This document shows, piece by piece, positions 1 through 64,000 of a stretch of 64,000 nt of DNA. The stretch is taken from IMG/VR virus record IMGVR_UViG_3300043172_001414; one strand, given 5' to 3'. Made by a program: the position numbers and the translations under genes. A model generated the notes under the pieces. That model searched no databases and was not told where the DNA came from. It worked only from the letters and a program-made list of their open reading frames with translations. Numbering within the stretch: the stretch's first letter is position 1; each line of letters starts with the position of its first letter. This DNA is from a virus (taxonomy: Duplodnaviria; Heunggongvirae; Uroviricota; Caudoviricetes).

Positions 1-33
1 AGATGAAGTAATTGAAGAAATGGACGAATAGTA

Positions 34-228
34 ATGACTGTTAATAACTCTGCACTAAGGGAGCCTATAAGATATGTTATTAGAAAGGCTAGAAAACTTA
101 CAGAGTTATTTTCATGTTACAATTGTCAAAGTAAAATTCCGTTTAAACGATACTACCCCGTGAAATCTCATTTGGGTGGTGTCGTTAAAGGAAAAAAATA
201 TTGTATTAATTGTATAAAGAATACTTGA
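34..228 (+). CDS. small CxxC...CxxC zinc-finger-like protein
   Basis: ORF track; CYNC and CINC motifs; follows an in-window stop of an upstream gene. Confidence 0.6.
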   Translation: MTVNNSALREPIRYVIRKARKLTELFSCYNCQSKIPFKRYYPVKSHLGGVVKGKKYCINCIKNT

Positions 229-253
229 CAATACTTAACTAATTAACTATCTT
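225..253 (+). promoter_or_regulatory. early sigma70 promoter P1 with operator-like dyad
   Basis: TTGACA(225-230)-N17-TATCTT(248-253); TAACTAATTAACTA at 236-249. Confidence 0.85.
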
Positions 254-260
254 ATATAAT

Positions 261-407
261 ATGAATGAAGACTATAAATTACACTATGAATATGAAGAAG
301 GCGATGAATATTGCTGTGCTTGTGGTGGGTTAATGGATTGGTGTTCATGTTGTGAAATGTGGCTCAATCATTGCTGTAATGATGATGTTGAATGCCAATG
401 TTATTAA
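261..407 (+). CDS. 48-aa Cys-rich microprotein (not in ORF track)
   Basis: MNEDYKLHYEYEEGDEYCCACGGLMDWCSCCEMWLNHCCNDDVECQCY; 10 Cys; fills the gap between P1 and the next RBS. Confidence 0.6.
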   Translation: MNEDYKLHYEYEEGDEYCCACGGLMDWCSCCEMWLNHCCNDDVECQCY

Positions 408-421
408 TCGATGGAGAAAAT

Positions 422-919
422 ATGATAACTGTACTTAACAAAATTTTAGAAGTATCAAACGACCCAACTATTGAAGCCCTTGTAGAAATACTCAAAGGTA
501 AAGTTGATGCGATTGATGCTGACATAAAAAGTATCGAGAATTGGAGCGGTGAAGCTTATCAAACTGGTGATGACATATACAATGCTGTTGATAGTATTAC
601 TGCTATCACACATGGTGCTGTTGTTAAAATTTCAGTGATACATTTTTTAGCTGACTATGTTTTCAAGCACATACCAAAGTTTGAAGAACAAGTTGATGCA
701 GACTTTGAAAAATTTCAGAAACAACACCAATTTTCTTTTCCTACTTTAGGAAAATTGTTTGAGCACCACAAAGACATTCCATTTGTGGATGATTCTGACA
801 AATTGATTATTAACAATTGGGCGAATGTTGACGACATGTTGAATAGGTCTGATGATAACCGTACATACGTTTCTGTAAAAGAACAACACAAAGATGTTGC
901 TATTCTTTGGGAATGGTAA
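422..919 (+). CDS. hypothetical protein
   Basis: ORF 392-919; GGAG RBS favours the ATG at 422. Confidence 0.8.
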   Translation: MITVLNKILEVSNDPTIEALVEILKGKVDAIDADIKSIENWSGEAYQTGDDIYNAVDSITAITHGAVVKISVIHFLADYVFKHIPKFEEQVDADFEKFQKQHQFSFPTLGKLFEHHKDIPFVDDSDKLIINNWANVDDMLNRSDDNRTYVSVKEQHKDVAILWEW

Positions 920-927
920 TATTTAAC

Positions 928-956
928 TTGACAGCTCTTAGTTAATTAACTATCTT
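928..956 (+). promoter_or_regulatory. early sigma70 promoter P2 with perfect 14-bp palindrome
   Basis: TTGACA-N17-TATCTT; TAGTTAATTAACTA at 939-952. Confidence 0.9.
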
Positions 957-984
957 TATTAAAGACCTCAACGGAGAAACTATT

Positions 985-1749
985 ATGAGAATTTGTAAAC
1001 ACTTAAACGACCTACAAAACACTGGTGTAGATTTAGAATCACACGAAGGCAGTATACACGGCACTCTAATTCAAGAAACAAATGAAACTGTTGATCTGTG
1101 CGACAAGTGTTTAGATGATGCTGTTATCACGAACCACTTTAAGAACAGCTATTCTACATGGTCTGCTATCAGAGAATCAGAAGAGTGGGGCTTGGTAGGT
1201 GAGCAAGAGACCCATACCCCTACGCCAAGGAAGTTTACAAAAACAGTATACTATCAAGTTACTGAAGCTCAAGTTACTCATTCATGGGACGTTACAGGAA
1301 CTTCAGATGAAGACATTCTTAAAAAAGCTAAAGATATTCATATTGACATTTATCTTCACGATCCAAATAGTCCCGATGGTGGCCACTCTGGAAAAGAAGA
1401 TGCCGGATGTGATAGTTGTAACATTGAAGTTGCATTTGATAAGGCAGACCTTAAGAAGCTATCTCAAACAACTATCATTGAAGGCTTGGTACAGCGACTA
1501 CATGATGTTTGTCCAGACGATGAAGGGCTTTACCTAAAGGGTTCAAAAATTTGTGACATGAAAGAATTGCAAAAAAAGTATCTGTCAATTTTTTATGTTG
1601 TAGAAACTGATGTAAATTTTGAGATAAGATTTACTGGTGAATTTACTACTACTAATGATGAAGTTGTCGGCATTGTGTTCAATAAAGAAGATGCTGATGC
1701 ATTTGCTGATATGAAACAACTTCAGTATGATAAATCTGGGAAAATCTAA
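985..1749 (+). CDS. hypothetical protein
   Basis: 254-aa ORF with GGAG RBS directly after P2. Confidence 0.8.
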   Translation: MRICKHLNDLQNTGVDLESHEGSIHGTLIQETNETVDLCDKCLDDAVITNHFKNSYSTWSAIRESEEWGLVGEQETHTPTPRKFTKTVYYQVTEAQVTHSWDVTGTSDEDILKKAKDIHIDIYLHDPNSPDGGHSGKEDAGCDSCNIEVAFDKADLKKLSQTTIIEGLVQRLHDVCPDDEGLYLKGSKICDMKELQKKYLSIFYVVETDVNFEIRFTGEFTTTNDEVVGIVFNKEDADAFADMKQLQYDKSGKI

Positions 1750-1758
1750 TCTTTTACA

Positions 1759-1787
1759 TTGACAACGCTTAGTTAATTAACTATCTT
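1759..1787 (+). promoter_or_regulatory. early sigma70 promoter P3 with perfect 14-bp palindrome
   Basis: TTGACA-N17-TATCTT; TAGTTAATTAACTA at 1770-1783. Confidence 0.9.
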
Positions 1788-1812
1788 TAATAATAGATAA
1801 CAAGGAGATCAT

Positions 1813-2004
1813 ATGAAAATACAAACTGTTAAATGTGCACAATGTGGATTAGTAGTCAATTATGACAATGCATGTATATTTTCTGATGGTGAATATTTTG
1901 TATGTGACCCTTGTGTTGATGAAGAATGTCCAATCTCTTATGATTATGAGCAAGAGAGTAACGACTATGGCGTTGTCGAGAAGGAAGTAAAATCATGCAC
2001 TTAA
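1813..2004 (+). CDS. small CxxC zinc-binding protein
   Basis: CAQC...CDPC; AAGGAG RBS. Confidence 0.75.
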   Translation: MKIQTVKCAQCGLVVNYDNACIFSDGEYFVCDPCVDEECPISYDYEQESNDYGVVEKEVKSCT

Positions 2005-2255
2005 TTGAAGTAGTAAATGCAAACGGTGAAGCCTTAGGGCTTTACATGGCTGAAGGTACTGAAACAGTAGCTGAAGTGACGGAAGCGATTAAAACTGCTT
2101 ACGAGTACGCAACAGTGAAAAAACAGCACTATCTCGAAAGTAACTATGAAGAAGAGATAGACGTTCAAGCTGAAGCAGAATATACTTTAGGTTTCCGCAA
2201 TATCAAGCGTGTATCAATAGATAGGCATACGGTAAAGGTTAACGATGAAAACTAA
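1995..2255 (+). CDS. hypothetical protein
   Basis: 86-aa ORF overlapping both neighbours in an operon. Confidence 0.75.
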   Translation: MHLIEVVNANGEALGLYMAEGTETVAEVTEAIKTAYEYATVKKQHYLESNYEEEIDVQAEAEYTLGFRNIKRVSIDRHTVKVNDEN

Positions 2256-2463
2256 AGTAGTCAAGTGTCCGCACTGTGGTAATGACAAGCGTACTCAAGG
2301 GGTCAGCGCCCCTATGTTCAGTATGTCTCATGGTGGCGTTGAGTGGTGTGTGGCGTGTTTAAACCCTGACTGTCATAAAGAGTTTATAGTTCATTTTGAG
2401 CTGTACAAAATTACAAAAACTAGTAAACAGTTCCCAATGACAGAACCAAAGATGGTTTTTTAA
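2245..2463 (+). CDS. zinc-ribbon protein
   Basis: CPHC...CVACLNPDC. Confidence 0.75.
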   Translation: MKTKVVKCPHCGNDKRTQGVSAPMFSMSHGGVEWCVACLNPDCHKEFIVHFELYKITKTSKQFPMTEPKMVF

Positions 2464-2488
2464 AAAGGTGGTTAATTCCATCTTTTTT
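2462..2488 (+). terminator. intrinsic terminator
   Basis: AAAGGTGG-TTAATT-CCATCTTT stem (one G-U pair) followed by T-run. Confidence 0.7.
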
Positions 2489-2490
2489 TG

Positions 2491-2519
2491 TTGACAAGAC
2501 TTAGTTAATTAGCTATCTT
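2491..2519 (+). promoter_or_regulatory. early sigma70 promoter P4 with dyad
   Basis: TTGACA-N17-TATCTT; TAGTTAATTAGCTA at 2502-2515. Confidence 0.9.
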
Positions 2520-2547
2520 ATATAATAGATAAGCAACGGAGAATAAC

Positions 2548-2811
2548 ATGGCAAACATTAATAAAGTAGTAAATGTAGAACTAAAGCACATGGACTGGGA
2601 GATGCTAAGCGGTCAAAAGCTTATTATACTTGAGTTGTTGAGTAGATCTAATGACTTGACTAAAGCGGAGGATGATACTCTTAATGGGATAATTCATTTT
2701 TTAGATGAAGTTCAAGATCAAGCTGCTGAACAGATACCACATGATGATGTGTTCTTTTCTCCCGAAAAACAGTCTTTATTAGCTGAAAAGATACGAGCTG
2801 AACACAAGTAG
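2548..2811 (+). CDS. hypothetical protein
   Basis: 87-aa ORF with GGAG RBS after P4. Confidence 0.8.
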   Translation: MANINKVVNVELKHMDWEMLSGQKLIILELLSRSNDLTKAEDDTLNGIIHFLDEVQDQAAEQIPHDDVFFSPEKQSLLAEKIRAEHK

Positions 2812-2848
2812 CTTTAGTTATATTTTATGAATAATATTAACTAAAGTA

Positions 2849-2877
2849 TAGACAAAAATTAACTAAATAACTATCTT
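2849..2877 (+). promoter_or_regulatory. early sigma70 promoter P5 with dyad
   Basis: TAGACA-N17-TATCTT; TAACTAAATAACTA at 2860-2873; extra inverted repeat CTTTAGTTA/TAACTAAAG at 2812-2846. Confidence 0.8.
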
Positions 2878-2900
2878 TTATTAAAACTTAAGGAGAACGC

Positions 2901-3461
2901 ATGGGATATACTACTGATTTTGAAGGCAAAATGACTATAACACCTGCACTGGAACCACAACAAGTAGTGTTTCTTAACAAGCTTGCGGATACTCGTAGAA
3001 TGGCTAGAAATGTTGACGAATCAATTTATGGAGTACAGGGCGAGTTCTATATTGGTAAGGGTTTTGCAGGTCAAGACAATGAACTCAATATAGCTGATTA
3101 TAATCAACCCCCTAGAACACAACCTAGTCTTTGGTTAAGGTGGGAAATTTCTGAAGATGGTACAACTTTAGAGTGGGGTGGTAGTGAAAAGTTCTATGCT
3201 TATACTGAGTGGATAGAATACCTCATAACAAAAGTTTTCATGCCTTTAGATAGGCAGTTAGATGGTACGATTCTCTACTCTGGTGAAGAAACTGGCGACG
3301 CTGGTAAGATCATTGTTACCAGCAATAAGATTTGTGTTGAGACGTGGAATGAGGGTACTTCATTTATCGAGCCAAAGAAAAACTTTGATGCAAAAGTTCT
3401 TCTTAAGGCTATCGAAGCACAAGTCAAAATTGAAACCGAAACAAAGTTTATTGTAGGATAA
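2901..3461 (+). CDS. conserved phage hypothetical protein (MGYTTDF...EKFY family)
   Basis: motifs MGYTTDFEG, QPSLWLRW, GSEKFYAYTEWIEYLI recognised from phage hypotheticals. Confidence 0.75.
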   Translation: MGYTTDFEGKMTITPALEPQQVVFLNKLADTRRMARNVDESIYGVQGEFYIGKGFAGQDNELNIADYNQPPRTQPSLWLRWEISEDGTTLEWGGSEKFYAYTEWIEYLITKVFMPLDRQLDGTILYSGEETGDAGKIIVTSNKICVETWNEGTSFIEPKKNFDAKVLLKAIEAQVKIETETKFIVG

Positions 3462-3462
3462 A

Positions 3463-4542
3463 TTGATGGAAGCTAAGAAATTTGAACCTTTACACATTGA
3501 AGAGATATGCGAATACTTTAAGGATAAAGGTATAGATATTATAGCTCAAATGGATGAAGCTCTTCCTGCAATATCAGATGAAAGGGCCGATGCGTTTGGC
3601 AACAAATTTGTCAATGAATCATACCCTACTGACATTAGTCGTTTGCTGTTTTGTAGTTTTGCAATGATCAAAGTATATGGGGATATGTTTTTTCATAACA
3701 ATCCATTGTTTGAATCTACTTTTGCATCAATATATCTGGGTATGCGTAAAGCAAAAGTGTTTAATATAACTGAAGACTTATTCTTTAAGCTTGTTAATAC
3801 AGAGATAAAAAATATCAATCCAGAATTAATTAAAATGCCTTTTGATAACATGGTGTTGTCTATCCCTTCACTAGAGGTTCAAGCTAGTGGTGATTTAGTT
3901 ATGGTTTTTAAAGACATTGTATTGACATACAATGAAGCTGAAAACTCTATCCTTGCCCAATCGTTCGGAGAAGGGCGAAAGGGCGATCAACGTATGTTGG
4001 AACAGTCTGGAATGTCATTAAGACTTAACTGTACTTCAGTTGAAGATATGATCCAACTAAGTCTTGACGATGTATTATTAGCCCGTAAAACATCTAAAGA
4101 TAAAAAAATGACCGACATTGACTTTAATGATGACGAAACAATATACAGAAGGCATTATAGTTTCATTATCAATTCTCTGTTATATATCTGCTCAATGGAA
4201 TCGTTTAATCATACCCCTGCTAAGCGATATGTTACTAAGAAGAAAAAGACTAAAGCTAATCGGTTAAAAGAAGCAACTAAAGTAGCTGAAAAGAACAAAG
4301 ATTTGTCTAAGATAGGTCGCATTGTAATAGGTTCTAACAGACGTTTGACTGATGATGAGTATAGTTGCCTGACAAACTTAAAGAACGTTGTGTCGTGTCC
4401 CAAATGGCTTGTAAGAGGTCATTGGCGTAGTCAAGCTTGTGGTATTAAAATGACTGATCGACGTATGAAGTGGATCGAGCCATACACAAAGGGTAAGGGC
4501 ATGCTAGAAGAGATTAACCAGAAACAATATTTAGTAAAGTAG
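3463..4542 (+). CDS. phage protein with C-terminal VRGHWR motif
   Basis: WLVRGHWRSQACG...WIEPYTKG preceded by a basic patch. Confidence 0.75.
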   Translation: MMEAKKFEPLHIEEICEYFKDKGIDIIAQMDEALPAISDERADAFGNKFVNESYPTDISRLLFCSFAMIKVYGDMFFHNNPLFESTFASIYLGMRKAKVFNITEDLFFKLVNTEIKNINPELIKMPFDNMVLSIPSLEVQASGDLVMVFKDIVLTYNEAENSILAQSFGEGRKGDQRMLEQSGMSLRLNCTSVEDMIQLSLDDVLLARKTSKDKKMTDIDFNDDETIYRRHYSFIINSLLYICSMESFNHTPAKRYVTKKKKTKANRLKEATKVAEKNKDLSKIGRIVIGSNRRLTDDEYSCLTNLKNVVSCPKWLVRGHWRSQACGIKMTDRRMKWIEPYTKGKGMLEEINQKQYLVK

Positions 4543-4547
4543 GGATT

Positions 4548-4928
4548 ATGTCATGGGATGATATTATAATTGGTGAACCTAACGGTAGAAAGATGAATTC
4601 GGCAGGTGGTGTTAGTCATGAGATAACAACTATTTCACAAAACTCACAAAGTTACTGGTGCGATGATTGTATTCTTGATTTAGGTATCACCATCTATAAG
4701 GATACTAAAGAAGGTGAACACCTTACTGGCCTGTTAAATAAGAATGTTAAGGTTAATGCCATACAAGAGTGGTTGGATCGTCTTATATTGAGAAAAATAA
4801 CTCCATCGAAATTATTACCTCGCATCAAAGTTATAATGAGCAACGTAAAAAATGAAGCCTATACTGATGGGTGTGATGACAAATTAGAAGAAATACAAAA
4901 AGTTTTAGGGATACGTAAATTCTATTGA
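4548..4928 (+). CDS. hypothetical protein
   Basis: 126-aa ORF in operon. Confidence 0.75.
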   Translation: MSWDDIIIGEPNGRKMNSAGGVSHEITTISQNSQSYWCDDCILDLGITIYKDTKEGEHLTGLLNKNVKVNAIQEWLDRLILRKITPSKLLPRIKVIMSNVKNEAYTDGCDDKLEEIQKVLGIRKFY

Positions 4929-4953
4929 CATACTTTAGTTAATTAGTTAACTT
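4925..4953 (+). promoter_or_regulatory. early sigma70 promoter P6 with dyad
   Basis: TTGACA-N17-TAACTT; TAGTTAATTAGTTA at 4936-4949 (exact reverse complement of the P1 site). Confidence 0.85.
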
Positions 4954-4980
4954 TAATAATAGATAATTAAAGGAGTAAAA

Positions 4981-5838
4981 ATGCCAAATCACATAACAAA
5001 CATACTTAAACTATCTGGTGAACAGATCGAAATTGATAAACTGGTCGCTCAATACAGTACTCACTATAAGTCTGAACACGATAGAGGTTATGACGAACGT
5101 CTTATATACAAAAAGATTGGTACGGATCATGGTTATGGGTGGCTTGACGAAAAGACTAAGGAGTTTCAAATTAAGGGTGGTGATACAGCTATAGGTGTTC
5201 CCGAAGATTATGAGCCTCTTATGACTGAAGCATGGACACGTTTTCCAGATTTCAATAAAATTATTCCTATGCCAGAAGAGCTTAATATCTCTTCTGGATC
5301 ACAGGGTGAACTTGGGCAGTATATCATAAATGGTACTGGTGGGAGTACATTTTTAGGTGATGAAGAATTGCGTAAGCGGTTTGCGGGATTGTCTGAAGAA
5401 GACCAACAAAAAGCTTTAAAGGTTGGTCAACAATACATTGACAATAAGGCAAAATATGGTCATACAACATGGTATGATTGGGCTATTAAAAATTGGGGTA
5501 CTAAGTGGAATTCATACTCATGTAAAAAACATGATTCTGCAACCGAAATTATTTTTGAAATTCAAACTGCATGGAGCAGTGTGCCAGACATGATTGGTAA
5601 AATGGCTGAAAAATTTCCAACTGTATTAATTGAATATGTATATGCAGATGAGGACACTGGTTGCAATTGTGGTCGCTTAACGTATGATGAAGGTAAATTA
5701 TCAACTGAAGTTATTCCAGAAAATTGTTCTATTGAGGCTTACGAGCTTGCGTTTGAAGTTATTCCCAGTAATAAAGATTACTATGAATTGGTAGATGGTG
5801 AGTACAAATACAAAGAAGATGAAGAGGATGATGATTGA
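4981..5838 (+). CDS. DUF1281/YubB ferredoxin-like domain protein
   Basis: MPNHITN start; WYDWAIKNWGTKWNS and FEIQTAWS motifs. Confidence 0.75.
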   Translation: MPNHITNILKLSGEQIEIDKLVAQYSTHYKSEHDRGYDERLIYKKIGTDHGYGWLDEKTKEFQIKGGDTAIGVPEDYEPLMTEAWTRFPDFNKIIPMPEELNISSGSQGELGQYIINGTGGSTFLGDEELRKRFAGLSEEDQQKALKVGQQYIDNKAKYGHTTWYDWAIKNWGTKWNSYSCKKHDSATEIIFEIQTAWSSVPDMIGKMAEKFPTVLIEYVYADEDTGCNCGRLTYDEGKLSTEVIPENCSIEAYELAFEVIPSNKDYYELVDGEYKYKEDEEDDD

Positions 5839-5975
5839 TTTGCAAAGTATGTAAGGCAGACTTCAATGTAAGTGAATCAATTAACAAGTATGGGAGCAAG
5901 CCGTTTATACACGATACTTGCTCCACTATTTGTTACAAAACGGCTAGAGCAGGAAAACACGATGAGAAAAAGTAA
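5835..5975 (+). CDS. 46-aa zinc-finger microprotein (TTG start; not in ORF track)
   Basis: MICKVCKADF...TCSTICYK; overlaps upstream stop, GAGGA upstream. Confidence 0.55.
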   Translation: MICKVCKADFNVSESINKYGSKPFIHDTCSTICYKTARAGKHDEKK

Positions 5976-6330
5976 ACGGATATATGCGAAAATTAATGCA
6001 GAAAAAAGCTTTGCTAAAAAGTCTGCATTGGAAAAGTGTCACAAGCTTTTAGCTAAAGCAGAAGAACTATCGAAGAAACATGACTTTGAACTATCATGCA
6101 TCTTTGGTAAAGACGGTTGGAATACAGAATATATTAATCTCAATATTGAAACTACTAATAACTCATTGCAGAGTATTATGTATGCTTTGATTGCAATAGA
6201 GTTTCACCATGAAAATGTTATGGATGTTAAAGATGTACAGGATGTAGTCAGCCAAACTATTAAGGCACTCGGAGACTATACAAATGATAAGATTAACGAA
6301 ATGGAAGACACTCTTAATTTGGCTAACTAA
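5962..6330 (+). CDS. hypothetical protein
   Basis: ORF 5872-6330; AGGA RBS favours the ATG at 5962. Confidence 0.7.
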   Translation: MRKSKRIYAKINAEKSFAKKSALEKCHKLLAKAEELSKKHDFELSCIFGKDGWNTEYINLNIETTNNSLQSIMYALIAIEFHHENVMDVKDVQDVVSQTIKALGDYTNDKINEMEDTLNLAN

Positions 6331-6451
6331 AGTATCTATACAGGAGGTAACACACGTTATTAACCTGTTAGGTGTGAGGTATATAAAGCAATATAGATCG
6401 GTCATTAGCGCAGAAATATTAGCTAAGAAACTATATAACTTAGAAAATAAC

Positions 6452-6480
6452 TTGACAGATATTAGTTTTATAGTTATATT
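6452..6480 (+). promoter_or_regulatory. sigma70 promoter P7 (degenerate dyad) upstream of XRE gene
   Basis: TTGACA-N17-TATATT; spacer contains TTAGTT half-site. Confidence 0.7.
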
Positions 6481-6566
6481 TGATAGTAAGAAAGTTATTA
6501 TTAAATGTAATAAGATGGAGTTGGAGCACATTTATACGAGAGAACAATTCAACAAGGAATTTGAAA

Positions 6567-6965
6567 ATGGCTAAAGCTAAAACTAAGATAAAAAGAAACA
6601 AGGTTGAGTACGGTGTTGAATATGATTTTGGTACTATCCTTAAAAAGATTCGTATCAATCGAGGTTTAACACAAGAAGAGGTTGCTGATGCTATACACGT
6701 CCAACCTCCAACATTGTCAGCATATGAGAACGATAAGCAGAAACCTTCTATTATGATTTTAGTAGACTTGGCAAATGTTTATAATGTCGATGTGAATGAA
6801 CTTATTGGGTACATCACTAAGACTTCAGAGAAATCAAAAATTAACAATCTATACGCACAGCTATCAACTAAAAACAGAAAAACTGTTGTTGATCAAGCGG
6901 AATACCTTCTGTTTAGACAAGAAGGTAACGGAGAATTACTTAACTACAATACAAAAACACAATAA
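6567..6965 (+). CDS. XRE/Cro-C1-type helix-turn-helix transcriptional regulator
   Basis: LKKIRINRGLTQEEVADAIHVQPPTLSAYENDKQKPSIMILVDLANVYNVDVNELIG; AAGGA RBS. Confidence 0.9.
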   Translation: MAKAKTKIKRNKVEYGVEYDFGTILKKIRINRGLTQEEVADAIHVQPPTLSAYENDKQKPSIMILVDLANVYNVDVNELIGYITKTSEKSKINNLYAQLSTKNRKTVVDQAEYLLFRQEGNGELLNYNTKTQ

Positions 6966-6984
6966 CAAATAAAAGGAATGCCAT

Positions 6985-7701
6985 ATGAGTAAAAAGAATA
7001 TGAAATACATTACAAAGATGCTTACATGCTATCAAATTATAAGGACTATTGAAGGTAAGCAGATTTACTTCGGAAGTGTGAATCATAAGAAAGACAACGC
7101 ATTGAAACAGGTTCAACGTATGCGTGATGTTACTGTTGCTATGCTTGATGCAGGGAATGATGTTGATGTGATCAAAACACAGATTAGATCAATGGACTTC
7201 TCTAAGTTAAAAGTGGCAAAGCTTTTCTTAGAATCGTTAAGTGAGAAAGTTGCTGAAGCTGAAGGGTCTGCAAGCTCTGCAGATGAAACTTCTGATTATT
7301 CAGATTTTATACCACCCGAAGAAATCCTAGCGACTGAAACACAATCTACCAGTGCCGACTCTGGTGTGTTAGAGTCTGAGAATATTGATGTTACTGCAAA
7401 TACAGAAACTCAACTGGTATCTTTTACAAGTCTCAATGCTGAAAGTCTCAAACAATTCTCAAACATGTATGCGACCCTTAAGTCTCTGGATATGTCAGAA
7501 CAGGATACTAAGCGTTTTGATGAAATCTTTGATGACCTCGACACCATCAATGGTACTATAGACCGTCTTAACAGTCGTCTGGAAGAACATTTACCTCATG
7601 CTGAACTACTATTCTATAAGAATGAAGCAAAGGTTCTGGCGAAGGATAAGAAGTCACTTCAAAATCGACTAACACGAGCTGAAAAAAAATTAGCTGTGTA
7701 A
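6985..7701 (+). CDS. AP2-like DNA-binding domain plus coiled-coil protein (paralog 1)
   Basis: MKYI..YQIIRTIEGKQIYFGS...RD pattern; heptad C-terminus; similar to 7966-8538. Confidence 0.55.
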   Translation: MSKKNMKYITKMLTCYQIIRTIEGKQIYFGSVNHKKDNALKQVQRMRDVTVAMLDAGNDVDVIKTQIRSMDFSKLKVAKLFLESLSEKVAEAEGSASSADETSDYSDFIPPEEILATETQSTSADSGVLESENIDVTANTETQLVSFTSLNAESLKQFSNMYATLKSLDMSEQDTKRFDEIFDDLDTINGTIDRLNSRLEEHLPHAELLFYKNEAKVLAKDKKSLQNRLTRAEKKLAV

Positions 7702-7702
7702 T

Positions 7703-7731
7703 AAAAGGGAGTGCTTCGGCACTCCTTTTTT
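7703..7731 (+). terminator. intrinsic terminator
   Basis: GGGAGTGC-TTCG-GCACTCCT followed by T-run. Confidence 0.9.
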
Positions 7732-7746
7732 CGTTTAAGGTATAAT

Positions 7747-7836
7747 ATGTCTATTAAAAAAACTCCAAAGAAAATCAAAGAAACTGTATTACATTGGTAT
7801 TTAGAGCTTAAAAAGCTGAAAGACAGCGAAAAATAA
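7747..7836 (+). CDS. 29-aa basic peptide
   Basis: MSIKKTPKKIKETVLHWYLELKKLKDSEK; AAGG upstream. Confidence 0.35.
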   Translation: MSIKKTPKKIKETVLHWYLELKKLKDSEK

Positions 7837-7897
7837 TATGTACTATTTCATCTTAATAATAAAAATGCATAAAAAATATTATTTCTGTAAATAATAT

Positions 7898-7926
7898 TTG
7901 ACTTCTTAGTAATTATATTCTATCTT
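7898..7926 (+). promoter_or_regulatory. sigma70 promoter P8
   Basis: TTGACT-N17-TATCTT; TTAGT half-site; TATCTTT...AAAGATA dyad over the -10/+1 region. Confidence 0.75.
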
Positions 7927-7965
7927 TAGTAAAGAAAGATAATTTACTCAAAAGGAAAGGTAAAC

Positions 7966-8538
7966 ATGAGCGCATCTAACAAATCAGAAAACGCAATCGC
8001 CTCCCAAGAAAAAAAAGCAAAAAAAGACCCTACGATGAAATATATTGTAGACTGGAATGGTAAGTTTCGTATAATTAAAAAAGTTGGCAAAACTCAAGAT
8101 TATTTTGGTACAATGGAAACAATCGAAGAAGCTAAAACGAGAAGAGATGCAGTTGTTCTCATGGCTGATCAAGGCTATAGCGCACAAGAGATCAAGGCTC
8201 AGTTTGCTATAGGTTCGGATTACAGCAAGCCTGTATACAGCATGCCTAAAGGTGAAGGACGTTTCGATCTTAGCAAATTCATGGCGTTATACGAGCTTAC
8301 AAAAGGTTCTGATAGCTTCACCAAAGAGCATAAAGAGTTAATTAATTCAGTAATGCGTAAAAAGATTGAATCTGATAAGCTTGCTAAAGAGATTGAAGAA
8401 ACCCCTAGTAGCATTGTCGCTGTTATGGAAGATATTAGTCGTGCTGATGAACATGACACAATGAAGGCTAATATTGCAAAGCTTGAAAAAGAAAACAGGT
8501 CTTTAAAGAAAAGTCGGGCTCAAAAGGCTGTTGCTTAA
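7966..8538 (+). CDS. AP2-like DNA-binding domain plus coiled-coil protein (paralog 2)
   Basis: MKYIVDWNGKFRIIKKVGKTQDYFGTMETIEEAKTRRD matches the AP2/MBD-like pattern. Confidence 0.6.
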   Translation: MSASNKSENAIASQEKKAKKDPTMKYIVDWNGKFRIIKKVGKTQDYFGTMETIEEAKTRRDAVVLMADQGYSAQEIKAQFAIGSDYSKPVYSMPKGEGRFDLSKFMALYELTKGSDSFTKEHKELINSVMRKKIESDKLAKEIEETPSSIVAVMEDISRADEHDTMKANIAKLEKENRSLKKSRAQKAVA

Positions 8539-8555
8539 TAGCAACAACCCTATTG

Positions 8556-8607
8556 AAAAACCCCTGCCCTGTTGACTTAACTATTGATAAATGGCAGGGG
8601 TTTTTTT
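8556..8607. terminator. bidirectional terminator between convergent genes
   Basis: AAAAACCCCTGCC (8556-8568) / GGCAGGGGTTTTT (8593-8605), 24-nt loop. Confidence 0.75.
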
Positions 8608-8679
8608 GTATCTATAGCTAAACACCAAGGCTGAGAGAAAGTGCCTTAGAGACACCTTAAAACAGCAATACACAGCATC

Positions 8680-9024
8680 TTAGACAGCTAAAGCAGTCTC
8701 TGAAAATGTTGACACATATAAAGATTCCCAGTCATACATGTCTACATGGCAAGACACGGCTTCTTCCTTTACCAATTCAAACTCGCATTTGTTTCTCATT
8801 GAGTAATTCACCAAGTCACGAATGTTTTTGTCTCTATCCCTTGAATACAAGATTGCAAAGCTCTTGTTAGTTAATATTTCCTCTACAATACCGTCAAATA
8901 CTGCATGTGTAGTGAACTCCATATCGTCAGATTTATATCTGACATAATTATATAAGCGCTCATCAACGTCCGTGTCAGTTATATCTGCCACTCTTAATAC
9001 GGTTTTATGTACTTTAGTTATCAA
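8680..9024 (-). CDS. small paralog family member 1 (IC..A..(H/Y)SR..KLK family, divergent)
   Basis: IVEEILTNKSFAILYSRDRDKNIRDLVNYSMRNK. Confidence 0.7.
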   Translation of the reverse strand: MITKVHKTVLRVADITDTDVDERLYNYVRYKSDDMEFTTHAVFDGIVEEILTNKSFAILYSRDRDKNIRDLVNYSMRNKCEFELVKEEAVSCHVDMYDWESLYVSTFSETALAV

Positions 9025-9121
9025 AATCTTACTCCGTTTTTATCTGTTATTAAAAAAGTATAACACAATTAATATTTTTTAGTTATATTTAATGTGGGAA
9101 CGCAAATAAAAAGGAAATAAC

Positions 9122-9391
9122 ATGGCGACTTTGTACAATACAAATGGTGAAGTTACTTCAGTTGAAATTGGTGAAGATCATCTGAAATCATACTACGATT
9201 TGATAGGTTGTGAGATGGTGGAAGCGATCACTATTGACGAAGACACAGTTCTTCTGGTTGATGAAGAGAGTAGATTAAAACAAGACCAACAAATCAATCT
9301 GAGGGCTACTGAATATGTTAGGAAATATTTTAACATGGATTGTATAATAGGGAATGCTCTGTTAGTTACTGTTCCTGATGAGTTTAATTGA
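9122..9391 (+). CDS. DUF3846-like protein
   Basis: YYDLIGCEMVEAI...LLVDEESRLK...INLRAT...IIGNALLV. Confidence 0.7.
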   Translation: MATLYNTNGEVTSVEIGEDHLKSYYDLIGCEMVEAITIDEDTVLLVDEESRLKQDQQINLRATEYVRKYFNMDCIIGNALLVTVPDEFN

Positions 9392-9681
9392 TGTGTATTA
9401 ATGATCATCCTAATCTGCAACTATCATTAATCGTGATATTGATAGTTGCATTATTCTGCGCTGTTGCGTGCGAAGGTTTCGATTCAAAAAAAGAACGTGA
9501 AAGAGCTGAGGAAAGACTTATTAATCAAATAGAGCACTATAGCAAAACAGCTTGTATAGACGGTGTTACATATGTTTATAGTGCTGGTGTCCACATATTT
9601 TCTTTATCTGCAAAGTTTGGTACAGACAGCAAGATCATACAGTGCAAGCCTAAATCTCAATATCCTATTGCTTATGAATAA
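9388..9681 (+). CDS. membrane-anchored/exported small protein
   Basis: hydrophobic N-terminus; CIDGVTYVY...KIIQC. Confidence 0.7.
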   Translation: MMCINDHPNLQLSLIVILIVALFCAVACEGFDSKKERERAEERLINQIEHYSKTACIDGVTYVYSAGVHIFSLSAKFGTDSKIIQCKPKSQYPIAYE

Positions 9682-10219
9682 AGAAGAAATACTAGCCATC
9701 GTAAAAGAAGAACTGGCAGCCGAAGAAGTTTATTACAAGTGCGGCAATCCACATTGTATTTCTTCCAGTGCTTTCATAATTCCAATTAAATTTCACGACA
9801 AAATGGTTTGTAAGGATTGTGGTGGTTCAGCATGGGAAGCTAGAAAGAAACGGTCTGATGAAATCATAGCTGAAGCAATAGCGGACAAGGTAAAAGACGA
9901 GTGGATATTCGTTGATGATCAACTACCAGAAATTCAAGAAGGTAGATTTGGTACATATGTTTTGGCTATTGATTATGATCCTTGTTGGACTGGTACTATG
10001 TTAAACAGGCCCAGCGTACATCAAGAGTTTTTTCGTAAAAAAGACGGGTTTAAAATGACTAGTGCGTATGGTTTCGAAAAAGATGGAAAACTCACTGAAA
10101 ATCGTATAGAGCGATGCGACCCGATCATTTTGTGGAAGCCGATGCCTAAGTCACCTAGTGCAGAAGAGATTATTAAATTGTTGCAAGACAGGAAGTGGAT
10201 AGGGGAAGAGGAGTCATGA
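9674..10219 (+). CDS. Zn-ribbon plus DUF551-like protein
   Basis: CGNPHC/CKDC; WIFVDDQLPE...ILWKPMPKSP; ATG at 9674. Confidence 0.65.
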   Translation: MNKEEILAIVKEELAAEEVYYKCGNPHCISSSAFIIPIKFHDKMVCKDCGGSAWEARKKRSDEIIAEAIADKVKDEWIFVDDQLPEIQEGRFGTYVLAIDYDPCWTGTMLNRPSVHQEFFRKKDGFKMTSAYGFEKDGKLTENRIERCDPIILWKPMPKSPSAEEIIKLLQDRKWIGEEES

Positions 10220-10563
10220 AAATAATTAATGCTTCTATAAAAGTTGCTGAGCGTGACAGACGGTCTGGACGAATGATTGGTTTAGATGGATGTGTAATAG
10301 AATTTCATTCAGAAGATACTTTAAAGCAAAATGACAAATTAAAAATGTGCTATGAAAAAGAAGTGCATTATTTTTCTGTTAATGAAATAGAAATAGCTGA
10401 TAACAACAAGCTTCTCATACGAGCTTCCGAAGTTGGTTATTGGGCAAGGGCATTTAGAAGAAAAGAAGGGTTCGATATACGAAAGTTACTTAATATCGAA
10501 GTAGAAGTAGTTACAGATAAAGAAACATTAAGTAAAATAAGTTTAGAATCGTGTTGGTGTTAA
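10216..10563 (+). CDS. hypothetical protein
   Basis: ATGA overlap with upstream stop; GAGGAG RBS. Confidence 0.7.
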   Translation: MKIINASIKVAERDRRSGRMIGLDGCVIEFHSEDTLKQNDKLKMCYEKEVHYFSVNEIEIADNNKLLIRASEVGYWARAFRRKEGFDIRKLLNIEVEVVTDKETLSKISLESCWC

Positions 10564-10574
10564 AGGAGTAAAGT

Positions 10575-10796
10575 ATGGATACAAGAACAGGAATGATTGA
10601 GCAATTCAGCAAAGAAGAAATGAAAGGGTTAGACCCTGAGCGTTATGAACGAGTGCATAGAGAGCAGATGACAGCAAAACAGGAAGAGTTAATGCAAGTC
10701 AGCAAGCATGACAACCGATCAGAGCTAGGTAAGATATTTACTGGCAAAAGAAAGAATCGAGAGAAAAGAGAAAGACGTAAAAGACGTGGCAAGTAA
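10575..10796 (+). CDS. small protein with basic C-terminus
   Basis: AAGGAG RBS; KRKNREKRERRKRRGK. Confidence 0.7.
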   Translation: MDTRTGMIEQFSKEEMKGLDPERYERVHREQMTAKQEELMQVSKHDNRSELGKIFTGKRKNREKRERRKRRGK

Positions 10797-10808
10797 TTGG
10801 TGTGACTG

Positions 10809-11156
10809 ATGATAGGGTATTTAAAATATATGTTTGATGTTAATAAAGAAGAGAGTGACAAACTTAAAAAATATTCTATTATTTTTGCATTTATAGGTTT
10901 AATTTTGTGGGGTCTTATTTTATATTCAGTAGAATCTCCTTTAAGTGTCAAAAATAGGACAGTCGATAATGTAAATGGTGAACATACTCATCATGGGTTA
11001 ATGCATGTTCATGTTGAGAAACAACAAAATACCATTATAGTTTGTAAAAATAAAGTTAATTATTACCTATACAAGTCTTATGGAAGAGAAAATTTTATCG
11101 TCATGACAGACTTGCGTGGGCGTGTTAAACATTGTAAAGAAGAGCCTCAACACTGA
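10809..11156 (+). CDS. membrane-anchored small protein
   Basis: TM segment YSIIFAFIGLILWGLILYSV; CKNKVNYY...GRVKHC. Confidence 0.7.
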   Translation: MIGYLKYMFDVNKEESDKLKKYSIIFAFIGLILWGLILYSVESPLSVKNRTVDNVNGEHTHHGLMHVHVEKQQNTIIVCKNKVNYYLYKSYGRENFIVMTDLRGRVKHCKEEPQH

Positions 11157-11210
11157 CCTCTTACCCTCGGTCAGTGTAAGGGAGAGGGTGTCACTCGCAT
11201 CCTCTCCCTT
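11150..11210. terminator. two back-to-back hairpins at a convergent gene junction
   Basis: ACACTGACC/GGTCAGTGT (11150-11177) and AAGGGAGAGGGTG/CATCCTCTCCCTT (11178-11210). Confidence 0.6.
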
Positions 11211-11442
11211 AATAAAATATCTTAATCATCTCTTTATGCTTAAGCTTAATCACACAAAATTTTCTTATCTGTTCACTATCATCTCTTGAATGTATCAAGG
11301 CTGCAGCATTGTTTTTACATATCGAAATTATCTTAGGTATGTCTGATTTGATTACTTGAAACTGAAGTTTATTTGCAAATTTATCCCCATCGTATTTAAC
11401 CAGTTTAAACAAAACTGAATTGACAAGAATAGTAACGAACAT
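11209..11442 (-). CDS. small paralog family member 2
   Basis: ISICKNNAAALIHSRDDSEQIRKFCVIKLKHK. Confidence 0.75.
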   Translation of the reverse strand: MFVTILVNSVLFKLVKYDGDKFANKLQFQVIKSDIPKIISICKNNAAALIHSRDDSEQIRKFCVIKLKHKEMIKIFY

Positions 11443-11444
11443 TC

Positions 11445-11825
11445 TTAATTCATGAGTCTGTTTTTTTGAGTTTGTAATACTATCTTTTCCTTAATAGGAA
11501 TACACGACCTGTACTTCAGTTTGTACCAAGCCAGCTTCCTTATAAACTTTTCTTCATGTTGCATGTTGATTATTGCGATTGCATTGTTGGAGCATATATC
11601 TGTGACAAGCTCAAAGAATTCTTCGCTGTAGGTGTGACGAAAGAAGCCCCATTTATAACCAGTATCGTTAGTTATAAATGAGGCTTTTAATCTGTTATCG
11701 AAATTTTTTGAGTTGTATACGTCTGTAATTTTACCCTTAAGAAAATACTCTACTGATCGTGTTTCAGTATAAATTTTTTGTATCTTAACAAGACAGACTT
11801 GGGTTATAGGATTTCTCATCACCAT
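11445..11825 (-). CDS. small paralog family member 3
   Basis: TDICSNNAIAIINMQHEEKFIRKLAWYKLKYR. Confidence 0.75.
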   Translation of the reverse strand: MVMRNPITQVCLVKIQKIYTETRSVEYFLKGKITDVYNSKNFDNRLKASFITNDTGYKWGFFRHTYSEEFFELVTDICSNNAIAIINMQHEEKFIRKLAWYKLKYRSCIPIKEKIVLQTQKNRLMN

Positions 11826-12105
11826 ATACTAATTTAATCTTACGATTCTTTAGTCTCCATTCACACAACCTACAAATGTATTTATTATTATTGCGGATGT
11901 TTAATATAGACGAAATCAAGTTGCCAGATTCCATTATATCTTGTGCTAATTCTATTTCATCGTGGTGGTAAAATGTGAATCTATCAAGACCTTCATTAAT
12001 ATCATAGTATAAAATACCAACGGAACCATTTAAGGTTCCATCGACATTTTCTGGTTCTATCTTATTCCCATGGTCGTCGAATCCGTATTTTACGACCGTT
12101 TTCAT
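11785..12105 (-). CDS. small paralog family member 4
   Basis: QDIMESGNLISSILNIRNNNKYICRLCEWRLKNR. Confidence 0.7.
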   Translation of the reverse strand: MKTVVKYGFDDHGNKIEPENVDGTLNGSVGILYYDINEGLDRFTFYHHDEIELAQDIMESGNLISSILNIRNNNKYICRLCEWRLKNRKIKLVYGDEKSYNPSLSC

Positions 12106-12635
12106 TATGCTATTTCTTGACCGACGAACTTCTTTACACCTTGTGCGAAGTCTAATTCAAGATGATACACATCGATATTTTGCTTATACTTTCTTTTGAA
12201 GTCAGCAAGCTCTTGAATTTTTTTGTTGTCATCTTTAAGTCTAACGATAGCGTGATAGTTCTCACGGCATATCAACTCGACACGGCCAGCTTTATTATCT
12301 CTGATAAGCTCTACAGTCTCTTGTGATTCCATGGTGGTAAACATTCTCCAAATCTCTTTGTCATGATTGAATAGAACATAAACCATGTTGTACACATCGT
12401 TATTCATGTTGAATTCTTCTACAGGCTGAACTAGATTTGGTTTGTTTTCACCAAAGTTTTGATTGAATTGTCTAGGCGTTACCATATAGCGTAACATAGT
12501 AAGCTTGGGTGCTTTTTTAGAAGTTGTATCCTCTTCTTTACCTAGCTGCTTCAGGTCTTTATTAATGTAATCGTCAATCCCGAATGTTTTTTTTTTGCTC
12601 ATAATTATATTTCCTTTCAATGAATATAGGTTCAC
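12105..12635 (-). CDS. hypothetical protein
   Basis: 176-aa ORF; real start probably at MSKKK (12602). Confidence 0.75.
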   Translation of the reverse strand: MNLYSLKGNIIMSKKKTFGIDDYINKDLKQLGKEEDTTSKKAPKLTMLRYMVTPRQFNQNFGENKPNLVQPVEEFNMNNDVYNMVYVLFNHDKEIWRMFTTMESQETVELIRDNKAGRVELICRENYHAIVRLKDDNKKIQELADFKRKYKQNIDVYHLELDFAQGVKKFVGQEIA

Positions 12636-12870
12636 TGTGTTTTAGCTTTATTTTACACAACTCGTTTATATCGTTACTCAAATATTTAAACTCTTTAGAT
12701 TCGAACTTCGAATACAGAAGAGCTAAACTATTAGATGTACATACGCTGTATACAATCGTATTTATTCTTTGCATCTTTTCTGGTTTTAGAGACAAATACC
12801 AGCTAGACCTATCATCTAGTTGATATGTTGTTAGAAAGTCATAATGATTAATTTTCATAATCATGACCAT
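12574..12870 (-). CDS. small paralog family member 5
   Basis: SVCTSNSLALLYSKF...INELCKIKLKHS. Confidence 0.7.
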   Translation of the reverse strand: MVMIMKINHYDFLTTYQLDDRSSWYLSLKPEKMQRINTIVYSVCTSNSLALLYSKFESKEFKYLSNDINELCKIKLKHSEPIFIERKYNYEQKKNIRD

Positions 12871-12887
12871 GTCTCCCGAAAAAATTG

Positions 12888-13289
12888 TTACTCTAAGCTT
12901 AAGTAAGCCTCGAACTTTTTTGAGTTGACCCGTCTCTTTATGGTAGACGTTTTCAAGTTCAATTTGTCGGATGCTTCTCTATAAGAAGTGTACTCAATTC
13001 CTTCGATGGACAAGACAAGAAGTTTTTGTTCGCCTGTTATGTCCTTCACTAACACATCAACTAAAGTCTCAACTAAAGTATCTGTAACTATTTCTTTTAC
13101 TACGAATAACTCTGGGTAGTGAGTCTTCATAATATTTGTTATCTTAACTTTTGAACGTGTATTGTTCTTAGTTAAGGTAACGTCCGGCCCTGTGAGTTCT
13201 GCTTGAGTTTTACTGTGAACTACTCTGCCAGTATTTGATATTTTATAAATTCCTTCAAACCCTTTTATATCTTTCCAGATTATTTTCAT
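12888..13289 (-). CDS. NUMOD4 plus NUMOD1/IENR1-type HTH protein lacking a nuclease domain
   Basis: WKDIKGFEGIYKISNTGRV (NUMOD4); EGIEYTSYREASDKLNLKTSTIKRR; no HNH residues between them. Confidence 0.75.
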   Translation of the reverse strand: MKIIWKDIKGFEGIYKISNTGRVVHSKTQAELTGPDVTLTKNNTRSKVKITNIMKTHYPELFVVKEIVTDTLVETLVDVLVKDITGEQKLLVLSIEGIEYTSYREASDKLNLKTSTIKRRVNSKKFEAYLSLE

Positions 13290-13321
13290 CTTGTCTCCTA
13301 GATATATGGTGTTTATGAAAT

Positions 13322-13329
13322 TATTTATA
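13322..13329 (-). promoter_or_regulatory. T4-type late promoter
   Basis: TATAAATA on minus strand just upstream of 12888-13289. Confidence 0.55.
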
Positions 13330-13843
13330 AATTGTCGAGTAGATCGTCTACAGATTGAGATATATCATCGTCTGAAGCGGTATTTACTCCTTTTTCGTCC
13401 TCTTCCTCTTTTTTTGGTTCAATAGTGTCTGAATCTTCATTCTCATCATCGTCTACTTCAGTTAGCCAGTCTGGGGTATCATCGTCATTTTCAACACCGC
13501 CCTCCATCTTGACTACCATGTTCTGCAAGTCAGATGGTGACATCTCGCCAGATTCAAGTTTTTTATAGATGTCATCCATTTGTTTTACTACATTAGGGTC
13601 TGATTCGAGTTCCATGATATTCTTAATCCCTATAGTTAATTTGTTTAGTTCTTTAATTAATAATCTCTTTGTGGAGTTTAGACGTTGACATTCTTCAGAC
13701 TTAAAGTGGGTATTTGGTATCTGTACTAATTCTACTTCAACTGCATTTAATTTTCCTTTCATCTCTATACGTCTGTCTTCCATCTCTTTTCTTAGTAGTG
13801 AGGGTTTGCTCATGTTGCTCCTAGTGCTCGAATAAAGCCTCAT
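13325..13843 (-). CDS. coiled-coil protein with acidic C-terminal tail
   Basis: ORF track; D/E-rich last third. Confidence 0.75.
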   Translation of the reverse strand: MRLYSSTRSNMSKPSLLRKEMEDRRIEMKGKLNAVEVELVQIPNTHFKSEECQRLNSTKRLLIKELNKLTIGIKNIMELESDPNVVKQMDDIYKKLESGEMSPSDLQNMVVKMEGGVENDDDTPDWLTEVDDDENEDSDTIEPKKEEEDEKGVNTASDDDISQSVDDLLDNL

Positions 13844-14309
13844 GTTTTAGGTTCTTAACTACTTTAGTTACATATCCACACACAAACTTATATATGGTTT
13901 TATCGTGGGGCGAGTCTTGACAGCCGTCTACGTGCAAGGTCTCTATGTCATTTTTCTGGATAAATTTCTCAACGATTCTTACGTCCAAAGGGCTATCAAG
14001 GTCTATCAGTAGTGATGGTGTGTTTGACGCTTCAACGATGTCCATTAACTCTTTATCGAGTTGGTCTACCAGGCTCTCCATAAAGAAAAATATTGTGCCG
14101 TCTGATGCGTTCATGTTATCTTCAAAACACTCTACAACCGAGTCTGACTCATGCTCTTTGAGTCCCATTGATGCGAGTTCTGGTTGCTTGCCTGTTGGCA
14201 AGATAAATCCTTTTGGACAATATCCATCTACAGCTATCTCATTAATAAATGCTGCTCCTACAGCTCCTTGGCTTGCGCCTCGAAGTCCTGTACTAATTAT
14301 TGTTTTCAT
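13821..14309 (-). CDS. putative molybdenum-carrier (SLOG superfamily)-like protein, degenerate
   Basis: IISTGLRGAS, GYCPKG, NMNASDGTIFF, TLHVDGCQDS align with IISGGQTGVD, GWCPKG, NVxDSDGT, LNVAGPRES; GGAGGT RBS. Confidence 0.7.
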   Translation of the reverse strand: MKTIISTGLRGASQGAVGAAFINEIAVDGYCPKGFILPTGKQPELASMGLKEHESDSVVECFEDNMNASDGTIFFFMESLVDQLDKELMDIVEASNTPSLLIDLDSPLDVRIVEKFIQKNDIETLHVDGCQDSPHDKTIYKFVCGYVTKVVKNLKHEALFEH

Positions 14310-14325
14310 ATTTACCTCCGTAAAA

Positions 14326-15348
14326 TTACGAATTGGGGTATACTTTAATTATGTTATACGAAATTTTAATGTCGTAAGGTATGTTCTTACGAAGAATTGC
14401 TCCTTTCCAATTGTTATCGGAAATTGTTGTTTTCATGTGTGATAGTATGTGTTCACCGTTTGGATCATACTGCTGGTATGGTACGACTTGTATCATACTT
14501 AAATTAGAGAAACCCATCTCTGCGAATCTCTTATGTCGATCTGTGTATTTTTTTGACTCGTCGTAATACACCTCGAACTCATCGAGGGTTAGTATGTCAT
14601 ACACTTTAAATATTATATTAGTTAACTTCTTACTGCCTCTAACGATGCTCTGGTGAGACTCATCAAAGCTCTGGTTGCCTATGAATACATGACCTTCAAT
14701 CATGATATTATCAATATCAGTAATGTCGATAAATGACTGTACTTCATCCTTAAGGTAATTCAATGTGACAATAGGTATGGTGTGCTTGCTATATATGTTC
14801 ACCTTTCGGTTTCTAATGCTCATGTAGACCAGTTCGCCCTCAACCTTCTCCATTGTAACGTACTCAGAAAAGACCCTCTTAGGACACATCGTATCCCAAA
14901 TTTTGGGTCGTGTAGGGTTAAACATTGGTATAAGTTTCGGATAGATACAATTGATAAGCTGAGCATCTATTCCACACTTCAAGTTCTTATTGAAAATGTT
15001 GATAATAAGGGTCTCATATTCGGGAAATATTGTACACCATCTCTTTATCGCTTTGATTCCTACAGAACGACTGTATCTTTTGTTAAGCAACGAATCGTTT
15101 AAAAAATTGTAGAAGTGATGGATCATGATGTACGGCTTATCTATTTTCGGAATATCAACTAAAGTAGATTCTAACTCTTTATCTATCTGTTTTGTACCAA
15201 CTGCGAAGTGCTTAAAAGGATTATAGGTTATCTCCAATAAATTTCTACATTGAGGATATTTCTCTATAATGTCTAGCTTGTCTATTGACAATTCAACTGC
15301 TTTCAACTGGCGAATCATGTACAGTAAGTCATCTACTATTTTTATCAT
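14326..15348 (-). CDS. ATP-dependent DNA ligase-like protein (T4 gp30 type), degenerate and lacking OB domain
   Basis: N-terminal DBD with NLKCGI; motifs EKVEGEL, IEGHV, YDIL, KGAILR, IIKVY. Confidence 0.75.
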   Translation of the reverse strand: MIKIVDDLLYMIRQLKAVELSIDKLDIIEKYPQCRNLLEITYNPFKHFAVGTKQIDKELESTLVDIPKIDKPYIMIHHFYNFLNDSLLNKRYSRSVGIKAIKRWCTIFPEYETLIINIFNKNLKCGIDAQLINCIYPKLIPMFNPTRPKIWDTMCPKRVFSEYVTMEKVEGELVYMSIRNRKVNIYSKHTIPIVTLNYLKDEVQSFIDITDIDNIMIEGHVFIGNQSFDESHQSIVRGSKKLTNIIFKVYDILTLDEFEVYYDESKKYTDRHKRFAEMGFSNLSMIQVVPYQQYDPNGEHILSHMKTTISDNNWKGAILRKNIPYDIKISYNIIKVYPNS

Positions 15349-15545
15349 TGATTCATTTCGATATCGTGTTTCGGATCTAAAGGTTCATCTGAAGGGTACG
15401 GGCTGTTATTGCAATTGATTACCATTTTACCGCATGTAGGGCATTTCCAACTGTCTCCTGAGTAACAGTGGTTTCCACCATAGCGGACAACAACACCATT
15501 TTTCTCAACTTTCATCTCTGTGTGACACTCAACACAAATAATCAT
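15345..15545 (-). CDS. zinc-ribbon protein
   Basis: CVEC...CPTC. Confidence 0.75.
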   Translation of the reverse strand: MIICVECHTEMKVEKNGVVVRYGGNHCYSGDSWKCPTCGKMVINCNNSPYPSDEPLDPKHDIEMNQ

Positions 15546-15580
15546 ATTAACTCCAATCTTAGTACATATATTATATAATA

Positions 15581-15609
15581 AGTATAGTAAATATAATTAT
15601 TAATTTCAA
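15581..15609 (-). promoter_or_regulatory. leftward sigma70 promoter
   Basis: TTGAAA-N17-TATACT on minus strand. Confidence 0.7.
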
Positions 15610-15621
15610 TAAAAAAATACA

Positions 15622-15649
15622 TTGACAATAACTTTTATTTTGTTATTTT
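15622..15649 (+). promoter_or_regulatory. rightward sigma70 promoter
   Basis: TTGACA-N16-TATTTT in the divergent intergenic region. Confidence 0.5.
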
Positions 15650-15681
15650 ATTACATATACGCCACTTTTGTGAAATAACTT

Positions 15682-15963
15682 ATGAAAATAGAAATTACTA
15701 AAAAAGAAGCACAGTTAATAATCGGTGCTTTAGCTTTTACTTCTTGTACTGATGTATGTGAAGATACAAAAATGGATGATAAGTATAAAATGATTGCTTT
15801 AGCTAATGTCTTGAAGGAAGTAACTAAAGTGGATAAAGTTCCTGACTTTTATCTTACTCAACAGCGTGAGTTTGTTGGTGATGGGGTATTTTATTGCGAT
15901 GATCTTCATATGATCGACAAGGTAAAACAGGTTATAGAAATATTCAACAAAGACGAGGAATAA
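15682..15963 (+). CDS. hypothetical protein
   Basis: ORF track. Confidence 0.7.
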   Translation: MKIEITKKEAQLIIGALAFTSCTDVCEDTKMDDKYKMIALANVLKEVTKVDKVPDFYLTQQREFVGDGVFYCDDLHMIDKVKQVIEIFNKDEE

Positions 15964-15964
15964 T

Positions 15965-16372
15965 ATGTCCCAATGGACTCATGTAAATGCATCAATTAGA
16001 TATGACGGAATACCTGCCCTAGGTATACCCATCATAACAGAAAAAGAACTAGGTGAAATATCTACATGGGAGAATGATGTAGAAGACACTATACTGCCGT
16101 GTGGTAGTGAAGGTAGCCTGGAATACAAGCTTATCAAGACAGGTACTGAGAACGCTCTTGCATGTCGTGCGGTTATCTTCTATGGTGATCTCAGAGACTA
16201 TAGTGATGTTGATGAGATACTTGCGTATTTCGAATCAATCACTAGCGGTAAAATGATACGTAGTGGTATACTTGAGATTGCAGTTGAGTATCAAGATGTT
16301 ATGATATACAGATTCAATACATCCGACAAAAAATGGGAATTCGTTGATGAAGTCACTGAGAAGGAGCATTAA
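15965..16372 (+). CDS. conserved phage hypothetical protein
   Basis: MSQWTHV start; PCGSEGSL and GDLRD motifs. Confidence 0.7.
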   Translation: MSQWTHVNASIRYDGIPALGIPIITEKELGEISTWENDVEDTILPCGSEGSLEYKLIKTGTENALACRAVIFYGDLRDYSDVDEILAYFESITSGKMIRSGILEIAVEYQDVMIYRFNTSDKKWEFVDEVTEKEH

Positions 16373-16608
16373 TGGATACACCAAAAGTACCAGAAAAATC
16401 ATACTTTAAATTGTATGAAAAACATCTATCCATGACTAAAGTATCAGAGATAGATGTTACTATAAGCGACGAAACTATAGATCATATCATGACTGTATGT
16501 GATGGTTATAGTGTATCATTTGATGCCGTTGTCGGTGGTATGCTTCAGCTGTATATTGACAGTCAGGAAGATCAAACTAAAGTAGTAAAAGAGAGCGTGG
16601 AAGAATAA
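16372..16608 (+). CDS. possible ribbon-helix-helix protein
   Basis: IDVTISDETIDHIMTVCDGYSVSFDAVVGGMLQLYI has a beta-alpha-alpha pattern. Confidence 0.4.
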   Translation: MDTPKVPEKSYFKLYEKHLSMTKVSEIDVTISDETIDHIMTVCDGYSVSFDAVVGGMLQLYIDSQEDQTKVVKESVEE

Positions 16609-16636
16609 TAATCACTGGGTTGGAGAGGTCAATGGA

Positions 16637-16861
16637 TTGGATGTAAAAAAGTTAACCGACTATGACTTGTGTTATAAGATCGGCCAGATTGGGTTAAATG
16701 ATGCATTACGCACAATAACCGAAGATGATATTGAGAATTCTAGAACTGCGGACTATTGGAAAGTAGCTAGGATGGATAAAAATAGAGACAGTGAGTCTAG
16801 TCCAACGTATAGCATGGAAGAGGCGGTAAACATAATAAACTCTTATGAGGGTGAAACATGA
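16637..16861 (+). CDS. hypothetical protein
   Basis: ORF track. Confidence 0.6.
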   Translation: MDVKKLTDYDLCYKIGQIGLNDALRTITEDDIENSRTADYWKVARMDKNRDSESSPTYSMEEAVNIINSYEGET

Positions 16862-17316
16862 CAGAACGGTATTTTACACTAAGCGAATCATCTAAGATGC
16901 TTTCAGCGTGTTATAACTTAATACACACTCGTGTTAAGATGAACTTTGTGCTTATTGATAAGCGTGGTAACAGCTTTGGCATACAACAACGTATTACTAA
17001 AAATAAATGTGAAAACATTAAGCGTGAAAAAGTACGTGATAGTTCCCCCATGCATTACACACTTGAGGAGAATCACGAGGCAGCATACCTAGACCAGACG
17101 TTAATGGATTTGAAGTACACTGAAACAATATTGAAGCAATACCCTCAGCATTCATTAATTATATTTGATGACGGTCTTCGGCTATACAAGATTTATGATA
17201 ATAACTACCACAAGGTAGACATGTTGTTTTCTAATGTAACTGAAGTAACCGATAACATTAAATACTCTCTTGAGTATCTAGCAACTAAAAAATCTAAGGA
17301 GGCTGAAAATGGCTAA
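16858..17316 (+). CDS. hypothetical protein
   Basis: ORF track; GAGG RBS. Confidence 0.7.
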   Translation: MTERYFTLSESSKMLSACYNLIHTRVKMNFVLIDKRGNSFGIQQRITKNKCENIKREKVRDSSPMHYTLEENHEAAYLDQTLMDLKYTETILKQYPQHSLIIFDDGLRLYKIYDNNYHKVDMLFSNVTEVTDNIKYSLEYLATKKSKEAENG

Positions 17317-17791
17317 TCTTGATGATAGAAAAATTAATTTAAGATGGCTGCTAAGCCATCCTCGTGATTCAAAAGATGGGGTTCATTTTAACTTGTTGGT
17401 TGGCAACTACAAATACATGATGTTGAATGACAATCTTGTGCGGTACGATGCTAAAACTTATGAGGATAGGTCTAAGCAACGTTGGTATGGGTCGTCGTCT
17501 TCTTTCCATTATACATTTATGTTTAGTGCTGATGACTTAACTGCGGTTTCTGAGATATGTACGTCCACTAACATGGCTCTTATCCACAGACATAAATCTG
17601 ATGAAGTGAACCTATTCTCGAAGATTAAACTAAAGTTTTTCCCAAAACACGTTATACCATTTGATGTTAAAATTAAGCATAACTACCTAGTTGATAGTTA
17701 CGAAGACCTTATATCATCTATTAACATGTTCAGAGATCAGGGTGAAGAAAAAGACATTGACAAATTTTTTAACTACAAGAAGGGTAAATGA
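17309..17791 (+). CDS. small paralog family member 6
   Basis: MANLDDRKINL...LLVGNYKY...SEICTSTNMALIHRHKSDEVNLFSKIKLKFF. Confidence 0.8.
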   Translation: MANLDDRKINLRWLLSHPRDSKDGVHFNLLVGNYKYMMLNDNLVRYDAKTYEDRSKQRWYGSSSSFHYTFMFSADDLTAVSEICTSTNMALIHRHKSDEVNLFSKIKLKFFPKHVIPFDVKIKHNYLVDSYEDLISSINMFRDQGEEKDIDKFFNYKKGK

Positions 17792-18276
17792 AGTATATTA
17801 AAGGAGACCTCGTAAAAGATGCACTTCAGTTTGATGCTATTACACATGGCTGTAACTGCTTCTGTAACATGGGGTCTGGTATTGCGCCACAGATTAAAGA
17901 AAGTTTCCCTGAAGCCTGGGAAAAGGATAAAGCAACTATTAAGGGTGATAGAAGTAAGTTGGGTACGATTACATACACTATGAAAACTAAGCCAACAGTT
18001 ATAAACTCTTACACACAGTTTGGTTGTAACAGGCAAAACATAAACATTGACTACGATGCTGTTCGTGGTGCAATGAGATGTATTAAAAAGTTGTTCTCTG
18101 GCAAGAAGATTGGCATGCCTAAAATAGGTGCTGGTCTTGCAAGAGGTGACTGGGAAATTATAGAACTAATTATTAATGAAGAACTAGGAGGAGAAGATGT
18201 TACCGTTGTCATATGGGACAAGAATGCCACACTGGTTGAAGCAGAAACATTACTTGGAGGAAAAACTAATGACTAA
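17788..18276 (+). CDS. macrodomain ADP-ribosyl hydrolase (Appr-1-p processing; T4 Tk.4-like)
   Basis: KGDL, HGCNCFCNMGSGIA, INSYTQ, MPKIGAGLARGDW. Confidence 0.9.
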   Translation: MKYIKGDLVKDALQFDAITHGCNCFCNMGSGIAPQIKESFPEAWEKDKATIKGDRSKLGTITYTMKTKPTVINSYTQFGCNRQNINIDYDAVRGAMRCIKKLFSGKKIGMPKIGAGLARGDWEIIELIINEELGGEDVTVVIWDKNATLVEAETLLGGKTND

Positions 18277-18751
18277 GCCTAACAATTTTCATTTCTTTTA
18301 CGGTGGCCCTTTTAGCCAGTGGTTCAAATCAGAATTTGTCGTTGATGGAGTTACATACTTAACTGCAGAGCAATACATGATGGCAGGTAAGGCACGGGTC
18401 TTTAATGATGACGAACGACTCGCTATGATACTCGAAGCTAAAAATCCATGGGATCAAAAAATGCATGGTCGTATGGTTGAAGGCTTTAATGATGCTGAGT
18501 GGAATAAGCACCGCATTAAAATTGTTATCGATGCGAACATAGCTAAGTTCGGTCAGAACGAGCAACTAAAAAAGTATATGTTTGATACTGGTGATAAAGA
18601 ACTTGTTGAAGCTTCCCCTGTTGATAAGATTTGGGGTATCGGTTTGGATGAGCATGACCCGAAAAGATTTGACCGGAAAAACTGGAAGGGAAAAAATCTA
18701 TTGGGTATATGTCTGATGGATGTTCGTAAAAAGTTTATGGATGAAAAGTAA
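18269..18751 (+). CDS. NADAR (YbiA-like) family hydrolase
   Basis: GPFSQWF, AEQYMMAGKA, LVEASPVDKIWGIG, GKNLLGICLM; ATG at 18269. Confidence 0.92.
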   Translation: MTKPNNFHFFYGGPFSQWFKSEFVVDGVTYLTAEQYMMAGKARVFNDDERLAMILEAKNPWDQKMHGRMVEGFNDAEWNKHRIKIVIDANIAKFGQNEQLKKYMFDTGDKELVEASPVDKIWGIGLDEHDPKRFDRKNWKGKNLLGICLMDVRKKFMDEK

Positions 18752-19446
18752 TGAGGATCTATTCCAAGTTTACTGATTACTACGACTCCGTCTTGAACAT
18801 GTTTCAAGACGAGGTTGTGCCAGTGTATGAACGTAAAACTGAAATAATTGAAAATGCTCTACATAAGTTGGAAATATTCACATGGGATGATCACTGTATA
18901 TATTGGGATGATTGGAATAAATCCAATACTATTCATGAGATTGAAGCTATCGGTTTTGCCGGAGTGATATATCCTTATGTGAAAGTAGTGTCTTCAAATT
19001 ATCATACTAAAGATCGGTATATATTTGATTCTGATGAAATGGATATATTCTTTGCTGAATACTCAAAGGAGGGTAGGCGACATCATATTAGAGATAATTA
19101 TTCATATAAAAATGCATATGAGAAGATGCGCAATAATAAGTTTCTTCAATCATTATTTTTAAAATATAAAGTGCCTATCTTTAGGGTAATTCATGATCAT
19201 TATTGGCGTGATTCCAAATATGGATTAGAAGTTAATCCTGAGTTGAAACCTTTAGATTTCGTTAGAGTTCTAGATCCATATACTGCAATGCAAGAGCTGC
19301 ATATGTATCTTAATAATGAGTTGGCGTTGGAGTCACAAGGGACAGTTCCTGTTGGATCTGATGAAGTCATACGAGATTCTAAGGGGTTCTATGATTACTC
19401 TTTTAAAACGTTACCTGGCGGCAAAAAACGGAGGAAAAACAAATGA
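18751..19446 (+). CDS. conserved phage hypothetical protein
   Basis: SKFTDYYD start; DPYTAMQELHMYL and KGFYDYSFK motifs. Confidence 0.75.
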   Translation: MRIYSKFTDYYDSVLNMFQDEVVPVYERKTEIIENALHKLEIFTWDDHCIYWDDWNKSNTIHEIEAIGFAGVIYPYVKVVSSNYHTKDRYIFDSDEMDIFFAEYSKEGRRHHIRDNYSYKNAYEKMRNNKFLQSLFLKYKVPIFRVIHDHYWRDSKYGLEVNPELKPLDFVRVLDPYTAMQELHMYLNNELALESQGTVPVGSDEVIRDSKGFYDYSFKTLPGGKKRRKNK

Positions 19447-19742
19447 GTGAAGAAATTACTGGTGGTTGTAACGAATGTGATTCTTATGAATGTTGCAATG
19501 ACAGATTTGTAAATCATAAACTTGTATATGATAGAGTGTGTAAAGATGGTAATGATAGAATGTTAGAGATATGGTGGGATGAAAATGGCATTCGTAAATC
19601 AGACGAAGAAAAAACTAAAATGGGTTGTTTTAAGCCTACCAAAGGTCGAGAGCTTTTGCAGCAAATGCATGAAACGTTAGATGATTTGAAAAAGCTTTAT
19701 CCACACCGAATAAAAATGTATGACAAAGAAAAAGATAGTTAA
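19443..19742 (+). CDS. Cys-containing hypothetical protein
   Basis: GCNECDSYECC. Confidence 0.65.
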   Translation: MSEEITGGCNECDSYECCNDRFVNHKLVYDRVCKDGNDRMLEIWWDENGIRKSDEEKTKMGCFKPTKGRELLQQMHETLDDLKKLYPHRIKMYDKEKDS

Positions 19743-20070
19743 ACTTAAGTTTTTACACGATAACGGCATCAATGTATTTCATGACAATCACTACTTCAGA
19801 TTATTAATAGATAACGTATTATATGATTACCATAAAGGAAATGTAACTCGTCGTCCATCTATGACTGTTCATGACAATCAATGGTCTGTAAGAAGGTCTC
19901 ATACATTTTCATTCTCAGAGGCTAAGTTAGATATAGTTAAAAAGATTTGTGAGCACTCACGATATGCTGTTCTTCATTCACGAGATAATGATAATAAGAT
20001 AGTGGATTTCTGTGAGTGCAAACTAAAGTGTTTTCCCAATACGGAGATAATATTTGATGGCAAAGCTTGA
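19720..20070 (+). CDS. small paralog family member 7
   Basis: KKICEHSRYAVLHSRDNDNKIVDFCECKLKCF. Confidence 0.8.
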   Translation: MTKKKIVKLKFLHDNGINVFHDNHYFRLLIDNVLYDYHKGNVTRRPSMTVHDNQWSVRRSHTFSFSEAKLDIVKKICEHSRYAVLHSRDNDNKIVDFCECKLKCFPNTEIIFDGKA

Positions 20071-20440
20071 TAAAAGAAAAGTACGGGTACATCGTTTACA
20101 TGGGTATGCGTATAGAGGTAACATATACTCTAGGATGACATACTACAGTTTACGTATCGGCAATTATAGTTATGTTTTAACTGATAAATATGAGCTGGTA
20201 AAGCTTAGTGGAATTAGAGTAAGTAAAGGGTTGTTATATAATCCTGTGCGTGCTACGTATGGGTGTACGCCTTATTGGTTTGCTTTTGAGATACATTTAG
20301 ATAAGGTTAAAATGGCAGAAGAGATATTGAAGGATAGGAACAAGGCTATGCTGCTATCAAGAGAAGAAGGTCTCGAAGCGATTTGTGCAATCAAACTAAA
20401 GTATTTTGCAGATAAAGAAGTAGAATTTAAAACCTGGTAA
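20057..20440 (+). CDS. small paralog family member 8
   Basis: MAKLDKRKV...LRIGNYSY...EEILKDRNKAMLLSREEGLEAICAIKLKYF. Confidence 0.8.
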   Translation: MAKLDKRKVRVHRLHGYAYRGNIYSRMTYYSLRIGNYSYVLTDKYELVKLSGIRVSKGLLYNPVRATYGCTPYWFAFEIHLDKVKMAEEILKDRNKAMLLSREEGLEAICAIKLKYFADKEVEFKTW

Positions 20441-20443
20441 TGT

Positions 20444-20869
20444 ATGGCAAAGTTAGATAAAAGAAAAGTAGTGCTCAAATACTTATACGGAAATATATTT
20501 AACACTCATTTTGAAGGTAAACCGTCTGGTTATAGTAATAGTAGTATGAACTTTAGTTTGTTGATTGGTAATTATAAGTATGGGTTGACTGATAAAATTA
20601 CTTTAGTTAGATCAGGTGAAGATGGTGATAGGCATGCGTGGGCGTTGCGTTATAGTGGAGACTATTACTATACACTTGGTATACCTCAAAATCAATTGAG
20701 TAAGCTGAAGGATATTTGTAGTAGCAAGGGATGTGCGTTGAATTACTCTCGTATTGACGGCCTTGAAGAAATATGCCAACTAAAACTAAAGTATTTCTCT
20801 GAAAAAGAAATACATATTAATTTTACACGTTGGAAAGAATGGGATACTTGGACAGGAGATAAAAAATAA
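20444..20869 (+). CDS. small paralog family member 9
   Basis: MAKLDKRKV...LLIGNYKY...KDICSSKGCALNYSRIDGLEEICQLKLKYF. Confidence 0.8.
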   Translation: MAKLDKRKVVLKYLYGNIFNTHFEGKPSGYSNSSMNFSLLIGNYKYGLTDKITLVRSGEDGDRHAWALRYSGDYYYTLGIPQNQLSKLKDICSSKGCALNYSRIDGLEEICQLKLKYFSEKEIHINFTRWKEWDTWTGDKK

Positions 20870-21009
20870 TGTGTATAATCACAAACGAAAATCACATAGT
20901 GATTTCCATAAGTTTAATACCTGGCATTCATTACATACCAGATAATTTTCATGTCTATTGGCCGTGGGATAAAGAAATACCATCTGAAGGTGATTACTTT
21001 AATCCTTAG
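20869..21009 (+). CDS. 46-aa hypothetical (not in ORF track)
   Basis: TAATG overlap with upstream stop; MCIITNENHIVISISLIPGIHYIPDNFHVYWPWDKEIPSEGDYFNP. Confidence 0.45.
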   Translation: MCIITNENHIVISISLIPGIHYIPDNFHVYWPWDKEIPSEGDYFNP

Positions 21010-21326
21010 CTGTTCTTGAAGTTCTTATCGCTGATAGATTTGTCTGTAAGTCCGTGAGCGTGGTTATTGGCTGGCAATACTGCCCATCCTCTAACTTCAT
21101 GGTAGTGGGTATCTTTTCCGCTTACGTTACCGAAGCTATCTGTTTTACCGTTACCGTTCTCATCTAGATTAAATCCATGTGCGTGTGCATCGTGACCAGA
21201 CCATGTATTCTCATCGACTGCATTATAAGAAGTTCTCCCCACTCGTGGGTATGGTGATGCTTCTAGTTTGCTTTGTCTATCATTAAGAACGGCCATGCCT
21301 TCATAAAAAAATTGTCTAAAACTCAT
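21006..21326 (-). CDS. His-rich (HxH repeat) probable capsid-internal protein
   Basis: starts MSFRQFFYE; HAH, HYH and HAH motifs; GGAGGA RBS. Confidence 0.65.
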   Translation of the reverse strand: MSFRQFFYEGMAVLNDRQSKLEASPYPRVGRTSYNAVDENTWSGHDAHAHGFNLDENGNGKTDSFGNVSGKDTHYHEVRGWAVLPANNHAHGLTDKSISDKNFKNS

Positions 21327-21368
21327 ATTAAATTATCCTCCCGAATTATTCAATCAATCTGTTACTAT

Positions 21369-21623
21369 TTATATCTCTTTTAGTTTTACTTGATGGTCGT
21401 GAGCCTCAAGGAAGTGACAAAGTAGATCTGCATGTAGGAATTGCCCTACGTCATGTTCAGCTAAAACTTTGCCTTGGTTGGATTTTAACTTAATTCCACC
21501 ATCACATTCACTATATTCAACTACTAAGAATTTTTTCTTACGACCTGCTTTGAGTGCTATGTCTGGGAAGTTTCCCAATTCTTCTAGTAATCTTTTCTCA
21601 TTTAAAAATTCAAAAAAACTCAT
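21369..21623 (-). CDS. probable capsid-internal protein
   Basis: starts MSFFEFLNE. Confidence 0.6.
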   Translation of the reverse strand: MSFFEFLNEKRLLEELGNFPDIALKAGRKKKFLVVEYSECDGGIKLKSNQGKVLAEHDVGQFLHADLLCHFLEAHDHQVKLKEI

Positions 21624-21632
21624 TCAATACTC

Positions 21633-22151
21633 CTATAAAAATTTCTTTCTGTAATTGCTTAATATCGTAGGTGTTGATCCTTTGATAACACCCATGCTAT
21701 TTACCAGATGCTTGCATAGTTTTCCATACTGAGGTGGTGGTGGATTTGTTACATTTGGTGGTGTCGATTGCCCAGATCCATAATTCCAACTATCTTGTGT
21801 TGCATAATATTCGAGCCTGTAACGATAATCTGGACACGTACAATGCGCCAAAACGTCACCATTAAATGATGCTCTCACTTCATCTAGTGATGCTCGCAGT
21901 CCAGGTAAATTTACTGGTTGAATATATTGAGTCCAACGGCTTACGCCTGGTGTAGTTACTGCAGTAGAGGTATACATAACCGTCCAATTAGCTGATACAT
22001 TCTCAAAAAATGAACCCACTGGGCCAGATCTTTTCTTTCTTCCAGAATCTGTAGATGAACGCAGATCTGCAACAGTTTCTTCGTCCATCTGAAGTGCTTC
22101 AGAGAGATTAACTATTACTGGGTCTATGCTATAAAAATCTTTAAAGTTCAC
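21633..22151 (-). CDS. SWIM-type zinc-finger protein
   Basis: HCTCPDYRY...LCKHL; starts MNFKDFY. Confidence 0.75.
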   Translation of the reverse strand: MNFKDFYSIDPVIVNLSEALQMDEETVADLRSSTDSGRKKRSGPVGSFFENVSANWTVMYTSTAVTTPGVSRWTQYIQPVNLPGLRASLDEVRASFNGDVLAHCTCPDYRYRLEYYATQDSWNYGSGQSTPPNVTNPPPPQYGKLCKHLVNSMGVIKGSTPTILSNYRKKFL

Positions 22152-22153
22152 AG

Positions 22154-22333
22154 TTACTCGCCCCCACCGCCACCATCACCACCACCATCGCTACCACTAT
22201 CACCTTCACCATTGCCGTTACCATTCTCTTTACTAGATGTGGCAGGGTGTCTAATGACGTGAGCAAATCCAAAGCGTGTACCACTGGTTTTTGGTGATTT
22301 AGTTTCAACGTAAAAAAATTGTCTAAATCCCAT
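22154..22333 (-). CDS. Gly-rich small probable capsid-internal protein
   Basis: starts MGFRQFFYVE at 22333 (GGAG RBS); GNGNGEGDSGSDGGGDGGGGGE tail. Confidence 0.6.
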   Translation of the reverse strand: MGFRQFFYVETKSPKTSGTRFGFAHVIRHPATSSKENGNGNGEGDSGSDGGGDGGGGGE

Positions 22334-22829
22334 AGTATACTCCTGAGAAAGATTCTCTCTTGGTGTCGCTTGGCTTAGTACCACCACCACCTGTTAAGCG
22401 TTTTTGTCTTTCTTTATCTTCTTTTTCTTTATCTCTTTTCTTCTTAAGTAGCTCATCTTGCTTCTTTTCTGAAGAAGTCTTATGGATGATCTCAGATCGT
22501 TTGATTGATGCAGCTCTTTTTTCTTGTGCCGGATCTTGCTTAACTTTTCTTAGTCTTGCAGCTCGTTTCTGTGAAATTTCTCTTGCTTTTCTTTCTTTGG
22601 GTGGAATTAAAACTTCTTTCGGTACGCCTTCTTTGTTTACTAAAACTTTGAATCCAGCCTTACTCGTTTGAAATTTAAACTTTCTTTTACCACCTCTAAC
22701 AACTCTCTGTTTAATGATTCTCTCATCCATTTGTGACAGATCATAATTCTGAATGTCGTCTTCATTGATAAAAACACAATTTTCATCGTTCTCAAGTAAT
22801 GTTTTTATGTATTCGTTAAAATAAGGCAT
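22323..22829 (-). CDS. basic prohead-core protein (T4 gp68-like)
   Basis: ERIIKQRVVRGGK...KRAARLRK...KRAASIKRS resembles the basic half of gp68; first gene after a late promoter. Confidence 0.5.
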   Translation of the reverse strand: MPYFNEYIKTLLENDENCVFINEDDIQNYDLSQMDERIIKQRVVRGGKRKFKFQTSKAGFKVLVNKEGVPKEVLIPPKERKAREISQKRAARLRKVKQDPAQEKRAASIKRSEIIHKTSSEKKQDELLKKKRDKEKEDKERQKRLTGGGGTKPSDTKRESFSGVYYGI

Positions 22830-22851
22830 TCGTCCCTCCGCTTTATTCTAT

Positions 22852-22859
22852 TATTTATA
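22852..22859 (-). promoter_or_regulatory. T4-type late promoter
   Basis: TATAAATA heading the 22829-21006 operon. Confidence 0.8.
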
Positions 22860-22999
22860 AATTCTCATCATCGTGTGAAAAATCTAATTCTTCTGTCTCT
22901 TCTTCCGGTTCTTCACCAAATATATTATCGTATTTTGGTATTCCCATACCGTCTTCTAAACCATTCTCGTCGTCGTCAAATAAGCCATAACTTTTCATG

Positions 23000-23392
23000 C
23001 TACCTCGCAAATTTTAGTGATTTAATGTTGAATTTATGTGATATTTCCCAGTTTACTTTTTCTTCAAATGGGAGAACGAATATAAATTTGTTGTGGGGTT
23101 CGATGCTTTCGTTTATTATTTTAATAAGGCCCCAACTTTCTAAGCAGAAAGCTATACTGTTTAGTCTCTCTATGTCTTCGCTTGATACATTTGGATACGC
23201 ATCTTTACGGGATAGAAGGAACAGTTGTTTGAAATGTGCCAGGTACATCTTATCGAAGTTTCCATAAATGTACGCTGTCGGGTATAATATTTTATCTTTC
23301 TTGTTGGCGATACCCATTCTGCCTAGAGTTTCTTTGATGATCTTAAGATCAGTCAAAGGTTCAAACTCTATCAAATTATCTATAGTTTCCAT
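23000..23392 (-). CDS. regA: RegA translational repressor
   Basis: IKETLGRMGIANKKDKILY, YLAHFKQL, SIAFCLESWGLI match T4 RegA; GAGGA RBS before ATG 23392. Confidence 0.9.
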   Translation of the reverse strand: METIDNLIEFEPLTDLKIIKETLGRMGIANKKDKILYPTAYIYGNFDKMYLAHFKQLFLLSRKDAYPNVSSEDIERLNSIAFCLESWGLIKIINESIEPHNKFIFVLPFEEKVNWEISHKFNIKSLKFAR

Positions 23393-23418
23393 ATAGTCCT
23401 CTTCAATCAATTTTTTAA

Positions 23419-23426
23419 TATTTATA
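23419..23426 (-). promoter_or_regulatory. T4-type late promoter
   Basis: TATAAATA upstream of regA. Confidence 0.65.
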
Positions 23427-23439
23427 AAATTTTCACATT

Positions 23440-23964
23440 TTAATCGTTCTCTCTAAACAATATCTGCTCGTATTGAAATGACGCATTAAATGTTACTTGT
23501 TCTGACAGTCCCATAATTAAATTGAGTGAATTAAGGGATGTAATATATGCTTCTGTAAAGTCCAGGCTTTTTTTAACTCTGCCTTGATTATCCAGTAGTT
23601 CCAGGGCGATTGTTTTTATATTATTAAGTCTAAAAACATCGTTTGGTTGTGATGGTGTGTTCTCAGTGTACAGGTATCTCTCTTGTTGCATGAAATTAAA
23701 GAACGTGAAGTAGTTCTCGAAATCTTCATCTAACACAAATTCTATGATGAGCTGATTGAGATTTTCATTCGCTCTAGATATAGGATGTCTTATCTGAAAA
23801 TTAAAGATGTCAGAGTTAACTAACTCTTCGTTAATATCTGATACAATGATTGATTTGACATATAAATCAAATAGTCTAGTGTCTACCTTCTTGTCACCGA
23901 CAGTAGGTATGTTGCTAAATCTTAATTGAAACTTGTCGGAACTAAAAGCGTTAGGGAAACCCAT
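23440..23964 (-). CDS. gp3: tail-tube terminator (T4 gp3-like)
   Basis: NAFSSDKFQLRF, LIIEFVLDEDFENY, FTEAYITSL, TFNASFQYE: tube-fold pattern. Confidence 0.7.
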   Translation of the reverse strand: MGFPNAFSSDKFQLRFSNIPTVGDKKVDTRLFDLYVKSIIVSDINEELVNSDIFNFQIRHPISRANENLNQLIIEFVLDEDFENYFTFFNFMQQERYLYTENTPSQPNDVFRLNNIKTIALELLDNQGRVKKSLDFTEAYITSLNSLNLIMGLSEQVTFNASFQYEQILFREND

Positions 23965-23991
23965 ATACAAACACTCCAAAATGGTTTGAAG

Positions 23992-23999
23992 TATTTATA
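23992..23999 (-). promoter_or_regulatory. T4-type late promoter
   Basis: TATAAATA upstream of gp3-like gene. Confidence 0.75.
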
Positions 24000-24016
24000 T
24001 TATGGGTTTACTTTAG

Positions 24017-24805
24017 TTATTCGCCTCTTAAACGGTCGTTATATTTGTTCATGAATTCGCTAAGTTCGTGGTTATGTTCATGAAAAAATGCGTTTACGTC
24101 TTTCGGGAAGCATGCACCACCGTATCCTAGCTTACCATCTGAGGCTACGTTAGCCATCTCATGAGTATTACCAGTGAGTTTAGAGTACACATCAAAGATT
24201 TTGCGGTGATTTCCAGTGACTTCATATACCATATTCCAGAACAATACCTTATATGCGTGGTAGTTGTTATGTAAATACTTAATATTAATAGATTCTTCAA
24301 TAGAGCACATCTCAAATGATACATCTTTTTTGCCCATGCTATTCTGATAAAGTTTTTTTACTTTAGTTACCAGGTCAATTTCACCACCAAGTATAACTAC
24401 CTTCTCATTTTCCATGTCAGAGTATGCGGAATTCTGATTAAGAAACTCTGGATTCATAACTATGTTGAAATTATCAAGGTATGGTTTTATATTTGAGTAT
24501 AATACTGTACTTTTTACAATAACTATACCTTCATACCCTTCAATCTCTTTAAAGAATGTATGATATGCAGAGAAATCTTGTTTGCCATTTTTACCCATAG
24601 GGGTGGGTAGACATGCAAATATGTATGTACATTTTTTCAATATGGGCAGTTTATTGTCTAAATGTTTTTTATATTTGTCGTATACTACAATAAAATCTTT
24701 ATTATTAAAGGTATTGAATACAGCTGAGCCTACAAAACCCATACCTGCTATTCCATAACCATTCAAACCGCTAAAATCTAATCTTTTATAAATTGACATC
24801 ATCAA
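24017..24805 (-). CDS. ugd: UDP-glucose 6-dehydrogenase-like (no C-terminal UDP-binding domain)
   Basis: GMGFVG, CLPTP, KSTV, NPEFL, GYGGACFPKD. Confidence 0.88.
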   Translation of the reverse strand: MMMSIYKRLDFSGLNGYGIAGMGFVGSAVFNTFNNKDFIVVYDKYKKHLDNKLPILKKCTYIFACLPTPMGKNGKQDFSAYHTFFKEIEGYEGIVIVKSTVLYSNIKPYLDNFNIVMNPEFLNQNSAYSDMENEKVVILGGEIDLVTKVKKLYQNSMGKKDVSFEMCSIEESINIKYLHNNYHAYKVLFWNMVYEVTGNHRKIFDVYSKLTGNTHEMANVASDGKLGYGGACFPKDVNAFFHEHNHELSEFMNKYNDRLRGE

Positions 24806-25694
24806 TCTCCTTCATTTCAATCCAATTTTGTATATAATCTTCCATATTTTCTTCGGGGTAGAACCCCAACTCAGAGTGTGATTTCTTCAGGTCAGCTAAA
24901 GACGTTGCCTGTTCTCCCTTTCTCTTAGGTAAATATTCGATCACTATATCCTTTTTAGAGTACTTTTTGAAGAACATACCAACCTCATAGACCGATAAGT
25001 TCGACCCTCTACCCAAATTATATATCTGAGCTTTCATTTTCTCTCCATCTAGACTTGCAGCGAGCATCAATCCGGCACATATATCATTAACTGAAGTAAA
25101 ATCTCTCTTTTTTGACTTACAATCTTCAACTAAAGTAAGGGGCTTGTCTTCTAGGTATTGTTTTTGTAATATTCCTAATAGATTACCCATTTTTTCATCC
25201 TGGACGTTACGATTTCCGTATACATTATAGAAACGGGTTATAACTCCTGGAACATCGAAACATTTATAGTATGCTTCAACCATTTGTTCACCCATATATT
25301 TGGATGATGAATAAGGATTAATATGAGGATCGCCAAGTGCAGAACTAGAACCTGCGTATACAACCTTACACTTCAGTTTACGGGCCATTTCGAGTACCTT
25401 CTGCGTGCCTTCTATATTAACAGAACATGTCTCTACGGGTTCTTCGAAAGACGGCTGTATGCGTGCTAAGGCTGCTAAATGGACTATTACGTCTAGACCA
25501 TTGGGGAAAAAGAAATTTACATCTGGTTCGTCCCGAATATCTACTGAATATGTAGTTGCTTTGATGTTTGCTCTAATCTCGTCACCCCGTGACAAATTAT
25601 CCATTACATATACATCATTGTTAAGATCTTCACATAGTTTATCTACTAAGTTTGACCCTATAAAGCCTAAGCCACCTGTTACTAATATTTTCAT
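24786..25694 (-). CDS. NAD-dependent epimerase/dehydratase (extended SDR)
   Basis: TGGLGFIG, HLAA, YSSSK (YxxxK), RFYNVYG, RDF. Confidence 0.92.
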   Translation of the reverse strand: MKILVTGGLGFIGSNLVDKLCEDLNNDVYVMDNLSRGDEIRANIKATTYSVDIRDEPDVNFFFPNGLDVIVHLAALARIQPSFEEPVETCSVNIEGTQKVLEMARKLKCKVVYAGSSSALGDPHINPYSSSKYMGEQMVEAYYKCFDVPGVITRFYNVYGNRNVQDEKMGNLLGILQKQYLEDKPLTLVEDCKSKKRDFTSVNDICAGLMLAASLDGEKMKAQIYNLGRGSNLSVYEVGMFFKKYSKKDIVIEYLPKRKGEQATSLADLKKSHSELGFYPEENMEDYIQNWIEMKEIDDVNL

Positions 25695-25706
25695 ATATAC
25701 TCCTTG

Positions 25707-26291
25707 TTATATAAATTCCAATTGGGCTGCTTCCCAGTCAACAATTTTACCATACGGGACTTTATCCCAATCGGATTCTTCACCCATAAACCTAACGATC
25801 TTTGTTATTTCACATATATCTATATATGGCTTTATACTTTGACCATGTTCATCAATCAACCCATAATCATGGACAAAAACAAAGCCTTTGCCTGACATGA
25901 CTGATTTTGTATTATGTATGTCTTGTCTAATATGCATTTGCGTATGAACACAATCAATAAACGTACAGCCTATATTTTCAACTGTCCATTCTTGCGTATA
26001 TACATCTTTCAATTGTATTTCTACATTAGTTATATTATGAGCTTTTAGAAGTCTCTGTGTTTGGTTAATGTACGAACTGTTTTGTTCAAATGCGTATACT
26101 TTTTTATTTAACTTCTCTGCAATTTTTGCTAAAATGAGAGTGGTCTCACCTGTAAATATTCCTACTTCTAGTATGTCTCCATTCCAGGGTTTATCCATAA
26201 GAATTTCTATCATATCTTCTTTAAATTTTCGAGAAGTTGTTGGGCCGTAAGTATCTTTGTGTTTTATTTTATCAAGAGTAGACTTAAACAT
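25707..26291 (-). CDS. class I SAM-dependent methyltransferase
   Basis: ILEVGIFTGETT, FIDCVH, VHDY. Confidence 0.8.
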   Translation of the reverse strand: MFKSTLDKIKHKDTYGPTTSRKFKEDMIEILMDKPWNGDILEVGIFTGETTLILAKIAEKLNKKVYAFEQNSSYINQTQRLLKAHNITNVEIQLKDVYTQEWTVENIGCTFIDCVHTQMHIRQDIHNTKSVMSGKGFVFVHDYGLIDEHGQSIKPYIDICEITKIVRFMGEESDWDKVPYGKIVDWEAAQLEFI

Positions 26292-27009
26292 TGCTCTCCT
26301 TTATTTCTTTATAGAATTCTTCAAGTGTTATTTTAAGAGGTGGATACTCGTTCTCAAAGTCTTTCTTATTATTGTAGTCCATGAAGTCAATCTTTTTTAT
26401 ATTTTTTCGACCATACTTCCATCCTTGTTTTCCAATGGCTGTATCTTCATCGTAGTGTTTAAACAATTTATATTTTTCTAACCACTCAGGGTTACGGGTT
26501 GCTCTTAATGCAAATCTATTAAATATGTCTTTCTTGTATTGGTGGTATCCATGGTATCCTAATAGTATCCCAGTGGCGTTGATTGCCTTTGCGTGGGTTC
26601 TTAATTGGTGTACAATGGCACTCTCAGGTTTATTTAGATGTGTAGTTTTTTTCAATACATCTCTTAATAAGGAAGTGTGGGTATTATTATAAACATGCAC
26701 CCCCCATAATAATGGGTCAACAAACTTATCTTTAATCTGAAAGTCTATTCTAAAAACATTCCCTTCTAAATGAGTGAGGTAGTTAACTAAAGTGTCGTAC
26801 CAACCTGGTGCAAGTATTACGTCTGCATCGAGACCAATGTACCAGTCCCAATCTTGTTTAGCTGCATACTCAAACATTTGATCTACAGCCTTGTGAAATG
26901 GACTAACATTTTTTATTATATTAACATCACTGATGTATTGTTCAACAGAGTCTATACATAAATTTTCTGTCCGTTCACCAACGGATCTGATTATACAACC
27001 TATTTTCAT
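26284..27009 (-). CDS. GT-A fold glycosyltransferase-like protein
   Basis: YIGLDADVIL DxD motif. Confidence 0.65.
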   Translation of the reverse strand: MKIGCIIRSVGERTENLCIDSVEQYISDVNIIKNVSPFHKAVDQMFEYAAKQDWDWYIGLDADVILAPGWYDTLVNYLTHLEGNVFRIDFQIKDKFVDPLLWGVHVYNNTHTSLLRDVLKKTTHLNKPESAIVHQLRTHAKAINATGILLGYHGYHQYKKDIFNRFALRATRNPEWLEKYKLFKHYDEDTAIGKQGWKYGRKNIKKIDFMDYNNKKDFENEYPPLKITLEEFYKEIKESNV

Positions 27010-27015
27010 AAATTA

Positions 27016-27603
27016 TTACCAAGTTAAATACATAATTATTTCATCATAAGATTTTTTATAATACGACACCTTAAATTCTCCAAGACAACTAAAGTCGTCT
27101 AAAACAGGATTGTCTTTTTTTAGTCTTTGTGGTGGGTTTAACATCACATCAAACATTGTGGGGTGCGAATGAGATGGCTGACCATTTATTTGTATTGGGA
27201 GAACAATAAACACGCCATGTTTACTTATTTTCTTGATACCTTCTAACACTAATTTAGGATCATACATATGTTCCAATGAATGTGAAGAGTACACAACATC
27301 AAATTCATTTTCAGAAAAAGTTTCTTTTATATCGTGAGCGTTCATACGCTTGATAAGGTCTGTCTCTATTGCAACGTCGATACCTGACGCACTGAATCCA
27401 TTCTTGTTAAATGAAACTATTTCTGAATCATGTCTACAACCAATACATAACATTCTTTTTACGTTAATTTTTTTGATTATTTCTGCATGTTCATTTCTAA
27501 TAACATTCTTAGACATTGTTACTATTCTTTTCTTCTCAGAAGAATGTTTCTTAGCTTCTTTTTTAATAAAATCGTCGTTAGCCATAAGTGGTTTATTAAT
27601 CAT
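27016..27603 (-). CDS. class I SAM-dependent methyltransferase
   Basis: MLCIGCR, GIDV, FDVVYSSHSLEH. Confidence 0.75.
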   Translation of the reverse strand: MINKPLMANDDFIKKEAKKHSSEKKRIVTMSKNVIRNEHAEIIKKINVKRMLCIGCRHDSEIVSFNKNGFSASGIDVAIETDLIKRMNAHDIKETFSENEFDVVYSSHSLEHMYDPKLVLEGIKKISKHGVFIVLPIQINGQPSHSHPTMFDVMLNPPQRLKKDNPVLDDFSCLGEFKVSYYKKSYDEIIMYLTW

Positions 27604-28528
27604 TGTTGTTCCTTGACTGATTTAATAGGTCTGTGAAAAACTGTATATATTGTTCGATGAAATCTTTAGGAGTTCTTGAGGTTATTTCATACATTAGTGT
27701 GACTAAGTTATCGTATGTTTCGTTGATAATTTCTAGTATATTATCAGTATCGTTAAATAATAAACTACCTTTGCCGACGATCTCAGGATGACCACCTGAG
27801 TTTCGTGCAATTACTGGGAGACCGCATGCTTTAGCTTCTATTAAAGAGTTGGAACAGGGGTCGTTCAATGATGCCGAAATATATAAGTCGCTGTTTCGAA
27901 GCTCATTGCCCAGATCTAAGCTATTCATTGGCGGTTTGTGTATTATATTTTTAAATTTGACAGGGCTGTTTCCAATGAATGTATAATTGTAGGTGTCGAA
28001 GTCCAGGTTGTTATCGAGGTATTCATATACGTCAAAACCTTTCTTGTAGTTACTTGAAAATGAAGTAGATATTATTTCTATTCTACCAGATGAATCTTTT
28101 TCTTCTGTAATATCTTTATTTCTATAGAAGTATCTACTGTCTGCAACATTGTTGGCGACTATGAATGGCTTGTCTATTAATAGTCCCATCTCCTCATTAT
28201 TATGTTTTGAGTATTCAGATTGGAATATAGTAGCTGAAGCAATTCTTCCATTCATAGCGTATATTATATCGTCCCTGTTATCATCCATATTATTATATAG
28301 TTTTATAGGGCCATCTAATCGATGCACAAATATCTTGTCTTCATATATTTTTTTAAGCTCTATGACATCGTTGTATCTATGCCAAGAATCAAATAAGATT
28401 ATGTCTGCATCTTTCACATTATCGGTGTATACATTTTTTTGTTTGAGTAGGTGTATTAAAAATTTTACTAGTTGATTGCGACCGCCCATCGGCCCGTCAA
28501 CAATGTCGGACACTATATAAACTTTCAT
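27596..28528 (-). CDS. GT4 (GT-B) glycosyltransferase
   Basis: GPMGGRNQ, VHRLDG, DPCSNSLIEAKACGLPVI, GGHPEIV. Confidence 0.88.
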   Translation of the reverse strand: MKVYIVSDIVDGPMGGRNQLVKFLIHLLKQKNVYTDNVKDADIILFDSWHRYNDVIELKKIYEDKIFVHRLDGPIKLYNNMDDNRDDIIYAMNGRIASATIFQSEYSKHNNEEMGLLIDKPFIVANNVADSRYFYRNKDITEEKDSSGRIEIISTSFSSNYKKGFDVYEYLDNNLDFDTYNYTFIGNSPVKFKNIIHKPPMNSLDLGNELRNSDLYISASLNDPCSNSLIEAKACGLPVIARNSGGHPEIVGKGSLLFNDTDNILEIINETYDNLVTLMYEITSRTPKDFIEQYIQFFTDLLNQSRNNND

Positions 28529-28540
28529 TTCAATTTATCC

Positions 28541-29410
28541 TTAATGTTTTTTTATAATATCTATATATGTATGAATTGTATTACCAAGTAAAAACTTCTC
28601 TTTAGCATCTTTCATTATAGAGACTGCATCATTCCATACTTTAGTTTTATAAGTCTTTTTTATGTAGTTTATCATATTTTTTACAGAACCTATATCTTTA
28701 CTAGTTATATAATAAGGATAGTATTCTCCTAATATTTCAATGTGATCTTTCTTATATGTTATTACGGGACTGTGATTAATAGATGCCATTGCTAACTTTG
28801 TGAAAGGCTCGTATGATCTTCGTTTAGCGTCTTTTAAACCGTTAACAATATAGTGACAGTTGTACTTTCCTATAAGATCTGTGTACTGGTTAAAATCTGA
28901 AGGATTGCCATTAATTGATTTGTAATCAATATCGTCGAACTCATTGTAAGCATATACTTTTCTTTCAGAGTTAGTGCCTAAGTATAAAAACTTTAGTTCG
29001 TCTGGTGGATTCGTTGCGCTCCGAAATCGTAAGTCTATGTGATGATAGATAACTGGACACATTTCTTTATTTTTAAACAAATGAATAAACTTATTTCTAG
29101 CTTTATTATTGTTGAATAAGCAACCATGTACTAATCCAGGAGGTAGGTCTTTAAATATTGGTATGAAATCTAAAGGATCTAAAATTACTGTGTTATTCTC
29201 GCATAGTGTTTCAATCTTTTCCATGCTATTTTCAATAGGTTTTATAAAGAATATAATGTTTCCTGACTGTGTAGCTAATTTTTCAGGGGACTCCATAAAA
29301 GCTTTTATGCCATGTCTCTGCAATGCCATGTACACTTGGACTGCACGCAGGTAAAAAGAACCTGCAGTCGCCATGTTAGATCTTTCCGATGTAAATACTA
29401 CCCTTCTCAT
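28541..29410 (-). CDS. GT-B-like glycosyltransferase
   Basis: GSFYLRA, EPFTKLAMASINHSPVI; island context. Confidence 0.55.
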   Translation of the reverse strand: MRRVVFTSERSNMATAGSFYLRAVQVYMALQRHGIKAFMESPEKLATQSGNIIFFIKPIENSMEKIETLCENNTVILDPLDFIPIFKDLPPGLVHGCLFNNNKARNKFIHLFKNKEMCPVIYHHIDLRFRSATNPPDELKFLYLGTNSERKVYAYNEFDDIDYKSINGNPSDFNQYTDLIGKYNCHYIVNGLKDAKRRSYEPFTKLAMASINHSPVITYKKDHIEILGEYYPYYITSKDIGSVKNMINYIKKTYKTKVWNDAVSIMKDAKEKFLLGNTIHTYIDIIKKH

Positions 29411-29411
29411 A

Positions 29412-29855
29412 TTACTCTTTAAGTTCTTTAAATATATCCATTATTTTTTTATGAAAAGTTTTGGATGTTTTAAAGTTTTCAATTACAGTTCTATCAAATG
29501 TATCTATATTATCTTCTTCATATGGAATAAGGTATACAGGTTTAAATGACAATTTTTCAATTAGCTCTTTCGTCTCTTCATCTACAACATGATATGCTGC
29601 TGCAAAGTTGTCTCTAAATAAAAACTCTTTTCTACTAAATTCGTATTTGTCTGATATATACATACTGAATACTATCTTATGTATCTTCAGCGTGTCTATA
29701 CCTAAAGACTTCCAGTCCTCTATTGATAAGCACCATACAACATCTGGTTTAATGCTACGACTAATGTGTCGATACTCATCTGCTTTGCTATCATATATTA
29801 ATATTTCATTAAGTTTAGCTAAATTATTATTGAGGGTGTGTATTTGTATCTTCAT
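29412..29855 (-). CDS. hypothetical (possible GT-B N-terminal half)
   Basis: KPDVVW; KPVYLIPY; island context. Confidence 0.45.
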   Translation of the reverse strand: MKIQIHTLNNNLAKLNEILIYDSKADEYRHISRSIKPDVVWCLSIEDWKSLGIDTLKIHKIVFSMYISDKYEFSRKEFLFRDNFAAAYHVVDEETKELIEKLSFKPVYLIPYEEDNIDTFDRTVIENFKTSKTFHKKIMDIFKELKE

Positions 29856-30858
29856 ATAAATCCGTAATTATATCTAAGAATTTAGTGGCGTATGATTCGC
29901 ATGTAAATGCTTTAGCATATTCCAATCCATTCTTTACCTTTAGGTTATACTTAGTATCGTCTTCTAAGTATTCTGCTATAGTATCTATAATTTCTTGATC
30001 TGACATATCCATATTTATGTCGATTATGACATTTTTAAGGGCTTCTTGGTCTACTGGATGTGTCATCGGCATATCTGCTGCTAATACAGTTCCGCTTGCA
30101 GGAACTTCAATGTACTTGCCTAATCTATACTTAAATATAGAAGAGTCGCATACGGCAATCCTGGTAGAATTTAAAGCTTTACTGAAAAACTCTGCGTACT
30201 GATTTGAATTAGCGTCTTCTCTTTCATATGATGGATGGTTAAATATACCCCATCTATATTTGGGTGCTATCTTTGGAAGTAGCTTTGATAGCCTGTCACG
30301 TAAGGGGTATATGTTGCCAAATTTATTAGATACATTATATGCACCCACTAACATGACATCATATATTTTTGGTAGCTGTACACCGTCAAAGCTCCATTGC
30401 TTAAATGCTTTCTCATCTGCTGAGTGTGGAATGTAATGGAACTCTATCGCATTTAATGATGGATAATGATTAAATTTTTCCCAGTCGTTATAGTGGTGAC
30501 AGATAACTAATGTCGCACCAAAATATTTGATCTCTTTTTTAGTCCAATCAACATCATACATTTCATTATAATTTAAGCAGCATTTATATTCTTTATGGAG
30601 TTCATCTGCCTTGTAGATATCTAAAGGTTTATATGCTACTATAAGGTTTATGTGATTTGAATTACCATCAAATGCATCTTTAATGTTTTCTGATGCTGTC
30701 TTCAGTATGTCCCATCCGTTCCAACCTGGGCCATACCAGTAAAATTTATTATCTGGCGAATCATCACATAATTCTTCGATTGCTTCCATGGTTCGGAAAC
30801 GAATTCTTGACATCTTGGTGTCGTAATATTTTTTGTCCACTAGGTATAAAATGTTCAT
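29827..30858 (-). CDS. GT-B glycosyltransferase (CgeB/Glyco_trans_1_2-like)
   Basis: YIPHSAD, IYPLR, KYIEVPASGTVL; ATG at 30858. Confidence 0.75.
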   Translation of the reverse strand: MNILYLVDKKYYDTKMSRIRFRTMEAIEELCDDSPDNKFYWYGPGWNGWDILKTASENIKDAFDGNSNHINLIVAYKPLDIYKADELHKEYKCCLNYNEMYDVDWTKKEIKYFGATLVICHHYNDWEKFNHYPSLNAIEFHYIPHSADEKAFKQWSFDGVQLPKIYDVMLVGAYNVSNKFGNIYPLRDRLSKLLPKIAPKYRWGIFNHPSYEREDANSNQYAEFFSKALNSTRIAVCDSSIFKYRLGKYIEVPASGTVLAADMPMTHPVDQEALKNVIIDINMDMSDQEIIDTIAEYLEDDTKYNLKVKNGLEYAKAFTCESYATKFLDIITDLYEDTNTHPQ

Positions 30859-31319
30859 GAATACTCCTCGGTCATAGCTTGGAAAATTGCATCTCTCCAT
30901 TCTTCTTCTTCAGCAAATAAAGGAAGTCCGGCTTTTTGACATAATACTTTTATGTTAGTATATCTATAGTATCTAGGTGAGCAACATATGAAGATCTTTT
31001 CCGTTGCGAATAGCCCTAATTCAAGGAGGCTAATTGGAGAAATTGTATCAGGATCAAAGTACATGGCGATGTAATCTGAAGATGCTAGTCCATCAAGCTC
31101 CCATGATACTTGTTTCTCCATTTCAGTGCTACAAAATGACCAGTTGTCTCTACGTGGATTGAGTACTAAAAAATTTGTTTCTGGGTTGACTGTAAATTTC
31201 TTTCGCATGTCTGTAAGAAATCTTTGTTGCCATTCTTCGGCTTTACCATTTTCAATTGATCCAGCCAAAAACAGGTTAGAATGAGTATATTTATTGGGGG
31301 CTTTTACTTCAGTTATCAT
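30855..31319 (-). CDS. nucleoside 2-deoxyribosyltransferase-like protein
   Basis: LFLAGSI, WQ, LNPRR, QVSWE, SPISLLELG. Confidence 0.85.
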   Translation of the reverse strand: MITEVKAPNKYTHSNLFLAGSIENGKAEEWQQRFLTDMRKKFTVNPETNFLVLNPRRDNWSFCSTEMEKQVSWELDGLASSDYIAMYFDPDTISPISLLELGLFATEKIFICCSPRYYRYTNIKVLCQKAGLPLFAEEEEWRDAIFQAMTEEYS

Positions 31320-32046
31320 TGGTTACTCCGTAACGTGACTTTAGTTGTTCGTATATTGTTGACTCATCGTATTTCTTTTCTTTGTCGATGCCGTGCCGTC
31401 TCCACATTTCGTTCCATAGGTGCACCGCATAGGTCTCTTCTGGGAAGTCAATGTCAATGCCTTCTTGTACAATTAAAGGGGCGTGTTGGTATCCTAGAGG
31501 GCAAAAAACATGGGGTTCTTGAACATATGCTTCCATTTCGAAGAACTCTACTGCTCCTTTGACTAATTTAGGGCCAACTGTACCCCATTCAAGAGTCTTT
31601 TTATCTTGATCTGCACAGATATTATAGCAGTAGTAACTAAAGTCATTTCCTGCTGGGGCTTTGATTACTGAACTTGTGGTGTGTTGCGTGTTTTCGTGTG
31701 TAATCTCAGAGCTGAATACGAATTCACCTTTGTGATCAAATGGTTTTAGGCAAATGATGTCAGTATCCACCCACCATCCACCTTTCATTTCTAGCATTTT
31801 ATATCTAAAGTAGTTTGAGAATGCTGAGTACGAACCTTTTCCAGGCCCCACTTGATATGAAAATACTTCTGATTCTGGTAGAATCTCGTTACCGTCGCAT
31901 ATAGTTGTACCTTCTGGGACATTCTCTATTTCATTGTAGCAGTAAAGGTGGAACTCGTGTCCGTTTGCTAAGAATGATTTGATGCATAGTTGTTCCATCA
32001 CTGACAGTTTTGGGCCTATCCATAGGCTTTGTATAATATTATTCAT
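31309..32046 (-). CDS. DXD alpha-1,4-glycosyltransferase (GT32-like)
   Basis: QSLWIG, SFLANGH, SNYFRY, GGWWVDTD, WGTVGP, VHLWNE. Confidence 0.88.
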   Translation of the reverse strand: MNNIIQSLWIGPKLSVMEQLCIKSFLANGHEFHLYCYNEIENVPEGTTICDGNEILPESEVFSYQVGPGKGSYSAFSNYFRYKMLEMKGGWWVDTDIICLKPFDHKGEFVFSSEITHENTQHTTSSVIKAPAGNDFSYYCYNICADQDKKTLEWGTVGPKLVKGAVEFFEMEAYVQEPHVFCPLGYQHAPLIVQEGIDIDFPEETYAVHLWNEMWRRHGIDKEKKYDESTIYEQLKSRYGVTNDN

Positions 32047-32239
32047 GTTTTTCATTTTTGTCCTGGTTATATCCTGTAAATTCCGAGTTGGATGGTACAA
32101 ATGTAGATGTAACAGAAGAGTTTGGTGAGCAAGAACTAAAGTCTATATAAAGCCAACCACCAGGTACTCGACGAATTGTGACAAAACTATTTAAGCTTAT
32201 TTCATCGTGCAATTTCATATCATAAATATTTTCTGACAT
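32039..32239 (-). CDS. small phage hypothetical protein
   Basis: IRRVPGGWLY; TFVP. Confidence 0.65.
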   Translation of the reverse strand: MSENIYDMKLHDEISLNSFVTIRRVPGGWLYIDFSSCSPNSSVTSTFVPSNSEFTGYNQDKNEKHE

Positions 32240-32240
32240 A

Positions 32241-32990
32241 TTAACCTCTATAAAAAGCTGGGTGCTTTTCTCTTAAATGTTCACGGATCTTAAATTGATT
32301 TGCTTGTTCATTTGTAGTGTTGATCATGGATGATTCTGATTGTCTGTAGGCTAAATAAGTAGTGTTGCATTTCCTAAACTTGAAGCCTCTCTTCGCTGCT
32401 GAAAGCCAGAAGTCGTAGTCTTCCCAACCTAACTTCATAGTCTCATCATACGGCCCTGCCTTGTCCCATACGTTTCGTTTATACATTGCAGAACAATTGA
32501 TGAATGGGGACTCTCGAATTAGGTCTATACTGAACTCAGGCCAGGTTAATAACTGTGATGATGTACCAAAGCATTGTGAGTTGGTGTAAGAAATATCTAC
32601 ATCATGCTCTAAAATGTTTTTATAATTGTCTTCAATGTAATTTGGTGGAATCATGTCGTCTGCATCAAGACATATGATTAGCGTAGATGATGTACGAGCT
32701 AAAGCAATATTTCTAGTGGCTGACAAGTGTACGTTTTTCGGGTTCGAGTAAACTGAAGTGAGTCTGTGTCCTGGGTGATCAATTAGTTCCATTGCTAATT
32801 TTCTAGCTACTGCAAGAGAGTCGTCAGTGCTGCAGTCATCGACTATTGTCACTGTAAATTGTAGGGATGATTCACTATTGTAAACTGAAGTGAGACATTC
32901 CTTTAGGTGATGACCTAAATTGTATAATGGGATGATTATCTCAAGGGAATCTTCCTGTATCTTTTCAATATTCATAATGCTCCGACACAT
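32241..32990 (-). CDS. GT2 glycosyltransferase
   Basis: IIIPLYN, VDDCSTD, RN, LDADD, WEDYDFW. Confidence 0.92.
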   Translation of the reverse strand: MCRSIMNIEKIQEDSLEIIIPLYNLGHHLKECLTSVYNSESSLQFTVTIVDDCSTDDSLAVARKLAMELIDHPGHRLTSVYSNPKNVHLSATRNIALARTSSTLIICLDADDMIPPNYIEDNYKNILEHDVDISYTNSQCFGTSSQLLTWPEFSIDLIRESPFINCSAMYKRNVWDKAGPYDETMKLGWEDYDFWLSAAKRGFKFRKCNTTYLAYRQSESSMINTTNEQANQFKIREHLREKHPAFYRG

Positions 32991-33009
32991 TAATTCAAGT
33001 TATTAACTC

Positions 33010-33038
33010 AGTATATAAACAAAATGTACTTTAGTCAA
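33010..33038 (-). promoter_or_regulatory. sigma70 promoter for the glycosylation island
   Basis: TTGACT-N17-TATACT on minus strand. Confidence 0.75.
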
Positions 33039-33061
33039 TAATTTTTATTGACTAAAGTACA
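33025..33061. repeat. perfect 17-bp inverted repeat, 3-nt loop
   Basis: TGTACTTTAGTCAATAA-TTT-TTATTGACTAAAGTACA. Confidence 0.95.
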
Positions 33062-33070
33062 AAAGGGCTT

Positions 33071-33874
33071 TTATTCTACCAATCTGGCGTTATTATTAGC
33101 TAAACTTTCATAAATGTCGTCATGCTTGGTATTAATTGCTCGCTCATAATCACTGTGAGGGATATGAAACATTGTATGAGCGACTAACAGTCTAGTCTTA
33201 CATCCGTTGTCAATCATATCTGCAAATAGAGTAGTGTCTTCTGACCCCCAACCATGGAATTTTGTATTGCAACCACCCACTGCATCAAACTCGTCTTTAT
33301 GAAATAATGTTGTTCCATATAGAGCTTTGTCATTTTTATTTCTATCGTTTTTGTAAATGAGTTTTTTATTATCGCCTAGACAGATACATCTTCCGAATCT
33401 TGGAGATAGCAATATATCTGAGTCGATACTGAGTACCCATCCTTCTGTGTGTTTCATTTTCTCATTACGAGCTAAAGCATGTTCGTAATATTTTTGATCT
33501 GACACACGATGAATTTCTATTCGTTCATCTAAAGTTTTATAATCAATACCATAATGTTCTTTGATGCTTTCAGTTATCGGTTTGTCGCTAGACCAATCAA
33601 CTATGACAATCTTCTTAAATGGAAATTTAATCCAGGTCTTAAGTGATTCCATCAAATGGGATTCACGATTCATTATTGAAGTTGCCAATGTGATCTTACT
33701 ACATAATTCTTTTTGATGATCTGTTATTGGGATAGAATCAAAATTATGTATATTGTTGATTGCGATAGCATTTGATCCTTCTTTATTGAAGTTATAATAC
33801 TCAGTAAATACATTACCGTTATTCTCTTGAAACTTTTGTTTTGAAGTTTCTAGTAGTTCATTGTAGTTAATCAT
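33071..33874 (-). CDS. GT2/GT7C (galactosyltransferase-like) glycosyltransferase
   Basis: IVDWSS, SIDSD, FHGWGSED, HIPH. Confidence 0.85.
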   Translation of the reverse strand: MINYNELLETSKQKFQENNGNVFTEYYNFNKEGSNAIAINNIHNFDSIPITDHQKELCSKITLATSIMNRESHLMESLKTWIKFPFKKIVIVDWSSDKPITESIKEHYGIDYKTLDERIEIHRVSDQKYYEHALARNEKMKHTEGWVLSIDSDILLSPRFGRCICLGDNKKLIYKNDRNKNDKALYGTTLFHKDEFDAVGGCNTKFHGWGSEDTTLFADMIDNGCKTRLLVAHTMFHIPHSDYERAINTKHDDIYESLANNNARLVE

Positions 33875-33876
33875 AA

Positions 33877-34356
33877 TTAAGCTCTCCCAATAAGATGACC
33901 AATATCTTCTTCAATGATCATATATAAAAATTCAAATAGTTCTCGTTCTACTTCAGATGGGATATAACGATATGGAATTGGTACTAATTCGTACTCATCT
34001 TCCTCAATCAAGAATGAATTTATTTTATTATTATTAACATCATAGTTATAGATTTCATCTTTATATGTATTAAGTAATTCTTTAAACTCTTTATGCTTAA
34101 TCAAGTCATCTATAACGTTCCCGTTGTCAATCCATTCTTTCACCATGGCTTCTTTCTTGACGATATACTCTTGCATTTTAGGAGATACTAGACCTGCGTT
34201 ATTTAGCTTGACGAGTCGTTCATGTTCATCTTCCATTAACGTAATATTTTTAGTTAAATAGTATTGGAACATTCCATCTTTATTATGAAATGATGTCATG
34301 AAAAATAACATATACATTCTCATAAACATTCTTCTGGTTATTTTAATTTTTTTCAT
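33877..34356 (-). CDS. hypothetical protein (paralog of 34343-34774)
   Basis: helical; C-terminal IPYRYIPSEVERELFEFL. Confidence 0.7.
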   Translation of the reverse strand: MKKIKITRRMFMRMYMLFFMTSFHNKDGMFQYYLTKNITLMEDEHERLVKLNNAGLVSPKMQEYIVKKEAMVKEWIDNGNVIDDLIKHKEFKELLNTYKDEIYNYDVNNNKINSFLIEEDEYELVPIPYRYIPSEVERELFEFLYMIIEEDIGHLIGRA

Positions 34357-34774
34357 CTTCGTACCCCTCTATTAATACTGATAGTACTTGCATTATTTCT
34401 TCGTCTAATTCTGGTACAAGGTGTCTTGGTATTAATATGTTTTGAAAGGATACTACAGATTTAACTATTGCAGTTATCTCGTTATTTAATGAGTTGACTT
34501 CTTGGATAAGGTCTAAGTGACTTTTATTTAATTCGCTGATGGCTTCTTCATCATTGTCTAGTGATAAGAATGCTTCTTTATACTGGTAAAAATCTGAATC
34601 TGGATCGTATTGGATGGATTCTGATGCTGATACATAAACTTTCATTGTGTATTGCAGTATCTGTTTCCATGATTCTACAAATAATAAAAAGTTTTTGTGG
34701 TATTTTTGTGATGGTTCGAGATTATCTAAAATCATATAGATTTTAAACCACTCTTCGTGTGTTAATTCAATCAT
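34343..34774 (-). CDS. hypothetical protein (paralog of 33877-34356)
   Basis: C-terminal IPRHLVPELDEEIMQVL. Confidence 0.7.
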   Translation of the reverse strand: MIELTHEEWFKIYMILDNLEPSQKYHKNFLLFVESWKQILQYTMKVYVSASESIQYDPDSDFYQYKEAFLSLDNDEEAISELNKSHLDLIQEVNSLNNEITAIVKSVVSFQNILIPRHLVPELDEEIMQVLSVLIEGYEDEKN

Positions 34775-34801
34775 TTCAATTCCTTTGTTTTCAATTTAAA
34801 G

Positions 34802-34835
34802 AAGGTTGCTATATTTCAAGCAACCTTTTATTTTT
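34802..34835 (+). terminator. intrinsic terminator with its U-tract on the plus (antisense) strand
   Basis: AAGGTTGCT-ATATTTCA-AGCAACCTT then TTATTTTT. Confidence 0.7.
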
Positions 34836-34842
34836 ATTTATA
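34835..34842 (-). promoter_or_regulatory. T4-type late promoter
   Basis: TATAAATA upstream of 34774. Confidence 0.65.
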
Positions 34843-37800
34843 TTAATACATATGTCATAGATATTAAATACGGTGTGTCGGCTTTGTTCACATCCGGCCC
34901 TCTATCTTGAATCTTTATTTCAGGAAAACCTGATCCATTTTTATGGGCAGTCCAATTAAAAAATTTGTACCCTGCAACCTGTGGTGCTGGGCCACCGCCA
35001 GTAAACCCACCAGGAATCCATCTGAGGTCTGCTGCAGATATGTCATCACTTTCAGATCCTAGCATACAATCGAATGAAATAATATTTATATCGTCCCACA
35101 GTGGTACGCCTATAGCAAAGTTAAGATCTCTAGTTCCGGTATTTTGTGTTATGAACTGTCGGTGAACAGTTTGTATGCCGCCACCAGTGGTAATTGATCC
35201 AGTAACATTAAGATCACCGTCTATACTGACATTGTTATTAGGGGTTAGAACAATGTCACCAGAGTCTGAAGTGATGTTCACATTATTTTCTGCACGTATT
35301 GTTATGTCATTACCTGCATACTGATCAATATAACCTTGAGGCATATAAAGATTGAGATAATTAACTGATGGTGATACTGTTGCATTTATTTGTTCACAAC
35401 CAATTGTTATAGCGTCAAAATAATGACTAGCTGCATGAGATTTCGAAGGAGAAGTCCAGTTTCCAGAACCTTCATCAAATCCTAATGTTCCAGGGTGAAG
35501 GCCAAATCCTAACAGCATTCCATTTGACCCGTATTGGAAATTATCTTCTCCAAATATATATGATTTGTTGTCAGGTGCGCTTACGGTATTGCCGTATACA
35601 GAGTTATGATCACCAAACATATGACTTTTATCATATGTAAATGAAGGTGGAATACCAGCAACATCTTTCTGCCACCATCCCCAGTTATTATCCCCAATTA
35701 TTGTTGAGTTACTTATGTCTTTAAAATCAGTATACGACCCAACGATAGCAAGATTGTTAGATGCAGATACTGAGTTACCCTCTCCAATTACATTACTAAA
35801 ACGAGATATACTATCAGCACCAGCATCTGTACCTATAGTATTATAAGGCCCTATTACGTTATTAGAGTGACCATATACTACAGAATAACTAGCATTAATC
35901 ATCGAATTGCTATAACCAAAAGAGCTTGCATAAACAGAGCTAGATATAAATCCATAATTACTGTTAAGTCCACCAGTTGGATAATCCTTTATAGTGTTCA
36001 ATTTACCAGATATTATAATATTTTGTCCACTGGCTCCATCTTCAATAGTATTATACTGACCGCCAATAATTTGTGAATTATTGTTGGTAGATTTAATTGC
36101 ATTATGTTGACCACCTATTACTGAGCTAAATAATGCATCTGTTGATATGAGGTTTTGTTTACCACCAACTACAGAAGAGTTGAAACCATAGTTAAAGTTA
36201 TTTTCACCACCTAGAATTGATGAATTTTCTGCATCTTGTGATATTAAATTATTAAAGCCACCAATAATAGATGAACCTTCCACTCCATTATCTATAATAT
36301 GATCTTGACCGCCAATGATTGTTGCATCAGTACAGTTAAAATTAATTGTATTATTACGACCGTTTATTATGGTAGATCTCAAAGAGTTGTTTTCAATTGT
36401 ATTTAATTGACCACTAATTATAGAAGAATATTCAGACTCTGCAGAAATAGAACTGCTCCAACTACCAAATATAGATCCGTATTGACCACCACTAATTATA
36501 TTACATCGTGCACCAGATGCAATTACACTAAAATTATTATCTATGCTATGGTTTTGGCCTCCCAATATAGAACTACCAGATCCTGTAGCTGATATGATAC
36601 TAGAAGAAGCGCCAATAATAGCACTTCTAGGTGCTGATGTAAATACATTACTCCCATGACAAAAAGAAGTAAGACCTGCTGCAACAGCTAGAGATCCCAT
36701 TGCAACACTATTACCACCTTCTGCTATGGTTCTATCACAAATTGCAAATGAATTAGATCCGTATGCAAGAGTAACATAGCCCATTGCGGTATCATGCACA
36801 CTAAGTGCTGCAGTGTTATATCCTGTTGCAAATGACGCAAAGTCATCTGCTGATGTCTCATAACCCATAGCTATTGAAGCATTGCCACTCGCAGAGGTTC
36901 CAAAACCAAATGATAAATTTGGTGCTGATCCTGATGTTTCTATGTGCAATGCACCAGAATCTAATACTTCAAATGTAGCAGATTTAGAAGTATAATCTTT
37001 GGTTAACTTTAGTTGTGGTTCATTTTCTTTTGTTATCTCTAAACCAGCTCTAGGTTCCCATGAGCCACTAAATCCTGATGTACCTATAGCTACATCACCG
37101 TGATAAAATAAGCCGTTCTGAGCGCCTGATACTGGCGGTGTTTTAACCCAGTCATCTGTAGCTATAAATAATTCATTTCCTGGGTCTATAATAAAATCTA
37201 ATGCTAGAGTTATATCTACTGATCCTGATCCATTACCATCAGTTCTAACATATTGAGTCTTATTGAATAATACTTCACCAAATAACACTGGATTATACGT
37301 GTTATCTGTTGTTCCATCACTAAGCAATTTCTGTATATAAAAAGCGCCCTTGTTAAATTTAAGGCTACCGTTCTTTATACCAACAGTTGCTTGAAATGTC
37401 GCAATCTGATTGTCTGGTGTTGGGTTTGCTGGGGCATATACTACCCCACCCCATAATAGATCTCTATCTGCAATCTGTGATACTTCTGATGCAGATGAGA
37501 TTATCTCTACAGGCGAGTTGTAGAAAAAATCACCAGGAACATTATTATATTTTGCTTCCGGTATATTGGTTCCACTCACCATATTGCTTAGTGGGTGAAT
37601 AATAAGTGGATCTGCGTTATCTACTAAAATGTTTATAGGTGCTGTATCTGATTGAGATGTTGTTTGAACAAGTCCAGTTACAAGGTTAACTGAAGTACCT
37701 GATTCTTCATACACAAAGTATTCGCTATCATTCAAATCGTACGCAGAGGTGAAACCTATATTTTCAAAGTTCCATAGTTTTTCACCTATTAATGTTTCGT

Positions 37801-37990
37801 GTGTATCTGCACTAGATGCTGCGTTTAACAAAGGGATCACGTCTGTGGCAAGCCCTGCACTTAGTGCTGTATGTATTTCAGGATCTATTCTTTGGTCATA
37901 TATAGGCAAAAAATATTTAATGGAAAACTTCGGTAATGATTGATTAATTACTGCATCCAATCCTGCTGATGTGATTATAACATCTGCCAT
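34838..37990 (-). CDS. tail fibre / adhesin-like protein with beta-solenoid repeats
   Basis: N-terminal ITSAGLDA (baseplate-attachment type); S(A/I)AMG YadA-head-like and SSIIGGxxN repeats. Confidence 0.8.
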   Translation of the reverse strand: MADVIITSAGLDAVINQSLPKFSIKYFLPIYDQRIDPEIHTALSAGLATDVIPLLNAASSADTHETLIGEKLWNFENIGFTSAYDLNDSEYFVYEESGTSVNLVTGLVQTTSQSDTAPINILVDNADPLIIHPLSNMVSGTNIPEAKYNNVPGDFFYNSPVEIISSASEVSQIADRDLLWGGVVYAPANPTPDNQIATFQATVGIKNGSLKFNKGAFYIQKLLSDGTTDNTYNPVLFGEVLFNKTQYVRTDGNGSGSVDITLALDFIIDPGNELFIATDDWVKTPPVSGAQNGLFYHGDVAIGTSGFSGSWEPRAGLEITKENEPQLKLTKDYTSKSATFEVLDSGALHIETSGSAPNLSFGFGTSASGNASIAMGYETSADDFASFATGYNTAALSVHDTAMGYVTLAYGSNSFAICDRTIAEGGNSVAMGSLAVAAGLTSFCHGSNVFTSAPRSAIIGASSSIISATGSGSSILGGQNHSIDNNFSVIASGARCNIISGGQYGSIFGSWSSSISAESEYSSIISGQLNTIENNSLRSTIINGRNNTINFNCTDATIIGGQDHIIDNGVEGSSIIGGFNNLISQDAENSSILGGENNFNYGFNSSVVGGKQNLISTDALFSSVIGGQHNAIKSTNNNSQIIGGQYNTIEDGASGQNIIISGKLNTIKDYPTGGLNSNYGFISSSVYASSFGYSNSMINASYSVVYGHSNNVIGPYNTIGTDAGADSISRFSNVIGEGNSVSASNNLAIVGSYTDFKDISNSTIIGDNNWGWWQKDVAGIPPSFTYDKSHMFGDHNSVYGNTVSAPDNKSYIFGEDNFQYGSNGMLLGFGLHPGTLGFDEGSGNWTSPSKSHAASHYFDAITIGCEQINATVSPSVNYLNLYMPQGYIDQYAGNDITIRAENNVNITSDSGDIVLTPNNNVSIDGDLNVTGSITTGGGIQTVHRQFITQNTGTRDLNFAIGVPLWDDINIISFDCMLGSESDDISAADLRWIPGGFTGGGPAPQVAGYKFFNWTAHKNGSGFPEIKIQDRGPDVNKADTPYLISMTYVLI

Positions 37991-38027
37991 GTATAACTCC
38001 TGGTCAATATCTTATTGTATTTATTAT

Positions 38028-38035
38028 TATTTATA
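38028..38035 (-). promoter_or_regulatory. T4-type late promoter
   Basis: TATAAATA upstream of tail fibre gene. Confidence 0.75.
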
Positions 38036-39230
38036 AATTAGCTGATGGTTTGTTCCACGCTACTTGAATGTTGTTTTTGATCATTACGCCAGCTTGGGCA
38101 CCATTACCATTAAGACCTACTGTTATAAGATCCATATCGTATCGAGAGTTTATACCTTCAAATACAGTATTTATGGGTCTTATTGAATTAACAGCGTCTT
38201 TTACTCGATCAATATTATTGATCCAGTTTGGGAGGGTTATTTTAGTATCTACTACGATTACAAAGTGTGGTGATGGAAAATAGTCTTGACGATTTACGCC
38301 AAATTCAGTTGATATATCAACACCATCTTTTTTATCTTCAGCAAGCCAGTTTTCATCATAGTCATTTGTAAAAAGTGTTTCAAGCTCTCCGATGATACCA
38401 AATGAAAATAATGCTATCTTGACCGCATTATCTGTAGTTTTTATTCTATACCAGTTTGGTAAGTTTCTTACTACAAATCGTAGGTATTCTCCCTCTTGTT
38501 TTTCTAAGGTACAAATTTGATCCGGTGTAAGGTTATCAATATCATCTGCATCGACATCACCAACTCTAAACGATCCAATGTCAGTTCTGTTTACGTCCAG
38601 TCCATCATATCCCATAAAAGAGGCTAGAAATTGGATATATTCTTCATCTATCGTATCTGCGTCGTGTAATGTGGTTAGCCTTTCTATCTTTTTAAGGATA
38701 GATATATGACAATGACCTTCACAATCATTACCAACTTCATACATTGTATTTTCATAGTCTTGAAAGAACTTCATAAAATCAAACACTTCAGATTCAACCA
38801 AGTGTTGAGGTAAGAAGTTTGTTAAGTTTATAAGTCTGTTATTATCTAAAGAATCATCTAAAGGGTCTACACAACTAAAGTACCATTTACCGTCAGCTGC
38901 TGTTGTGCTGTTGTCATAGATATCACTTGCTGAAACTATAACGTCACCACTTGCTGAAATGTTAATGACATCGAACTCGACATCATTTACAGCAACTTCA
39001 ACAAAACTGCTGTAATCTATTTCACCTAAACTTTCCGATGTAAGGACAAATCCAGCGGAAGTGATAATATTAATACTTGTCCCAATAGGGTTACTATCTT
39101 TTATTCTAACATGTACAGATCCTGTACCCTCTATAATCATTTTAGATTCTGGTTGAGAATTAGAAAATGTAATTACTGGTGGATATATGTCTGTATTCTG
39201 TTGGAAATCCCAATTAATATTTTGTGGCAT
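38031..39230 (-). CDS. baseplate wedge subunit (gp7/tail protein I-like)
   Basis: FLPQHL...FMKFFQDY, DADTIDEEYIQFLASFMG, NWYRIKTT, IRPINT. Confidence 0.7.
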   Translation of the reverse strand: MPQNINWDFQQNTDIYPPVITFSNSQPESKMIIEGTGSVHVRIKDSNPIGTSINIITSAGFVLTSESLGEIDYSSFVEVAVNDVEFDVINISASGDVIVSASDIYDNSTTAADGKWYFSCVDPLDDSLDNNRLINLTNFLPQHLVESEVFDFMKFFQDYENTMYEVGNDCEGHCHISILKKIERLTTLHDADTIDEEYIQFLASFMGYDGLDVNRTDIGSFRVGDVDADDIDNLTPDQICTLEKQEGEYLRFVVRNLPNWYRIKTTDNAVKIALFSFGIIGELETLFTNDYDENWLAEDKKDGVDISTEFGVNRQDYFPSPHFVIVVDTKITLPNWINNIDRVKDAVNSIRPINTVFEGINSRYDMDLITVGLNGNGAQAGVMIKNNIQVAWNKPSANL

Positions 39231-41893
39231 TATGGTTCTCCCAAATCATTTGATCTTATTGCTATACCAGTTACACCACCAGATGCATCTGAAGATTTTA
39301 AATCAACATGAACAACATCTAATGTATCTGATGCACTTATATACCAAAACTCTTCAGTCGATAAGTCTATATAATCTAAAGGATCTCCAACAATATTTAT
39401 GTTAGATGCTGCGAGAGAAGTTCCAGATAATAGATTTACTGAGTCTGAATTTCCTGATATATTGATTGCATCAACTGCACTAATATTAAAGTGATTAAAA
39501 TTAACTGTTGACCCTATATTCATTGTAAAGTTTTGTGTGTATATGTTATTATTAATATCAATTACTTCAGTTGATGAATTTATTGTTAATGGTGGCATTA
39601 TGATATCTGTTAGTGGGGACATTATACTAGTAGTATCACCATTTACGTAAAAACCACCACCTCCACCTAAATCGAAACTATCTACAAATGCTAAATCTAG
39701 TTGGTCTGTAGATATTATCCAATCTTTTGATCCCATTAAAAATATAAGTTCATCTTCAGGTGGAAAACCTGTTGCTATTGTAAGTAATCCTGATCCCTGT
39801 AACATTAATATATCTGGGTCGTTGGCTGAGGCATCTATTACTAATAAGCTACCTTGTTGAGAGCTATTAATAAAGAGGCCATCAAGGTATGTATGTTGTC
39901 CATCTCCAAATGTCATAGTTGTAGTTGAAGCGAAAGGACTGCCATCGTTAGATACTGATACTTTTCCCCCATAAAATCTTCCAGTTATTACATTATCAGA
40001 AAAAGTATAATGAACTTTAGTATTTAAAGTGCCTGTGTTTGAAAGTGAACCACCGAATAATGTTATTGTGTACAATGCTGTAGAACCAGATCTTTCAGAA
40101 TCTATAATTGCATTTTCACCAAACGATGATTGCGCCCCATCTAATGTAAGATTAGAATGCATCATAAATGTACCACTGACATTAAAGTTTTCAGTCAATC
40201 TCAGAGATTTATCTGCGAAATAATTTACATGTGCATTTTCTGTTATTTCCAATGTTTGCAAAGATGCGGTAGCAAATTCTTGACCTAGATTTAATACGCA
40301 TGAGTTTATTAATATTAATTTGCCTCCTGTTTCTTGTGTCAATGAACTGAATCCATTAAAGTCACAAATACTACCCTCAATTGTCAAATCGAATGACGAT
40401 AAGTTTATACTTCCACTACCTGCATTTGATGTTAGGTTATATACTGATTGGTTTGAGTCTAATACACATGGGACTGTTGACACACCACCATCAAAAGCTG
40501 CTACTGATCCTATGCTTGGTATTTCATTATTTTGCCAGTTTCCAGGATTAGACCAGTTAGAATTTATTGCACCAGTCCAAATTTGTTCACCACCTAGAAT
40601 AAAATTAGTGTTAATAACAAATGCTGGTCTAGTTTCATTTCCCAATGTTGTTTCCAACGACGAAAAATATGGGCCTTCTGTAACTGGTGAAGATTCAACT
40701 TCATACTTTGTAACTACGCCTTTATTATTTGCTGATGTGGTTGGAATCATCCATGATTTAATAATGTCTTTGTCTGTTATTTCCCATCTTGCAAATTCAA
40801 GATTGTCATGGACTGATAAACCTGTAAAATTAGTGTCTGACATATTGGCGCTAACGTTGTCAACTTCAGTATTCCATGTCGCTGTTGATGAATCGAAATC
40901 TGATGATAACATATTTAGATCCATTGTAGTTGCAGTAAAAGTATTAACTGTATACTTCCAAAATTCTGCTGCTCTAACGTCTGTTAAGCTTTCTGCAGAA
41001 GTTCCTAGTGCAAGAACTTGATCTCTAAATGGAACGCTAATAGGGTAGTATTCTAGTATTCTCACATTTGCACCAGGGCCTTTACGTAGTAAGTGTAAAG
41101 GATCACTATTAAAAACTGTCGCTGGGAATAACTCTTTTATAATATTATCTTTAGTTGGGTATACTATTCTATTATATGTTTTTGTATTGTCACCGTCTGC
41201 ACTTAAGGGGTAAACTGAAGTCTCTGGGTCTATAGTTGCTGAGGTTATATATTCGGTAACAATAGCCCAGTCAGGAGACGTTGGATTTGTCTTAGTTTCT
41301 GTACTATTGAATTCTAATACGAATGTATGATTGTCTTCAAAGTCAGTAGCTGTAGTAGCGGTATAGCAGTGCTCAGGTTCGTAATCATATCTTGTATCTG
41401 AATTTGTAGACCATGTATTAACGCCATGGTGTGTTGTGATTGAGTTACCTTCATAACCAGAGCCTGATAACGGTAATGTACCTTGAACAAATCTAGTTGC
41501 TCTTTTAATTGAAAATCTATCTCGTTCTGGGTATATGTGGGGTGGTTTATCTTCAGTTATAAATGCAATATCGTCTGGGGCTGCGAATACAGCTAGACCA
41601 GGGCCAGCACCACCGAATGGTGTTGGAACTTGACCTAATCCATATGTGAGTGAACCAGGCCATCTAGTGTTAAGGTACTGAACGATTCTATAGTTTGATA
41701 GATCAATAGATTCGACTGGGTCGTGAGATGTAATTCTAAATGTGTACTCAACGTCAGTACTTGTCGCTACAGTACGTTTAACTTCCAAATTAATTTTTTG
41801 GGGTAGTTGTATTTCATTAAGAATAAGATTCGAAACACCATCTTCTTGAAGAAGGTGTCCACCATCTTCTTTTAATATAAAATTAAACGCCAT
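39230..41893 (-). CDS. virion structural protein with DNRLRE-like domain and beta-helix
   Basis: LLQEDG N-terminus; FDSSTATWNT, WEITDKDIIKSW, NKG, FSSLE, RPAFVI; WTGAINSNWSNPGNW. Confidence 0.65.
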   Translation of the reverse strand: MAFNFILKEDGGHLLQEDGVSNLILNEIQLPQKINLEVKRTVATSTDVEYTFRITSHDPVESIDLSNYRIVQYLNTRWPGSLTYGLGQVPTPFGGAGPGLAVFAAPDDIAFITEDKPPHIYPERDRFSIKRATRFVQGTLPLSGSGYEGNSITTHHGVNTWSTNSDTRYDYEPEHCYTATTATDFEDNHTFVLEFNSTETKTNPTSPDWAIVTEYITSATIDPETSVYPLSADGDNTKTYNRIVYPTKDNIIKELFPATVFNSDPLHLLRKGPGANVRILEYYPISVPFRDQVLALGTSAESLTDVRAAEFWKYTVNTFTATTMDLNMLSSDFDSSTATWNTEVDNVSANMSDTNFTGLSVHDNLEFARWEITDKDIIKSWMIPTTSANNKGVVTKYEVESSPVTEGPYFSSLETTLGNETRPAFVINTNFILGGEQIWTGAINSNWSNPGNWQNNEIPSIGSVAAFDGGVSTVPCVLDSNQSVYNLTSNAGSGSINLSSFDLTIEGSICDFNGFSSLTQETGGKLILINSCVLNLGQEFATASLQTLEITENAHVNYFADKSLRLTENFNVSGTFMMHSNLTLDGAQSSFGENAIIDSERSGSTALYTITLFGGSLSNTGTLNTKVHYTFSDNVITGRFYGGKVSVSNDGSPFASTTTMTFGDGQHTYLDGLFINSSQQGSLLVIDASANDPDILMLQGSGLLTIATGFPPEDELIFLMGSKDWIISTDQLDLAFVDSFDLGGGGGFYVNGDTTSIMSPLTDIIMPPLTINSSTEVIDINNNIYTQNFTMNIGSTVNFNHFNISAVDAINISGNSDSVNLLSGTSLAASNINIVGDPLDYIDLSTEEFWYISASDTLDVVHVDLKSSDASGGVTGIAIRSNDLGEP

Positions 41894-41904
41894 GATTTAT
41901 CCTA

Positions 41905-43983
41905 TTATGAAACTGCTGTTACTAATCCGTTTACTACTGTTATATTTGATACTGCACCTGAGAAACTTACTCCTGGTGTTCCATTAACAGAGTATGAGCC
42001 ATTCAGGTCAAATACTCCCGATGAAAAGTCTGCAGATATCAATGGACTCGCTGAGTCTGAATTATGTATAATAAGTGTATTATCATCGCTTAGAGTCTTA
42101 CCTGCATCATAACCAATTTTAACACACCCACTTGTAGATGTGTTAGCAGCTCCTGCCCCATATCCTATCATGACGTTTCTATCACCAAGAAGTGATTCGC
42201 CAGCGAAACTACCGATAGATACGTTAAAGTCAGCTGATAATGAGGAAGCCATTGTATTCCATCCTACAGCAACATTTGAAGACCCTACAGTACTGTTTAA
42301 TGTATTATCACCAATAGCGACATTTTGAGATCCCGATGAATTTTGTCCTGACTTATGACCAATTAATACATTGGATGTTGATGATCCTGCTATGTTCTGT
42401 CCTGCATATGCGCCTATAGCCACATTGCTATTTACAGCTGTTGGTATTTGCAATGCAACATAACCAATGGCAACATTTTCGCTACCACCGATATTACTAA
42501 ATAATGAATTACTACCTATTGCTACGTTTTGATCGCCAGTTGTATTGAAGCTTGATTGTGAGCCTATGGCAACATTTAACGTGCCCGTATTATTAAATCC
42601 AGATCTATATCCTATAAACTCACATTGAGTTCCAATTGAATTATTACCAGCTTCTCCACCTATCAGTGTACATTTATTTGCAGATGATGAACCGCCTGAA
42701 CCCATACCAACAAACGTATTATCATCTTGAGATGTTAAACCGCATCCAGCACTAGTTCCAATTATTGCATTGTGATTTCCGATTGTTAGACTTTTAGCTG
42801 CATGCGAGCCGATCACAGTATTTAACTCACCTGTAAATCCTGCGTCACTACATGCGAGTGCACCTATTGCGATATTATTATCACCTTGAGAATATTTTCC
42901 TGCACCTTGTCCTATCATGACAACATCATATCCGTTACCACTGCTAAATGCATTTGCACCAATACCAGTATTGGAGTTACCTGATGCTAAATATCCAGAT
43001 TTATACCCTATAAAAGTATTTGAATGTTCATCAGTAGCAACACCTGCATAACTACCAACTAAAGTGTGATACATGCCTGATGCACTAGCTCCTGCTTTTG
43101 ATCCAATTGCTACAGAATTTGTATTTGAGTTTTCTTTAAATGCCTCAAACCCAATTGCAACTGTGTCATGACCGCTAAGATTCTCAACTAAAGTATCTGA
43201 ACCTAATGATGTATTATTTGCACCTGTAGAGTTATAACCAGAGTTTATACCTATTGCAACGTTGTAATCACCTGCATTATCATGACCTGCATCTCTACCA
43301 ATCATAACTGAATAAGATGCACTTGTATTACGTCCTGCAGAATCACCAATCCATACAGAACTAGAAGCGTCAGCATAAACACCTGCCCTATAGCCCATAA
43401 TAGTATTATACCATCCACCACCACCGCCAACATCACCACCAGGGAGATGGCTTCCAGTGAAACCAGATCCGGCTTCAGTTCCAACAATAGTATTGCGGAG
43501 TACGACTTCAAGTGCTCTTCCTGCGTATTGTCCAATTATAAGATTTCCCTGGCCGTCGTACGATTGACCAGATGCAGCACTAGTACCAATTATTACCTCT
43601 GTAGTACCACCTCCGTGTCCACATACACTATTTCCGATGTAAACTCCGCTTGCATTACCGTCCGCTACAGCACTGGTTCCTATAACTACAGATTGTGATG
43701 TAGATGTGGAAGCCCTACCTGCATTAAGACCAAAAAATATATTGTCACTTCCTGTGTTGTCTTGTCCTGCAAATTCACCAATAAATAAATTATGATTAGG
43801 TGTGGCACTGACATGGGTGTCAACTGAAGTAACATCTCCAAGATCGGAATGTTGTTTTAAACTTAAGTCCAGTAGATCAACCGCATTAATTTTTTTTGTT
43901 TCAGAATTTTGAACGATAGCTAAAGGCTCCGTTCCTGCTAGAGCACCTGCGACATTTAAGTCGGATATTTTTTCGTCAGCCAT
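41905..43983 (-). CDS. tail fibre / adhesin-like protein with NxAIG/NxFIG repeats
   Basis: MADEKISDL N-terminus; many NVAIG, NTFIG, SVMIG repeats. Confidence 0.8.
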   Translation of the reverse strand: MADEKISDLNVAGALAGTEPLAIVQNSETKKINAVDLLDLSLKQHSDLGDVTSVDTHVSATPNHNLFIGEFAGQDNTGSDNIFFGLNAGRASTSTSQSVVIGTSAVADGNASGVYIGNSVCGHGGGTTEVIIGTSAASGQSYDGQGNLIIGQYAGRALEVVLRNTIVGTEAGSGFTGSHLPGGDVGGGGGWYNTIMGYRAGVYADASSSVWIGDSAGRNTSASYSVMIGRDAGHDNAGDYNVAIGINSGYNSTGANNTSLGSDTLVENLSGHDTVAIGFEAFKENSNTNSVAIGSKAGASASGMYHTLVGSYAGVATDEHSNTFIGYKSGYLASGNSNTGIGANAFSSGNGYDVVMIGQGAGKYSQGDNNIAIGALACSDAGFTGELNTVIGSHAAKSLTIGNHNAIIGTSAGCGLTSQDDNTFVGMGSGGSSSANKCTLIGGEAGNNSIGTQCEFIGYRSGFNNTGTLNVAIGSQSSFNTTGDQNVAIGSNSLFSNIGGSENVAIGYVALQIPTAVNSNVAIGAYAGQNIAGSSTSNVLIGHKSGQNSSGSQNVAIGDNTLNSTVGSSNVAVGWNTMASSLSADFNVSIGSFAGESLLGDRNVMIGYGAGAANTSTSGCVKIGYDAGKTLSDDNTLIIHNSDSASPLISADFSSGVFDLNGSYSVNGTPGVSFSGAVSNITVVNGLVTAVS

Positions 43984-44014
43984 TTTTTGTCCTTAGTATG
44001 AGTATACTTTTTTA

Positions 44015-44022
44015 TATTTATA
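44015..44022 (-). promoter_or_regulatory. T4-type late promoter
   Basis: TATAAATA upstream of 43983. Confidence 0.75.
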
Positions 44023-46456
44023 ACTTATATCTGTATGTGATGTTAGATACCATTTGAACTATTTCTAAAGCTAATGAATAGTTTGTTATGTTACCGCTAC
44101 TATCTCTCATACTGTTTCTAATTGCTTCCTTCATTGTTTTATTTAATCTAGAAGTGAATGATCTGAAAAAATCAGAATCTCTATATGCATCCGCTACAGG
44201 AGTGTTCAATTTGTTATTATACATGTTATCCATTAGTTCTTGATAAAATGTTCTCTCTGTTATTCCTGCAGTTCGTATTTCACCTGATTCATATGTAGAC
44301 CAAGTACCGACTGCAAATGGTGGGGTTTCTAATTCAATCTGTTTATAGTCTGATATATCATAATATTCAGAATCTATTGGCAATGAACCTAAAAAAGCGT
44401 TTGGTCTGTTCGTTTGATACTCAAATATTGCTTGTTCTATCAATGATACTAAGGTTGGTTCATACGCTAATGGGACTAGACCAGTACCTACTATGTCAGG
44501 GTCTGTAGATAGATCTGTCACCGGAGTATATGTACCTGATGTTACAGGGAGAGGTTCGAAAGAAATATCTGCATTGATAACTTCTCTGTTGTTCTCTATA
44601 ATTTCTACGATGTTAGATATGAATACAGGTACATTAAAGTCAGCATTATCGTTTAAGAATGTATAGATCTGATTGTTAACTCTAGTTCTAAGATCGTTAA
44701 TGCTTGTTAGGTTACGGAGGTAAACGTTACCGTCAATACCATACTTTTGAATGATTGGAGACATGTATAAGTTCTTAGTTGTAATCTGTGCTCGTGTCTG
44801 AAGATCGGCAACTACTTTTCTTACATTCTCTATTGCATTTAAGCTTTCCTGATCGTTAAGTGCTTCTATTACGCCACCACCACAACTTGTAGATGAGTTT
44901 TTAATGTAAACGTTAAAATAAGTCTGCTCACCAAAACTTGGATTTTCATCTGTACTTAGGAAATAGTCACCCTCAAGTATTGTTGTTGTGTAGCTAGAGC
45001 TATCGGCAGTAGTTAAGTCTTTAGGTGAGTACTGTCCACCAGGAGGCAATAGATATAAGTCACCAACTACTGAGAAAAATACTATATTAAATAATTTTAC
45101 AAGTGCTCTAGTTTGGATGCCTGCCTTGTTAAGGGCTTCAACTTCTTCTTGTTCACCCCAAGCTAAAGCATTATTGACATTTATTGGTGATGTTAACGAC
45201 TTAAGAAATATAACATAGTCTTGCTTTGATACTAATCTGTCAAGTGACTGAAATAGGGAAGGGGCATTTACTTTAATAGACTCCATACTTTCCAAGTTAG
45301 CACCGCCAACGATGTTACTATTAAGTCTAAACTCAAAATTCTTAGTTATTAATAAAGATGGCTTTCCAATCACTTCAAGTGTGTTACTTGTTTGGACTAG
45401 TTCAGTTTGTACGCCTACTTTATTTGGTGTAGTTCCATCTGTAGCAAAGTATTGAATGTATATATTGTCAGAGGTTGTTCTAGCGCCAATCTGAGATATC
45501 AAGTCATCACCGAATAATAGTTCTACTTCTTCTTTAGGAGTTGTTCTTAATAAACATACCTTCGGTACAACTAAAGTCTGAGTTTGGTTTAATACTTCTG
45601 GATTTGTAAGTAATGATCGTCTATCTATAGCAAATAAGTTATCTTCTGTATCTAAAGCGGTATCTTCATCTGGGCCTACACCTACTTTAGTTAACCCCTC
45701 GACAAGGTCAAAGACTGCAGTGTCAGTATCATAGTTAAGATCTTCTGTGCCGTATAGGTTTGAGAATCGATTGTCTGGGATAATATACTTTTGAAATATT
45801 TGTCCGGCTTGTGAGTTAGCGCTACCTGGAACTTCTTGAACTATAATCTCACCTTGGAGGATAGCAATTGGTTCGGTTGCTGAAAGAGGTACATTACCGA
45901 ATTCATTAAGTACTAAATCTGATTCACTCGTAACGGCTACGTTAACTGTTTTTCTAAATGCTGGGTTACTTGTACCGTCTGCAATATCATTAGCGGTAAA
46001 AATATACTTATACGTCTTAGTTAAGATGTATGGGAAGCCTTGGTGTTGGAACTTGGTATTAAACTTCTGAAAGTATACCTCATCACCAGCCTCTAAACCT
46101 GAGGGTAGTGGCCCTTTTATAACGATTTCGAGTGAACTCGAAGCTGGGATAGGTCTTGTAACTATATAGCCAAGTATCTTAGCTAATACAATAACTGAAG
46201 ATTTTAACCGTGCAGTATCAAAATACTGTTCTTCAGCTCTTCGTTCTAGATAGTAGTTCGTTAAATCTGTAGTTGCTGCAAATATCTCTATGATTGTTTG
46301 AGATATTGAGCTTTCTAAGAAGTTCTCAAACCTGGGATCTGCATCCAATCTGTTTGAGATATCACTTCTAATTTCATCGAATGTTAGGTTGGTGTAGTTT
46401 AAAAAGTTACCAACATTACTTGAGCTGTTATTTCCGTTAGCCATTGTTACTCCCAT
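44018..46456 (-). CDS. gp6: baseplate wedge subunit gp6
   Basis: NYTNLTFDEIR, EQYFDTARLKSSV, LGY, ESMESIKVNAP, RLVSKQDY. Confidence 0.88.
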   Translation of the reverse strand: MGVTMANGNNSSSNVGNFLNYTNLTFDEIRSDISNRLDADPRFENFLESSISQTIIEIFAATTDLTNYYLERRAEEQYFDTARLKSSVIVLAKILGYIVTRPIPASSSLEIVIKGPLPSGLEAGDEVYFQKFNTKFQHQGFPYILTKTYKYIFTANDIADGTSNPAFRKTVNVAVTSESDLVLNEFGNVPLSATEPIAILQGEIIVQEVPGSANSQAGQIFQKYIIPDNRFSNLYGTEDLNYDTDTAVFDLVEGLTKVGVGPDEDTALDTEDNLFAIDRRSLLTNPEVLNQTQTLVVPKVCLLRTTPKEEVELLFGDDLISQIGARTTSDNIYIQYFATDGTTPNKVGVQTELVQTSNTLEVIGKPSLLITKNFEFRLNSNIVGGANLESMESIKVNAPSLFQSLDRLVSKQDYVIFLKSLTSPINVNNALAWGEQEEVEALNKAGIQTRALVKLFNIVFFSVVGDLYLLPPGGQYSPKDLTTADSSSYTTTILEGDYFLSTDENPSFGEQTYFNVYIKNSSTSCGGGVIEALNDQESLNAIENVRKVVADLQTRAQITTKNLYMSPIIQKYGIDGNVYLRNLTSINDLRTRVNNQIYTFLNDNADFNVPVFISNIVEIIENNREVINADISFEPLPVTSGTYTPVTDLSTDPDIVGTGLVPLAYEPTLVSLIEQAIFEYQTNRPNAFLGSLPIDSEYYDISDYKQIELETPPFAVGTWSTYESGEIRTAGITERTFYQELMDNMYNNKLNTPVADAYRDSDFFRSFTSRLNKTMKEAIRNSMRDSSGNITNYSLALEIVQMVSNITYRYKL

Positions 46457-46460
46457 TGTC

Positions 46461-46874
46461 CTATAATATTACTTTCTTTTTAAAATTACTTTGAATGCCA
46501 CTATTTCTAATTGTGTAAGGAATCTGAAGTAACATGGTGTTGTTATCAAGAAAAAGATCTAATTTTGCGTTTTGTCTGTCTAATATTACTCTGGTTTCCC
46601 AGGCTTCTATAGCGTCTAATACACTCTCGAATATACCTACAGCGTCTGATGTTGTTATAGCGTCGAAAAGACTCAACTGAAGTAATGATCCGAAAGATAA
46701 TACGAAAACTCTCTCACCAAATATGGTAAGGAGTATATTTTCTATAGATACGTTGATAGCTTTGTCATTAATAACTTCTACTTCAGTTAATATGTTTTTT
46801 GACAAATCGTATGCATAAGGATTCGTAAAATCGTTCCTTAAAGTAGAGCCTGGATGTAAGATACCGTTAGACAT
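46461..46874 (-). CDS. gp25: baseplate wedge subunit gp25
   Basis: DKAINVSIENILLTIFGERVF...FGS...WETRV. Confidence 0.9.
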   Translation of the reverse strand: MSNGILHPGSTLRNDFTNPYAYDLSKNILTEVEVINDKAINVSIENILLTIFGERVFVLSFGSLLQLSLFDAITTSDAVGIFESVLDAIEAWETRVILDRQNAKLDLFLDNNTMLLQIPYTIRNSGIQSNFKKKVIL

Positions 46875-46891
46875 AAAAAACCTTTTTCAAT

Positions 46892-46899
46892 TATTTATA
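46892..46899 (-). promoter_or_regulatory. T4-type late promoter
   Basis: TATAAATA upstream of gp25. Confidence 0.8.
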
Positions 46900-47703
46900 T
46901 TATGAAAGAGTTTCGTCTACAGGAACACCTCTTGGTGGTTGTTTTGATAGGATTTCTCGTCGTAAATTTGCGATTCTTTGTTTTAAATCGTTATCTTTTT
47001 CTACAATACTTTCTACGAATGGATCTACTGTTAGGAAATAACGTCCACTAGTTTTCTGAACTTGTAGTAAGTCTTGGAATTCTTCCTTTTGACGAGTTCC
47101 AGCTACTGCGAAATTACAAAGGGCGAATGCACATTGGAAAAAAGGATCTAAGGTATCAAATAAATCTAATATTCCCAGGTTTCTTAATTCTTCTAGGTAT
47201 TCTTCTATTAATTGAAATATATCTTGGTCGAGTAATTGTTGCTCTAATGCATCAAGTTGCTCACTGATTCTATCGAGTAATTCATCTGTGTAGTTTTCTA
47301 GTAGACTTCTTAGTGATGTTCTACAAACTAATTCTTCAAAATTCTCAAAACTTTCTCTAGCAGCGATCTTTTGTGCGTCAGTTAAGCCTAATAATGTACT
47401 GTCAGGTGCTAAAATAAAATCAATTAATGCTTCACATTGACTCAGTACTTCACAAAAGTTTGCTTTTATGTCTAGAAGGTCTAATGCGTCTACATTAAGT
47501 ATAGATAATACTTGTTGTTCTATGATAACAATAGCGGTTTCTATAGCTGCATATATGACTGAAAATATTCTTTTAAGAATGCTTATAAAAGATCTGTAAG
47601 CTAATTGGGGAATAGATAGTGCAGTTTTAATAGTCGCAACTATTTCTTCATAGATCTGTTCTGCCATTTGGCAATAAATTACTTCTGGTGAGAATGCTCC
47701 CAT
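46900..47703 (-). CDS. alpha-helical hypothetical protein in baseplate cluster
   Basis: 267-aa ORF with AGGA RBS; scattered Cys. Confidence 0.75.
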   Translation of the reverse strand: MGAFSPEVIYCQMAEQIYEEIVATIKTALSIPQLAYRSFISILKRIFSVIYAAIETAIVIIEQQVLSILNVDALDLLDIKANFCEVLSQCEALIDFILAPDSTLLGLTDAQKIAARESFENFEELVCRTSLRSLLENYTDELLDRISEQLDALEQQLLDQDIFQLIEEYLEELRNLGILDLFDTLDPFFQCAFALCNFAVAGTRQKEEFQDLLQVQKTSGRYFLTVDPFVESIVEKDNDLKQRIANLRREILSKQPPRGVPVDETLS

Positions 47704-47714
47704 GATATATTTCC

Positions 47715-47882
47715 TTATGTTGGGTTAGTCACTACAACTGAAGTAGGTTCAATACCTTCAAATGATTCTATTGGTTGTGTAAATATTGCTGTTACTGTTG
47801 GTTCCGAAATTGATAACAATGAATTAGTTGCAGGTAATATTGCGGTATCAAAATAAAATGTTGGTAAAGTTACGTCTGGCAT
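47715..47882 (-). CDS. 55-aa protein duplicating the C-terminus of the upstream gene (not in ORF track)
   Basis: GAGGA RBS; ISEPTVTAIFTQPIESFEGIEPTSVVVTN vs VLEPTVTGFFIQPEEPFEGIDPTRVVITN. Confidence 0.75.
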   Translation of the reverse strand: MPDVTLPTFYFDTAILPATNSLLSISEPTVTAIFTQPIESFEGIEPTSVVVTNPT

Positions 47883-47889
47883 GTTATCC

Positions 47890-49263
47890 TCACGATTTAT
47901 TGGTAATCACTACTCTTGTAGGGTCGATACCTTCAAATGGTTCTTCAGGTTGTATAAAGAATCCTGTTACTGTTGGTTCTAATACACTTATATTTATATT
48001 TGCAAATTCTAATTCAGCTTCCTGTATGCCGTCCACTACTACGGGGGTAGCTAAAGCATTAGAGTCTATGTTGTCGTAGTTAGTATTAATGTTATCTATG
48101 TCTGCATTATTGAGTAGATCTTCACATGCATTGGCGGTTTCATCTGGTAAACCTTCGAATAAACTGGTTGTTGTAGGGTTATCTTCTATTACCTCTCTAG
48201 CATCATCTGGTATAGTCTTGAATACTGTATCGGATATAGCTGATGTCTCAGGTATTCCTAATAGATATTCACCTATAGGTACATCAAATGATTCTGAATC
48301 TATACCATTACCACTATCTATACAGCACATAGAGTCATCTGAGTCAGGATCACATCCTGCAGATACTACATTATTGATAAATTCATCATCACATGATGGG
48401 TCTGGGGTGTAACTGTCAGTGTCTGCATTATATATGATAGAACATTTACCATTATCTACTGGTTGATCGACAAGATTGTCTAATATTTCTTGTTGTTTTG
48501 CTATAATAGACTCGTCTGACAGATCACTCATACCAAATAGACTTAACATCTCAGCGAGTACTTCAGTTTTACAGGCTATCCCTACTGGAAAGTCTGGACA
48601 ATCAAGCATTAACCAGAAAGGAAACGTCATTCCTGAATATGCAGAGCCTATTATGCCAGTAGTAGCTACAGGAGTTATGAAATTAGCTAAGAAACCTGCG
48701 AATATAAAGTTAGACAGTATCTCAAATGGTGCTTCTAATGGATTTAGTGATGCTAGGTCAGAAAATAACCCTGCTGCACCTGCTGCAAGCATGCTATAAA
48801 ATGATACTGTTCCCATTATAGGCATTAATGGGAAGTTAACAACTGAAGTACCAAAGACTGTTGGGGGTATAGAGAAGGGTGTATTAATTGATGTCACCAT
48901 AGGGGGTGATGAGAGCCACGTAGCGATCGCTTGATAAAACTGGTTGTCAGGTACAGGGTTTGCAATTCCAGGGCCTACAACTGTATCTAAAAGCGTTTTA
49001 AGGGTGGCTGGTGGTGGTATGACCACGTTCATTGAACACATAGCTGCTCCTGGTATAGGAGGGGCAGTAGCAATGACACCAACTGATGGAAAAACAGGGG
49101 GTAATAGCATTATTTTCTGCAAATTTAAGTAGAAGTATAATGCATTTGCTATACCTTGATTGGTAGCCTGTTTAAACTGAAGTGGTGTTGTACCTGGGGT
49201 TACTATTAAAGGAGCTATATTAGCTACGATATTAGCTATCATGAATCTTCTCAATATAATCAT
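47890..49263 (-). CDS. Pro-rich/hydrophobic N-half, acidic Cys-containing C-half protein downstream of gp5
   Basis: ORF track; likely start MIANIV at 49242. Confidence 0.75.
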   Translation of the reverse strand: MIILRRFMIANIVANIAPLIVTPGTTPLQFKQATNQGIANALYFYLNLQKIMLLPPVFPSVGVIATAPPIPGAAMCSMNVVIPPPATLKTLLDTVVGPGIANPVPDNQFYQAIATWLSSPPMVTSINTPFSIPPTVFGTSVVNFPLMPIMGTVSFYSMLAAGAAGLFSDLASLNPLEAPFEILSNFIFAGFLANFITPVATTGIIGSAYSGMTFPFWLMLDCPDFPVGIACKTEVLAEMLSLFGMSDLSDESIIAKQQEILDNLVDQPVDNGKCSIIYNADTDSYTPDPSCDDEFINNVVSAGCDPDSDDSMCCIDSGNGIDSESFDVPIGEYLLGIPETSAISDTVFKTIPDDAREVIEDNPTTTSLFEGLPDETANACEDLLNNADIDNINTNYDNIDSNALATPVVVDGIQEAELEFANINISVLEPTVTGFFIQPEEPFEGIDPTRVVITNKS

Positions 49264-50127
49264 TTACTCAATTCCTGTTATACTTCCACATGGTGGTATG
49301 CCTATATCTCCACCATGTGGAGCTGTTGTATATGGATCAACTTTTAATGTATTAGGAACCCAGTTAAAGCTATCAGGGCCTATGATTTTATTCTTAGCAC
49401 CTAAAGGATTGATAAGGTTCTCAGCCTTTATAGTATTCTCAGTAGACTGTACCTTAAATTTACCTTCACACATTATAGTCATATCACCACCGACATTGAT
49501 ATCGAGATTACTTTTGATGTTTAATGTAATGTTTCCTATCTTTGATGAGTCACTTGCATTATTTGGGTTAGATGAAATGCTTATGTCTGTATTGTCGATC
49601 TTTAGATTACCATCTGCATCTATGTCTACCATCAATCCTGATGAGTGTCTATAGGTTGTTACATTAGTAGCTCTATTGATCTTGAAATACTCTCCGGTAT
49701 CTGTCTCAAAAAATATCATTGAATCAGGATAATTTTCAGTAAGACCAGCAATAAAATGTGAATCATTCATCTGATCTTTCTTAAGTACTTTAGTTGTGTA
49801 GCGAGGTAAATAGATGTCATCGTTCTCGAAATAGACTTTAACTAAAGTTTCTAGTGGTGGGACTACGAATGAACCGAGTGTACTACCTATGAAGTTAAAG
49901 TCTGGTATTGCCCACGGGAGGTTATTATCAGGAATGTCTTCATCGAACACACCAAAAATTCGTATTCGAACTCTTCCTTGTTGGTCGGGGTCGTTGTTAT
50001 CGACTACTTGTCCAGAATAGAATGATAGTTTTTTCTCAGCGTTGGGGTGTTGCTGATCTATGAAGTTTTTAAGGGAGTCATTTATTTGTTCTGTAAGTCT
50101 TGATCTTAATAACTTATTTTCGTTCAT
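49264..50127 (-). CDS. gp5: baseplate central spike gp5 (OB fold plus short beta-helix, no lysozyme domain)
   Basis: GQVVDNNDPDQQGRVRIRIFG, LPWAIP, GSFVVP, VKVYFE. Confidence 0.85.
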   Translation of the reverse strand: MNENKLLRSRLTEQINDSLKNFIDQQHPNAEKKLSFYSGQVVDNNDPDQQGRVRIRIFGVFDEDIPDNNLPWAIPDFNFIGSTLGSFVVPPLETLVKVYFENDDIYLPRYTTKVLKKDQMNDSHFIAGLTENYPDSMIFFETDTGEYFKINRATNVTTYRHSSGLMVDIDADGNLKIDNTDISISSNPNNASDSSKIGNITLNIKSNLDINVGGDMTIMCEGKFKVQSTENTIKAENLINPLGAKNKIIGPDSFNWVPNTLKVDPYTTAPHGGDIGIPPCGSITGIE

Positions 50128-50137
50128 GCTGTAATCC

Positions 50138-51373
50138 TTAGGATGTCAAATTGAGTTCAAAATCCTTATCAAATGTAGGTGGCTCTAATCCATTTCTGAA
50201 TACTGTGAGTAATGTATTATATATACCATCTTTAGAAAAGTGATGTACGATCCCACCAACTAGATATTTTCCTGAAAGAACATCATTTGTTGACAGTCCA
50301 TCTTGTGAGTTAACTGTTAAATCGATCTTATCAAATAGGTTGAGATTGTTATTTGGTTTCGAATTAATCATAATAGGGGCTGAGAAGAAGCCTTGTTTAA
50401 TGTATCTGTTTTCTGAAAGACTTCTAAAATAATTCTGATGTACGTTATTTTCTATTCCATATACATTATGATCAACTATCTCACCTGCATGCGCTTTGTT
50501 TTTTAACGAAGTGGTTGACATCGAGTGGATGTCACTGTCTAAATTTATTGAAGTGTTGTTATTGCCGTCATAATATGATACGTTTGAACCGTAGGCCATA
50601 TTTTTATTAACAATAGGTGCTAGGCTTTTATAGTCTAAGCTATTATATGTTATTACTTCTTTGGTTGCGTCATCTTCAGGCATGTTTCCTGGATGTGATG
50701 TTGCTAATGCTGAATACATTGCAATGAATTTTGATTCGTTTGCGGCTTCAGTTTCTATGCTGGTATATACCATTTCACTATTACGGTTTGTAAAGCAGAA
50801 TACAGAGTCAGCTTCGGATAAGAATGCTCTATCGGTTATATCTTTTATCATTTCACCATTAGATAAATGTGTTTGAAGCCAGGTCATGTTGTCTGAAGTT
50901 TGTATTCTTATGTCAGGGGTAAACCCTGTGTTCTTAGCGATAGTTTCTATTACTTTAGATGATGGCTGGTCTTCAAAGGCTTGGCTTATTAAAGGGAATA
51001 ATAATTTGTTATTCTTCAACACTCCAACTATTCGAACTAATGATGATGTATTTTCACCAGTATTACTATTTTCTATTGATACAGATTCTGCTACAAAGTT
51101 AACTACTATTAAATTTTCAGTATCTTCGTTTATAGAATATTCTAGCTTAATTGGTGTACCATCAACAATTGGATACTTCTCATTAAAAGTTCCACTGTCA
51201 TTTAATACGATGTCAATTCTGGGTATAATGTCAAATATCCATTCATACAAATGAAGGTTTAGAATACTTTCTGACGGAACGTCTACTTCACCTATGGTAA
51301 GAAGTGAGTAAAAATTAACCGTGGCTGTCAGTGAAGCTTTGTTATTAATTTTTTTGATATTGTTATCGGCCAT
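50138..51373 (-). CDS. baseplate hub protein (gp27-like)
   Basis: position before gp5; C-terminal LSGKYLVGGIVHHF; 411 aa. Confidence 0.65.
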   Translation of the reverse strand: MADNNIKKINNKASLTATVNFYSLLTIGEVDVPSESILNLHLYEWIFDIIPRIDIVLNDSGTFNEKYPIVDGTPIKLEYSINEDTENLIVVNFVAESVSIENSNTGENTSSLVRIVGVLKNNKLLFPLISQAFEDQPSSKVIETIAKNTGFTPDIRIQTSDNMTWLQTHLSNGEMIKDITDRAFLSEADSVFCFTNRNSEMVYTSIETEAANESKFIAMYSALATSHPGNMPEDDATKEVITYNSLDYKSLAPIVNKNMAYGSNVSYYDGNNNTSINLDSDIHSMSTTSLKNKAHAGEIVDHNVYGIENNVHQNYFRSLSENRYIKQGFFSAPIMINSKPNNNLNLFDKIDLTVNSQDGLSTNDVLSGKYLVGGIVHHFSKDGIYNTLLTVFRNGLEPPTFDKDFELNLTS

Positions 51374-51693
51374 TATTTTTTCTTCCTGAAGTCTTTATAG
51401 TAATCTTCAATGTCCATCTCATTAAGTAATGTTAGCGAATCATTTGGTTCCATGTCATTCCAGATATCATCAATGTTATTAAACTTCATAGTGAACCACC
51501 ATAGATTGGGTTTACTATAATTTTTATTAGCTAACAGCTCAGGTCTCTGGATGTCTTGAGATTTGACTGTATAAAATGTTTTAGCTCTTTCGAAACGAGT
51601 CTGATTGAAGTTATTAGATATAAGGTCATTTTCAAGGATGCCGTCTATATTATTTTTATCAAAAAAATTTGTTCTGCTATATTTATCTGCCAT
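51373..51693 (-). CDS. gp53: baseplate wedge subunit gp53 (LysM-like)
   Basis: YTVKSQDIQRPELLANKNYSKPNLWWF...NNI. Confidence 0.8.
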   Translation of the reverse strand: MADKYSRTNFFDKNNIDGILENDLISNNFNQTRFERAKTFYTVKSQDIQRPELLANKNYSKPNLWWFTMKFNNIDDIWNDMEPNDSLTLLNEMDIEDYYKDFRKKK

Positions 51694-51702
51694 ACGATCC
51701 TC

Positions 51703-52536
51703 TTATCTGTTTATTGATACGTTATAAAAACTTGGTTTGCCGTGAACACCTGATTGATTTTTAGGTTTCACTGATCTTGCACTTAGTTTAACATCGAAGT
51801 CTGCGTATAGAGGCCCAGCTAAAGCGCCAGTTGCAGGATTTTTAACTTGTGCTATTGAATAAGTAACACTACCACTTTCAACTATCATAGATTGGTTTGA
51901 AAATAAATTTCCGACTGTTACAGATACTGTTGGTGATCTTGGCCCTTCAGCTTTGTCTAGTGCTGCTTCCATGTCACTATTTTTTTGTGTTAGTTCACCA
52001 CCGACATTAAGGATTGCAGCTATTGTTCCACCTGCAGTATCAAGTAATGTTCCAACTTTTGATGTTCGTATGTCACCACTTTGTACATTGTCTTTTGTCG
52101 GGAGTGCTTTTGTATTAATGGCTGAACCTACAATAATATCTGAATGGTGAGGGAGCATTGCGTTTGCTAGTGCTTGAGAATATTGCATTACGTTTCCAGT
52201 GCCGTTATAATCAGTCACTCTAAATTTTAAAGGTAGTTCAACATATGCATTTCCTTTATATATTTTACGAGTAAATATTCCTTGATTTAAAAACTGTTCA
52301 CCTGTCACTTCAAAACTTTTTTGTATGACTGAAAATTTACCAAAACCCTCAAACATTCCTTTCCACGAGGCTGACATATTCCACTTAAAAGGATCTGAAA
52401 GATAGCCTACGATTACAGCACTATTAGATCCGTGCGATATGATTGTAACTTTATTATTGTATAATGCACCTTCTGTACGAGAAGTATCGTCGAATAAGTG
52501 TATGTTCTTTTTGTTTATTTTCTGTGGAGAAGCCAT
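51703..52536 (-). CDS. baseplate tail-tube initiator (gp48/gp54-like)
   Basis: tube-like pattern (SVTVGNLF, IVESGSVTYS, PLYADFDV); position after tape measure. Confidence 0.55.
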   Translation of the reverse strand: MASPQKINKKNIHLFDDTSRTEGALYNNKVTIISHGSNSAVIVGYLSDPFKWNMSASWKGMFEGFGKFSVIQKSFEVTGEQFLNQGIFTRKIYKGNAYVELPLKFRVTDYNGTGNVMQYSQALANAMLPHHSDIIVGSAINTKALPTKDNVQSGDIRTSKVGTLLDTAGGTIAAILNVGGELTQKNSDMEAALDKAEGPRSPTVSVTVGNLFSNQSMIVESGSVTYSIAQVKNPATGALAGPLYADFDVKLSARSVKPKNQSGVHGKPSFYNVSINR

Positions 52537-52545
52537 AATTTATTC

Positions 52546-54792
52546 CTATCCGTTAGGGTTGATTCCTATTGTGTTATTAGGCATTTGCTGATCACCACCT
52601 CCACCAACATTTAGTTTAGTTACAAGTGTATCTATAAATTCACCTAGTAAGAAATCAGCAAATTTTTCTTTCTCGGATTTTCTTGTATCTTTAGAATCTA
52701 TCTCTACTTTAGATAGAGGTTCTGACGTTGGTTCTGTAATTGATTGCTTTATTAATGGTGATGTTTTTGATGATACGGTTTTATTTTCTAAATAAAACTT
52801 TCTACCAGCTAATGATGCTTGTGCTCGTAATATTTTTTCTTTTGCTTCGAGTTTTATAGCCTCTTTTTCATCACCACCAATTAAACCAAATATTTCGTTT
52901 CTTGCAGATCTAGCTTCTTGCTTTAGCTTATCTGCTTCTTTTTCAAGCCTAACAGATTCTGTACCAAATAGTCTAAGGTTTTGGTCTAATAGTTTTTTAG
53001 AATTAGCTTCATTGTTTTTCATGATATCATCTAAGTCACCACTAAAAAATCTTCCTACACCTTCGAAGAAACCGCTAACAGCTTTATCGGCTTCGGGAAA
53101 TTTCTTTTCCATGACTTCGTTAATCGTCAATCCAATACCTGCGCCTATAGCTCCGGCTGCTGCAGCTACACCAGCGACTGTAGCTGCTCCTGCTGCACCA
53201 ACGGCTGTACCACCTGCTGCGAGTAATGATCCTGCACCTGAGGCTACAGCACCTGCACCTGAGGCTATTGCACTTCCTGCACCTGATATCAATGAACCTG
53301 CACCTGATATTAATGACCCTGCACCTGAGGCTATTAATCCTCCTGCAGTTCTAAGGAAAGGCATTAATAATCCTGGTAATCTTTTAAGCATTGTAAATAT
53401 ACCACCACCGTCACCACCGCCACCTTTGACACCTTTAATAGCTTTTAATATATTAGCCAAGGTTACATTTCTAGTCTTGTCACTCTTTTGCTTTATCTTA
53501 TCGTCAGTTCTGAGTAAGTCTGTTGGTGCAGGAAGCTTTTTCAGACCTGGGGGTAGTCTTAGTTGTCCTGGAATTGGTTGTGTTATTGGTCTATACGGTC
53601 TGTCTTTTGTTCCAAAATTTGATTCTGTTTGTTCTGGATCTAACAGTTCTCGTCTACGAGATTTAAAACTACTTTTCAAGCCTCGAATTCCACGTAAAAA
53701 TTGTGCTTCCATAGAATCGGGAACACCAAAATCTGTAAATCCTGACATTACTTGTTCTTTTGCTACATCAAATCCCGATTCTGCCGAAGCTCCAATATTT
53801 CGAGTTCTTGCTTGTCGTGTTGCTTGTCGTCTTGCTTCTTGTGGAGCTAATCCAGCTTTTCTAAGTTCTTTAAATAATTGTTGGGGAGTTTGCTTTAAAA
53901 ATTGTTGCTGTGTTTTGCGTTGTCCTTTAACTATAGATATTACGTCCGGGAACAAGCGTTGAAACTTTTGTTCAACTTCAGGGCGTGCGCCTAAACTACC
54001 ACTGTACTGAGTTGTCTCAATGCTCTTATCTTTTTTATCTTTCGTATCTTTTTTATCTTTATCGCTTTTACCACCCAATCCACCTTTAGATCCTTTGAAT
54101 ATTGCATTTTTAAATACTGCACTTTCAAATAATGCTTTTTTAACGAGCATTGAAGTAACTACCATTGTAGCGCCTTTTGGCTGTCTAGGTTTTCTTTGCT
54201 TGCCAGGAGCGCCTAATAATAATTGCTCGTCAGGGTAGTAAGTATTTAAGTGAGGCTCCATATCTTTACCGGAGTTATCACCTCTACCTAATAGACCCAT
54301 AGGGCCTCTTGTTTGGTTTCTATATATGGTGTTATAACCACCAGAAAACTCAAACCCTTTACCAGGTGTCGTCATTGCTCCATTGTATGAGCTACCAGCT
54401 GAAGCCTTTTTTGAGGCACGGTTTGCTTTATTAGATACGTTTTTAAACCCTTTTAGTACTTCAGTTTCTAAAAGTCTATTAAGATTAGTTATGTTTTTAG
54501 ATAATCTATTGAGTTTATTAGGTATTACTCTGGCATCAAAAGCTTTTGTGAAAGATTTAACTTTATCGTTTAAATTATCTAAAGACTTCGGTAAATTTGA
54601 AGGTGATAGAAGTTTATTGATGTTAGCAATATTTGTATTTAGTTTAGATATGTTTTTATTAAGCGAATTATCTGATTTATTCTTATCTTTTTGAATATCG
54701 TTGGCTTTCGTCAACGATGTATTCAGTTGTTTCATCAATCTAAGATTTAAAGATTTCTCTGCTTTTAATTTTTTATCTTGTTCATCAGCCAT
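52546..54792 (-). CDS. tape measure-like protein
   Basis: 748 aa, Gly/Ala hydrophobic segment, located between chaperones and tube initiator. Confidence 0.65.
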   Translation of the reverse strand: MADEQDKKLKAEKSLNLRLMKQLNTSLTKANDIQKDKNKSDNSLNKNISKLNTNIANINKLLSPSNLPKSLDNLNDKVKSFTKAFDARVIPNKLNRLSKNITNLNRLLETEVLKGFKNVSNKANRASKKASAGSSYNGAMTTPGKGFEFSGGYNTIYRNQTRGPMGLLGRGDNSGKDMEPHLNTYYPDEQLLLGAPGKQRKPRQPKGATMVVTSMLVKKALFESAVFKNAIFKGSKGGLGGKSDKDKKDTKDKKDKSIETTQYSGSLGARPEVEQKFQRLFPDVISIVKGQRKTQQQFLKQTPQQLFKELRKAGLAPQEARRQATRQARTRNIGASAESGFDVAKEQVMSGFTDFGVPDSMEAQFLRGIRGLKSSFKSRRRELLDPEQTESNFGTKDRPYRPITQPIPGQLRLPPGLKKLPAPTDLLRTDDKIKQKSDKTRNVTLANILKAIKGVKGGGGDGGGIFTMLKRLPGLLMPFLRTAGGLIASGAGSLISGAGSLISGAGSAIASGAGAVASGAGSLLAAGGTAVGAAGAATVAGVAAAAGAIGAGIGLTINEVMEKKFPEADKAVSGFFEGVGRFFSGDLDDIMKNNEANSKKLLDQNLRLFGTESVRLEKEADKLKQEARSARNEIFGLIGGDEKEAIKLEAKEKILRAQASLAGRKFYLENKTVSSKTSPLIKQSITEPTSEPLSKVEIDSKDTRKSEKEKFADFLLGEFIDTLVTKLNVGGGGDQQMPNNTIGINPNG
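53231..53340 (-). repeat. 21/24-bp tandem repeat encoding (GAGSLIS)n
   Basis: CCTGCACCTGA at 53231, 53252, 53276, 53297, 53318. Confidence 0.85.
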
Positions 54793-54797
54793 ATTAA

Positions 54798-54841
54798 ATC
54801 CCGATATAAAAAGAACTATTTATTATTATTTATATCGGGAT
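54798..54841 (-). promoter_or_regulatory. RBS-sequestering 13-bp hairpin containing a late promoter (TATAAATA 54827-54834)
   Basis: ATCCCGATATAAA (54798-54810) / TTTATATCGGGAT (54829-54841); GGGA RBS in downstream arm, ATG at 54792. Confidence 0.75.
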
Positions 54842-55055
54842 GATTTTTTAACATCTCTCTGATGTCCATTGATCCACCAGTATCGTTCTGAGCTTCAGAA
54901 ACTTCCTTCTGATGTTGAAGATATCGCTTATAGTGCCAGTCTACTTCTAGGAAGTCCCTATTGTTGTCCGGTGGTATGTGGACATATAGGGCTAGAATAA
55001 ACTCCATTTCCAAGATGTCATTAAAATCTATACTTGGGAACAAAGAAATCGGCAC
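54816..55055 (-). CDS. small baseplate/tail assembly chaperone (gp51-like)
   Basis: MEFILALY...EVDWHYKRYLQHQKE; follows gp26-like gene. Confidence 0.6.
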   Translation of the reverse strand: MPISLFPSIDFNDILEMEFILALYVHIPPDNNRDFLEVDWHYKRYLQHQKEVSEAQNDTGGSMDIREMLKNHPDINNNK

Positions 55056-55845
55056 GAAACGTTACCGCCATAGGCGACGACCCTCCGCATTTATTGCATT
55101 TAACGTCCATAAATGGATTTACACCCATCTCATAATGCAGAATATATGATTCAAGGTATGCATAATCACTAGGATGGATATCCAATAGGTAATTATACTT
55201 CTGTTTCAAATCAGTTATTTCTTTATCGTCGATGTGAGTGATTAAATTTGCAATAGCCAGCACGTCTGTTTCGTATTTGATGGGAAGTTTCTTACTCTTT
55301 TCGATAAAATTCTGAACATTATTTTCATCTTTTATCTTAAGTTGAGTAACTTTAATAGTGTGCTTTGATCCAGGAAGAATAATATCTTTATTGATATCAT
55401 AATCATCTTTAATATCTAGAATATCAAGACAGTCTAGGTCGAAGTCATAATTAGAATTCTCTTCACACAATGGACATTCGAACTCAATAGAGTAACCAGA
55501 ATCAGCGTAAGTGTTGGCTCTAAGCCAGAAAATCAAGAAAAGTTTATCCGAGACATATAATTCGTCAATAGAATATCCTCTGACTGTTTTCTTCAGTACT
55601 TGATTTATTACATAGTTGGCGTTATCTTCGTTCATTGTAGAAAGCATTTTAACTTCCATAACCTTTAGGGGTCTGGCTGAAAGTTTAGTACCTTTAGGGT
55701 ACATTTTGAACTTTGAAGGTAAATCGTCTATTGGGTGATAGGTATCTTTTGAAATAGGTTCAACTGGTTTCGACTTTTTAGGGGTCTTTACTTCAGTTGT
55801 TTGATTTGGAACAGATCCATTTTCATCTACATCTTCCATTTTCAT
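55021..55845 (-). CDS. baseplate hub assembly chaperone (gp26/gp51-like)
   Basis: RPLKVMEVKML, DKLFLIFWLRANTY, CPLC...CNKC, DFFVP. Confidence 0.75.
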   Translation of the reverse strand: MKMEDVDENGSVPNQTTEVKTPKKSKPVEPISKDTYHPIDDLPSKFKMYPKGTKLSARPLKVMEVKMLSTMNEDNANYVINQVLKKTVRGYSIDELYVSDKLFLIFWLRANTYADSGYSIEFECPLCEENSNYDFDLDCLDILDIKDDYDINKDIILPGSKHTIKVTQLKIKDENNVQNFIEKSKKLPIKYETDVLAIANLITHIDDKEITDLKQKYNYLLDIHPSDYAYLESYILHYEMGVNPFMDVKCNKCGGSSPMAVTFRADFFVPKYRF

Positions 55846-55880
55846 ATCAATTCTCCGTATAAAATAAATTTGTATACAGT

Positions 55881-55888
55881 TATTTATA
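55881..55888 (-). promoter_or_regulatory. T4-type late promoter
   Basis: TATAAATA upstream of 55845. Confidence 0.8.
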
Positions 55889-55890
55889 TT

Positions 55891-56625
55891 TTAGAGAAGA
55901 GGTTGTATTTGTATCATTGGCCCAGCACCACCAAGAATTGATCCAGCTCCACCACCACCACCTTGACTACCGTGACCTTTACCACCAGAATTTATAGGGT
56001 TTTGTTTAGTGTTGACCGCAGGTACACTGCCTTTAGAATACACTAGTTCATAGTAATCTGATCCAAAGGTAATTGTATATGTGATGGTATTGTTGTTTCT
56101 GTAATTATATTCAGGCTTACTCGCTTTTAGGAAGTAACAATCCATGAATGAATATGTTGCTATGAGATCTGATGTCTCATCTGTGATGTTTATGTTGACT
56201 GGGCCTAATCTTGCAGTATTTGGATCTGTATAGAGTCCAAATTCATCTAAGATTCTTGCTTGAAGCCATTGTATAAAGAATCCAATAGTTCCTCTTGCGT
56301 CTTCTTCTAACTCTATTTCTAATTCAAAACCTTTATGGTCTAATACGGGAATAGTTTTTGGAAAAACTCCAATCTGTTGCATTTCTTTTTTAAATGCATA
56401 CTGATCAACATTTACTTTCTTAACGTGATAATTACTCAAATAAGTTCTAGGGCTAAAATTAGAAAAACCAGCGGACTCTGAGAGTACGCTGAGTCTATGT
56501 TTAAGATTCCCTGAATCGTTATTCGAATCAGGGAAATCTATCATAAAATTATAGGTTCTCTGAATTGATCGAGAGTCACTAAAAAAGCTCTCAACCAACT
56601 TAGATCCTGAATTTAGTTTAGCCAT
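55891..56625 (-). CDS. tail tube-fold protein (second tube-like gene)
   Basis: YSFMDCYFL...YTITFGSDYY pattern parallels gp19. Confidence 0.6.
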   Translation of the reverse strand: MAKLNSGSKLVESFFSDSRSIQRTYNFMIDFPDSNNDSGNLKHRLSVLSESAGFSNFSPRTYLSNYHVKKVNVDQYAFKKEMQQIGVFPKTIPVLDHKGFELEIELEEDARGTIGFFIQWLQARILDEFGLYTDPNTARLGPVNINITDETSDLIATYSFMDCYFLKASKPEYNYRNNNTITYTITFGSDYYELVYSKGSVPAVNTKQNPINSGGKGHGSQGGGGGAGSILGGAGPMIQIQPLL

Positions 56626-56630
56626 AGTTA

Positions 56631-57206
56631 TTAATCATCTACTGGTGAATCTGTGTTGTTAGGATCTGTAAATAACCAGTAGTCGTATGTGAAAACTACT
56701 TCATATTTTACAGATTCATTTACTCCATATGCAAGCGATACTGTAGCTACATTGCTAATAAAAGCATTGTAAAGTGTTACGTGAGCTTCTGTTTCATGAC
56801 CATTAGCTTTATAAGTTATTAATTCTATATCACTAATAAGTTGTTCTCTTGTCTCTTTTGCTGCACCAGAATTCTGTTTATGATTCATGTCAGTGAGTAA
56901 GTTATTCCATTGTTCGAATCTGAGCATAGATTTTGTATCATCATATTCTTCTATTTGAAGAGTTAATGTATTTTCATAGTTTACTTTACCATGATAAAAT
57001 CTTTTCATACCGAAAAAATCACTCTGGATAGGTTCGTTCCCACGAGCTGGTATCTGAGCGGTTCTTACTCTTATAACCATATCATCTTCGTCCCATGCAT
57101 TCTGTAAGCCTGGTGGCGTAGGAATTCTCACTTCAAAGAGATACTGTCTTAGAATATCTTTATTTTTTGATATTCGTTGGTTTATGTGAAATTGCTTTTG
57201 AGGCAT
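56631..57206 (-). CDS. gp19: tail tube protein gp19
   Basis: YLFEVRIP, RTAQIPAR, YENTLTL, LYNAFISNV, YEVVFTYDYW. Confidence 0.85.
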   Translation of the reverse strand: MPQKQFHINQRISKNKDILRQYLFEVRIPTPPGLQNAWDEDDMVIRVRTAQIPARGNEPIQSDFFGMKRFYHGKVNYENTLTLQIEEYDDTKSMLRFEQWNNLLTDMNHKQNSGAAKETREQLISDIELITYKANGHETEAHVTLYNAFISNVATVSLAYGVNESVKYEVVFTYDYWLFTDPNNTDSPVDD

Positions 57207-57231
57207 ATTTTTCTCCTTTTAAAAAACTTTT

Positions 57232-57257
57232 AAAGGAAGGGCTTTCGCCCTTCTTTT
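57232..57257 (-). terminator. hairpin terminator between sheath and tube genes
   Basis: GAAGGGC-GAAA-GCCCTTC on minus strand followed by CTTT. Confidence 0.65.
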
Positions 57258-57264
57258 GGTAACT

Positions 57265-59193
57265 TTATGCGAAAGAAACCCCAGTTCGAGTTATGATTAC
57301 TGTCATCTCAATGAATTCGATAACTTTTGTAGGTTGTACAAAAATCGACACATTAAGTTGGTTGTTATCAATAACCTGTGGTGGGTTATTTGTCTCATTT
57401 ACAACTACTTGGTAATCAGTCACACCACCTGCAGATCTTACAGTTGACATAAATGAATTTACTACCGCAAATACTCTCTGTCTTGTTGATAGAGTATTAA
57501 GTTCGAAAACAAATGGTAGTAATCCAGGTTCTACACTATTTTCAACAAATAGTAAAAGTCTTCTAACATTTATTCTGTCTAATGCTGATGCTTTTCTTTG
57601 TGCAGTTTTTTGTCCCCACATAACATTACCAGTGTTTCTGATCAACTTAGATGTGTTAATGTTGTTATCATATAAGAAGCCTAATTCAGGTTCTGTGAAA
57701 ACAATATTTTGATCTAATGAAGGTATGATCCCTCTGTTGATTCCTGCTGGTGCTTGCCATGTGTCACTTACTCTGTCAGTTCTAGCCATTAGTACAGCAC
57801 CATAAATTGATTTAGGTATAAGTACTCTTTTGTCTGTGAAACTGTCGTAGATCTCATCATATCCGGCATAGTTAGCCATATACGAAGGAGCTGGGTAAGA
57901 GTAGCCGTTGTTGTTTAAGAAATCAACTATTTGTGTTGGTTTAGTTAATGTTCTAGGGCCAATCTGTGCGACACCGATAGCGTCCAATCTTGTACTTGCA
58001 ATAGTTGCAACTTTAACAAAGATAGGTACTCTTGAAGCTGAAGCTTCATCGGGTGGTATTAGTATGTTAACTGCTACTCTATCTCTAGATGCAAATAAAT
58101 CCCATGCAGCAATTGTTTCTGCAGGAGTATTAGATATATCGTCAAGACCATTGCCTAAAGCTTTTGTTACGGTCATATTCTGTGGATATTTGAAGTCCGA
58201 AGGATTGACGTAAGCTAATAGTGAAGATCCATTAATAACATCTGGCGCATATAATGTACCACCACCAGCATTTTTAGCTTGTGGGTTATTACTAACTAGA
58301 TATTCTTCATCAGGTACTGCACTTATTCCACCGTTGTCAGCGAATATAGATTCATCTGATCCAGTAGTCTTAGTAAAGAGTTTAACCTTGTACACTGACT
58401 TCCAAGTTGCGTCTACTGCAGTGCTTGGCACTGAAGAAGTTCCGATAATTGTAGGATCATCAAATGTGAATCCCCAATCGAAAAGACCGTCTTTTTGTTC
58501 AGAGGCGGTTGTGATGATCGCAACACCGATGTCGTCACCGTACAGTCCAGGGCCGATAGATCCTACTATAAGTGCTTCATCGAATTCTACTGTAGCTGAT
58601 ATACCGCTTGTAGCAGGTGTGTCTACGGCAGAAATTGTTGCAATTAATCCTAGAGATGCGTTATCAAGATCGAAAATCTTGTTTGCTTTATTACCATCTT
58701 CAAATCCATTCTCTGCAAAGAGCTGACTTGGATCTAATGGGTTGATAGTTGCAAATGCAGGGTCGTTAGCATCTACTTCTAATCTTGTTATAACATCGTC
58801 ATAAGCTGTTGGATGAGCTGAAACATCTGCTGCAGAGCCTGTATATCCAAAAGTACCTACTGTGAAGTCTCCTGATAATATAGTTTGGTCACTGTTAATA
58901 GCGAGGTTTGAGTATTGTTCGCTTCCGAATGATGGTCTTACGAACCATAGGAAGCTAGATTCTTGTAAGAATGCTGGCGCTGCGTAATAGGCGTTTTCAG
59001 AAGATAGACCAGAAACTGGTGTACCAAATGTCTCATGAAAGTCTTGGTCGGTTGTAACCAATACTCTTGAGTTTACGATACCTTTGCTAGTTTTTCCCAC
59101 CATTGCACCAATACTGGTTCCGGCTGGGACTACAACTTCGCTGATATCTTGTTCTTTTCTGAATACTCCTGGAGCGATAAATTTTTGAGCCAT
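57265..59193 (-). CDS. gp18: tail sheath protein gp18
   Basis: FIAPGVFRKEQD, WQAPAGINRG, WGQKT, SALDRINVRRL, PTKVIEFI. Confidence 0.95.
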   Translation of the reverse strand: MAQKFIAPGVFRKEQDISEVVVPAGTSIGAMVGKTSKGIVNSRVLVTTDQDFHETFGTPVSGLSSENAYYAAPAFLQESSFLWFVRPSFGSEQYSNLAINSDQTILSGDFTVGTFGYTGSAADVSAHPTAYDDVITRLEVDANDPAFATINPLDPSQLFAENGFEDGNKANKIFDLDNASLGLIATISAVDTPATSGISATVEFDEALIVGSIGPGLYGDDIGVAIITTASEQKDGLFDWGFTFDDPTIIGTSSVPSTAVDATWKSVYKVKLFTKTTGSDESIFADNGGISAVPDEEYLVSNNPQAKNAGGGTLYAPDVINGSSLLAYVNPSDFKYPQNMTVTKALGNGLDDISNTPAETIAAWDLFASRDRVAVNILIPPDEASASRVPIFVKVATIASTRLDAIGVAQIGPRTLTKPTQIVDFLNNNGYSYPAPSYMANYAGYDEIYDSFTDKRVLIPKSIYGAVLMARTDRVSDTWQAPAGINRGIIPSLDQNIVFTEPELGFLYDNNINTSKLIRNTGNVMWGQKTAQRKASALDRINVRRLLLFVENSVEPGLLPFVFELNTLSTRQRVFAVVNSFMSTVRSAGGVTDYQVVVNETNNPPQVIDNNQLNVSIFVQPTKVIEFIEMTVIITRTGVSFA

Positions 59194-59275
59194 TATTAAA
59201 TCTCCTAAATAATATTATACTACATACAAACTCCTTTCAATCAATCAATATCGTGTAATAAATCACACTTTTAAT

Positions 59276-59283
59276 TATTTATA
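59276..59283 (-). promoter_or_regulatory. T4-type late promoter
   Basis: TATAAATA upstream of gp18. Confidence 0.8.
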
Positions 59284-59317
59284 ATTTGGGATTTAATTAA
59301 TTAACTATTATACTTAA

Positions 59318-60916
59318 TTATGCAAAATCATTAAAACTGTTATCATGATCTGCTATTGCTTTAGACCAGTCGAAACCATCACCATCAACTACAGGTCGGT
59401 CATCAATCAGAACTGGTTCTTCTTCATCTGTAACCTCTTTCAATCTAAATTTTTCTGCTATGGTTTTCTTAGATAAGTCTTTACCATCAAAAAATTCAGT
59501 CTTTACAAAATAAAGACCCCAGAACATTGATGTGACACAGTCATCGTGCTCGTTACCTGATGCTTTAAACACATTAGGTGCTGTTTCTTCATAAACTGAT
59601 AGTTCGAAAAACGATTGTTTATCATAAATATGTAACCAACTGGCTTCTACATATCTTTTTAGTAAAATATTAGCAGCTAATTTAGATTTCTTGGTAGATC
59701 TAATACCAATTCCTTCTTTATCACAGTTAAGGATGTTCTCAAACTCAAATTCATAGAACATACTTTGAGCTACTTCACCACCAACGTCATTATTTTCTAT
59801 CATGACATAAGCACCGTTATAGTATTCTGATACTCCAATCACTGCTTGAGCAAAATCATTAGTAGAAATCATATTGTTTCTATATACGGCTACTTGATGT
59901 ATCTCATATTCATCTACAACTTTTAATACTTGTATGACAGAATAGTCATTACCAGTTCCTTTAGCTGAGTCAACACCGAGAATATAGAACCCATCAGGCT
60001 CTGGCTCTTCATATACTCTCATTAAATGTTTATGTATTACTGTTATTGGTTCTTTAGTATAGTTGCCTAGTCTTTCTAATAAGTTACCATCGATAAGGGT
60101 GCTTGATGATCCTAAGAACACTGCCCCATATTCCTGGTTGAAACTGATTGCTCCGATATCTCGGATCATAGCTTCTTTCCATTCTTCGTCTCTACCTGGA
60201 ACTTCCCACCAATTAACCTTAATAGGTCTAAAGTTATTTTCGTTTTTAACGGCCCCACGGTACAGATGATAGAACGGCCCCATACCATTAGGGGTTGACG
60301 ATATAATGATCTTAGAGGTCTTACCAGACGAAATAGTAGGGAATACTGATCGTATGAAGTCATCAGCTACGTGAGTAGGTACGAATGCAAATTCGTCAAG
60401 ATAAAGTAATGCAATTGATTCACCACGAAATGATGAAGACGCAGTTGATCCTGAAAGAATTCTTGATCCATTCTCTAATGTAATTGTAGTTTTAGACCAG
60501 TCCACAATACCTTGTTGAAGCCACAAAGGAAGTTCATGATAGGCTTCCTTAATTCTTCTCAATATTTCCATTGCGGTTTTCTCTCTGTTCGCAAGGATGG
60601 CTATAACTTTATCTTCCCGAAATAATGCATACCATAGAATGTATATGGTTGCGAGGGTTGTCTTACCAATCTGACGAGAGGATAGTAATATATTATGAAT
60701 ACGAGGGTCTTCATCGCCAACAAATGCTTTAAGTACTCTTTTCTGATACTCATGTAAGCGTATCTTTTGTTTACCTTCATCTATATTTACAATCTGGAAA
60801 AATTCTTCAGCAAAATAAATTAAATCTGTTGATGCTCTAACGTATTTTGTAAGTATCTCTGGACTGAGACGAATCTTTTCAGCTGCAGCTCTTAGGTTTG
60901 GGTCGTTGTTAAACAT
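59318..60916 (-). CDS. gp17: terminase large subunit
   Basis: SRQIGKT Walker A, LLYLDEFAF Walker B, ISSTPNG, GVDSAKG...DYS, HDDCV nuclease motifs. Confidence 0.97.
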   Translation of the reverse strand: MFNNDPNLRAAAEKIRLSPEILTKYVRASTDLIYFAEEFFQIVNIDEGKQKIRLHEYQKRVLKAFVGDEDPRIHNILLSSRQIGKTTLATIYILWYALFREDKVIAILANREKTAMEILRRIKEAYHELPLWLQQGIVDWSKTTITLENGSRILSGSTASSSFRGESIALLYLDEFAFVPTHVADDFIRSVFPTISSGKTSKIIISSTPNGMGPFYHLYRGAVKNENNFRPIKVNWWEVPGRDEEWKEAMIRDIGAISFNQEYGAVFLGSSSTLIDGNLLERLGNYTKEPITVIHKHLMRVYEEPEPDGFYILGVDSAKGTGNDYSVIQVLKVVDEYEIHQVAVYRNNMISTNDFAQAVIGVSEYYNGAYVMIENNDVGGEVAQSMFYEFEFENILNCDKEGIGIRSTKKSKLAANILLKRYVEASWLHIYDKQSFFELSVYEETAPNVFKASGNEHDDCVTSMFWGLYFVKTEFFDGKDLSKKTIAEKFRLKEVTDEEEPVLIDDRPVVDGDGFDWSKAIADHDNSFNDFA

Positions 60917-61671
60917 TCAAACTCCTTATTGAAGCCATCACGACCGATATGTTTTATCATATCCCTTTTCCATGATTCACTTCTTCCTGGTATTTCCCAC
61001 CAGTTAATTTTAATAGGCTTAAAAGTATTATCACCAGCTAAAGCCTTTCTGTATACGTCTGTTGATTTGTACGAAGTAAATATTACTTCAGCTGTGGCGC
61101 TGGATAATAATGTGGGTATAACGCTATAGAAAAAATCTTGATCTTCTTTTGTTATTGGGTCTTCGTGTTCTTCTCTATATAACAATGATATAAATTGCCC
61201 TCGTAAGGCTAGATTTGATTCATGTGACTTTATATATAGTATTACACAGCCCGTACCAAATTCTGTACGAGTCTTATCGCCTTTTATTCCAGGCTTTAGC
61301 CAGTCAGGCAATTGATCATAAGCTGTTCTTATAATTCCATTAATATTATTAGCATATGATTGTCTTTTCCGTAATACTGCAATAGATTTATCTTCATGAA
61401 ATAATGAGTACCATAGTATATAAATGGCAACTAAAGTAGTAGTTGTTGCTTGTCTACCTGCTAATAGAATGCTATTACGAGAAAACTCTTTATTGACAAA
61501 CTCATTTAATACTCTTTTTTGAAAGTCATATAACTCTATTTTGTGAATACCACGGTCTGTGGTGCTGATATTAACATAATGTTCAGCGAAGTATACAATA
61601 TCAACTTTGCATTTTGTGTGTTGCTTTAGCTGATGTTTCTTTTCAAGTTTTGTTCTTTTCAATTTGAACAT
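60892..61671 (-). CDS. degenerate duplicate of the terminase large-subunit ATPase domain
   Basis: aligns along the gp17 N-terminal half (YFAE, FQKRVL, IYILWY, PIKINWWEIPGR); Walker A GRQATTT, Walker B LLYREE. Confidence 0.85.
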   Translation of the reverse strand: MFKLKRTKLEKKHQLKQHTKCKVDIVYFAEHYVNISTTDRGIHKIELYDFQKRVLNEFVNKEFSRNSILLAGRQATTTTLVAIYILWYSLFHEDKSIAVLRKRQSYANNINGIIRTAYDQLPDWLKPGIKGDKTRTEFGTGCVILYIKSHESNLALRGQFISLLYREEHEDPITKEDQDFFYSVIPTLLSSATAEVIFTSYKSTDVYRKALAGDNTFKPIKINWWEIPGRSESWKRDMIKHIGRDGFNKEFECLTTTQT

Positions 61672-61672
61672 A

Positions 61673-62005
61673 TTATTCCCTCAATTCATTTCGTGTCTTA
61701 TCGACATAACCCTTTATTATTTCTAATATTTTTTCTTTGGTTTTGTACCTGACATTCAATTCGGTTATTTGAGTAAACCATTCTCTGGATAGCTTGTTCT
61801 CTTTATTAGATAAAGCCATTGCGAGTTCATTAGCGTTCTTTTCTTTTATGAAGTGACTGAGTTTTTTAAACCAGTCCTGCTGATGGGATTTAATCTCTTC
61901 TTTGTCAATGTCTCCGAAATAGCCTTTCTTATAATAGCTATTAAAGACATCTTCAAATATCTCTTGTTCTTTCTGATCTAATTCATAGAAGGCTTTAAAT
62001 TTCAT
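61673..62005 (-). CDS. hypothetical, probable capsid-internal protein
   Basis: starts MKFKAFYE at 62005. Confidence 0.6.
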   Translation of the reverse strand: MKFKAFYELDQKEQEIFEDVFNSYYKKGYFGDIDKEEIKSHQQDWFKKLSHFIKEKNANELAMALSNKENKLSREWFTQITELNVRYKTKEKILEIIKGYVDKTRNELRE

Positions 62006-62579
62006 CGTTTTTATTCTTCGAGCTAAGGGATACATCTGATGGGTTCTGTGAACTGAGTGCTACATCTTTCTCATCAATCTCAAACTTTGCTTCTACATCA
62101 TTAAGAGCGTTATTGTTTTTAGCTTTCTTAACCATCTGTAACAAATCGGTCGATGACATATTATAGTTATTGACTTGAACATTACTAGCTGAACCGGAAC
62201 CCGTTGCTTTAGCTTTAACGAGTTTCATATCTATAACTGATCTACTTAGTTCTCTAAGTTCCTTTAAGGCATCTATTTTGATCTTCGCTAACGTTGCGTA
62301 CACTTCGTGAGTTCTCGGCTGTGTGCCGATCTTGATATCTTTCTTGAGCATATCCATAACGTCATCTACACCACAAATGGTTTCCTTGATCTCGGCTTCC
62401 ATGTAGATTTTATCATCTAAAGTCCACTCATCCTTATTCAAGGTATCAACGATATTATTTTTTCTTACTTGTATTTCGTTAGCTTTATTCAAAATTTCTT
62501 CGCTTTCAAAATCTACGTCTAACGCATCTGATAATTTATTCAGTGCACCTAGATCTGTAGAGTTGTCTTTTTTGGACAT
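61995..62579 (-). CDS. gp16: terminase small subunit (gp16-like)
   Basis: QPRTHEVYATL...LKELREL...NVQVNNYNMSSTDLLQMVK; upstream of gp17. Confidence 0.7.
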   Translation of the reverse strand: MSKKDNSTDLGALNKLSDALDVDFESEEILNKANEIQVRKNNIVDTLNKDEWTLDDKIYMEAEIKETICGVDDVMDMLKKDIKIGTQPRTHEVYATLAKIKIDALKELRELSRSVIDMKLVKAKATGSGSASNVQVNNYNMSSTDLLQMVKKAKNNNALNDVEAKFEIDEKDVALSSQNPSDVSLSSKNKNDEI

Positions 62580-62582
62580 AAA

Positions 62583-63440
62583 TTAATCTCCCCTTATCGC
62601 ACTCGTGAAAGCACCTCCGGTTTTAATTGAATTGTCAGACACGTCTATGTAATCGAATGTTGCTGAAAAATCATAGGCTGATGTATCTGGGGCTGCAGAG
62701 ACATTACTGAAACCTGAAGTGTTGTATTGTTCGGCTAATATATTAACCTCTGCAACACCTGCACTCGTAACATCAGTATCTCTTACAAAGTATTTAGTTC
62801 TGATCTCTTTAATGATCGCAGCGTCTGTCAATGGTCTATACATGAATGCTTGTGCATTGAATGTTAATGTACCGTTGATCTGTCGTTTCTCATCTTCTTC
62901 CTGGGGGTTAATGTATTCTACATTCATACCTTCGATTGATACTTTAATATCACGTTCGAGGTTTAGTGAACCGAATTCTTTTAACCGTAAATGAGTTGCT
63001 GGATTAAAGAAAGGTATTATTTGTTCTAATACCTGATTAAACTCATCCAATGTTTCTGTGAATACATGGAGTGAGTATGAAAAGTCATATGGTGTAGGTT
63101 GGATGCTTGTAATAAATCTATCGACTAGATCCATGTCAGCACTTGTAGAGAGTAGGTGACGTATTTCGTTAACACCTGTAGCTCTTTCTGCATTATACTT
63201 GAATCCTTCAAGGGTAATAGCTAATCTGGGAAGTTGTAAATAATACTTCTTACCAGATTCTTTTTCTAGTTTTACAAATTGATATTTATTTACGGGGCCA
63301 AATGTTAAGGGTAACTTAAAGTATTTAGCTACATTACCATCATCGTCCTTTCTTTCAACATGAATATTATTGAAAAGATCAGAAAAAGCAACAGTGATTG
63401 CTCTGATCGTATTAAAATAAAAGTATTGATTGCCACCCAT
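62583..63440 (-). CDS. gp15: tail sheath terminator/stabiliser gp15
   Basis: YFYFNTIRAITVAFSDLFNNI, LPLTFGP, LPRLA, PTPYDF, LEQIIPFFNP. Confidence 0.92.
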   Translation of the reverse strand: MGGNQYFYFNTIRAITVAFSDLFNNIHVERKDDDGNVAKYFKLPLTFGPVNKYQFVKLEKESGKKYYLQLPRLAITLEGFKYNAERATGVNEIRHLLSTSADMDLVDRFITSIQPTPYDFSYSLHVFTETLDEFNQVLEQIIPFFNPATHLRLKEFGSLNLERDIKVSIEGMNVEYINPQEEDEKRQINGTLTFNAQAFMYRPLTDAAIIKEIRTKYFVRDTDVTSAGVAEVNILAEQYNTSGFSNVSAAPDTSAYDFSATFDYIDVSDNSIKTGGAFTSAIRGD

Positions 63441-63469
63441 AAGAGTCTTTTAACCTATCTATTTTTAAT

Positions 63470-63477
63470 TATTTATA
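63470..63477 (-). promoter_or_regulatory. T4-type late promoter
   Basis: TATAAATA upstream of gp15. Confidence 0.8.
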
Positions 63478-63798
63478 TTACATGTCAATTATTGTGTTAT
63501 TATTGAAGTAATAAGCCTTTTCTTTGTCATCATACATGTCTGTATATATTAGGACTTTTCCATCTGTTGATTCTAAAACATGCTTAATTTGTATGGATTC
63601 TAAGTTTCTGACTGAGTGAATACCCTGTGTCTCACCTTGAATGAAAATATGTCTGTGGTGTGTAGGGCATATTGGTATTAAATTAAAGGGTTTGTTGCTA
63701 CCGCCCATATGTACGGGGACGATATGATGATAGTCTATGTGGTTTCTATTTCTTGTTACGTGATCGCATCCTGGGAAATGACATCTATATATTGGCAT
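63478..63798 (-). CDS. small HNH endonuclease
   Basis: CHFPGC...HHIVPVHMGGSNKPFNLIPICPTHH; ATG at 63798. Confidence 0.85.
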   Translation of the reverse strand: MPIYRCHFPGCDHVTRNRNHIDYHHIVPVHMGGSNKPFNLIPICPTHHRHIFIQGETQGIHSVRNLESIQIKHVLESTDGKVLIYTDMYDDKEKAYYFNNNTIIDM

Positions 63799-63814
63799 AT
63801 TATTCCGTATAAAG

Positions 63815-63822
63815 TATAAATA
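63815..63822 (+). promoter_or_regulatory. T4-type late promoter
   Basis: TATAAATA on plus strand upstream of gp13. Confidence 0.75.
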
Positions 63823-63860
63823 TTTGTAAATCACTTATTATTATATATAGAGGTTAAAAT

Positions 63861-64000
63861 ATGACATGTTCTAATAGAATAAACACTCTTACTCAGTTCA
63901 GGGAGTATATTAAAATTTCACTGGGTGCTCCTGTAATCTGCCTTGAGCTGTCTGATGATCAGATAGATCTATCTATAAAAGATAGTATTGATTATGCTTA
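63861..64000 (+). CDS. gp13: neck protein gp13, 5-prime partial
   Basis: FREYIKISLGAPVICLELSDDQIDLSIKDSIDY; runs off the window end. Confidence 0.75.
   Translation, partial: MTCSNRINTLTQFREYIKISLGAPVICLELSDDQIDLSIKDSIDYA

Follow-up and report, generated by a model that had tools for sequence, protein, structure and literature searches.

Probable early-promoter cassettes with a conserved palindromic spacer in an uncultured, distantly T4-like phage

Introduction

The window analysed here, a 64,000-nt stretch of DNA from a tailed virus, opens with a series of closely similar promoters that carry small genes behind them and a palindrome between their −35 and −10 hexamers. This arrangement raises the question of what the palindrome is for. 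A first-pass annotation took it for the operator of an early regulon switched off by one dimeric phage protein, with a cassette system like that of other T4-type phages as its fallback. Relative to the 211,777-bp virus record to which it belongs, the window is the minus strand; the same phage is present in other samples at 99.95% identity.

Distribution of the promoters

Eight promoters, P1 to P8, had been described under the single consensus TTGACA-N17-TATCTT. All eight are present at the positions given for them, but the exact consensus is found only at 225, 928, 1759 and 2491 (four matches against 0.01 expected), the remaining four having one hexamer base changed, at 2849 (TAGACA), 4925 (−10 TAACTT), 6452 (−10 TATATT) and 7898 (TTGACT). 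The number eight is itself an artefact of the window, as a scan of the whole record returns about 44 copies, every one of them on the window's + strand, spanning 37 kb. The family starts 29.6 kb upstream of the window and ends at position 7898, P1–P8 being its last copies. With one mismatch allowed, the pattern gives 43 matches on the + strand and one on the other strand, and the same pattern read backwards, as a control, gives 0 and 3.

Anatomy of the unit

Each unit is a 42-bp block holding 44.7 bits of information, and is preceded in some copies by a terminator hairpin with a T-run. The block runs from a −35 hexamer (G-TTGACA, with the G in 27 of 44 copies) through four free bases and a 13-bp spacer block to the −10 hexamer TAT(A/C)TT and a start region, TAATAATAGATAA. 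Some six variable nucleotides then lead to a GGAG, and an ATG follows about 20–25 nt past the predicted start; measured from the −35, the GGAG or AGGAG of most copies lies at 44–49 nt and the ATG about 10 nt further (about 56–62 nt). The hexamers are 17 bp apart in the 44 copies, which is a sigma70-type arrangement. They contribute 17.8 bits, the spacer 16.4 and the start region 9.7.

Pairwise identity between copies is 0.89 in the −35, 0.87 in the −10, 0.79 in the spacer and 0.60 in the start region, against 0.28 in the four free bases beside the −35 (positions 7–10), 0.29–0.37 in the flanks and 0.27 for random sequence. The spacer is constrained, as had been claimed, and is no by-product of recent duplication. 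The first open reading frames behind the promoters (n = 38) are non-homologous except for one pair; between copies, identity is as high as 97% over the 30 nt that precede the ATG and 0.2–0.4 inside the genes. A conserved block set among free bases and flanks of random identity, ahead of unrelated first genes, indicates a regulatory cassette that is portable and is kept by selection.

Recombination or gene conversion between neighbouring cassettes, homogenising the copies after duplication, could also keep the spacer uniform without any sequence-specific task for it. The copies lie in direct orientation at a median spacing of 703 bp, their leader sub-types cluster along the array with up to 97% identity up to the ATG, and recombination mediated by promoter-early stem-loop (PeSL) elements has been shown for the phages RB49 and phi1 (PMC2839356). 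Conversion tracts, however, would also homogenise the four positions of random identity (0.28) that lie within the conserved block. Moreover, the single paralogous gene pair has diverged to 43% amino-acid identity and yet matches in 17 of the 19 bases of positions 11–29, with all four free positions different, and the same spacer core is found in phages whose terminase is only 35–37% identical. Homogenisation as the whole explanation is accordingly very improbable.

A hairpin of at least 15 kcal/mol (−15 or stronger) with a T-run is found directly upstream of about 9 of the 44 copies, or 12 of 44 at a cut-off of −8 kcal/mol. A strong hairpin is missing from most copies, and the mean folding energy upstream of the family equals the regional background. 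The spacer palindrome itself is AT-only, has a folding energy of −1.3 kcal/mol and folds no better than shuffled sequences. The inverted repeat is conserved as sequence and not as structure.

Cassettes of the window

All features described in this section are on the + strand, where each of the eight promoters heads one to four small reading frames, as first reported; most of the frames in the window have no Pfam or PHROG function. The P1 cassette (225..266) consists of TTGACA at 225–230, a dyad with two mismatches at 236–249 and TATCTT at 248–253. Its predicted start falls on the ATG at 261 of a Cys-rich 48-aa frame (261–407), the mRNA of which may therefore be leaderless. P2 (928..987) has TTGACA, a perfect dyad, TAGTTAATTAACTA, at 939–952, TATCTT at 951–956, GGAG and an ATG at 985 that opens a 254-aa frame (985–1749). 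The same perfect dyad is found in P3 (1759..1815) at 1770–1783, together with a −10 at 1782–1787, AGGAG and an ATG at 1813; the three small frames behind it occupy 1813–2004, 1995–2255 and 2245–2463. These are followed by a terminator and promoter composite (2462..2550), in which a hairpin and T-run at 2462–2490 (−9 kcal/mol, z −2.2) adjoin P4 at 2491–2519. P4 has a dyad with one mismatch at 2502–2515, a leader, GGAG and the ATG at 2548 of an 87-aa frame, and the unit is a full terminator/promoter composite of the PeSL type.

The P5 cassette (2839..2903) starts with AACTAAAGTA at 2839–2848, which adjoins the −35 TAGACA at 2849–2854; a dyad with three mismatches (2860–2873), TATCTT, AGGAG and an ATG at 2901 follow. 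It heads the frames 2901–3461, 3463–4542 and 4548–4928, the second of them AcrVA2-like in precomputed Pfam results. In P6 (4925..4983), TTGACA is followed by the complete 10-mer TACTTTAGTT at 4931–4940, a dyad with two mismatches at 4936–4949, TAACTT, AGGAG and the ATG at 4981 of a 285-aa DUF1281_C protein. The 14-mers of P1 and P6 are exact reverse complements of each other, which agrees with the earlier description, as do the mismatch counts at P1, P4, P5 and P6. A second dyad, TATCT...AGATA, is likewise present at P3 (TATCT-N8-AGATA, 1782–1799), P4 and P8, and is partial at P6 too.

The last two promoters had been credited with a dyad half-site. This holds for P7 (6452..6569; TTGACA-N17-TATATT), the spacer block of which is reduced to the left TTAGTT; P8 (7898..7968; TTGACT-N17-TATCTT) retains little of the block. 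P7 is joined by a leader of about 80 nt to the gene of a 132-aa XRE-family helix-turn-helix protein (6567..6965; HTH_3, E 7.7e-17 in Pfam), a candidate regulator. A 238-aa protein (6985..7701) comes next and has no match in a Pfam search; its N-terminal 70 or so residues are paralogous to those of the product of 7966–8538 (E 4e-7). The operon is closed by a strong intrinsic terminator (7703..7732; −9.9 kcal/mol, z −5.2). The degenerate spacer of P8 is accompanied by a dyad, TATCTTT/AAAGATA, that spans the −10 and start site; the ATG at 7966 opens the gene of a 190-aa protein (7966..8538) that has two more paralogues in the genome. A candidate AP2/integrase-type DNA-binding fold at its N-terminus is suggested by Atlas structure matches (TM 0.5–0.64) to AP2-, HNH_3- and integrase-bearing clusters; a Pfam AP2 domain was not found in the protein, and the AP2-like fold is a possible lead only. 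A terminator at 8556..8605 (−14.6 kcal/mol, z −6.5) ends the + strand early region, beyond which the genes run on the minus strand.

Symmetry of the spacer and the question of a repressor

The palindrome within the unit is real. The family consensus is a perfect 14-bp palindrome, individual sites keep a mean of 5.5 of the seven symmetric pairs, and the perfect dyad is found inside these promoters and nowhere else. A dimeric phage repressor, for example the XRE protein or an AP2-like one, might occupy such a site and turn off the whole early regulon. The site is symmetric and overlaps the promoter, its half-sites are 10 bp apart centre to centre, and a protein bound between the −35 and −10 would block polymerase. 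Moreover, it is P7 and P8, ahead of the XRE and AP2-like genes respectively, that have the degenerate spacers. AsiA, MotA and RegB, the T4-style switch, were undetected in searches that had no positive control (asiA and motA gave no match in G000, G001, G003 and G005, nor in the control genomes), and how T4's own early promoters are shut off is still unexplained (PMC2988021).

The two half-sites are, however, not equally constrained. Only 12 of the 44 sites are perfect, G14 is kept in 30 of 44 as against 42 of 44 for its partner C23, and A and G are about equally common at position 22, position 15 showing no corresponding change. The halves do not co-vary, the symmetry score being 5.55 both as observed and after the right-half columns were shuffled. 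Beyond the self-complementary core, TTAATTAA, the symmetry peculiar to this phage amounts to just two or three further pairs (chance about 0.02–0.07).

Very distant T4-like megaphages provide a further test of the idea. The right half and core of the spacer, TTAATTA at −20 to −14, recur in dozens of their promoters: G001, G003, G004 and G005 each have 18–62 promoters that read TTGACA-N7-TTTAATTA-N2-TATATT and continue into an ATAGA-type start region. Their spacers keep the right half and core and have no left half, so that they are not extended dyads. The terminases of G001 and G005 are 35–37% identical to that of this phage; in the fragments G003 and G004 no terminase was found. A homologue of the XRE protein was not detected in these four phages, nor was one of the AP2-like protein in the distant megaphages with the same spacer core, which counts against the first-pass choice of these two proteins as dyad binders. 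The single dimeric repressor is left unsupported, its case coming down to a palindromic consensus the halves of which do not co-vary. The idea is weakened but not refuted, and on the sequence as it stands such a repressor would be an unlikely explanation of the spacer.

The left half of the dyad, TTAGTT, is also the 3′ end of the 10-mer TACTTTAGTT, of which this genome contains 161 copies.

It is conceivable that the TTAGTT of the spacers belongs to a system that reads this word and its variants, with one factor docking on the spacers of the early promoters and, in a second promoter class, on either side of the promoter. Within the 212 kb, TACTTTAGTT is accompanied by 82 copies of TACTTCAGTT and 39 of TGCTTTAGCT, and conservation ends abruptly on either side of the 10-mer; a relative, G011, with an 81% identical terminase has 16 copies in 31.7 kb. 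The complete word stands at positions 7–16 in 9 of the 44 promoters, when about 0.2 would be expected given a fixed TTAGTT, and two mutually inverted copies of it flank the second promoter class, AACTAAAGTA-N12-TTGACA-N17-TA-TACTTTAGTT. Yet 35 of the 44 promoters hold just its last six bases, upstream copies are mildly enriched (11 of 44 against a 14% background) with no fixed spacing, the word occurs in coding DNA as well and on both strands, and no binding protein is known for it. As an account of the spacer, a shared word-reading factor seems rather improbable.

A proposed role for the units

The units are best supported as a single coherent class of early promoters, sigma70-type and organised in cassettes. 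They are probably the early promoters of an uncultured, distant T4-like phage of 212 kb or larger, with the make-up of portable PeSL-type regulatory cassettes. Host sigma70-type RNA polymerase would be expected to read them right after infection, and the approximately 27 bits beyond both hexamers suggest a distinct and very strong promoter class. The TTAATTA at −20 to −14 would sit where sigma region 3 and the β′ zipper approach the spacer, and sigma70 is known to sense the spacer near −18 (PMC3130263). Other TTGACA promoters of this genome are without the spacer block, so polymerase has no general need of it and there is room for a class-specific factor. Most likely, the spacer core tunes the binding or opening by polymerase or serves a class-specific, non-dimeric factor; a role as operator for a symmetric repressor is less likely. 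The palindrome is completed by the TTAG extension at −25 to −22, which is specific to this lineage. With some 44 direct copies about 700 bp apart and clustered sub-types, the units would be natural substrates for recombination, allowing cassettes to be gained, lost and homogenised. A search for a relative of intermediate distance that includes an early region found none, hence recombination at the units is inferred from their layout only.

Comparison with known systems

Lambda-type operators (XRE/Cro/CI) resemble the spacer in having a dyad consensus inside the promoter with half-sites one helical turn apart, and an XRE gene ends the array here, but the two halves in this phage are unequally conserved. 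We know of no lytic-type T4-like genome with 44 operators for one repressor. Highly iterated short words exist elsewhere, for example the cyanobacterial HIP1. Like them, the 10-mer of this phage is present at hundreds of times its expected frequency, lies in coding as well as non-coding DNA of both strands, and takes a fixed place in some promoters; it differs in being non-palindromic.

The uncultured gut and rumen T4-like megaphages (G001, G003–G005) share the spacer core, the ATAGA-type start region, GGAG and ATG, and have most of their 18–62 copies on a single strand, close to an end of the genome. In contrast to the present phage, they are without the TTAG extension, and hence without the 14-bp dyad, and have conserved bases of their own (AAAC) straight after the −35.

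T4 early promoters also have extra consensus and act as 'über' promoters (Hinton 2010, PMC2988021). As here, they are sigma70-type, number dozens per genome, have a consensus that goes past the hexamers and lie 5′ of novel ORFs. A G at −36, with the GTTGAC form of the −35, is shared with T4-like early promoters such as those of RB49, RB43 and Aeh1 (Nolan 2006, PMC1524935). Unlike the 'über' promoters, the present units lack a TGn extended −10, their −10 (TATCTT or TATATT) is weak, and their extra information resides in the 13-bp AT-rich spacer block and the conserved start region.

The best fit to the anatomy of the unit is the fallback of the first-pass annotation, the PeSL cassette, as described in the T4-type phages RB49/phi1, PST/T4 and nt-1/KVP40 (Arbiol 2010, PMC2839356; Comeau 2014, PMC4122927). 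Both have a near-consensus TTGACA-N17 early promoter with a Shine–Dalgarno sequence and start codon at its 3′ end; both occur in about 50 copies per genome, mostly before small unrelated ORFans of a variable region, and as direct repeats apt for cassette exchange. An inverted repeat in the spacer is shared as well, since a PeSL subclass with stem-loops between the −35 and −10 has been described (PMC2839356, PMC4122927). The differences are that a clear terminator hairpin, often found just upstream in PeSL elements, accompanies only about a quarter of the copies here, and that the spacer repeat is too weak to fold. As a PeSL-like element, the unit is of a kind that is already known.

The early-promoter cassette family

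The motif TTGACA-N17-TATCTT, for which a pattern scan gives a chance expectation of 0.01, occurs exactly at positions 225, 928, 1759 and 2491 (P1 to P4). The first-pass annotation had read it at eight sites, all of which lie where it placed them, but the other four are each one hexamer base off, with TAGACA at 2849 (P5), TAACTT at 4925 (P6), TATATT at 6452 (P7) and TTGACT at 7898 (P8). Eight is also only the count within the window. The window reads along the minus strand of the phage record, and a genome-wide scan gives about 44 members, all on the window's + strand. The first lies 29.6 kb upstream of the window and the last at 7898, the median distance between neighbours is 703 bp, and the window contains the final eight of these units. 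The array is closed by a strong terminator at 8556–8605, past which genes change strand.

The consensus of the unit is g-TTGACA-nnnn-TTAGTTAAT(T/A)A(A/G)CTAT(A/C)TT-TAATAATAGATAA, followed by some six variable nucleotides, GGAG, about 7 nt and an ATG. About nine units have directly upstream of them a hairpin with a folding energy of −15 kcal/mol or lower, together with a T-run, as at 2462–2490 before P4. The 30 nt 5′ of the ATG are up to 97% identical between units, and identity is 0.2–0.4 once coding starts. Leader sub-types cluster spatially along the array. The first ORFs behind 38 units include one homologous pair and are otherwise mutually unrelated. The feature is real and statistically overwhelming yet of a biologically ordinary kind, a family of early-promoter cassettes in which a T4-type phage reuses one strong host-type promoter, with its leader and ribosome site, ahead of unrelated small genes. 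The consensus can be used to annotate the early regulon in this phage group.

The predicted start of P1 coincides with ATG 261 of a 48-aa cysteine-rich ORF (window 225–407, + strand) that has no Shine-Dalgarno sequence, and the mRNA from P1 may be leaderless. A sub-family of about eight units outside the window, at −21325 to −14059, carries the leader sub-type ...ACGGTAGGAGTGCCAAAC-ATG, in which, read by eye, a 4-bp stem (GGUA/UGCC) can form with GGAG in its loop.

Conservation within the unit

Counted from the first −35 base, pairwise identity across promoter copies is 0.89 in the −35 hexamer, 0.28 in the four bases that follow it (positions 7–10), 0.79 in the spacer block (11–23), 0.87 in the −10 hexamer and 0.60 in the start region (30–42), with a random expectation of 0.27. 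Information over the 42 bp amounts to 44.7 bits, to which the two hexamers contribute 17.8, the spacer block 16.4 and the start region 9.7. The spacer constraint proposed in the first-pass annotation is thus real, since the block stands well above the flanks (0.29–0.37) and the four free positions are random. Neither a simple, recent duplication nor wholesale gene conversion can be the cause, because those four free positions are embedded in the conserved unit and because an old paralogue pair keeps positions 11–29 but not the free positions. The proteins of this pair, the only one found, are 43% identical; their promoters have 17 of 19 bases in common at 11–29 and none at the four free positions. 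A −10 placed instead at TAATAAT was rejected, its distance from the −35 being 24 bp. The spacer and start region are unusually information-rich, with a core that is common to distant megaphages. With 44 copies and four unconstrained embedded positions as an internal control, the family offers a clean natural data set on the contribution of the promoter spacer.

The spacer palindrome and its core

The 14-bp palindrome TAGTTAATTAACTA is perfect at 939–952 and 1770–1783 and carries 1–3 changes at P1, P4, P5 and P6, the copy at P6 being the exact reverse complement of that at P1, all as first described. As a hairpin or cruciform the element was rejected: its folding energy is −1.3 kcal/mol, no better than that of shuffled sequences, and its halves lack co-variation. 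A second dyad (TATCT...AGATA) was likewise rejected as a constrained element, since C27 and G38 do not co-vary.

The palindrome could instead be an operator for a repressor, a reading that the comparisons across copies and phages weaken but leave live. The consensus shows perfect symmetry, its half-sites 10 bp apart, and lies where a bound protein would obstruct polymerase; the palindrome is found nowhere outside the early promoters, and the degenerate spacers are precisely those of the promoters of the genes for the XRE and AP2-like proteins. However, the dyad is perfect in just 12 of the 44 sites and its partner bases are unequally kept (C23 in 42/44, G14 in 30/44). A and G are about equally frequent at position 22 without a corresponding change at position 15, and the symmetry score stays the same when the columns of the right half are shuffled between copies (5.55 vs 5.55). 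Beyond the self-complementary TTAATTAA core, only 2–3 further symmetric pairs are peculiar to this phage, with a chance probability of about 0.02–0.07. Most telling, very distant T4-like megaphages have the right half and core without the left TTAG, so that their spacers are not extended dyads, and in these same genomes (G001, G003, G004 and G005) homologues of the XRE and AP2-like proteins were not detected. Should the minority, operator reading nonetheless be true, it would be relevant to a long-standing question, how early transcription is shut off in T4-type phages.

In each of the four megaphage genomes, 18–62 promoters read TTGACA-N7-TTTAATTA-N2-TATATT and have a start region of the ATAGA type. 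These gut and rumen loci include L033–L039 (in G001, G003 and G005), along with L044, L058 and L079 from the metagenome-assembled genome (MAG) JAFXNA01. The terminases of G001 (277 kb) and G005 (422 kb, with terminal repeats) are 35–37% identical to that of the present phage; none was found in G003 and G004, both of which are fragments. What all four have in common with this phage is TTAATTA at −20 to −14 and the −10, and not the left TTAG. Sigma70 is known to approach the spacer near −18 (PMC3130263). The favoured role of the core is therefore one at the level of polymerase or as a mark of the promoter class, because it lies where sigma70 and the β′ zipper approach the spacer. TTAATTA, occurring in several unrelated megaphages, is a testable candidate spacer element whose reader would be RNA polymerase or a common factor. 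A literature search on the spacer word returned nothing relevant.

An iterated 10-mer and a second promoter class

The most over-represented word of the genome is the 10-mer TACTTTAGTT, with 161 copies in 212 kb against about one expected. Together with its variants TACTTCAGTT (n=82) and TGCTTTAGCT (n=39), it reaches about 280 copies, which occur on either strand, in coding as well as non-coding sequence, are densest in the early region and show a sharp loss of conservation at the word edges. Examples in the window are found at 4931–4940 on the + strand and, as the reverse complement, at 2250–2259, 2839–2848, 4275–4284 and 6325–6334. The only closer relative at hand (G011) has 16 copies in 31.7 kb.

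The word touches the promoters in two ways. Its 3′ end is TTAGTT, the left half of the spacer dyad, and the full word occupies positions 7–16 in 9 of the 44 promoters. In a second promoter class, TTGACA-N17-TATACT, the word begins within the −10; members lie on the same strand at window-oriented genome coordinates 2649, 8555 and 13614, upstream of the window, and also at 5714 and 164436. Three second-class promoters have an inverted word copy 12 bp 5′ of the −35, giving the bracketed form AACTAAAGTA-N12-TTGACA-N17-TA-TACTTTAGTT with its inverted word pair. These placements point to a putative factor that recognises the word in the phage genome. It is conceivable, though we think it rather unlikely, that one sequence-specific DNA-binding protein of the phage would read both the spacer block of the 44 promoters and TACTTTAGTT and, once made, would occupy the promoters, shutting the early programme down or handing it over to the following class. 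If true, a T4-type phage would time its early transcription through operators, in a group whose early shut-off is unexplained even for T4 itself. Anything new here would lie in the operator reading and the 10-mer link, both unproven.

Candidate regulators and other early proteins

Candidate readers of the spacer block and TACTTTAGTT are the XRE protein and the AP2-like paralogues. The XRE assignment at 6567–6965 holds, with a Pfam match to HTH_3 (E 7.7e-17). The AP2-like label for the products of 6985–7701 and 7966–8538 (both + strand) is a lead only, as structure comparison returns weak look-alikes but Pfam AP2 gives no match to either protein. The two have a common N-terminal domain of about 70 residues (E 4e-7), of which a third paralogue is encoded at G000:C1:176063-176242 in this genome, and the look-alikes of the domain (TM 0.5–0.64) fall in AP2-, HNH_3- and integrase-bearing clusters. 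The three paralogues are possible DNA binders at the end of the early region.

AsiA, MotA and RegB were not found in the genome by searches run without a positive control, nor was Sigma70_r2. A 359-aa early protein (3463–4542, + strand) is assigned in the precomputed annotation of identical contigs to PF26125, an AcrVA2-like anti-CRISPR family; the Pfam scan run here on that protein did not return PF26125, perhaps through a version difference.

The phage, its relatives and host labels

The phage belongs only very distantly to the T4 group, with a terminase less than 40% identical to anything in GenBank phages. Its IMG/VR record (211,777 bp, 93% complete) is incomplete, because an identical 285-aa early protein is also encoded on another contig of this phage, 248,963 bp long. 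The phage recurs in other samples at 99.95% identity; samples that contain it are JGI 3300037234 and the runs SRR11832401 and SRR11832402. Against GenBank phages, megablast of the region found nothing, and distant blastn of single promoter units gave chance single matches alone and no cultured phage with such arrays. Exact scans of IMG/VR and the JGI metagenomes for the full motif revealed no further carrier. The collections searched held no relative of intermediate distance with an early region, the contig of G011, whose terminase is 81% identical, spanning structural genes only. Carriers of homologues of the 285-aa protein (41–50% identity) are without such promoters, and the 359-aa protein has no relative in IMG/VR.

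Among 185,579 prokaryote genomes, arrays were seen in two MAG bins only, Bacteroidaceae RGIG6563 from sheep reticulum and Alistipes HGM05544 from the human gut. The array-bearing contigs of both are probably mis-binned phage DNA, and their Bacteroidales labels were set aside as host evidence because the strong GGAG ribosome sites speak against a host in the Bacteroidota.

Relation to PeSL cassettes and T4-type early promoters

In T4-type phages, the promoter-early stem-loop (PeSL) cassette combines a stem-loop, which is AT-rich or a terminator, with an early promoter close to the sigma70 consensus, a Shine-Dalgarno sequence and a start codon; some 50 copies precede ORFans in variable regions, and one subclass has its stem-loop between −35 and −10 (PMC2839356, PMC4122927). 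In the early promoters of these phages position −36 is a G and there are "additional regions of consensus", with the GTTGAC form in RB49, RB43 and Aeh1 (PMC2988021, PMC1524935). PeSL-like cassettes had been offered at first as an alternative, and the anatomy matches in early promoter, leader, Shine-Dalgarno sequence with ATG, and unrelated small ORFs. The cassette organisation of early genes known in cultured T4-type phages thus reaches a very distant uncultured lineage, whose unit has the anatomy of the PeSL cassette and is likewise compatible with that of the T4-type early promoter.

What the first reader, a model, noticed from the sequence alone, without database searches (positions are those of the whole stretch)
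8680..20869. Nine dispersed, highly diverged paralogs sharing one C-terminal motif
Seen: ORFs 8680-9024, 11209-11442, 11445-11825, 11785-12105 and 12574-12870 (minus) and 17309-17791, 19720-20070, 20057-20440 and 20444-20869 (plus) all end in a shared motif. It reads approximately (E/D)I(C/L)x4-5A(L/I)(L/I)(H/Y)SRx6-8(L/F)Cx2KLK(Y/H/F), e.g. KKICEHSRYAVLHSRDNDNKIVDFCECKLKCF and KDICSSKGCALNYSRIDGLEEICQLKLKYF. Three also share MA(K/N)LD(K/D)RK...L(I/V)GNYxY, while the middles vary. They sit on both strands in tandem runs, so they expanded by repeated duplication and inversion. I recognise no named family. Inference: a diversifying arsenal of host-interacting proteins (constant scaffold, variable surface), such as anti-defence inhibitors tuned to different targets.
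Basis: partly seen in the sequence, partly recalled or inferred. Interest (0 to 1): 0.8.

Follow-up and report, generated by a model that had tools for sequence, protein, structure and literature searches.

The report
Fifteen-copy orphan small-protein family, T4-like phage
An uncultured T4-like phage carries 15 very diverged copies of one small, uncatalogued protein that share a conserved helical C-terminal half; the family is real, old and so far found only in uncultured phages, but its function is untested.

Summary
All nine ORFs pass leave-one-out profile tests (E 1e-13 to 8e-5 among 1,009 genome ORFs; best shuffled ORF 0.04). A tenth member lies at 12105-12602. Five more lie elsewhere in the 212-kb genome, three with an N-terminal zinc ribbon.

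About 57 relatives exist among 1.84 billion metagenomic protein representatives. Four tblastn queries found none in 50,697 deposited phage genomes. No Pfam, PHROG, NCBIfam or PADLOC model covers the shared module.

Two AlphaFold models (pLDDT 88 and 82) give one architecture: variable beta-strands, three conserved helices, a closing strand. No structural relative was found (best Z 4.2).

In a tree, each paralog's nearest relative lies in another phage. The duplications are therefore ancient, not a recent burst. Two distant phage contigs also carry at least five copies each.

The conserved half has an almost invariant Ala and a basic third helix, while the N-terminal halves range from very acidic to very basic. 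It weakly resembles one DUF4116 repeat unit; membership is unproven.

My best reading is early accessory binder proteins with a shared handle and paralog-specific heads. The function is inferred only, and the anti-defence idea is neither supported nor excluded.

The parts
8680..9024 (-). Family member, 114 aa (TTG start); most divergent copy (K-L-K replaced by S-M-R-N-K). Shared module at 8767-8934. Stand-alone minus-strand gene between plus-strand genes.
   Evidence: Leave-one-out E 6e-9; module domain E 1e-13
11209..11442 (-). Minimal family member, 77 aa; module at 11212-11352.
   Evidence: Leave-one-out E 1e-13. AlphaFold model pLDDT 82.5: three strands, three helices, closing strand
11445..11825 (-). 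Family member, 126 aa; module at 11487-11627. Has a 62%-identical ortholog (P0013) in another phage.
11785..12105 (-). Family member, 106 aa; module at 11821-11967. Overlaps the next gene by 41 nt.
   Evidence: Leave-one-out E 8e-5; module E 2e-12
12105..12602 (-). Module at 12162-12302.
   Evidence: Leave-one-out E 2.7e-6; ortholog P0044 at 39% over 152 aa; tree pair 100/100
12574..12870 (-). Family member, 98 aa, with a 7-residue insert in the loop between helices 2 and 3. Module at 12613-12777.
   Evidence: Leave-one-out E 6e-6; ortholog P0060 at 62%
17309..17791 (+). Family member, 160 aa, 'MAxLDxRK' subfamily, with a C-terminal extension. Module at 17525-17662. Its stop overlaps the start of the Macro-domain gene.
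19720..20070 (+). Family member, 116 aa, same subfamily; module at 19915-20055. This is the protein that was modelled.
   Evidence: Leave-one-out E 5e-13; AlphaFold pLDDT 87.8, pTM 0.81
20057..20440 (+). Family member, 127 aa, 'MAKLDKRK' subfamily; module at 20294-20428.
20444..20869 (+). Family member, 141 aa, 'MAKLDKRK' subfamily; module at 20684-20818.
15622..15649 (+). Sigma70-like promoter match (TTGACA-16-TATTTT with a TG) heading the plus-strand unit 15682-20869, which holds four members plus the Macro and NADAR genes. Consensus match only.
15581..15609 (-). Sigma70-like promoter match (TTGAAA-17-TATACT) heading the minus-strand unit 15545-11209, which holds five members. Consensus match only.
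11157..11208 (.). G+C-rich inverted repeat in the gap between the convergent plus-strand and minus-strand units; a likely two-way terminator.
   Evidence: Sequence read; inference
8561..8607 (.). Hairpin (CCCCTGCC ... GGCAGGGG) flanked by T runs on both strands, downstream of member 8680-9024 and of the plus-strand gene 7966-8538; a likely two-way terminator.
   Evidence: Sequence read; inference
9057..9065 (-). Extended -10-like element (TGTTATACT on the minus strand) about 33 nt upstream of the TTG start of member 8680-9024.
   Evidence: Sequence read; inference

Best explanation
This is a genuine, old multigene family of small (77-176 aa) cytoplasmic proteins, so far seen only in uncultured phages. 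It has 15 copies in this T4-like phage, 10 of them in the window. Each copy is one compact alpha/beta domain. A variable N-terminal part (a beta-meander, or a zinc ribbon in three copies) packs against a conserved C-terminal module of about 45 residues: helix 1 (..I-x-x-I-C), a short helix 2 around an almost invariant Ala (A-L-L-N/H), a polar loop (R/K-H/N/D-E/D), a basic helix 3 (I-R-x-L-C-x-x-K-L-K-Y) and a closing strand. Shown: the family, its size, its age, the predicted architecture, and the absence of any catalogued relative. Inferred: the genes are early accessory genes read from host-type promoters. Also inferred: the conserved module is both the fold core and a shared, positively charged 'handle' for one common kind of partner, while the paralog-specific N-terminal 'heads' give each copy a different target. 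On this reading the family is a kit of binder or inhibitor proteins aimed at host or phage macromolecules (host takeover, possibly counter-defence). The stated confidence refers to this inferred mechanism; that the family is real I put at about 0.97.
For: Family is real: leave-one-out E 1e-13 to 1e-4 for all 15, with shuffled and non-member ORFs at 6e-4 or worse. Real genes under selection: 10 of the 15 copies pair, as resolved two-row forks in the tree, with a protein of another phage, and eight of these have a full-length match at 37-62% identity. No two own copies are sisters (15 label changes, 8 forced by well-supported branches). Multi-copy is a family trait: contigs L033 and L034 belong to phages whose AAA_5 and DUF2201 genes are only 40-50% identical to this phage's, and each holds at least 5 members in 20 kb, some in tandem. 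L007 holds two in tandem. One architecture: two models (pLDDT 87.8 and 82.5) have the same order of elements, and the module has pLDDT above 90. Shared handle rather than core only: conserved positions include exposed-type polar and basic residues (N/H86, R/K88, H/N/D89, R95, K101, K103, Y104 in the numbering of 19720-20070). The loop plus helix 3 has a median net charge of +3 (48 of 73 members at +2 or more). N-terminal parts range from -11 to +11, and whole proteins from pI below 6 (20 of 73) to above 8 (39 of 73). The module combines with different partner domains: zinc ribbon, beta-meander, and an L7/L12-CTD-like tail in four relatives. Early/accessory context: sigma70-like promoters head both units. 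Neighbours are Macro, NADAR, cpYpsA and DUF3846 genes and homing-endonuclease remnants. Out-of-window copies sit between replication genes, as T4 accessory ORFs do.
Against: There is no expression, binding or phenotype datum for any member. The promoter matches are no more frequent than in shuffled sequence (51 found, 57 expected), so 'early' is weakly based. No similarity to any known anti-defence, host-takeover or defence protein was found. Conserved polar residues could serve folding (helix caps) rather than binding. Long-term one-to-one retention of each paralog is not what a fast arms race usually leaves behind. The models rest on only 73 sequences, and no coordinates were available to check which conserved residues are exposed.
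Confidence: 0.4

Rival explanations
1. Small nucleic-acid-binding regulators. The basic helix 3 and loop would bind DNA or RNA, and the variable heads would set sequence or structure specificity (transcription, translation or RNA-processing control).
For: The loop plus helix 3 is consistently basic (median +3). 10 of the 15 own copies have pI of 8.8 or more. Three copies carry zinc ribbons and four relatives carry an L7/L12-CTD-like segment. The module has three helices.
Against: 20 of 73 members are acidic overall (pI below 6). The helix 2 - loop - helix 3 spacing and residues do not fit the classical helix-turn-helix pattern (my reading). No DNA- or RNA-binding fold appeared in any fold search. 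No Rfam RNA lies in the region.
Confidence: 0.2
2. The conserved module is only the folding core of a versatile mini-domain. There is no shared ligand, and the paralogs have unrelated functions carried by their variable parts.
For: The strongest conservation is at hydrophobic or small positions (I76, C77, A83, L85, I94, L97, C98, L102, I110). The two Cys positions are freely replaced by L/I/V/A/S without co-variation, as core positions are. The N-terminal parts differ greatly.
Against: Several polar and basic positions are also conserved across 73 very diverged sequences (N/H86, R/K88, H/N/D89, R95, K101, K103), which a pure core does not require.
Confidence: 0.2
3. Virion-associated or injected proteins, or assembly factors. 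The constant module would be a packaging or docking tag, by analogy with T4 internal proteins, which share a capsid-targeting sequence.
For: Constant tag plus variable body is the logic of T4-type internal proteins (established knowledge).
Against: The constant part is a folded C-terminal half, not a short N-terminal cleavable peptide, and N-termini differ between subfamilies. The genes lie among sigma70-type promoter matches. The only two TATAAATA words in the region occur at about the frequency I estimate from base composition.
Confidence: 0.05
4. The motif is a chance resemblance, or the ORFs are not real genes.
For: The individual pairwise matches are weak (many at E 1e-3 to 1).
Against: Leave-one-out profile significance holds for every member. 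There is a clean gap to non-members and shuffles. Orthologs exist in other phages, and the fold predictions are confident.
Confidence: 0.01

Closest known systems
Lineage-specific small-ORF families in the hyperplastic (accessory) regions of T4-type and jumbo phages (Arbiol et al. 2010, PMC2839356; Comeau et al. 2014, PMC4122927). An example of a T4 ORFan with a host target is 55.2, which inhibits topoisomerase I (PMC4396842).
   Same: Small genes without known homologs sit between blocks of core genes. They lie behind host-type promoter matches and next to terminator hairpins and homing-endonuclease remnants, and are presumed to act on the host.
   Different: Here 15 of these ORFs are one family with a defined module, and each copy has been retained for a long time in diverged phages. 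This differs from the strain-to-strain swapping described for PeSL cassettes. I did not test for PeSL-type cassettes.
DUF4116 repeat (Pfam PF13475), a predicted alpha-solenoid of unknown function (PMC8078820)
   Same: The family profile hit one DUF4116 protein (P0026, E 4e-7, five repeats). The alignment register fits: I-C/L-A, N/N-G, the near-invariant Ala, K/R-D/H, then I-R-x-L-C/V-Q-x-L-A, with a 21-22-residue spacing between the two hydrophobic helices. The module HMM scores 53 of 120 DUF4116 proteins above 10 bits. None of the reversed, shuffled or repeat-preserving permuted versions does.
   Different: Each protein has a single unit packed on a beta-sheet, not a tandem solenoid. Only 1 of 73 members touches the Pfam model, at E 0.008, below its cut-off. 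The profile-profile comparison is weak (probability 8%, P 0.004). The DUF4116 set was chosen after the hit. Repeat proteins inflate such scores, as shown by a chitin-binding repeat protein (P0059) that also 'hit' at E 3e-4.
T4-type internal proteins (IPI, IPII, IPIII) with a shared capsid-targeting sequence; from established knowledge, not tested here
   Same: The logic is a constant tag plus variable bodies in a variable locus, and at least one member (IPI*) is an anti-restriction protein.
   Different: The tag there is a roughly 10-residue N-terminal peptide removed by the prohead protease, and expression is late. Here the constant part is a 45-residue folded C-terminal module.
Other expanded small-protein families found by this scan in large phages (earlier notes e1-154137, e1-1852570, e1-1682173, e1-1858732)
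   Same: Many diverged copies of one uncatalogued mini-domain with one invariant motif, in the early or accessory part of a large phage genome.
   Different: This is a different family with a different motif and far fewer copies (15, against 40-72). No sequence overlap with earlier windows was found.

Membership tests
DUF4116 (Pfam PF13475) | Match to the Pfam model at or above its gathering score | tested here: not met
   1 of 73 members matches, at E 0.0083, below the cut-off; none of the window's ten does
DUF4116 (Pfam PF13475) | Tandem array of 22-25-residue helical units forming a solenoid | tested here: not met
   Each member has one module (helix, short helix, helix) attached to beta-strands. 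The module HMM finds one domain per protein
DUF4116 (Pfam PF13475) | Unit sequence pattern (hydrophobic helix, N-G-x-A-L, polar loop, next helix; near-invariant Ala) | tested here: inconclusive
   hhalign probability 8%, P 0.004, 23 columns in the expected register. The module HMM scores real DUF4116 proteins well above three kinds of control, but that set was picked post hoc
Classical helix-turn-helix DNA-binding domains | Helix 2 - tight turn (usually Gly) - recognition helix with the standard hydrophobic spacing; matches to HTH folds | tested here: inconclusive
   The loop between helices 2 and 3 has 6 or more residues, and the positions expected to be Gly or hydrophobic are S/L and R/K. 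No HTH protein stands out in the fold searches, which does not exclude one
T4-type internal proteins (capsid-targeted) | Shared short N-terminal capsid-targeting sequence | tested here: not met
   N-termini differ between subfamilies; the shared part is C-terminal
Known anti-defence or defence-system protein families (PHROGs, Pfam, PADLOC) | Significant profile match to a catalogued family | tested here: not met
   No family is shared by more than 2 of 73 members in PHROGs. Pfam shows only the L12-like tail, in 4 members. PADLOC gives single weak hits only, and NCBIfam none
Accessory ORF families of T4-type hyperplastic regions | Small ORFs between core-gene blocks, with host-type early promoters and terminators; absent from distant T4-like phages | tested here: met
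   Positions and neighbours. Promoter and terminator matches are consensus only. Four tblastn queries found nothing in 50,697 phage records. The terminase is at most 38% identical to that of any cultured phage
Accessory ORF families of T4-type hyperplastic regions | Expression early in infection | not testable with these tools

The most novel reading that the evidence does not exclude
The conserved module is a single DUF4116-type helical unit that all paralogs use to dock onto one and the same hub, either a host machine such as the translation apparatus or a protease, or a phage machine. The 15 different heads would bring different clients or block different sites, making a phage-encoded 'adaptor kit'. 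The relatives that append the factor-binding helices of ribosomal protein L7/L12 hint at translation factors as one such hub.
Probability: 0.1. Interest if true: 0.7.

Novelty: new member of a known kind. Interest (0 to 1): 0.4.

Why it matters
Large phages devote many genes to small proteins of unknown function, and most of what phages do to their hosts in the first minutes of infection lies in that set. This work defines a clean, testable family. It gives a 45-residue signature, 15 paralogs in one genome, about 57 relatives elsewhere, and confident models without a known structural relative. It also reveals a natural experiment in which one handle carries many heads. If the handle has one partner, a single pull-down would assign a function to the whole family. 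The finding also gives DUF4116, a widespread repeat of unknown function, a possible single-unit relative that is easier to study. It is not a surprise in kind, because such expansions are common in large phages, and this one is small and old.

Tried and rejected
- Homodimer prediction for 19720-20070 with the 73-row alignment gave no verdict (score 0.00). It is not evidence either way.
- Fold searches with both models found nothing. PDB Foldseek gave E of 0.39 or worse; PDB VIA-wide gave best Z 3.1 and 4.2. AFDB clusters gave E of 0.27 or worse. BFVD gave best E 0.044 (TM 0.38/0.47), plus one 81-aa podovirus ORFan at TM 0.59 but E 0.89. The ESM Atlas gave TM of 0.49 or less. This does not prove that the fold is new.
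- The profile search against PDB sequences found nothing.
- The ESM Atlas feature searches found nothing usable.
With the neighbouring 231-aa gene it found nothing in IMG/VR.
- A degenerate DNA pattern for the MAK[LI][DE]xRK start gave 23 IMG/VR hits. None encodes a family member.
- The word-indexed protein search returned only the window's own proteins.
- A near-identical strain contig (L032) has only 11 differences over 1,746 bp, too few for dN/dS. Paralogs are too diverged for dN/dS, and no DNA was available for the best ortholog contigs.
- The linkage of a member directly downstream of DUF2201, seen in L033 and L034, does not hold in this genome.
- The late-promoter word TATAAATA occurs twice in the region, about the frequency I estimate from base composition.
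- ORF G000 40089-40652 is a borderline hit (E 0.003-0.13) and is not counted as a member.
- The genome search does not draw relatives for a virus record.

Full report
SETTING. The window is the reverse strand of bases 101227-165226 of a 211,777-bp viral record. It has 35% G+C and is estimated 93% complete. It is a T4-like phage. Its large terminase matches thousands of T4-type phages, but at no more than 38% identity. The 13.5-kb region has no near-identical DNA in 50,697 deposited phage records. The phage is therefore a deep, uncultured branch.

OBSERVATION. The nine ORFs are present as described and the motif aligns in register. Single pairwise scores are weak to moderate, so I tested the family with profiles.
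- A profile built from ten window ORFs was run against all 1,009 genome ORFs of 40 aa or more. It recovered three further ORFs at E 8e-9 to 2e-5, and two more after one iteration. The best of 5,045 shuffled ORFs reached only E 0.04.
- In leave-one-out tests every one of the 15 members was recovered, at E 1e-13 to 1.3e-4. The best non-member scored 6e-4 to 0.24.
- A six-frame scan with the wider profile gives the same 15, with a gap from E 2e-8 to 0.04.

The five outside the window lie between replication genes: primase, a SegE-like endonuclease, RNase H, ribonucleotide reductase and a metallophosphoesterase. Three of these begin with a CxxC...CxxC zinc ribbon.

THE FAMILY BEYOND THIS GENOME. 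A profile search of 1.84 billion representative proteins found 72 hits at E of 1e-3 or better. Thirteen are this genome's own or near-identical, and two are repeat proteins discussed below. About 57 are small proteins (55-237 aa) with the same module.
- No Pfam, PHROG, PADLOC or NCBIfam model covers the module, and no PDB sequence matches.
- Four tblastn queries found nothing in the deposited phage genomes.
- One contig from another sample is syntenic with the window: NUMOD4, cpYpsA, Macro, NADAR, a 238-aa gene, then small genes including relative P0015.
- Two more distant phage contigs each carry at least five members within 20 kb, including a run of four adjacent genes. Their AAA_5 and DUF2201 genes are only 40-50% identical to this phage's. 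A 1.4-kb contig carries two members in tandem.
Being multi-copy is therefore a property of the family, not of this genome.

AGE OF THE COPIES. Eight of the own copies have a full-length match of 37-62% identity in another phage. In a maximum-likelihood tree of 73 sequences, no two of the 15 own copies are sisters. Ten of them sit in a resolved two-row fork with a protein from another phage. The 'own genome' label needs 15 changes, 8 of them forced by well-supported branches. Many deeper forks are unresolved and branches are long, so only this coarse statement is safe. Neighbouring genes do fall into the same subfamily: the four plus-strand copies form one clade with 88/96 support, and the three zinc-ribbon copies are adjacent. 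The family thus grew by local duplication, but long ago.

ANATOMY. AlphaFold2 with the 73-row alignment gave two models.
- For 19720-20070 it gave a confident single domain (pLDDT 87.8, pTM 0.81): five strands, helices at 67-78, 80-85 and 92-104, and a closing strand at 110-113.
- For the minimal 77-aa copy it gave pLDDT 82.5, with above 90 over the module: three strands, three helices and a closing strand.

Column statistics over 73 sequences give the signature, in the numbering of 19720-20070. The positions are I76 (62 of 73), C77 (42), D/S/N79, N/K80, A83 (71 of 73), L/I84, L85, N/H/Y86, R/K88, H/N/D89, E/D90, I94, R95, L/F97, C98 (50), K101, L102, K103, Y/N104 and I110. The two Cys positions are replaced independently by aliphatic or small residues. 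I therefore read them as core positions, not as a metal site or a disulfide.

The loop plus helix 3 is basic (median +3). Helices 1-2 are slightly acidic. The N-terminal parts range from -11 to +11. No structural relative was found in any of five libraries with either model. The best Z was 4.2, below the level the tool gives as typical background. That does not prove a new fold, but nothing known explains it.

A POSSIBLE DISTANT RELATIVE. One hit of the profile search, P0026, is a DUF4116 repeat protein (Pfam E 3e-20) matched five times. The alignment register is sensible. The module HMM scores 53 of 120 DUF4116 proteins above 10 bits, against none of their reversed, shuffled or repeat-preserving permuted versions.

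I still treat this only as a lead, for four reasons:
- The DUF4116 set was gathered because of that hit.
- Repeat proteins add up small unit scores, and a chitin-binding repeat protein also 'hit' at E 3e-4.
- The direct profile-profile comparison is weak (probability 8%, P 0.004).
- Only one member touches the Pfam model, below its cut-off.
DUF4116 has no known function; it has been modelled as an alpha-solenoid (PMC8078820). Even a true link would say only 'helical protein-binding type unit'.

CONTEXT. Both gene units holding the window's members start at the divergent gap 15546-15681, which has sigma70-like matches on each strand. They end at hairpins (11157-11208; about 20885-20909). Member 8680-9024 is a stand-alone unit with an extended -10-like element and a two-way terminator hairpin. 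These are consensus matches and are no more frequent than in shuffles. Neighbours are accessory genes: DUF3846, a NUMOD4 protein, cpYpsA, Macro and NADAR. No Rfam RNA lies in the region.

INTERPRETATION. The following are shown: a real, old family found only in uncultured phage sequence so far; one architecture; a conserved module that combines with different N-terminal parts and, in four relatives, with an L7/L12-CTD-like tail. The rest is inferred. Conserved basic and polar positions on an otherwise structural module, together with heads of very different charge, fit 'one handle, many heads'. That means binder or inhibitor proteins made early, which is how many small T4 ORFans work (for example 55.2; PMC4396842). 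I give this 0.4. The rivals are nucleic-acid-binding regulators (0.2), a conserved core with no shared ligand (0.2), virion or assembly proteins (0.05) and chance (0.01).

LIMITS. The dimer test gave no verdict and dN/dS was not possible. Most relatives are on short contigs.

VERDICT. The family is undescribed. The kind of thing, an expanded orphan mini-protein family in a large phage, is well known and has been found repeatedly by this scan in other genomes, though not this family.

Noticed in passing
G000:C1 72396-73751 (locus L002:2397-3752, minus strand): Three adjacent family members carry an N-terminal CxxC...CxxC zinc ribbon in place of the beta-meander. Relatives P0018, P0032 and P0062 share this form (zf_CopZ-like, E 3.5e-4 for P0018).
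   Followed up: partly
Relatives P0037, P0051, P0055, P0056 (loci L006, L008): Four metagenomic family members end in a roughly 33-residue segment matching the two conserved helices of ribosomal protein L7/L12's C-terminal domain (best E 4e-5, below the Pfam cut-off). From memory, that is the part of L12 that contacts translation GTPases.
   Followed up: partly
L033:8558-10276 and L034:3102-6021; own genome G000:C1 25625-28160: In two distant relatives a family member directly follows the DUF2201 gene of an AAA_5 + DUF2201 (MoxR/VWA-like) pair. The window's genome has the pair but three unrelated small ORFs follow it.
   Followed up: yes
window, whole (e.g. 9010, 13071, 13860, 15157, 16575, 20394, 20599, 20784): The 10-mer TACTTTAGTT (one mismatch allowed) occurs 67 times on both strands, against 11 expected, inside genes as well as between them. 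It shows no relation to the family.
   Followed up: partly
L001:4663-7830 (G000:C1 54662-57829, minus strand): The 1,055-aa ribonucleotide reductase ORF shows a weak intein-splicing-domain match (E 6e-5, below the cut-off) inside the reductase, so it may carry an intein.
   Followed up: no
L001:9169-10016 (G000:C1 59168-60015): Family member 59590-60015 overlaps by 4 nt the start of a SegE-type GIY-YIG homing endonuclease gene (E 2e-39), between the primase and RNase H genes. In the window, a NUMOD4 protein (12888-13289) likewise abuts member 12574-12870.
   Followed up: no
L033:11007-13015: The distant relative contig carries two S-adenosylmethionine lyase (SAMase-type) genes close to its family members.
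   Followed up: no
window 17788-18751: The Macro-domain gene (E 5e-6) and the NADAR gene (E 4e-51) lie side by side directly after family member 17309-17791. The same order is kept in a syntenic contig from another sample.
   Followed up: partly
Protein P0059 (1,557 aa, metagenome): A chitin-binding (CBM_14 x14) repeat protein reached E 3e-4 against the family profile. This is a clear false positive and shows that repeat proteins inflate whole-sequence scores in such searches.
   Followed up: yes
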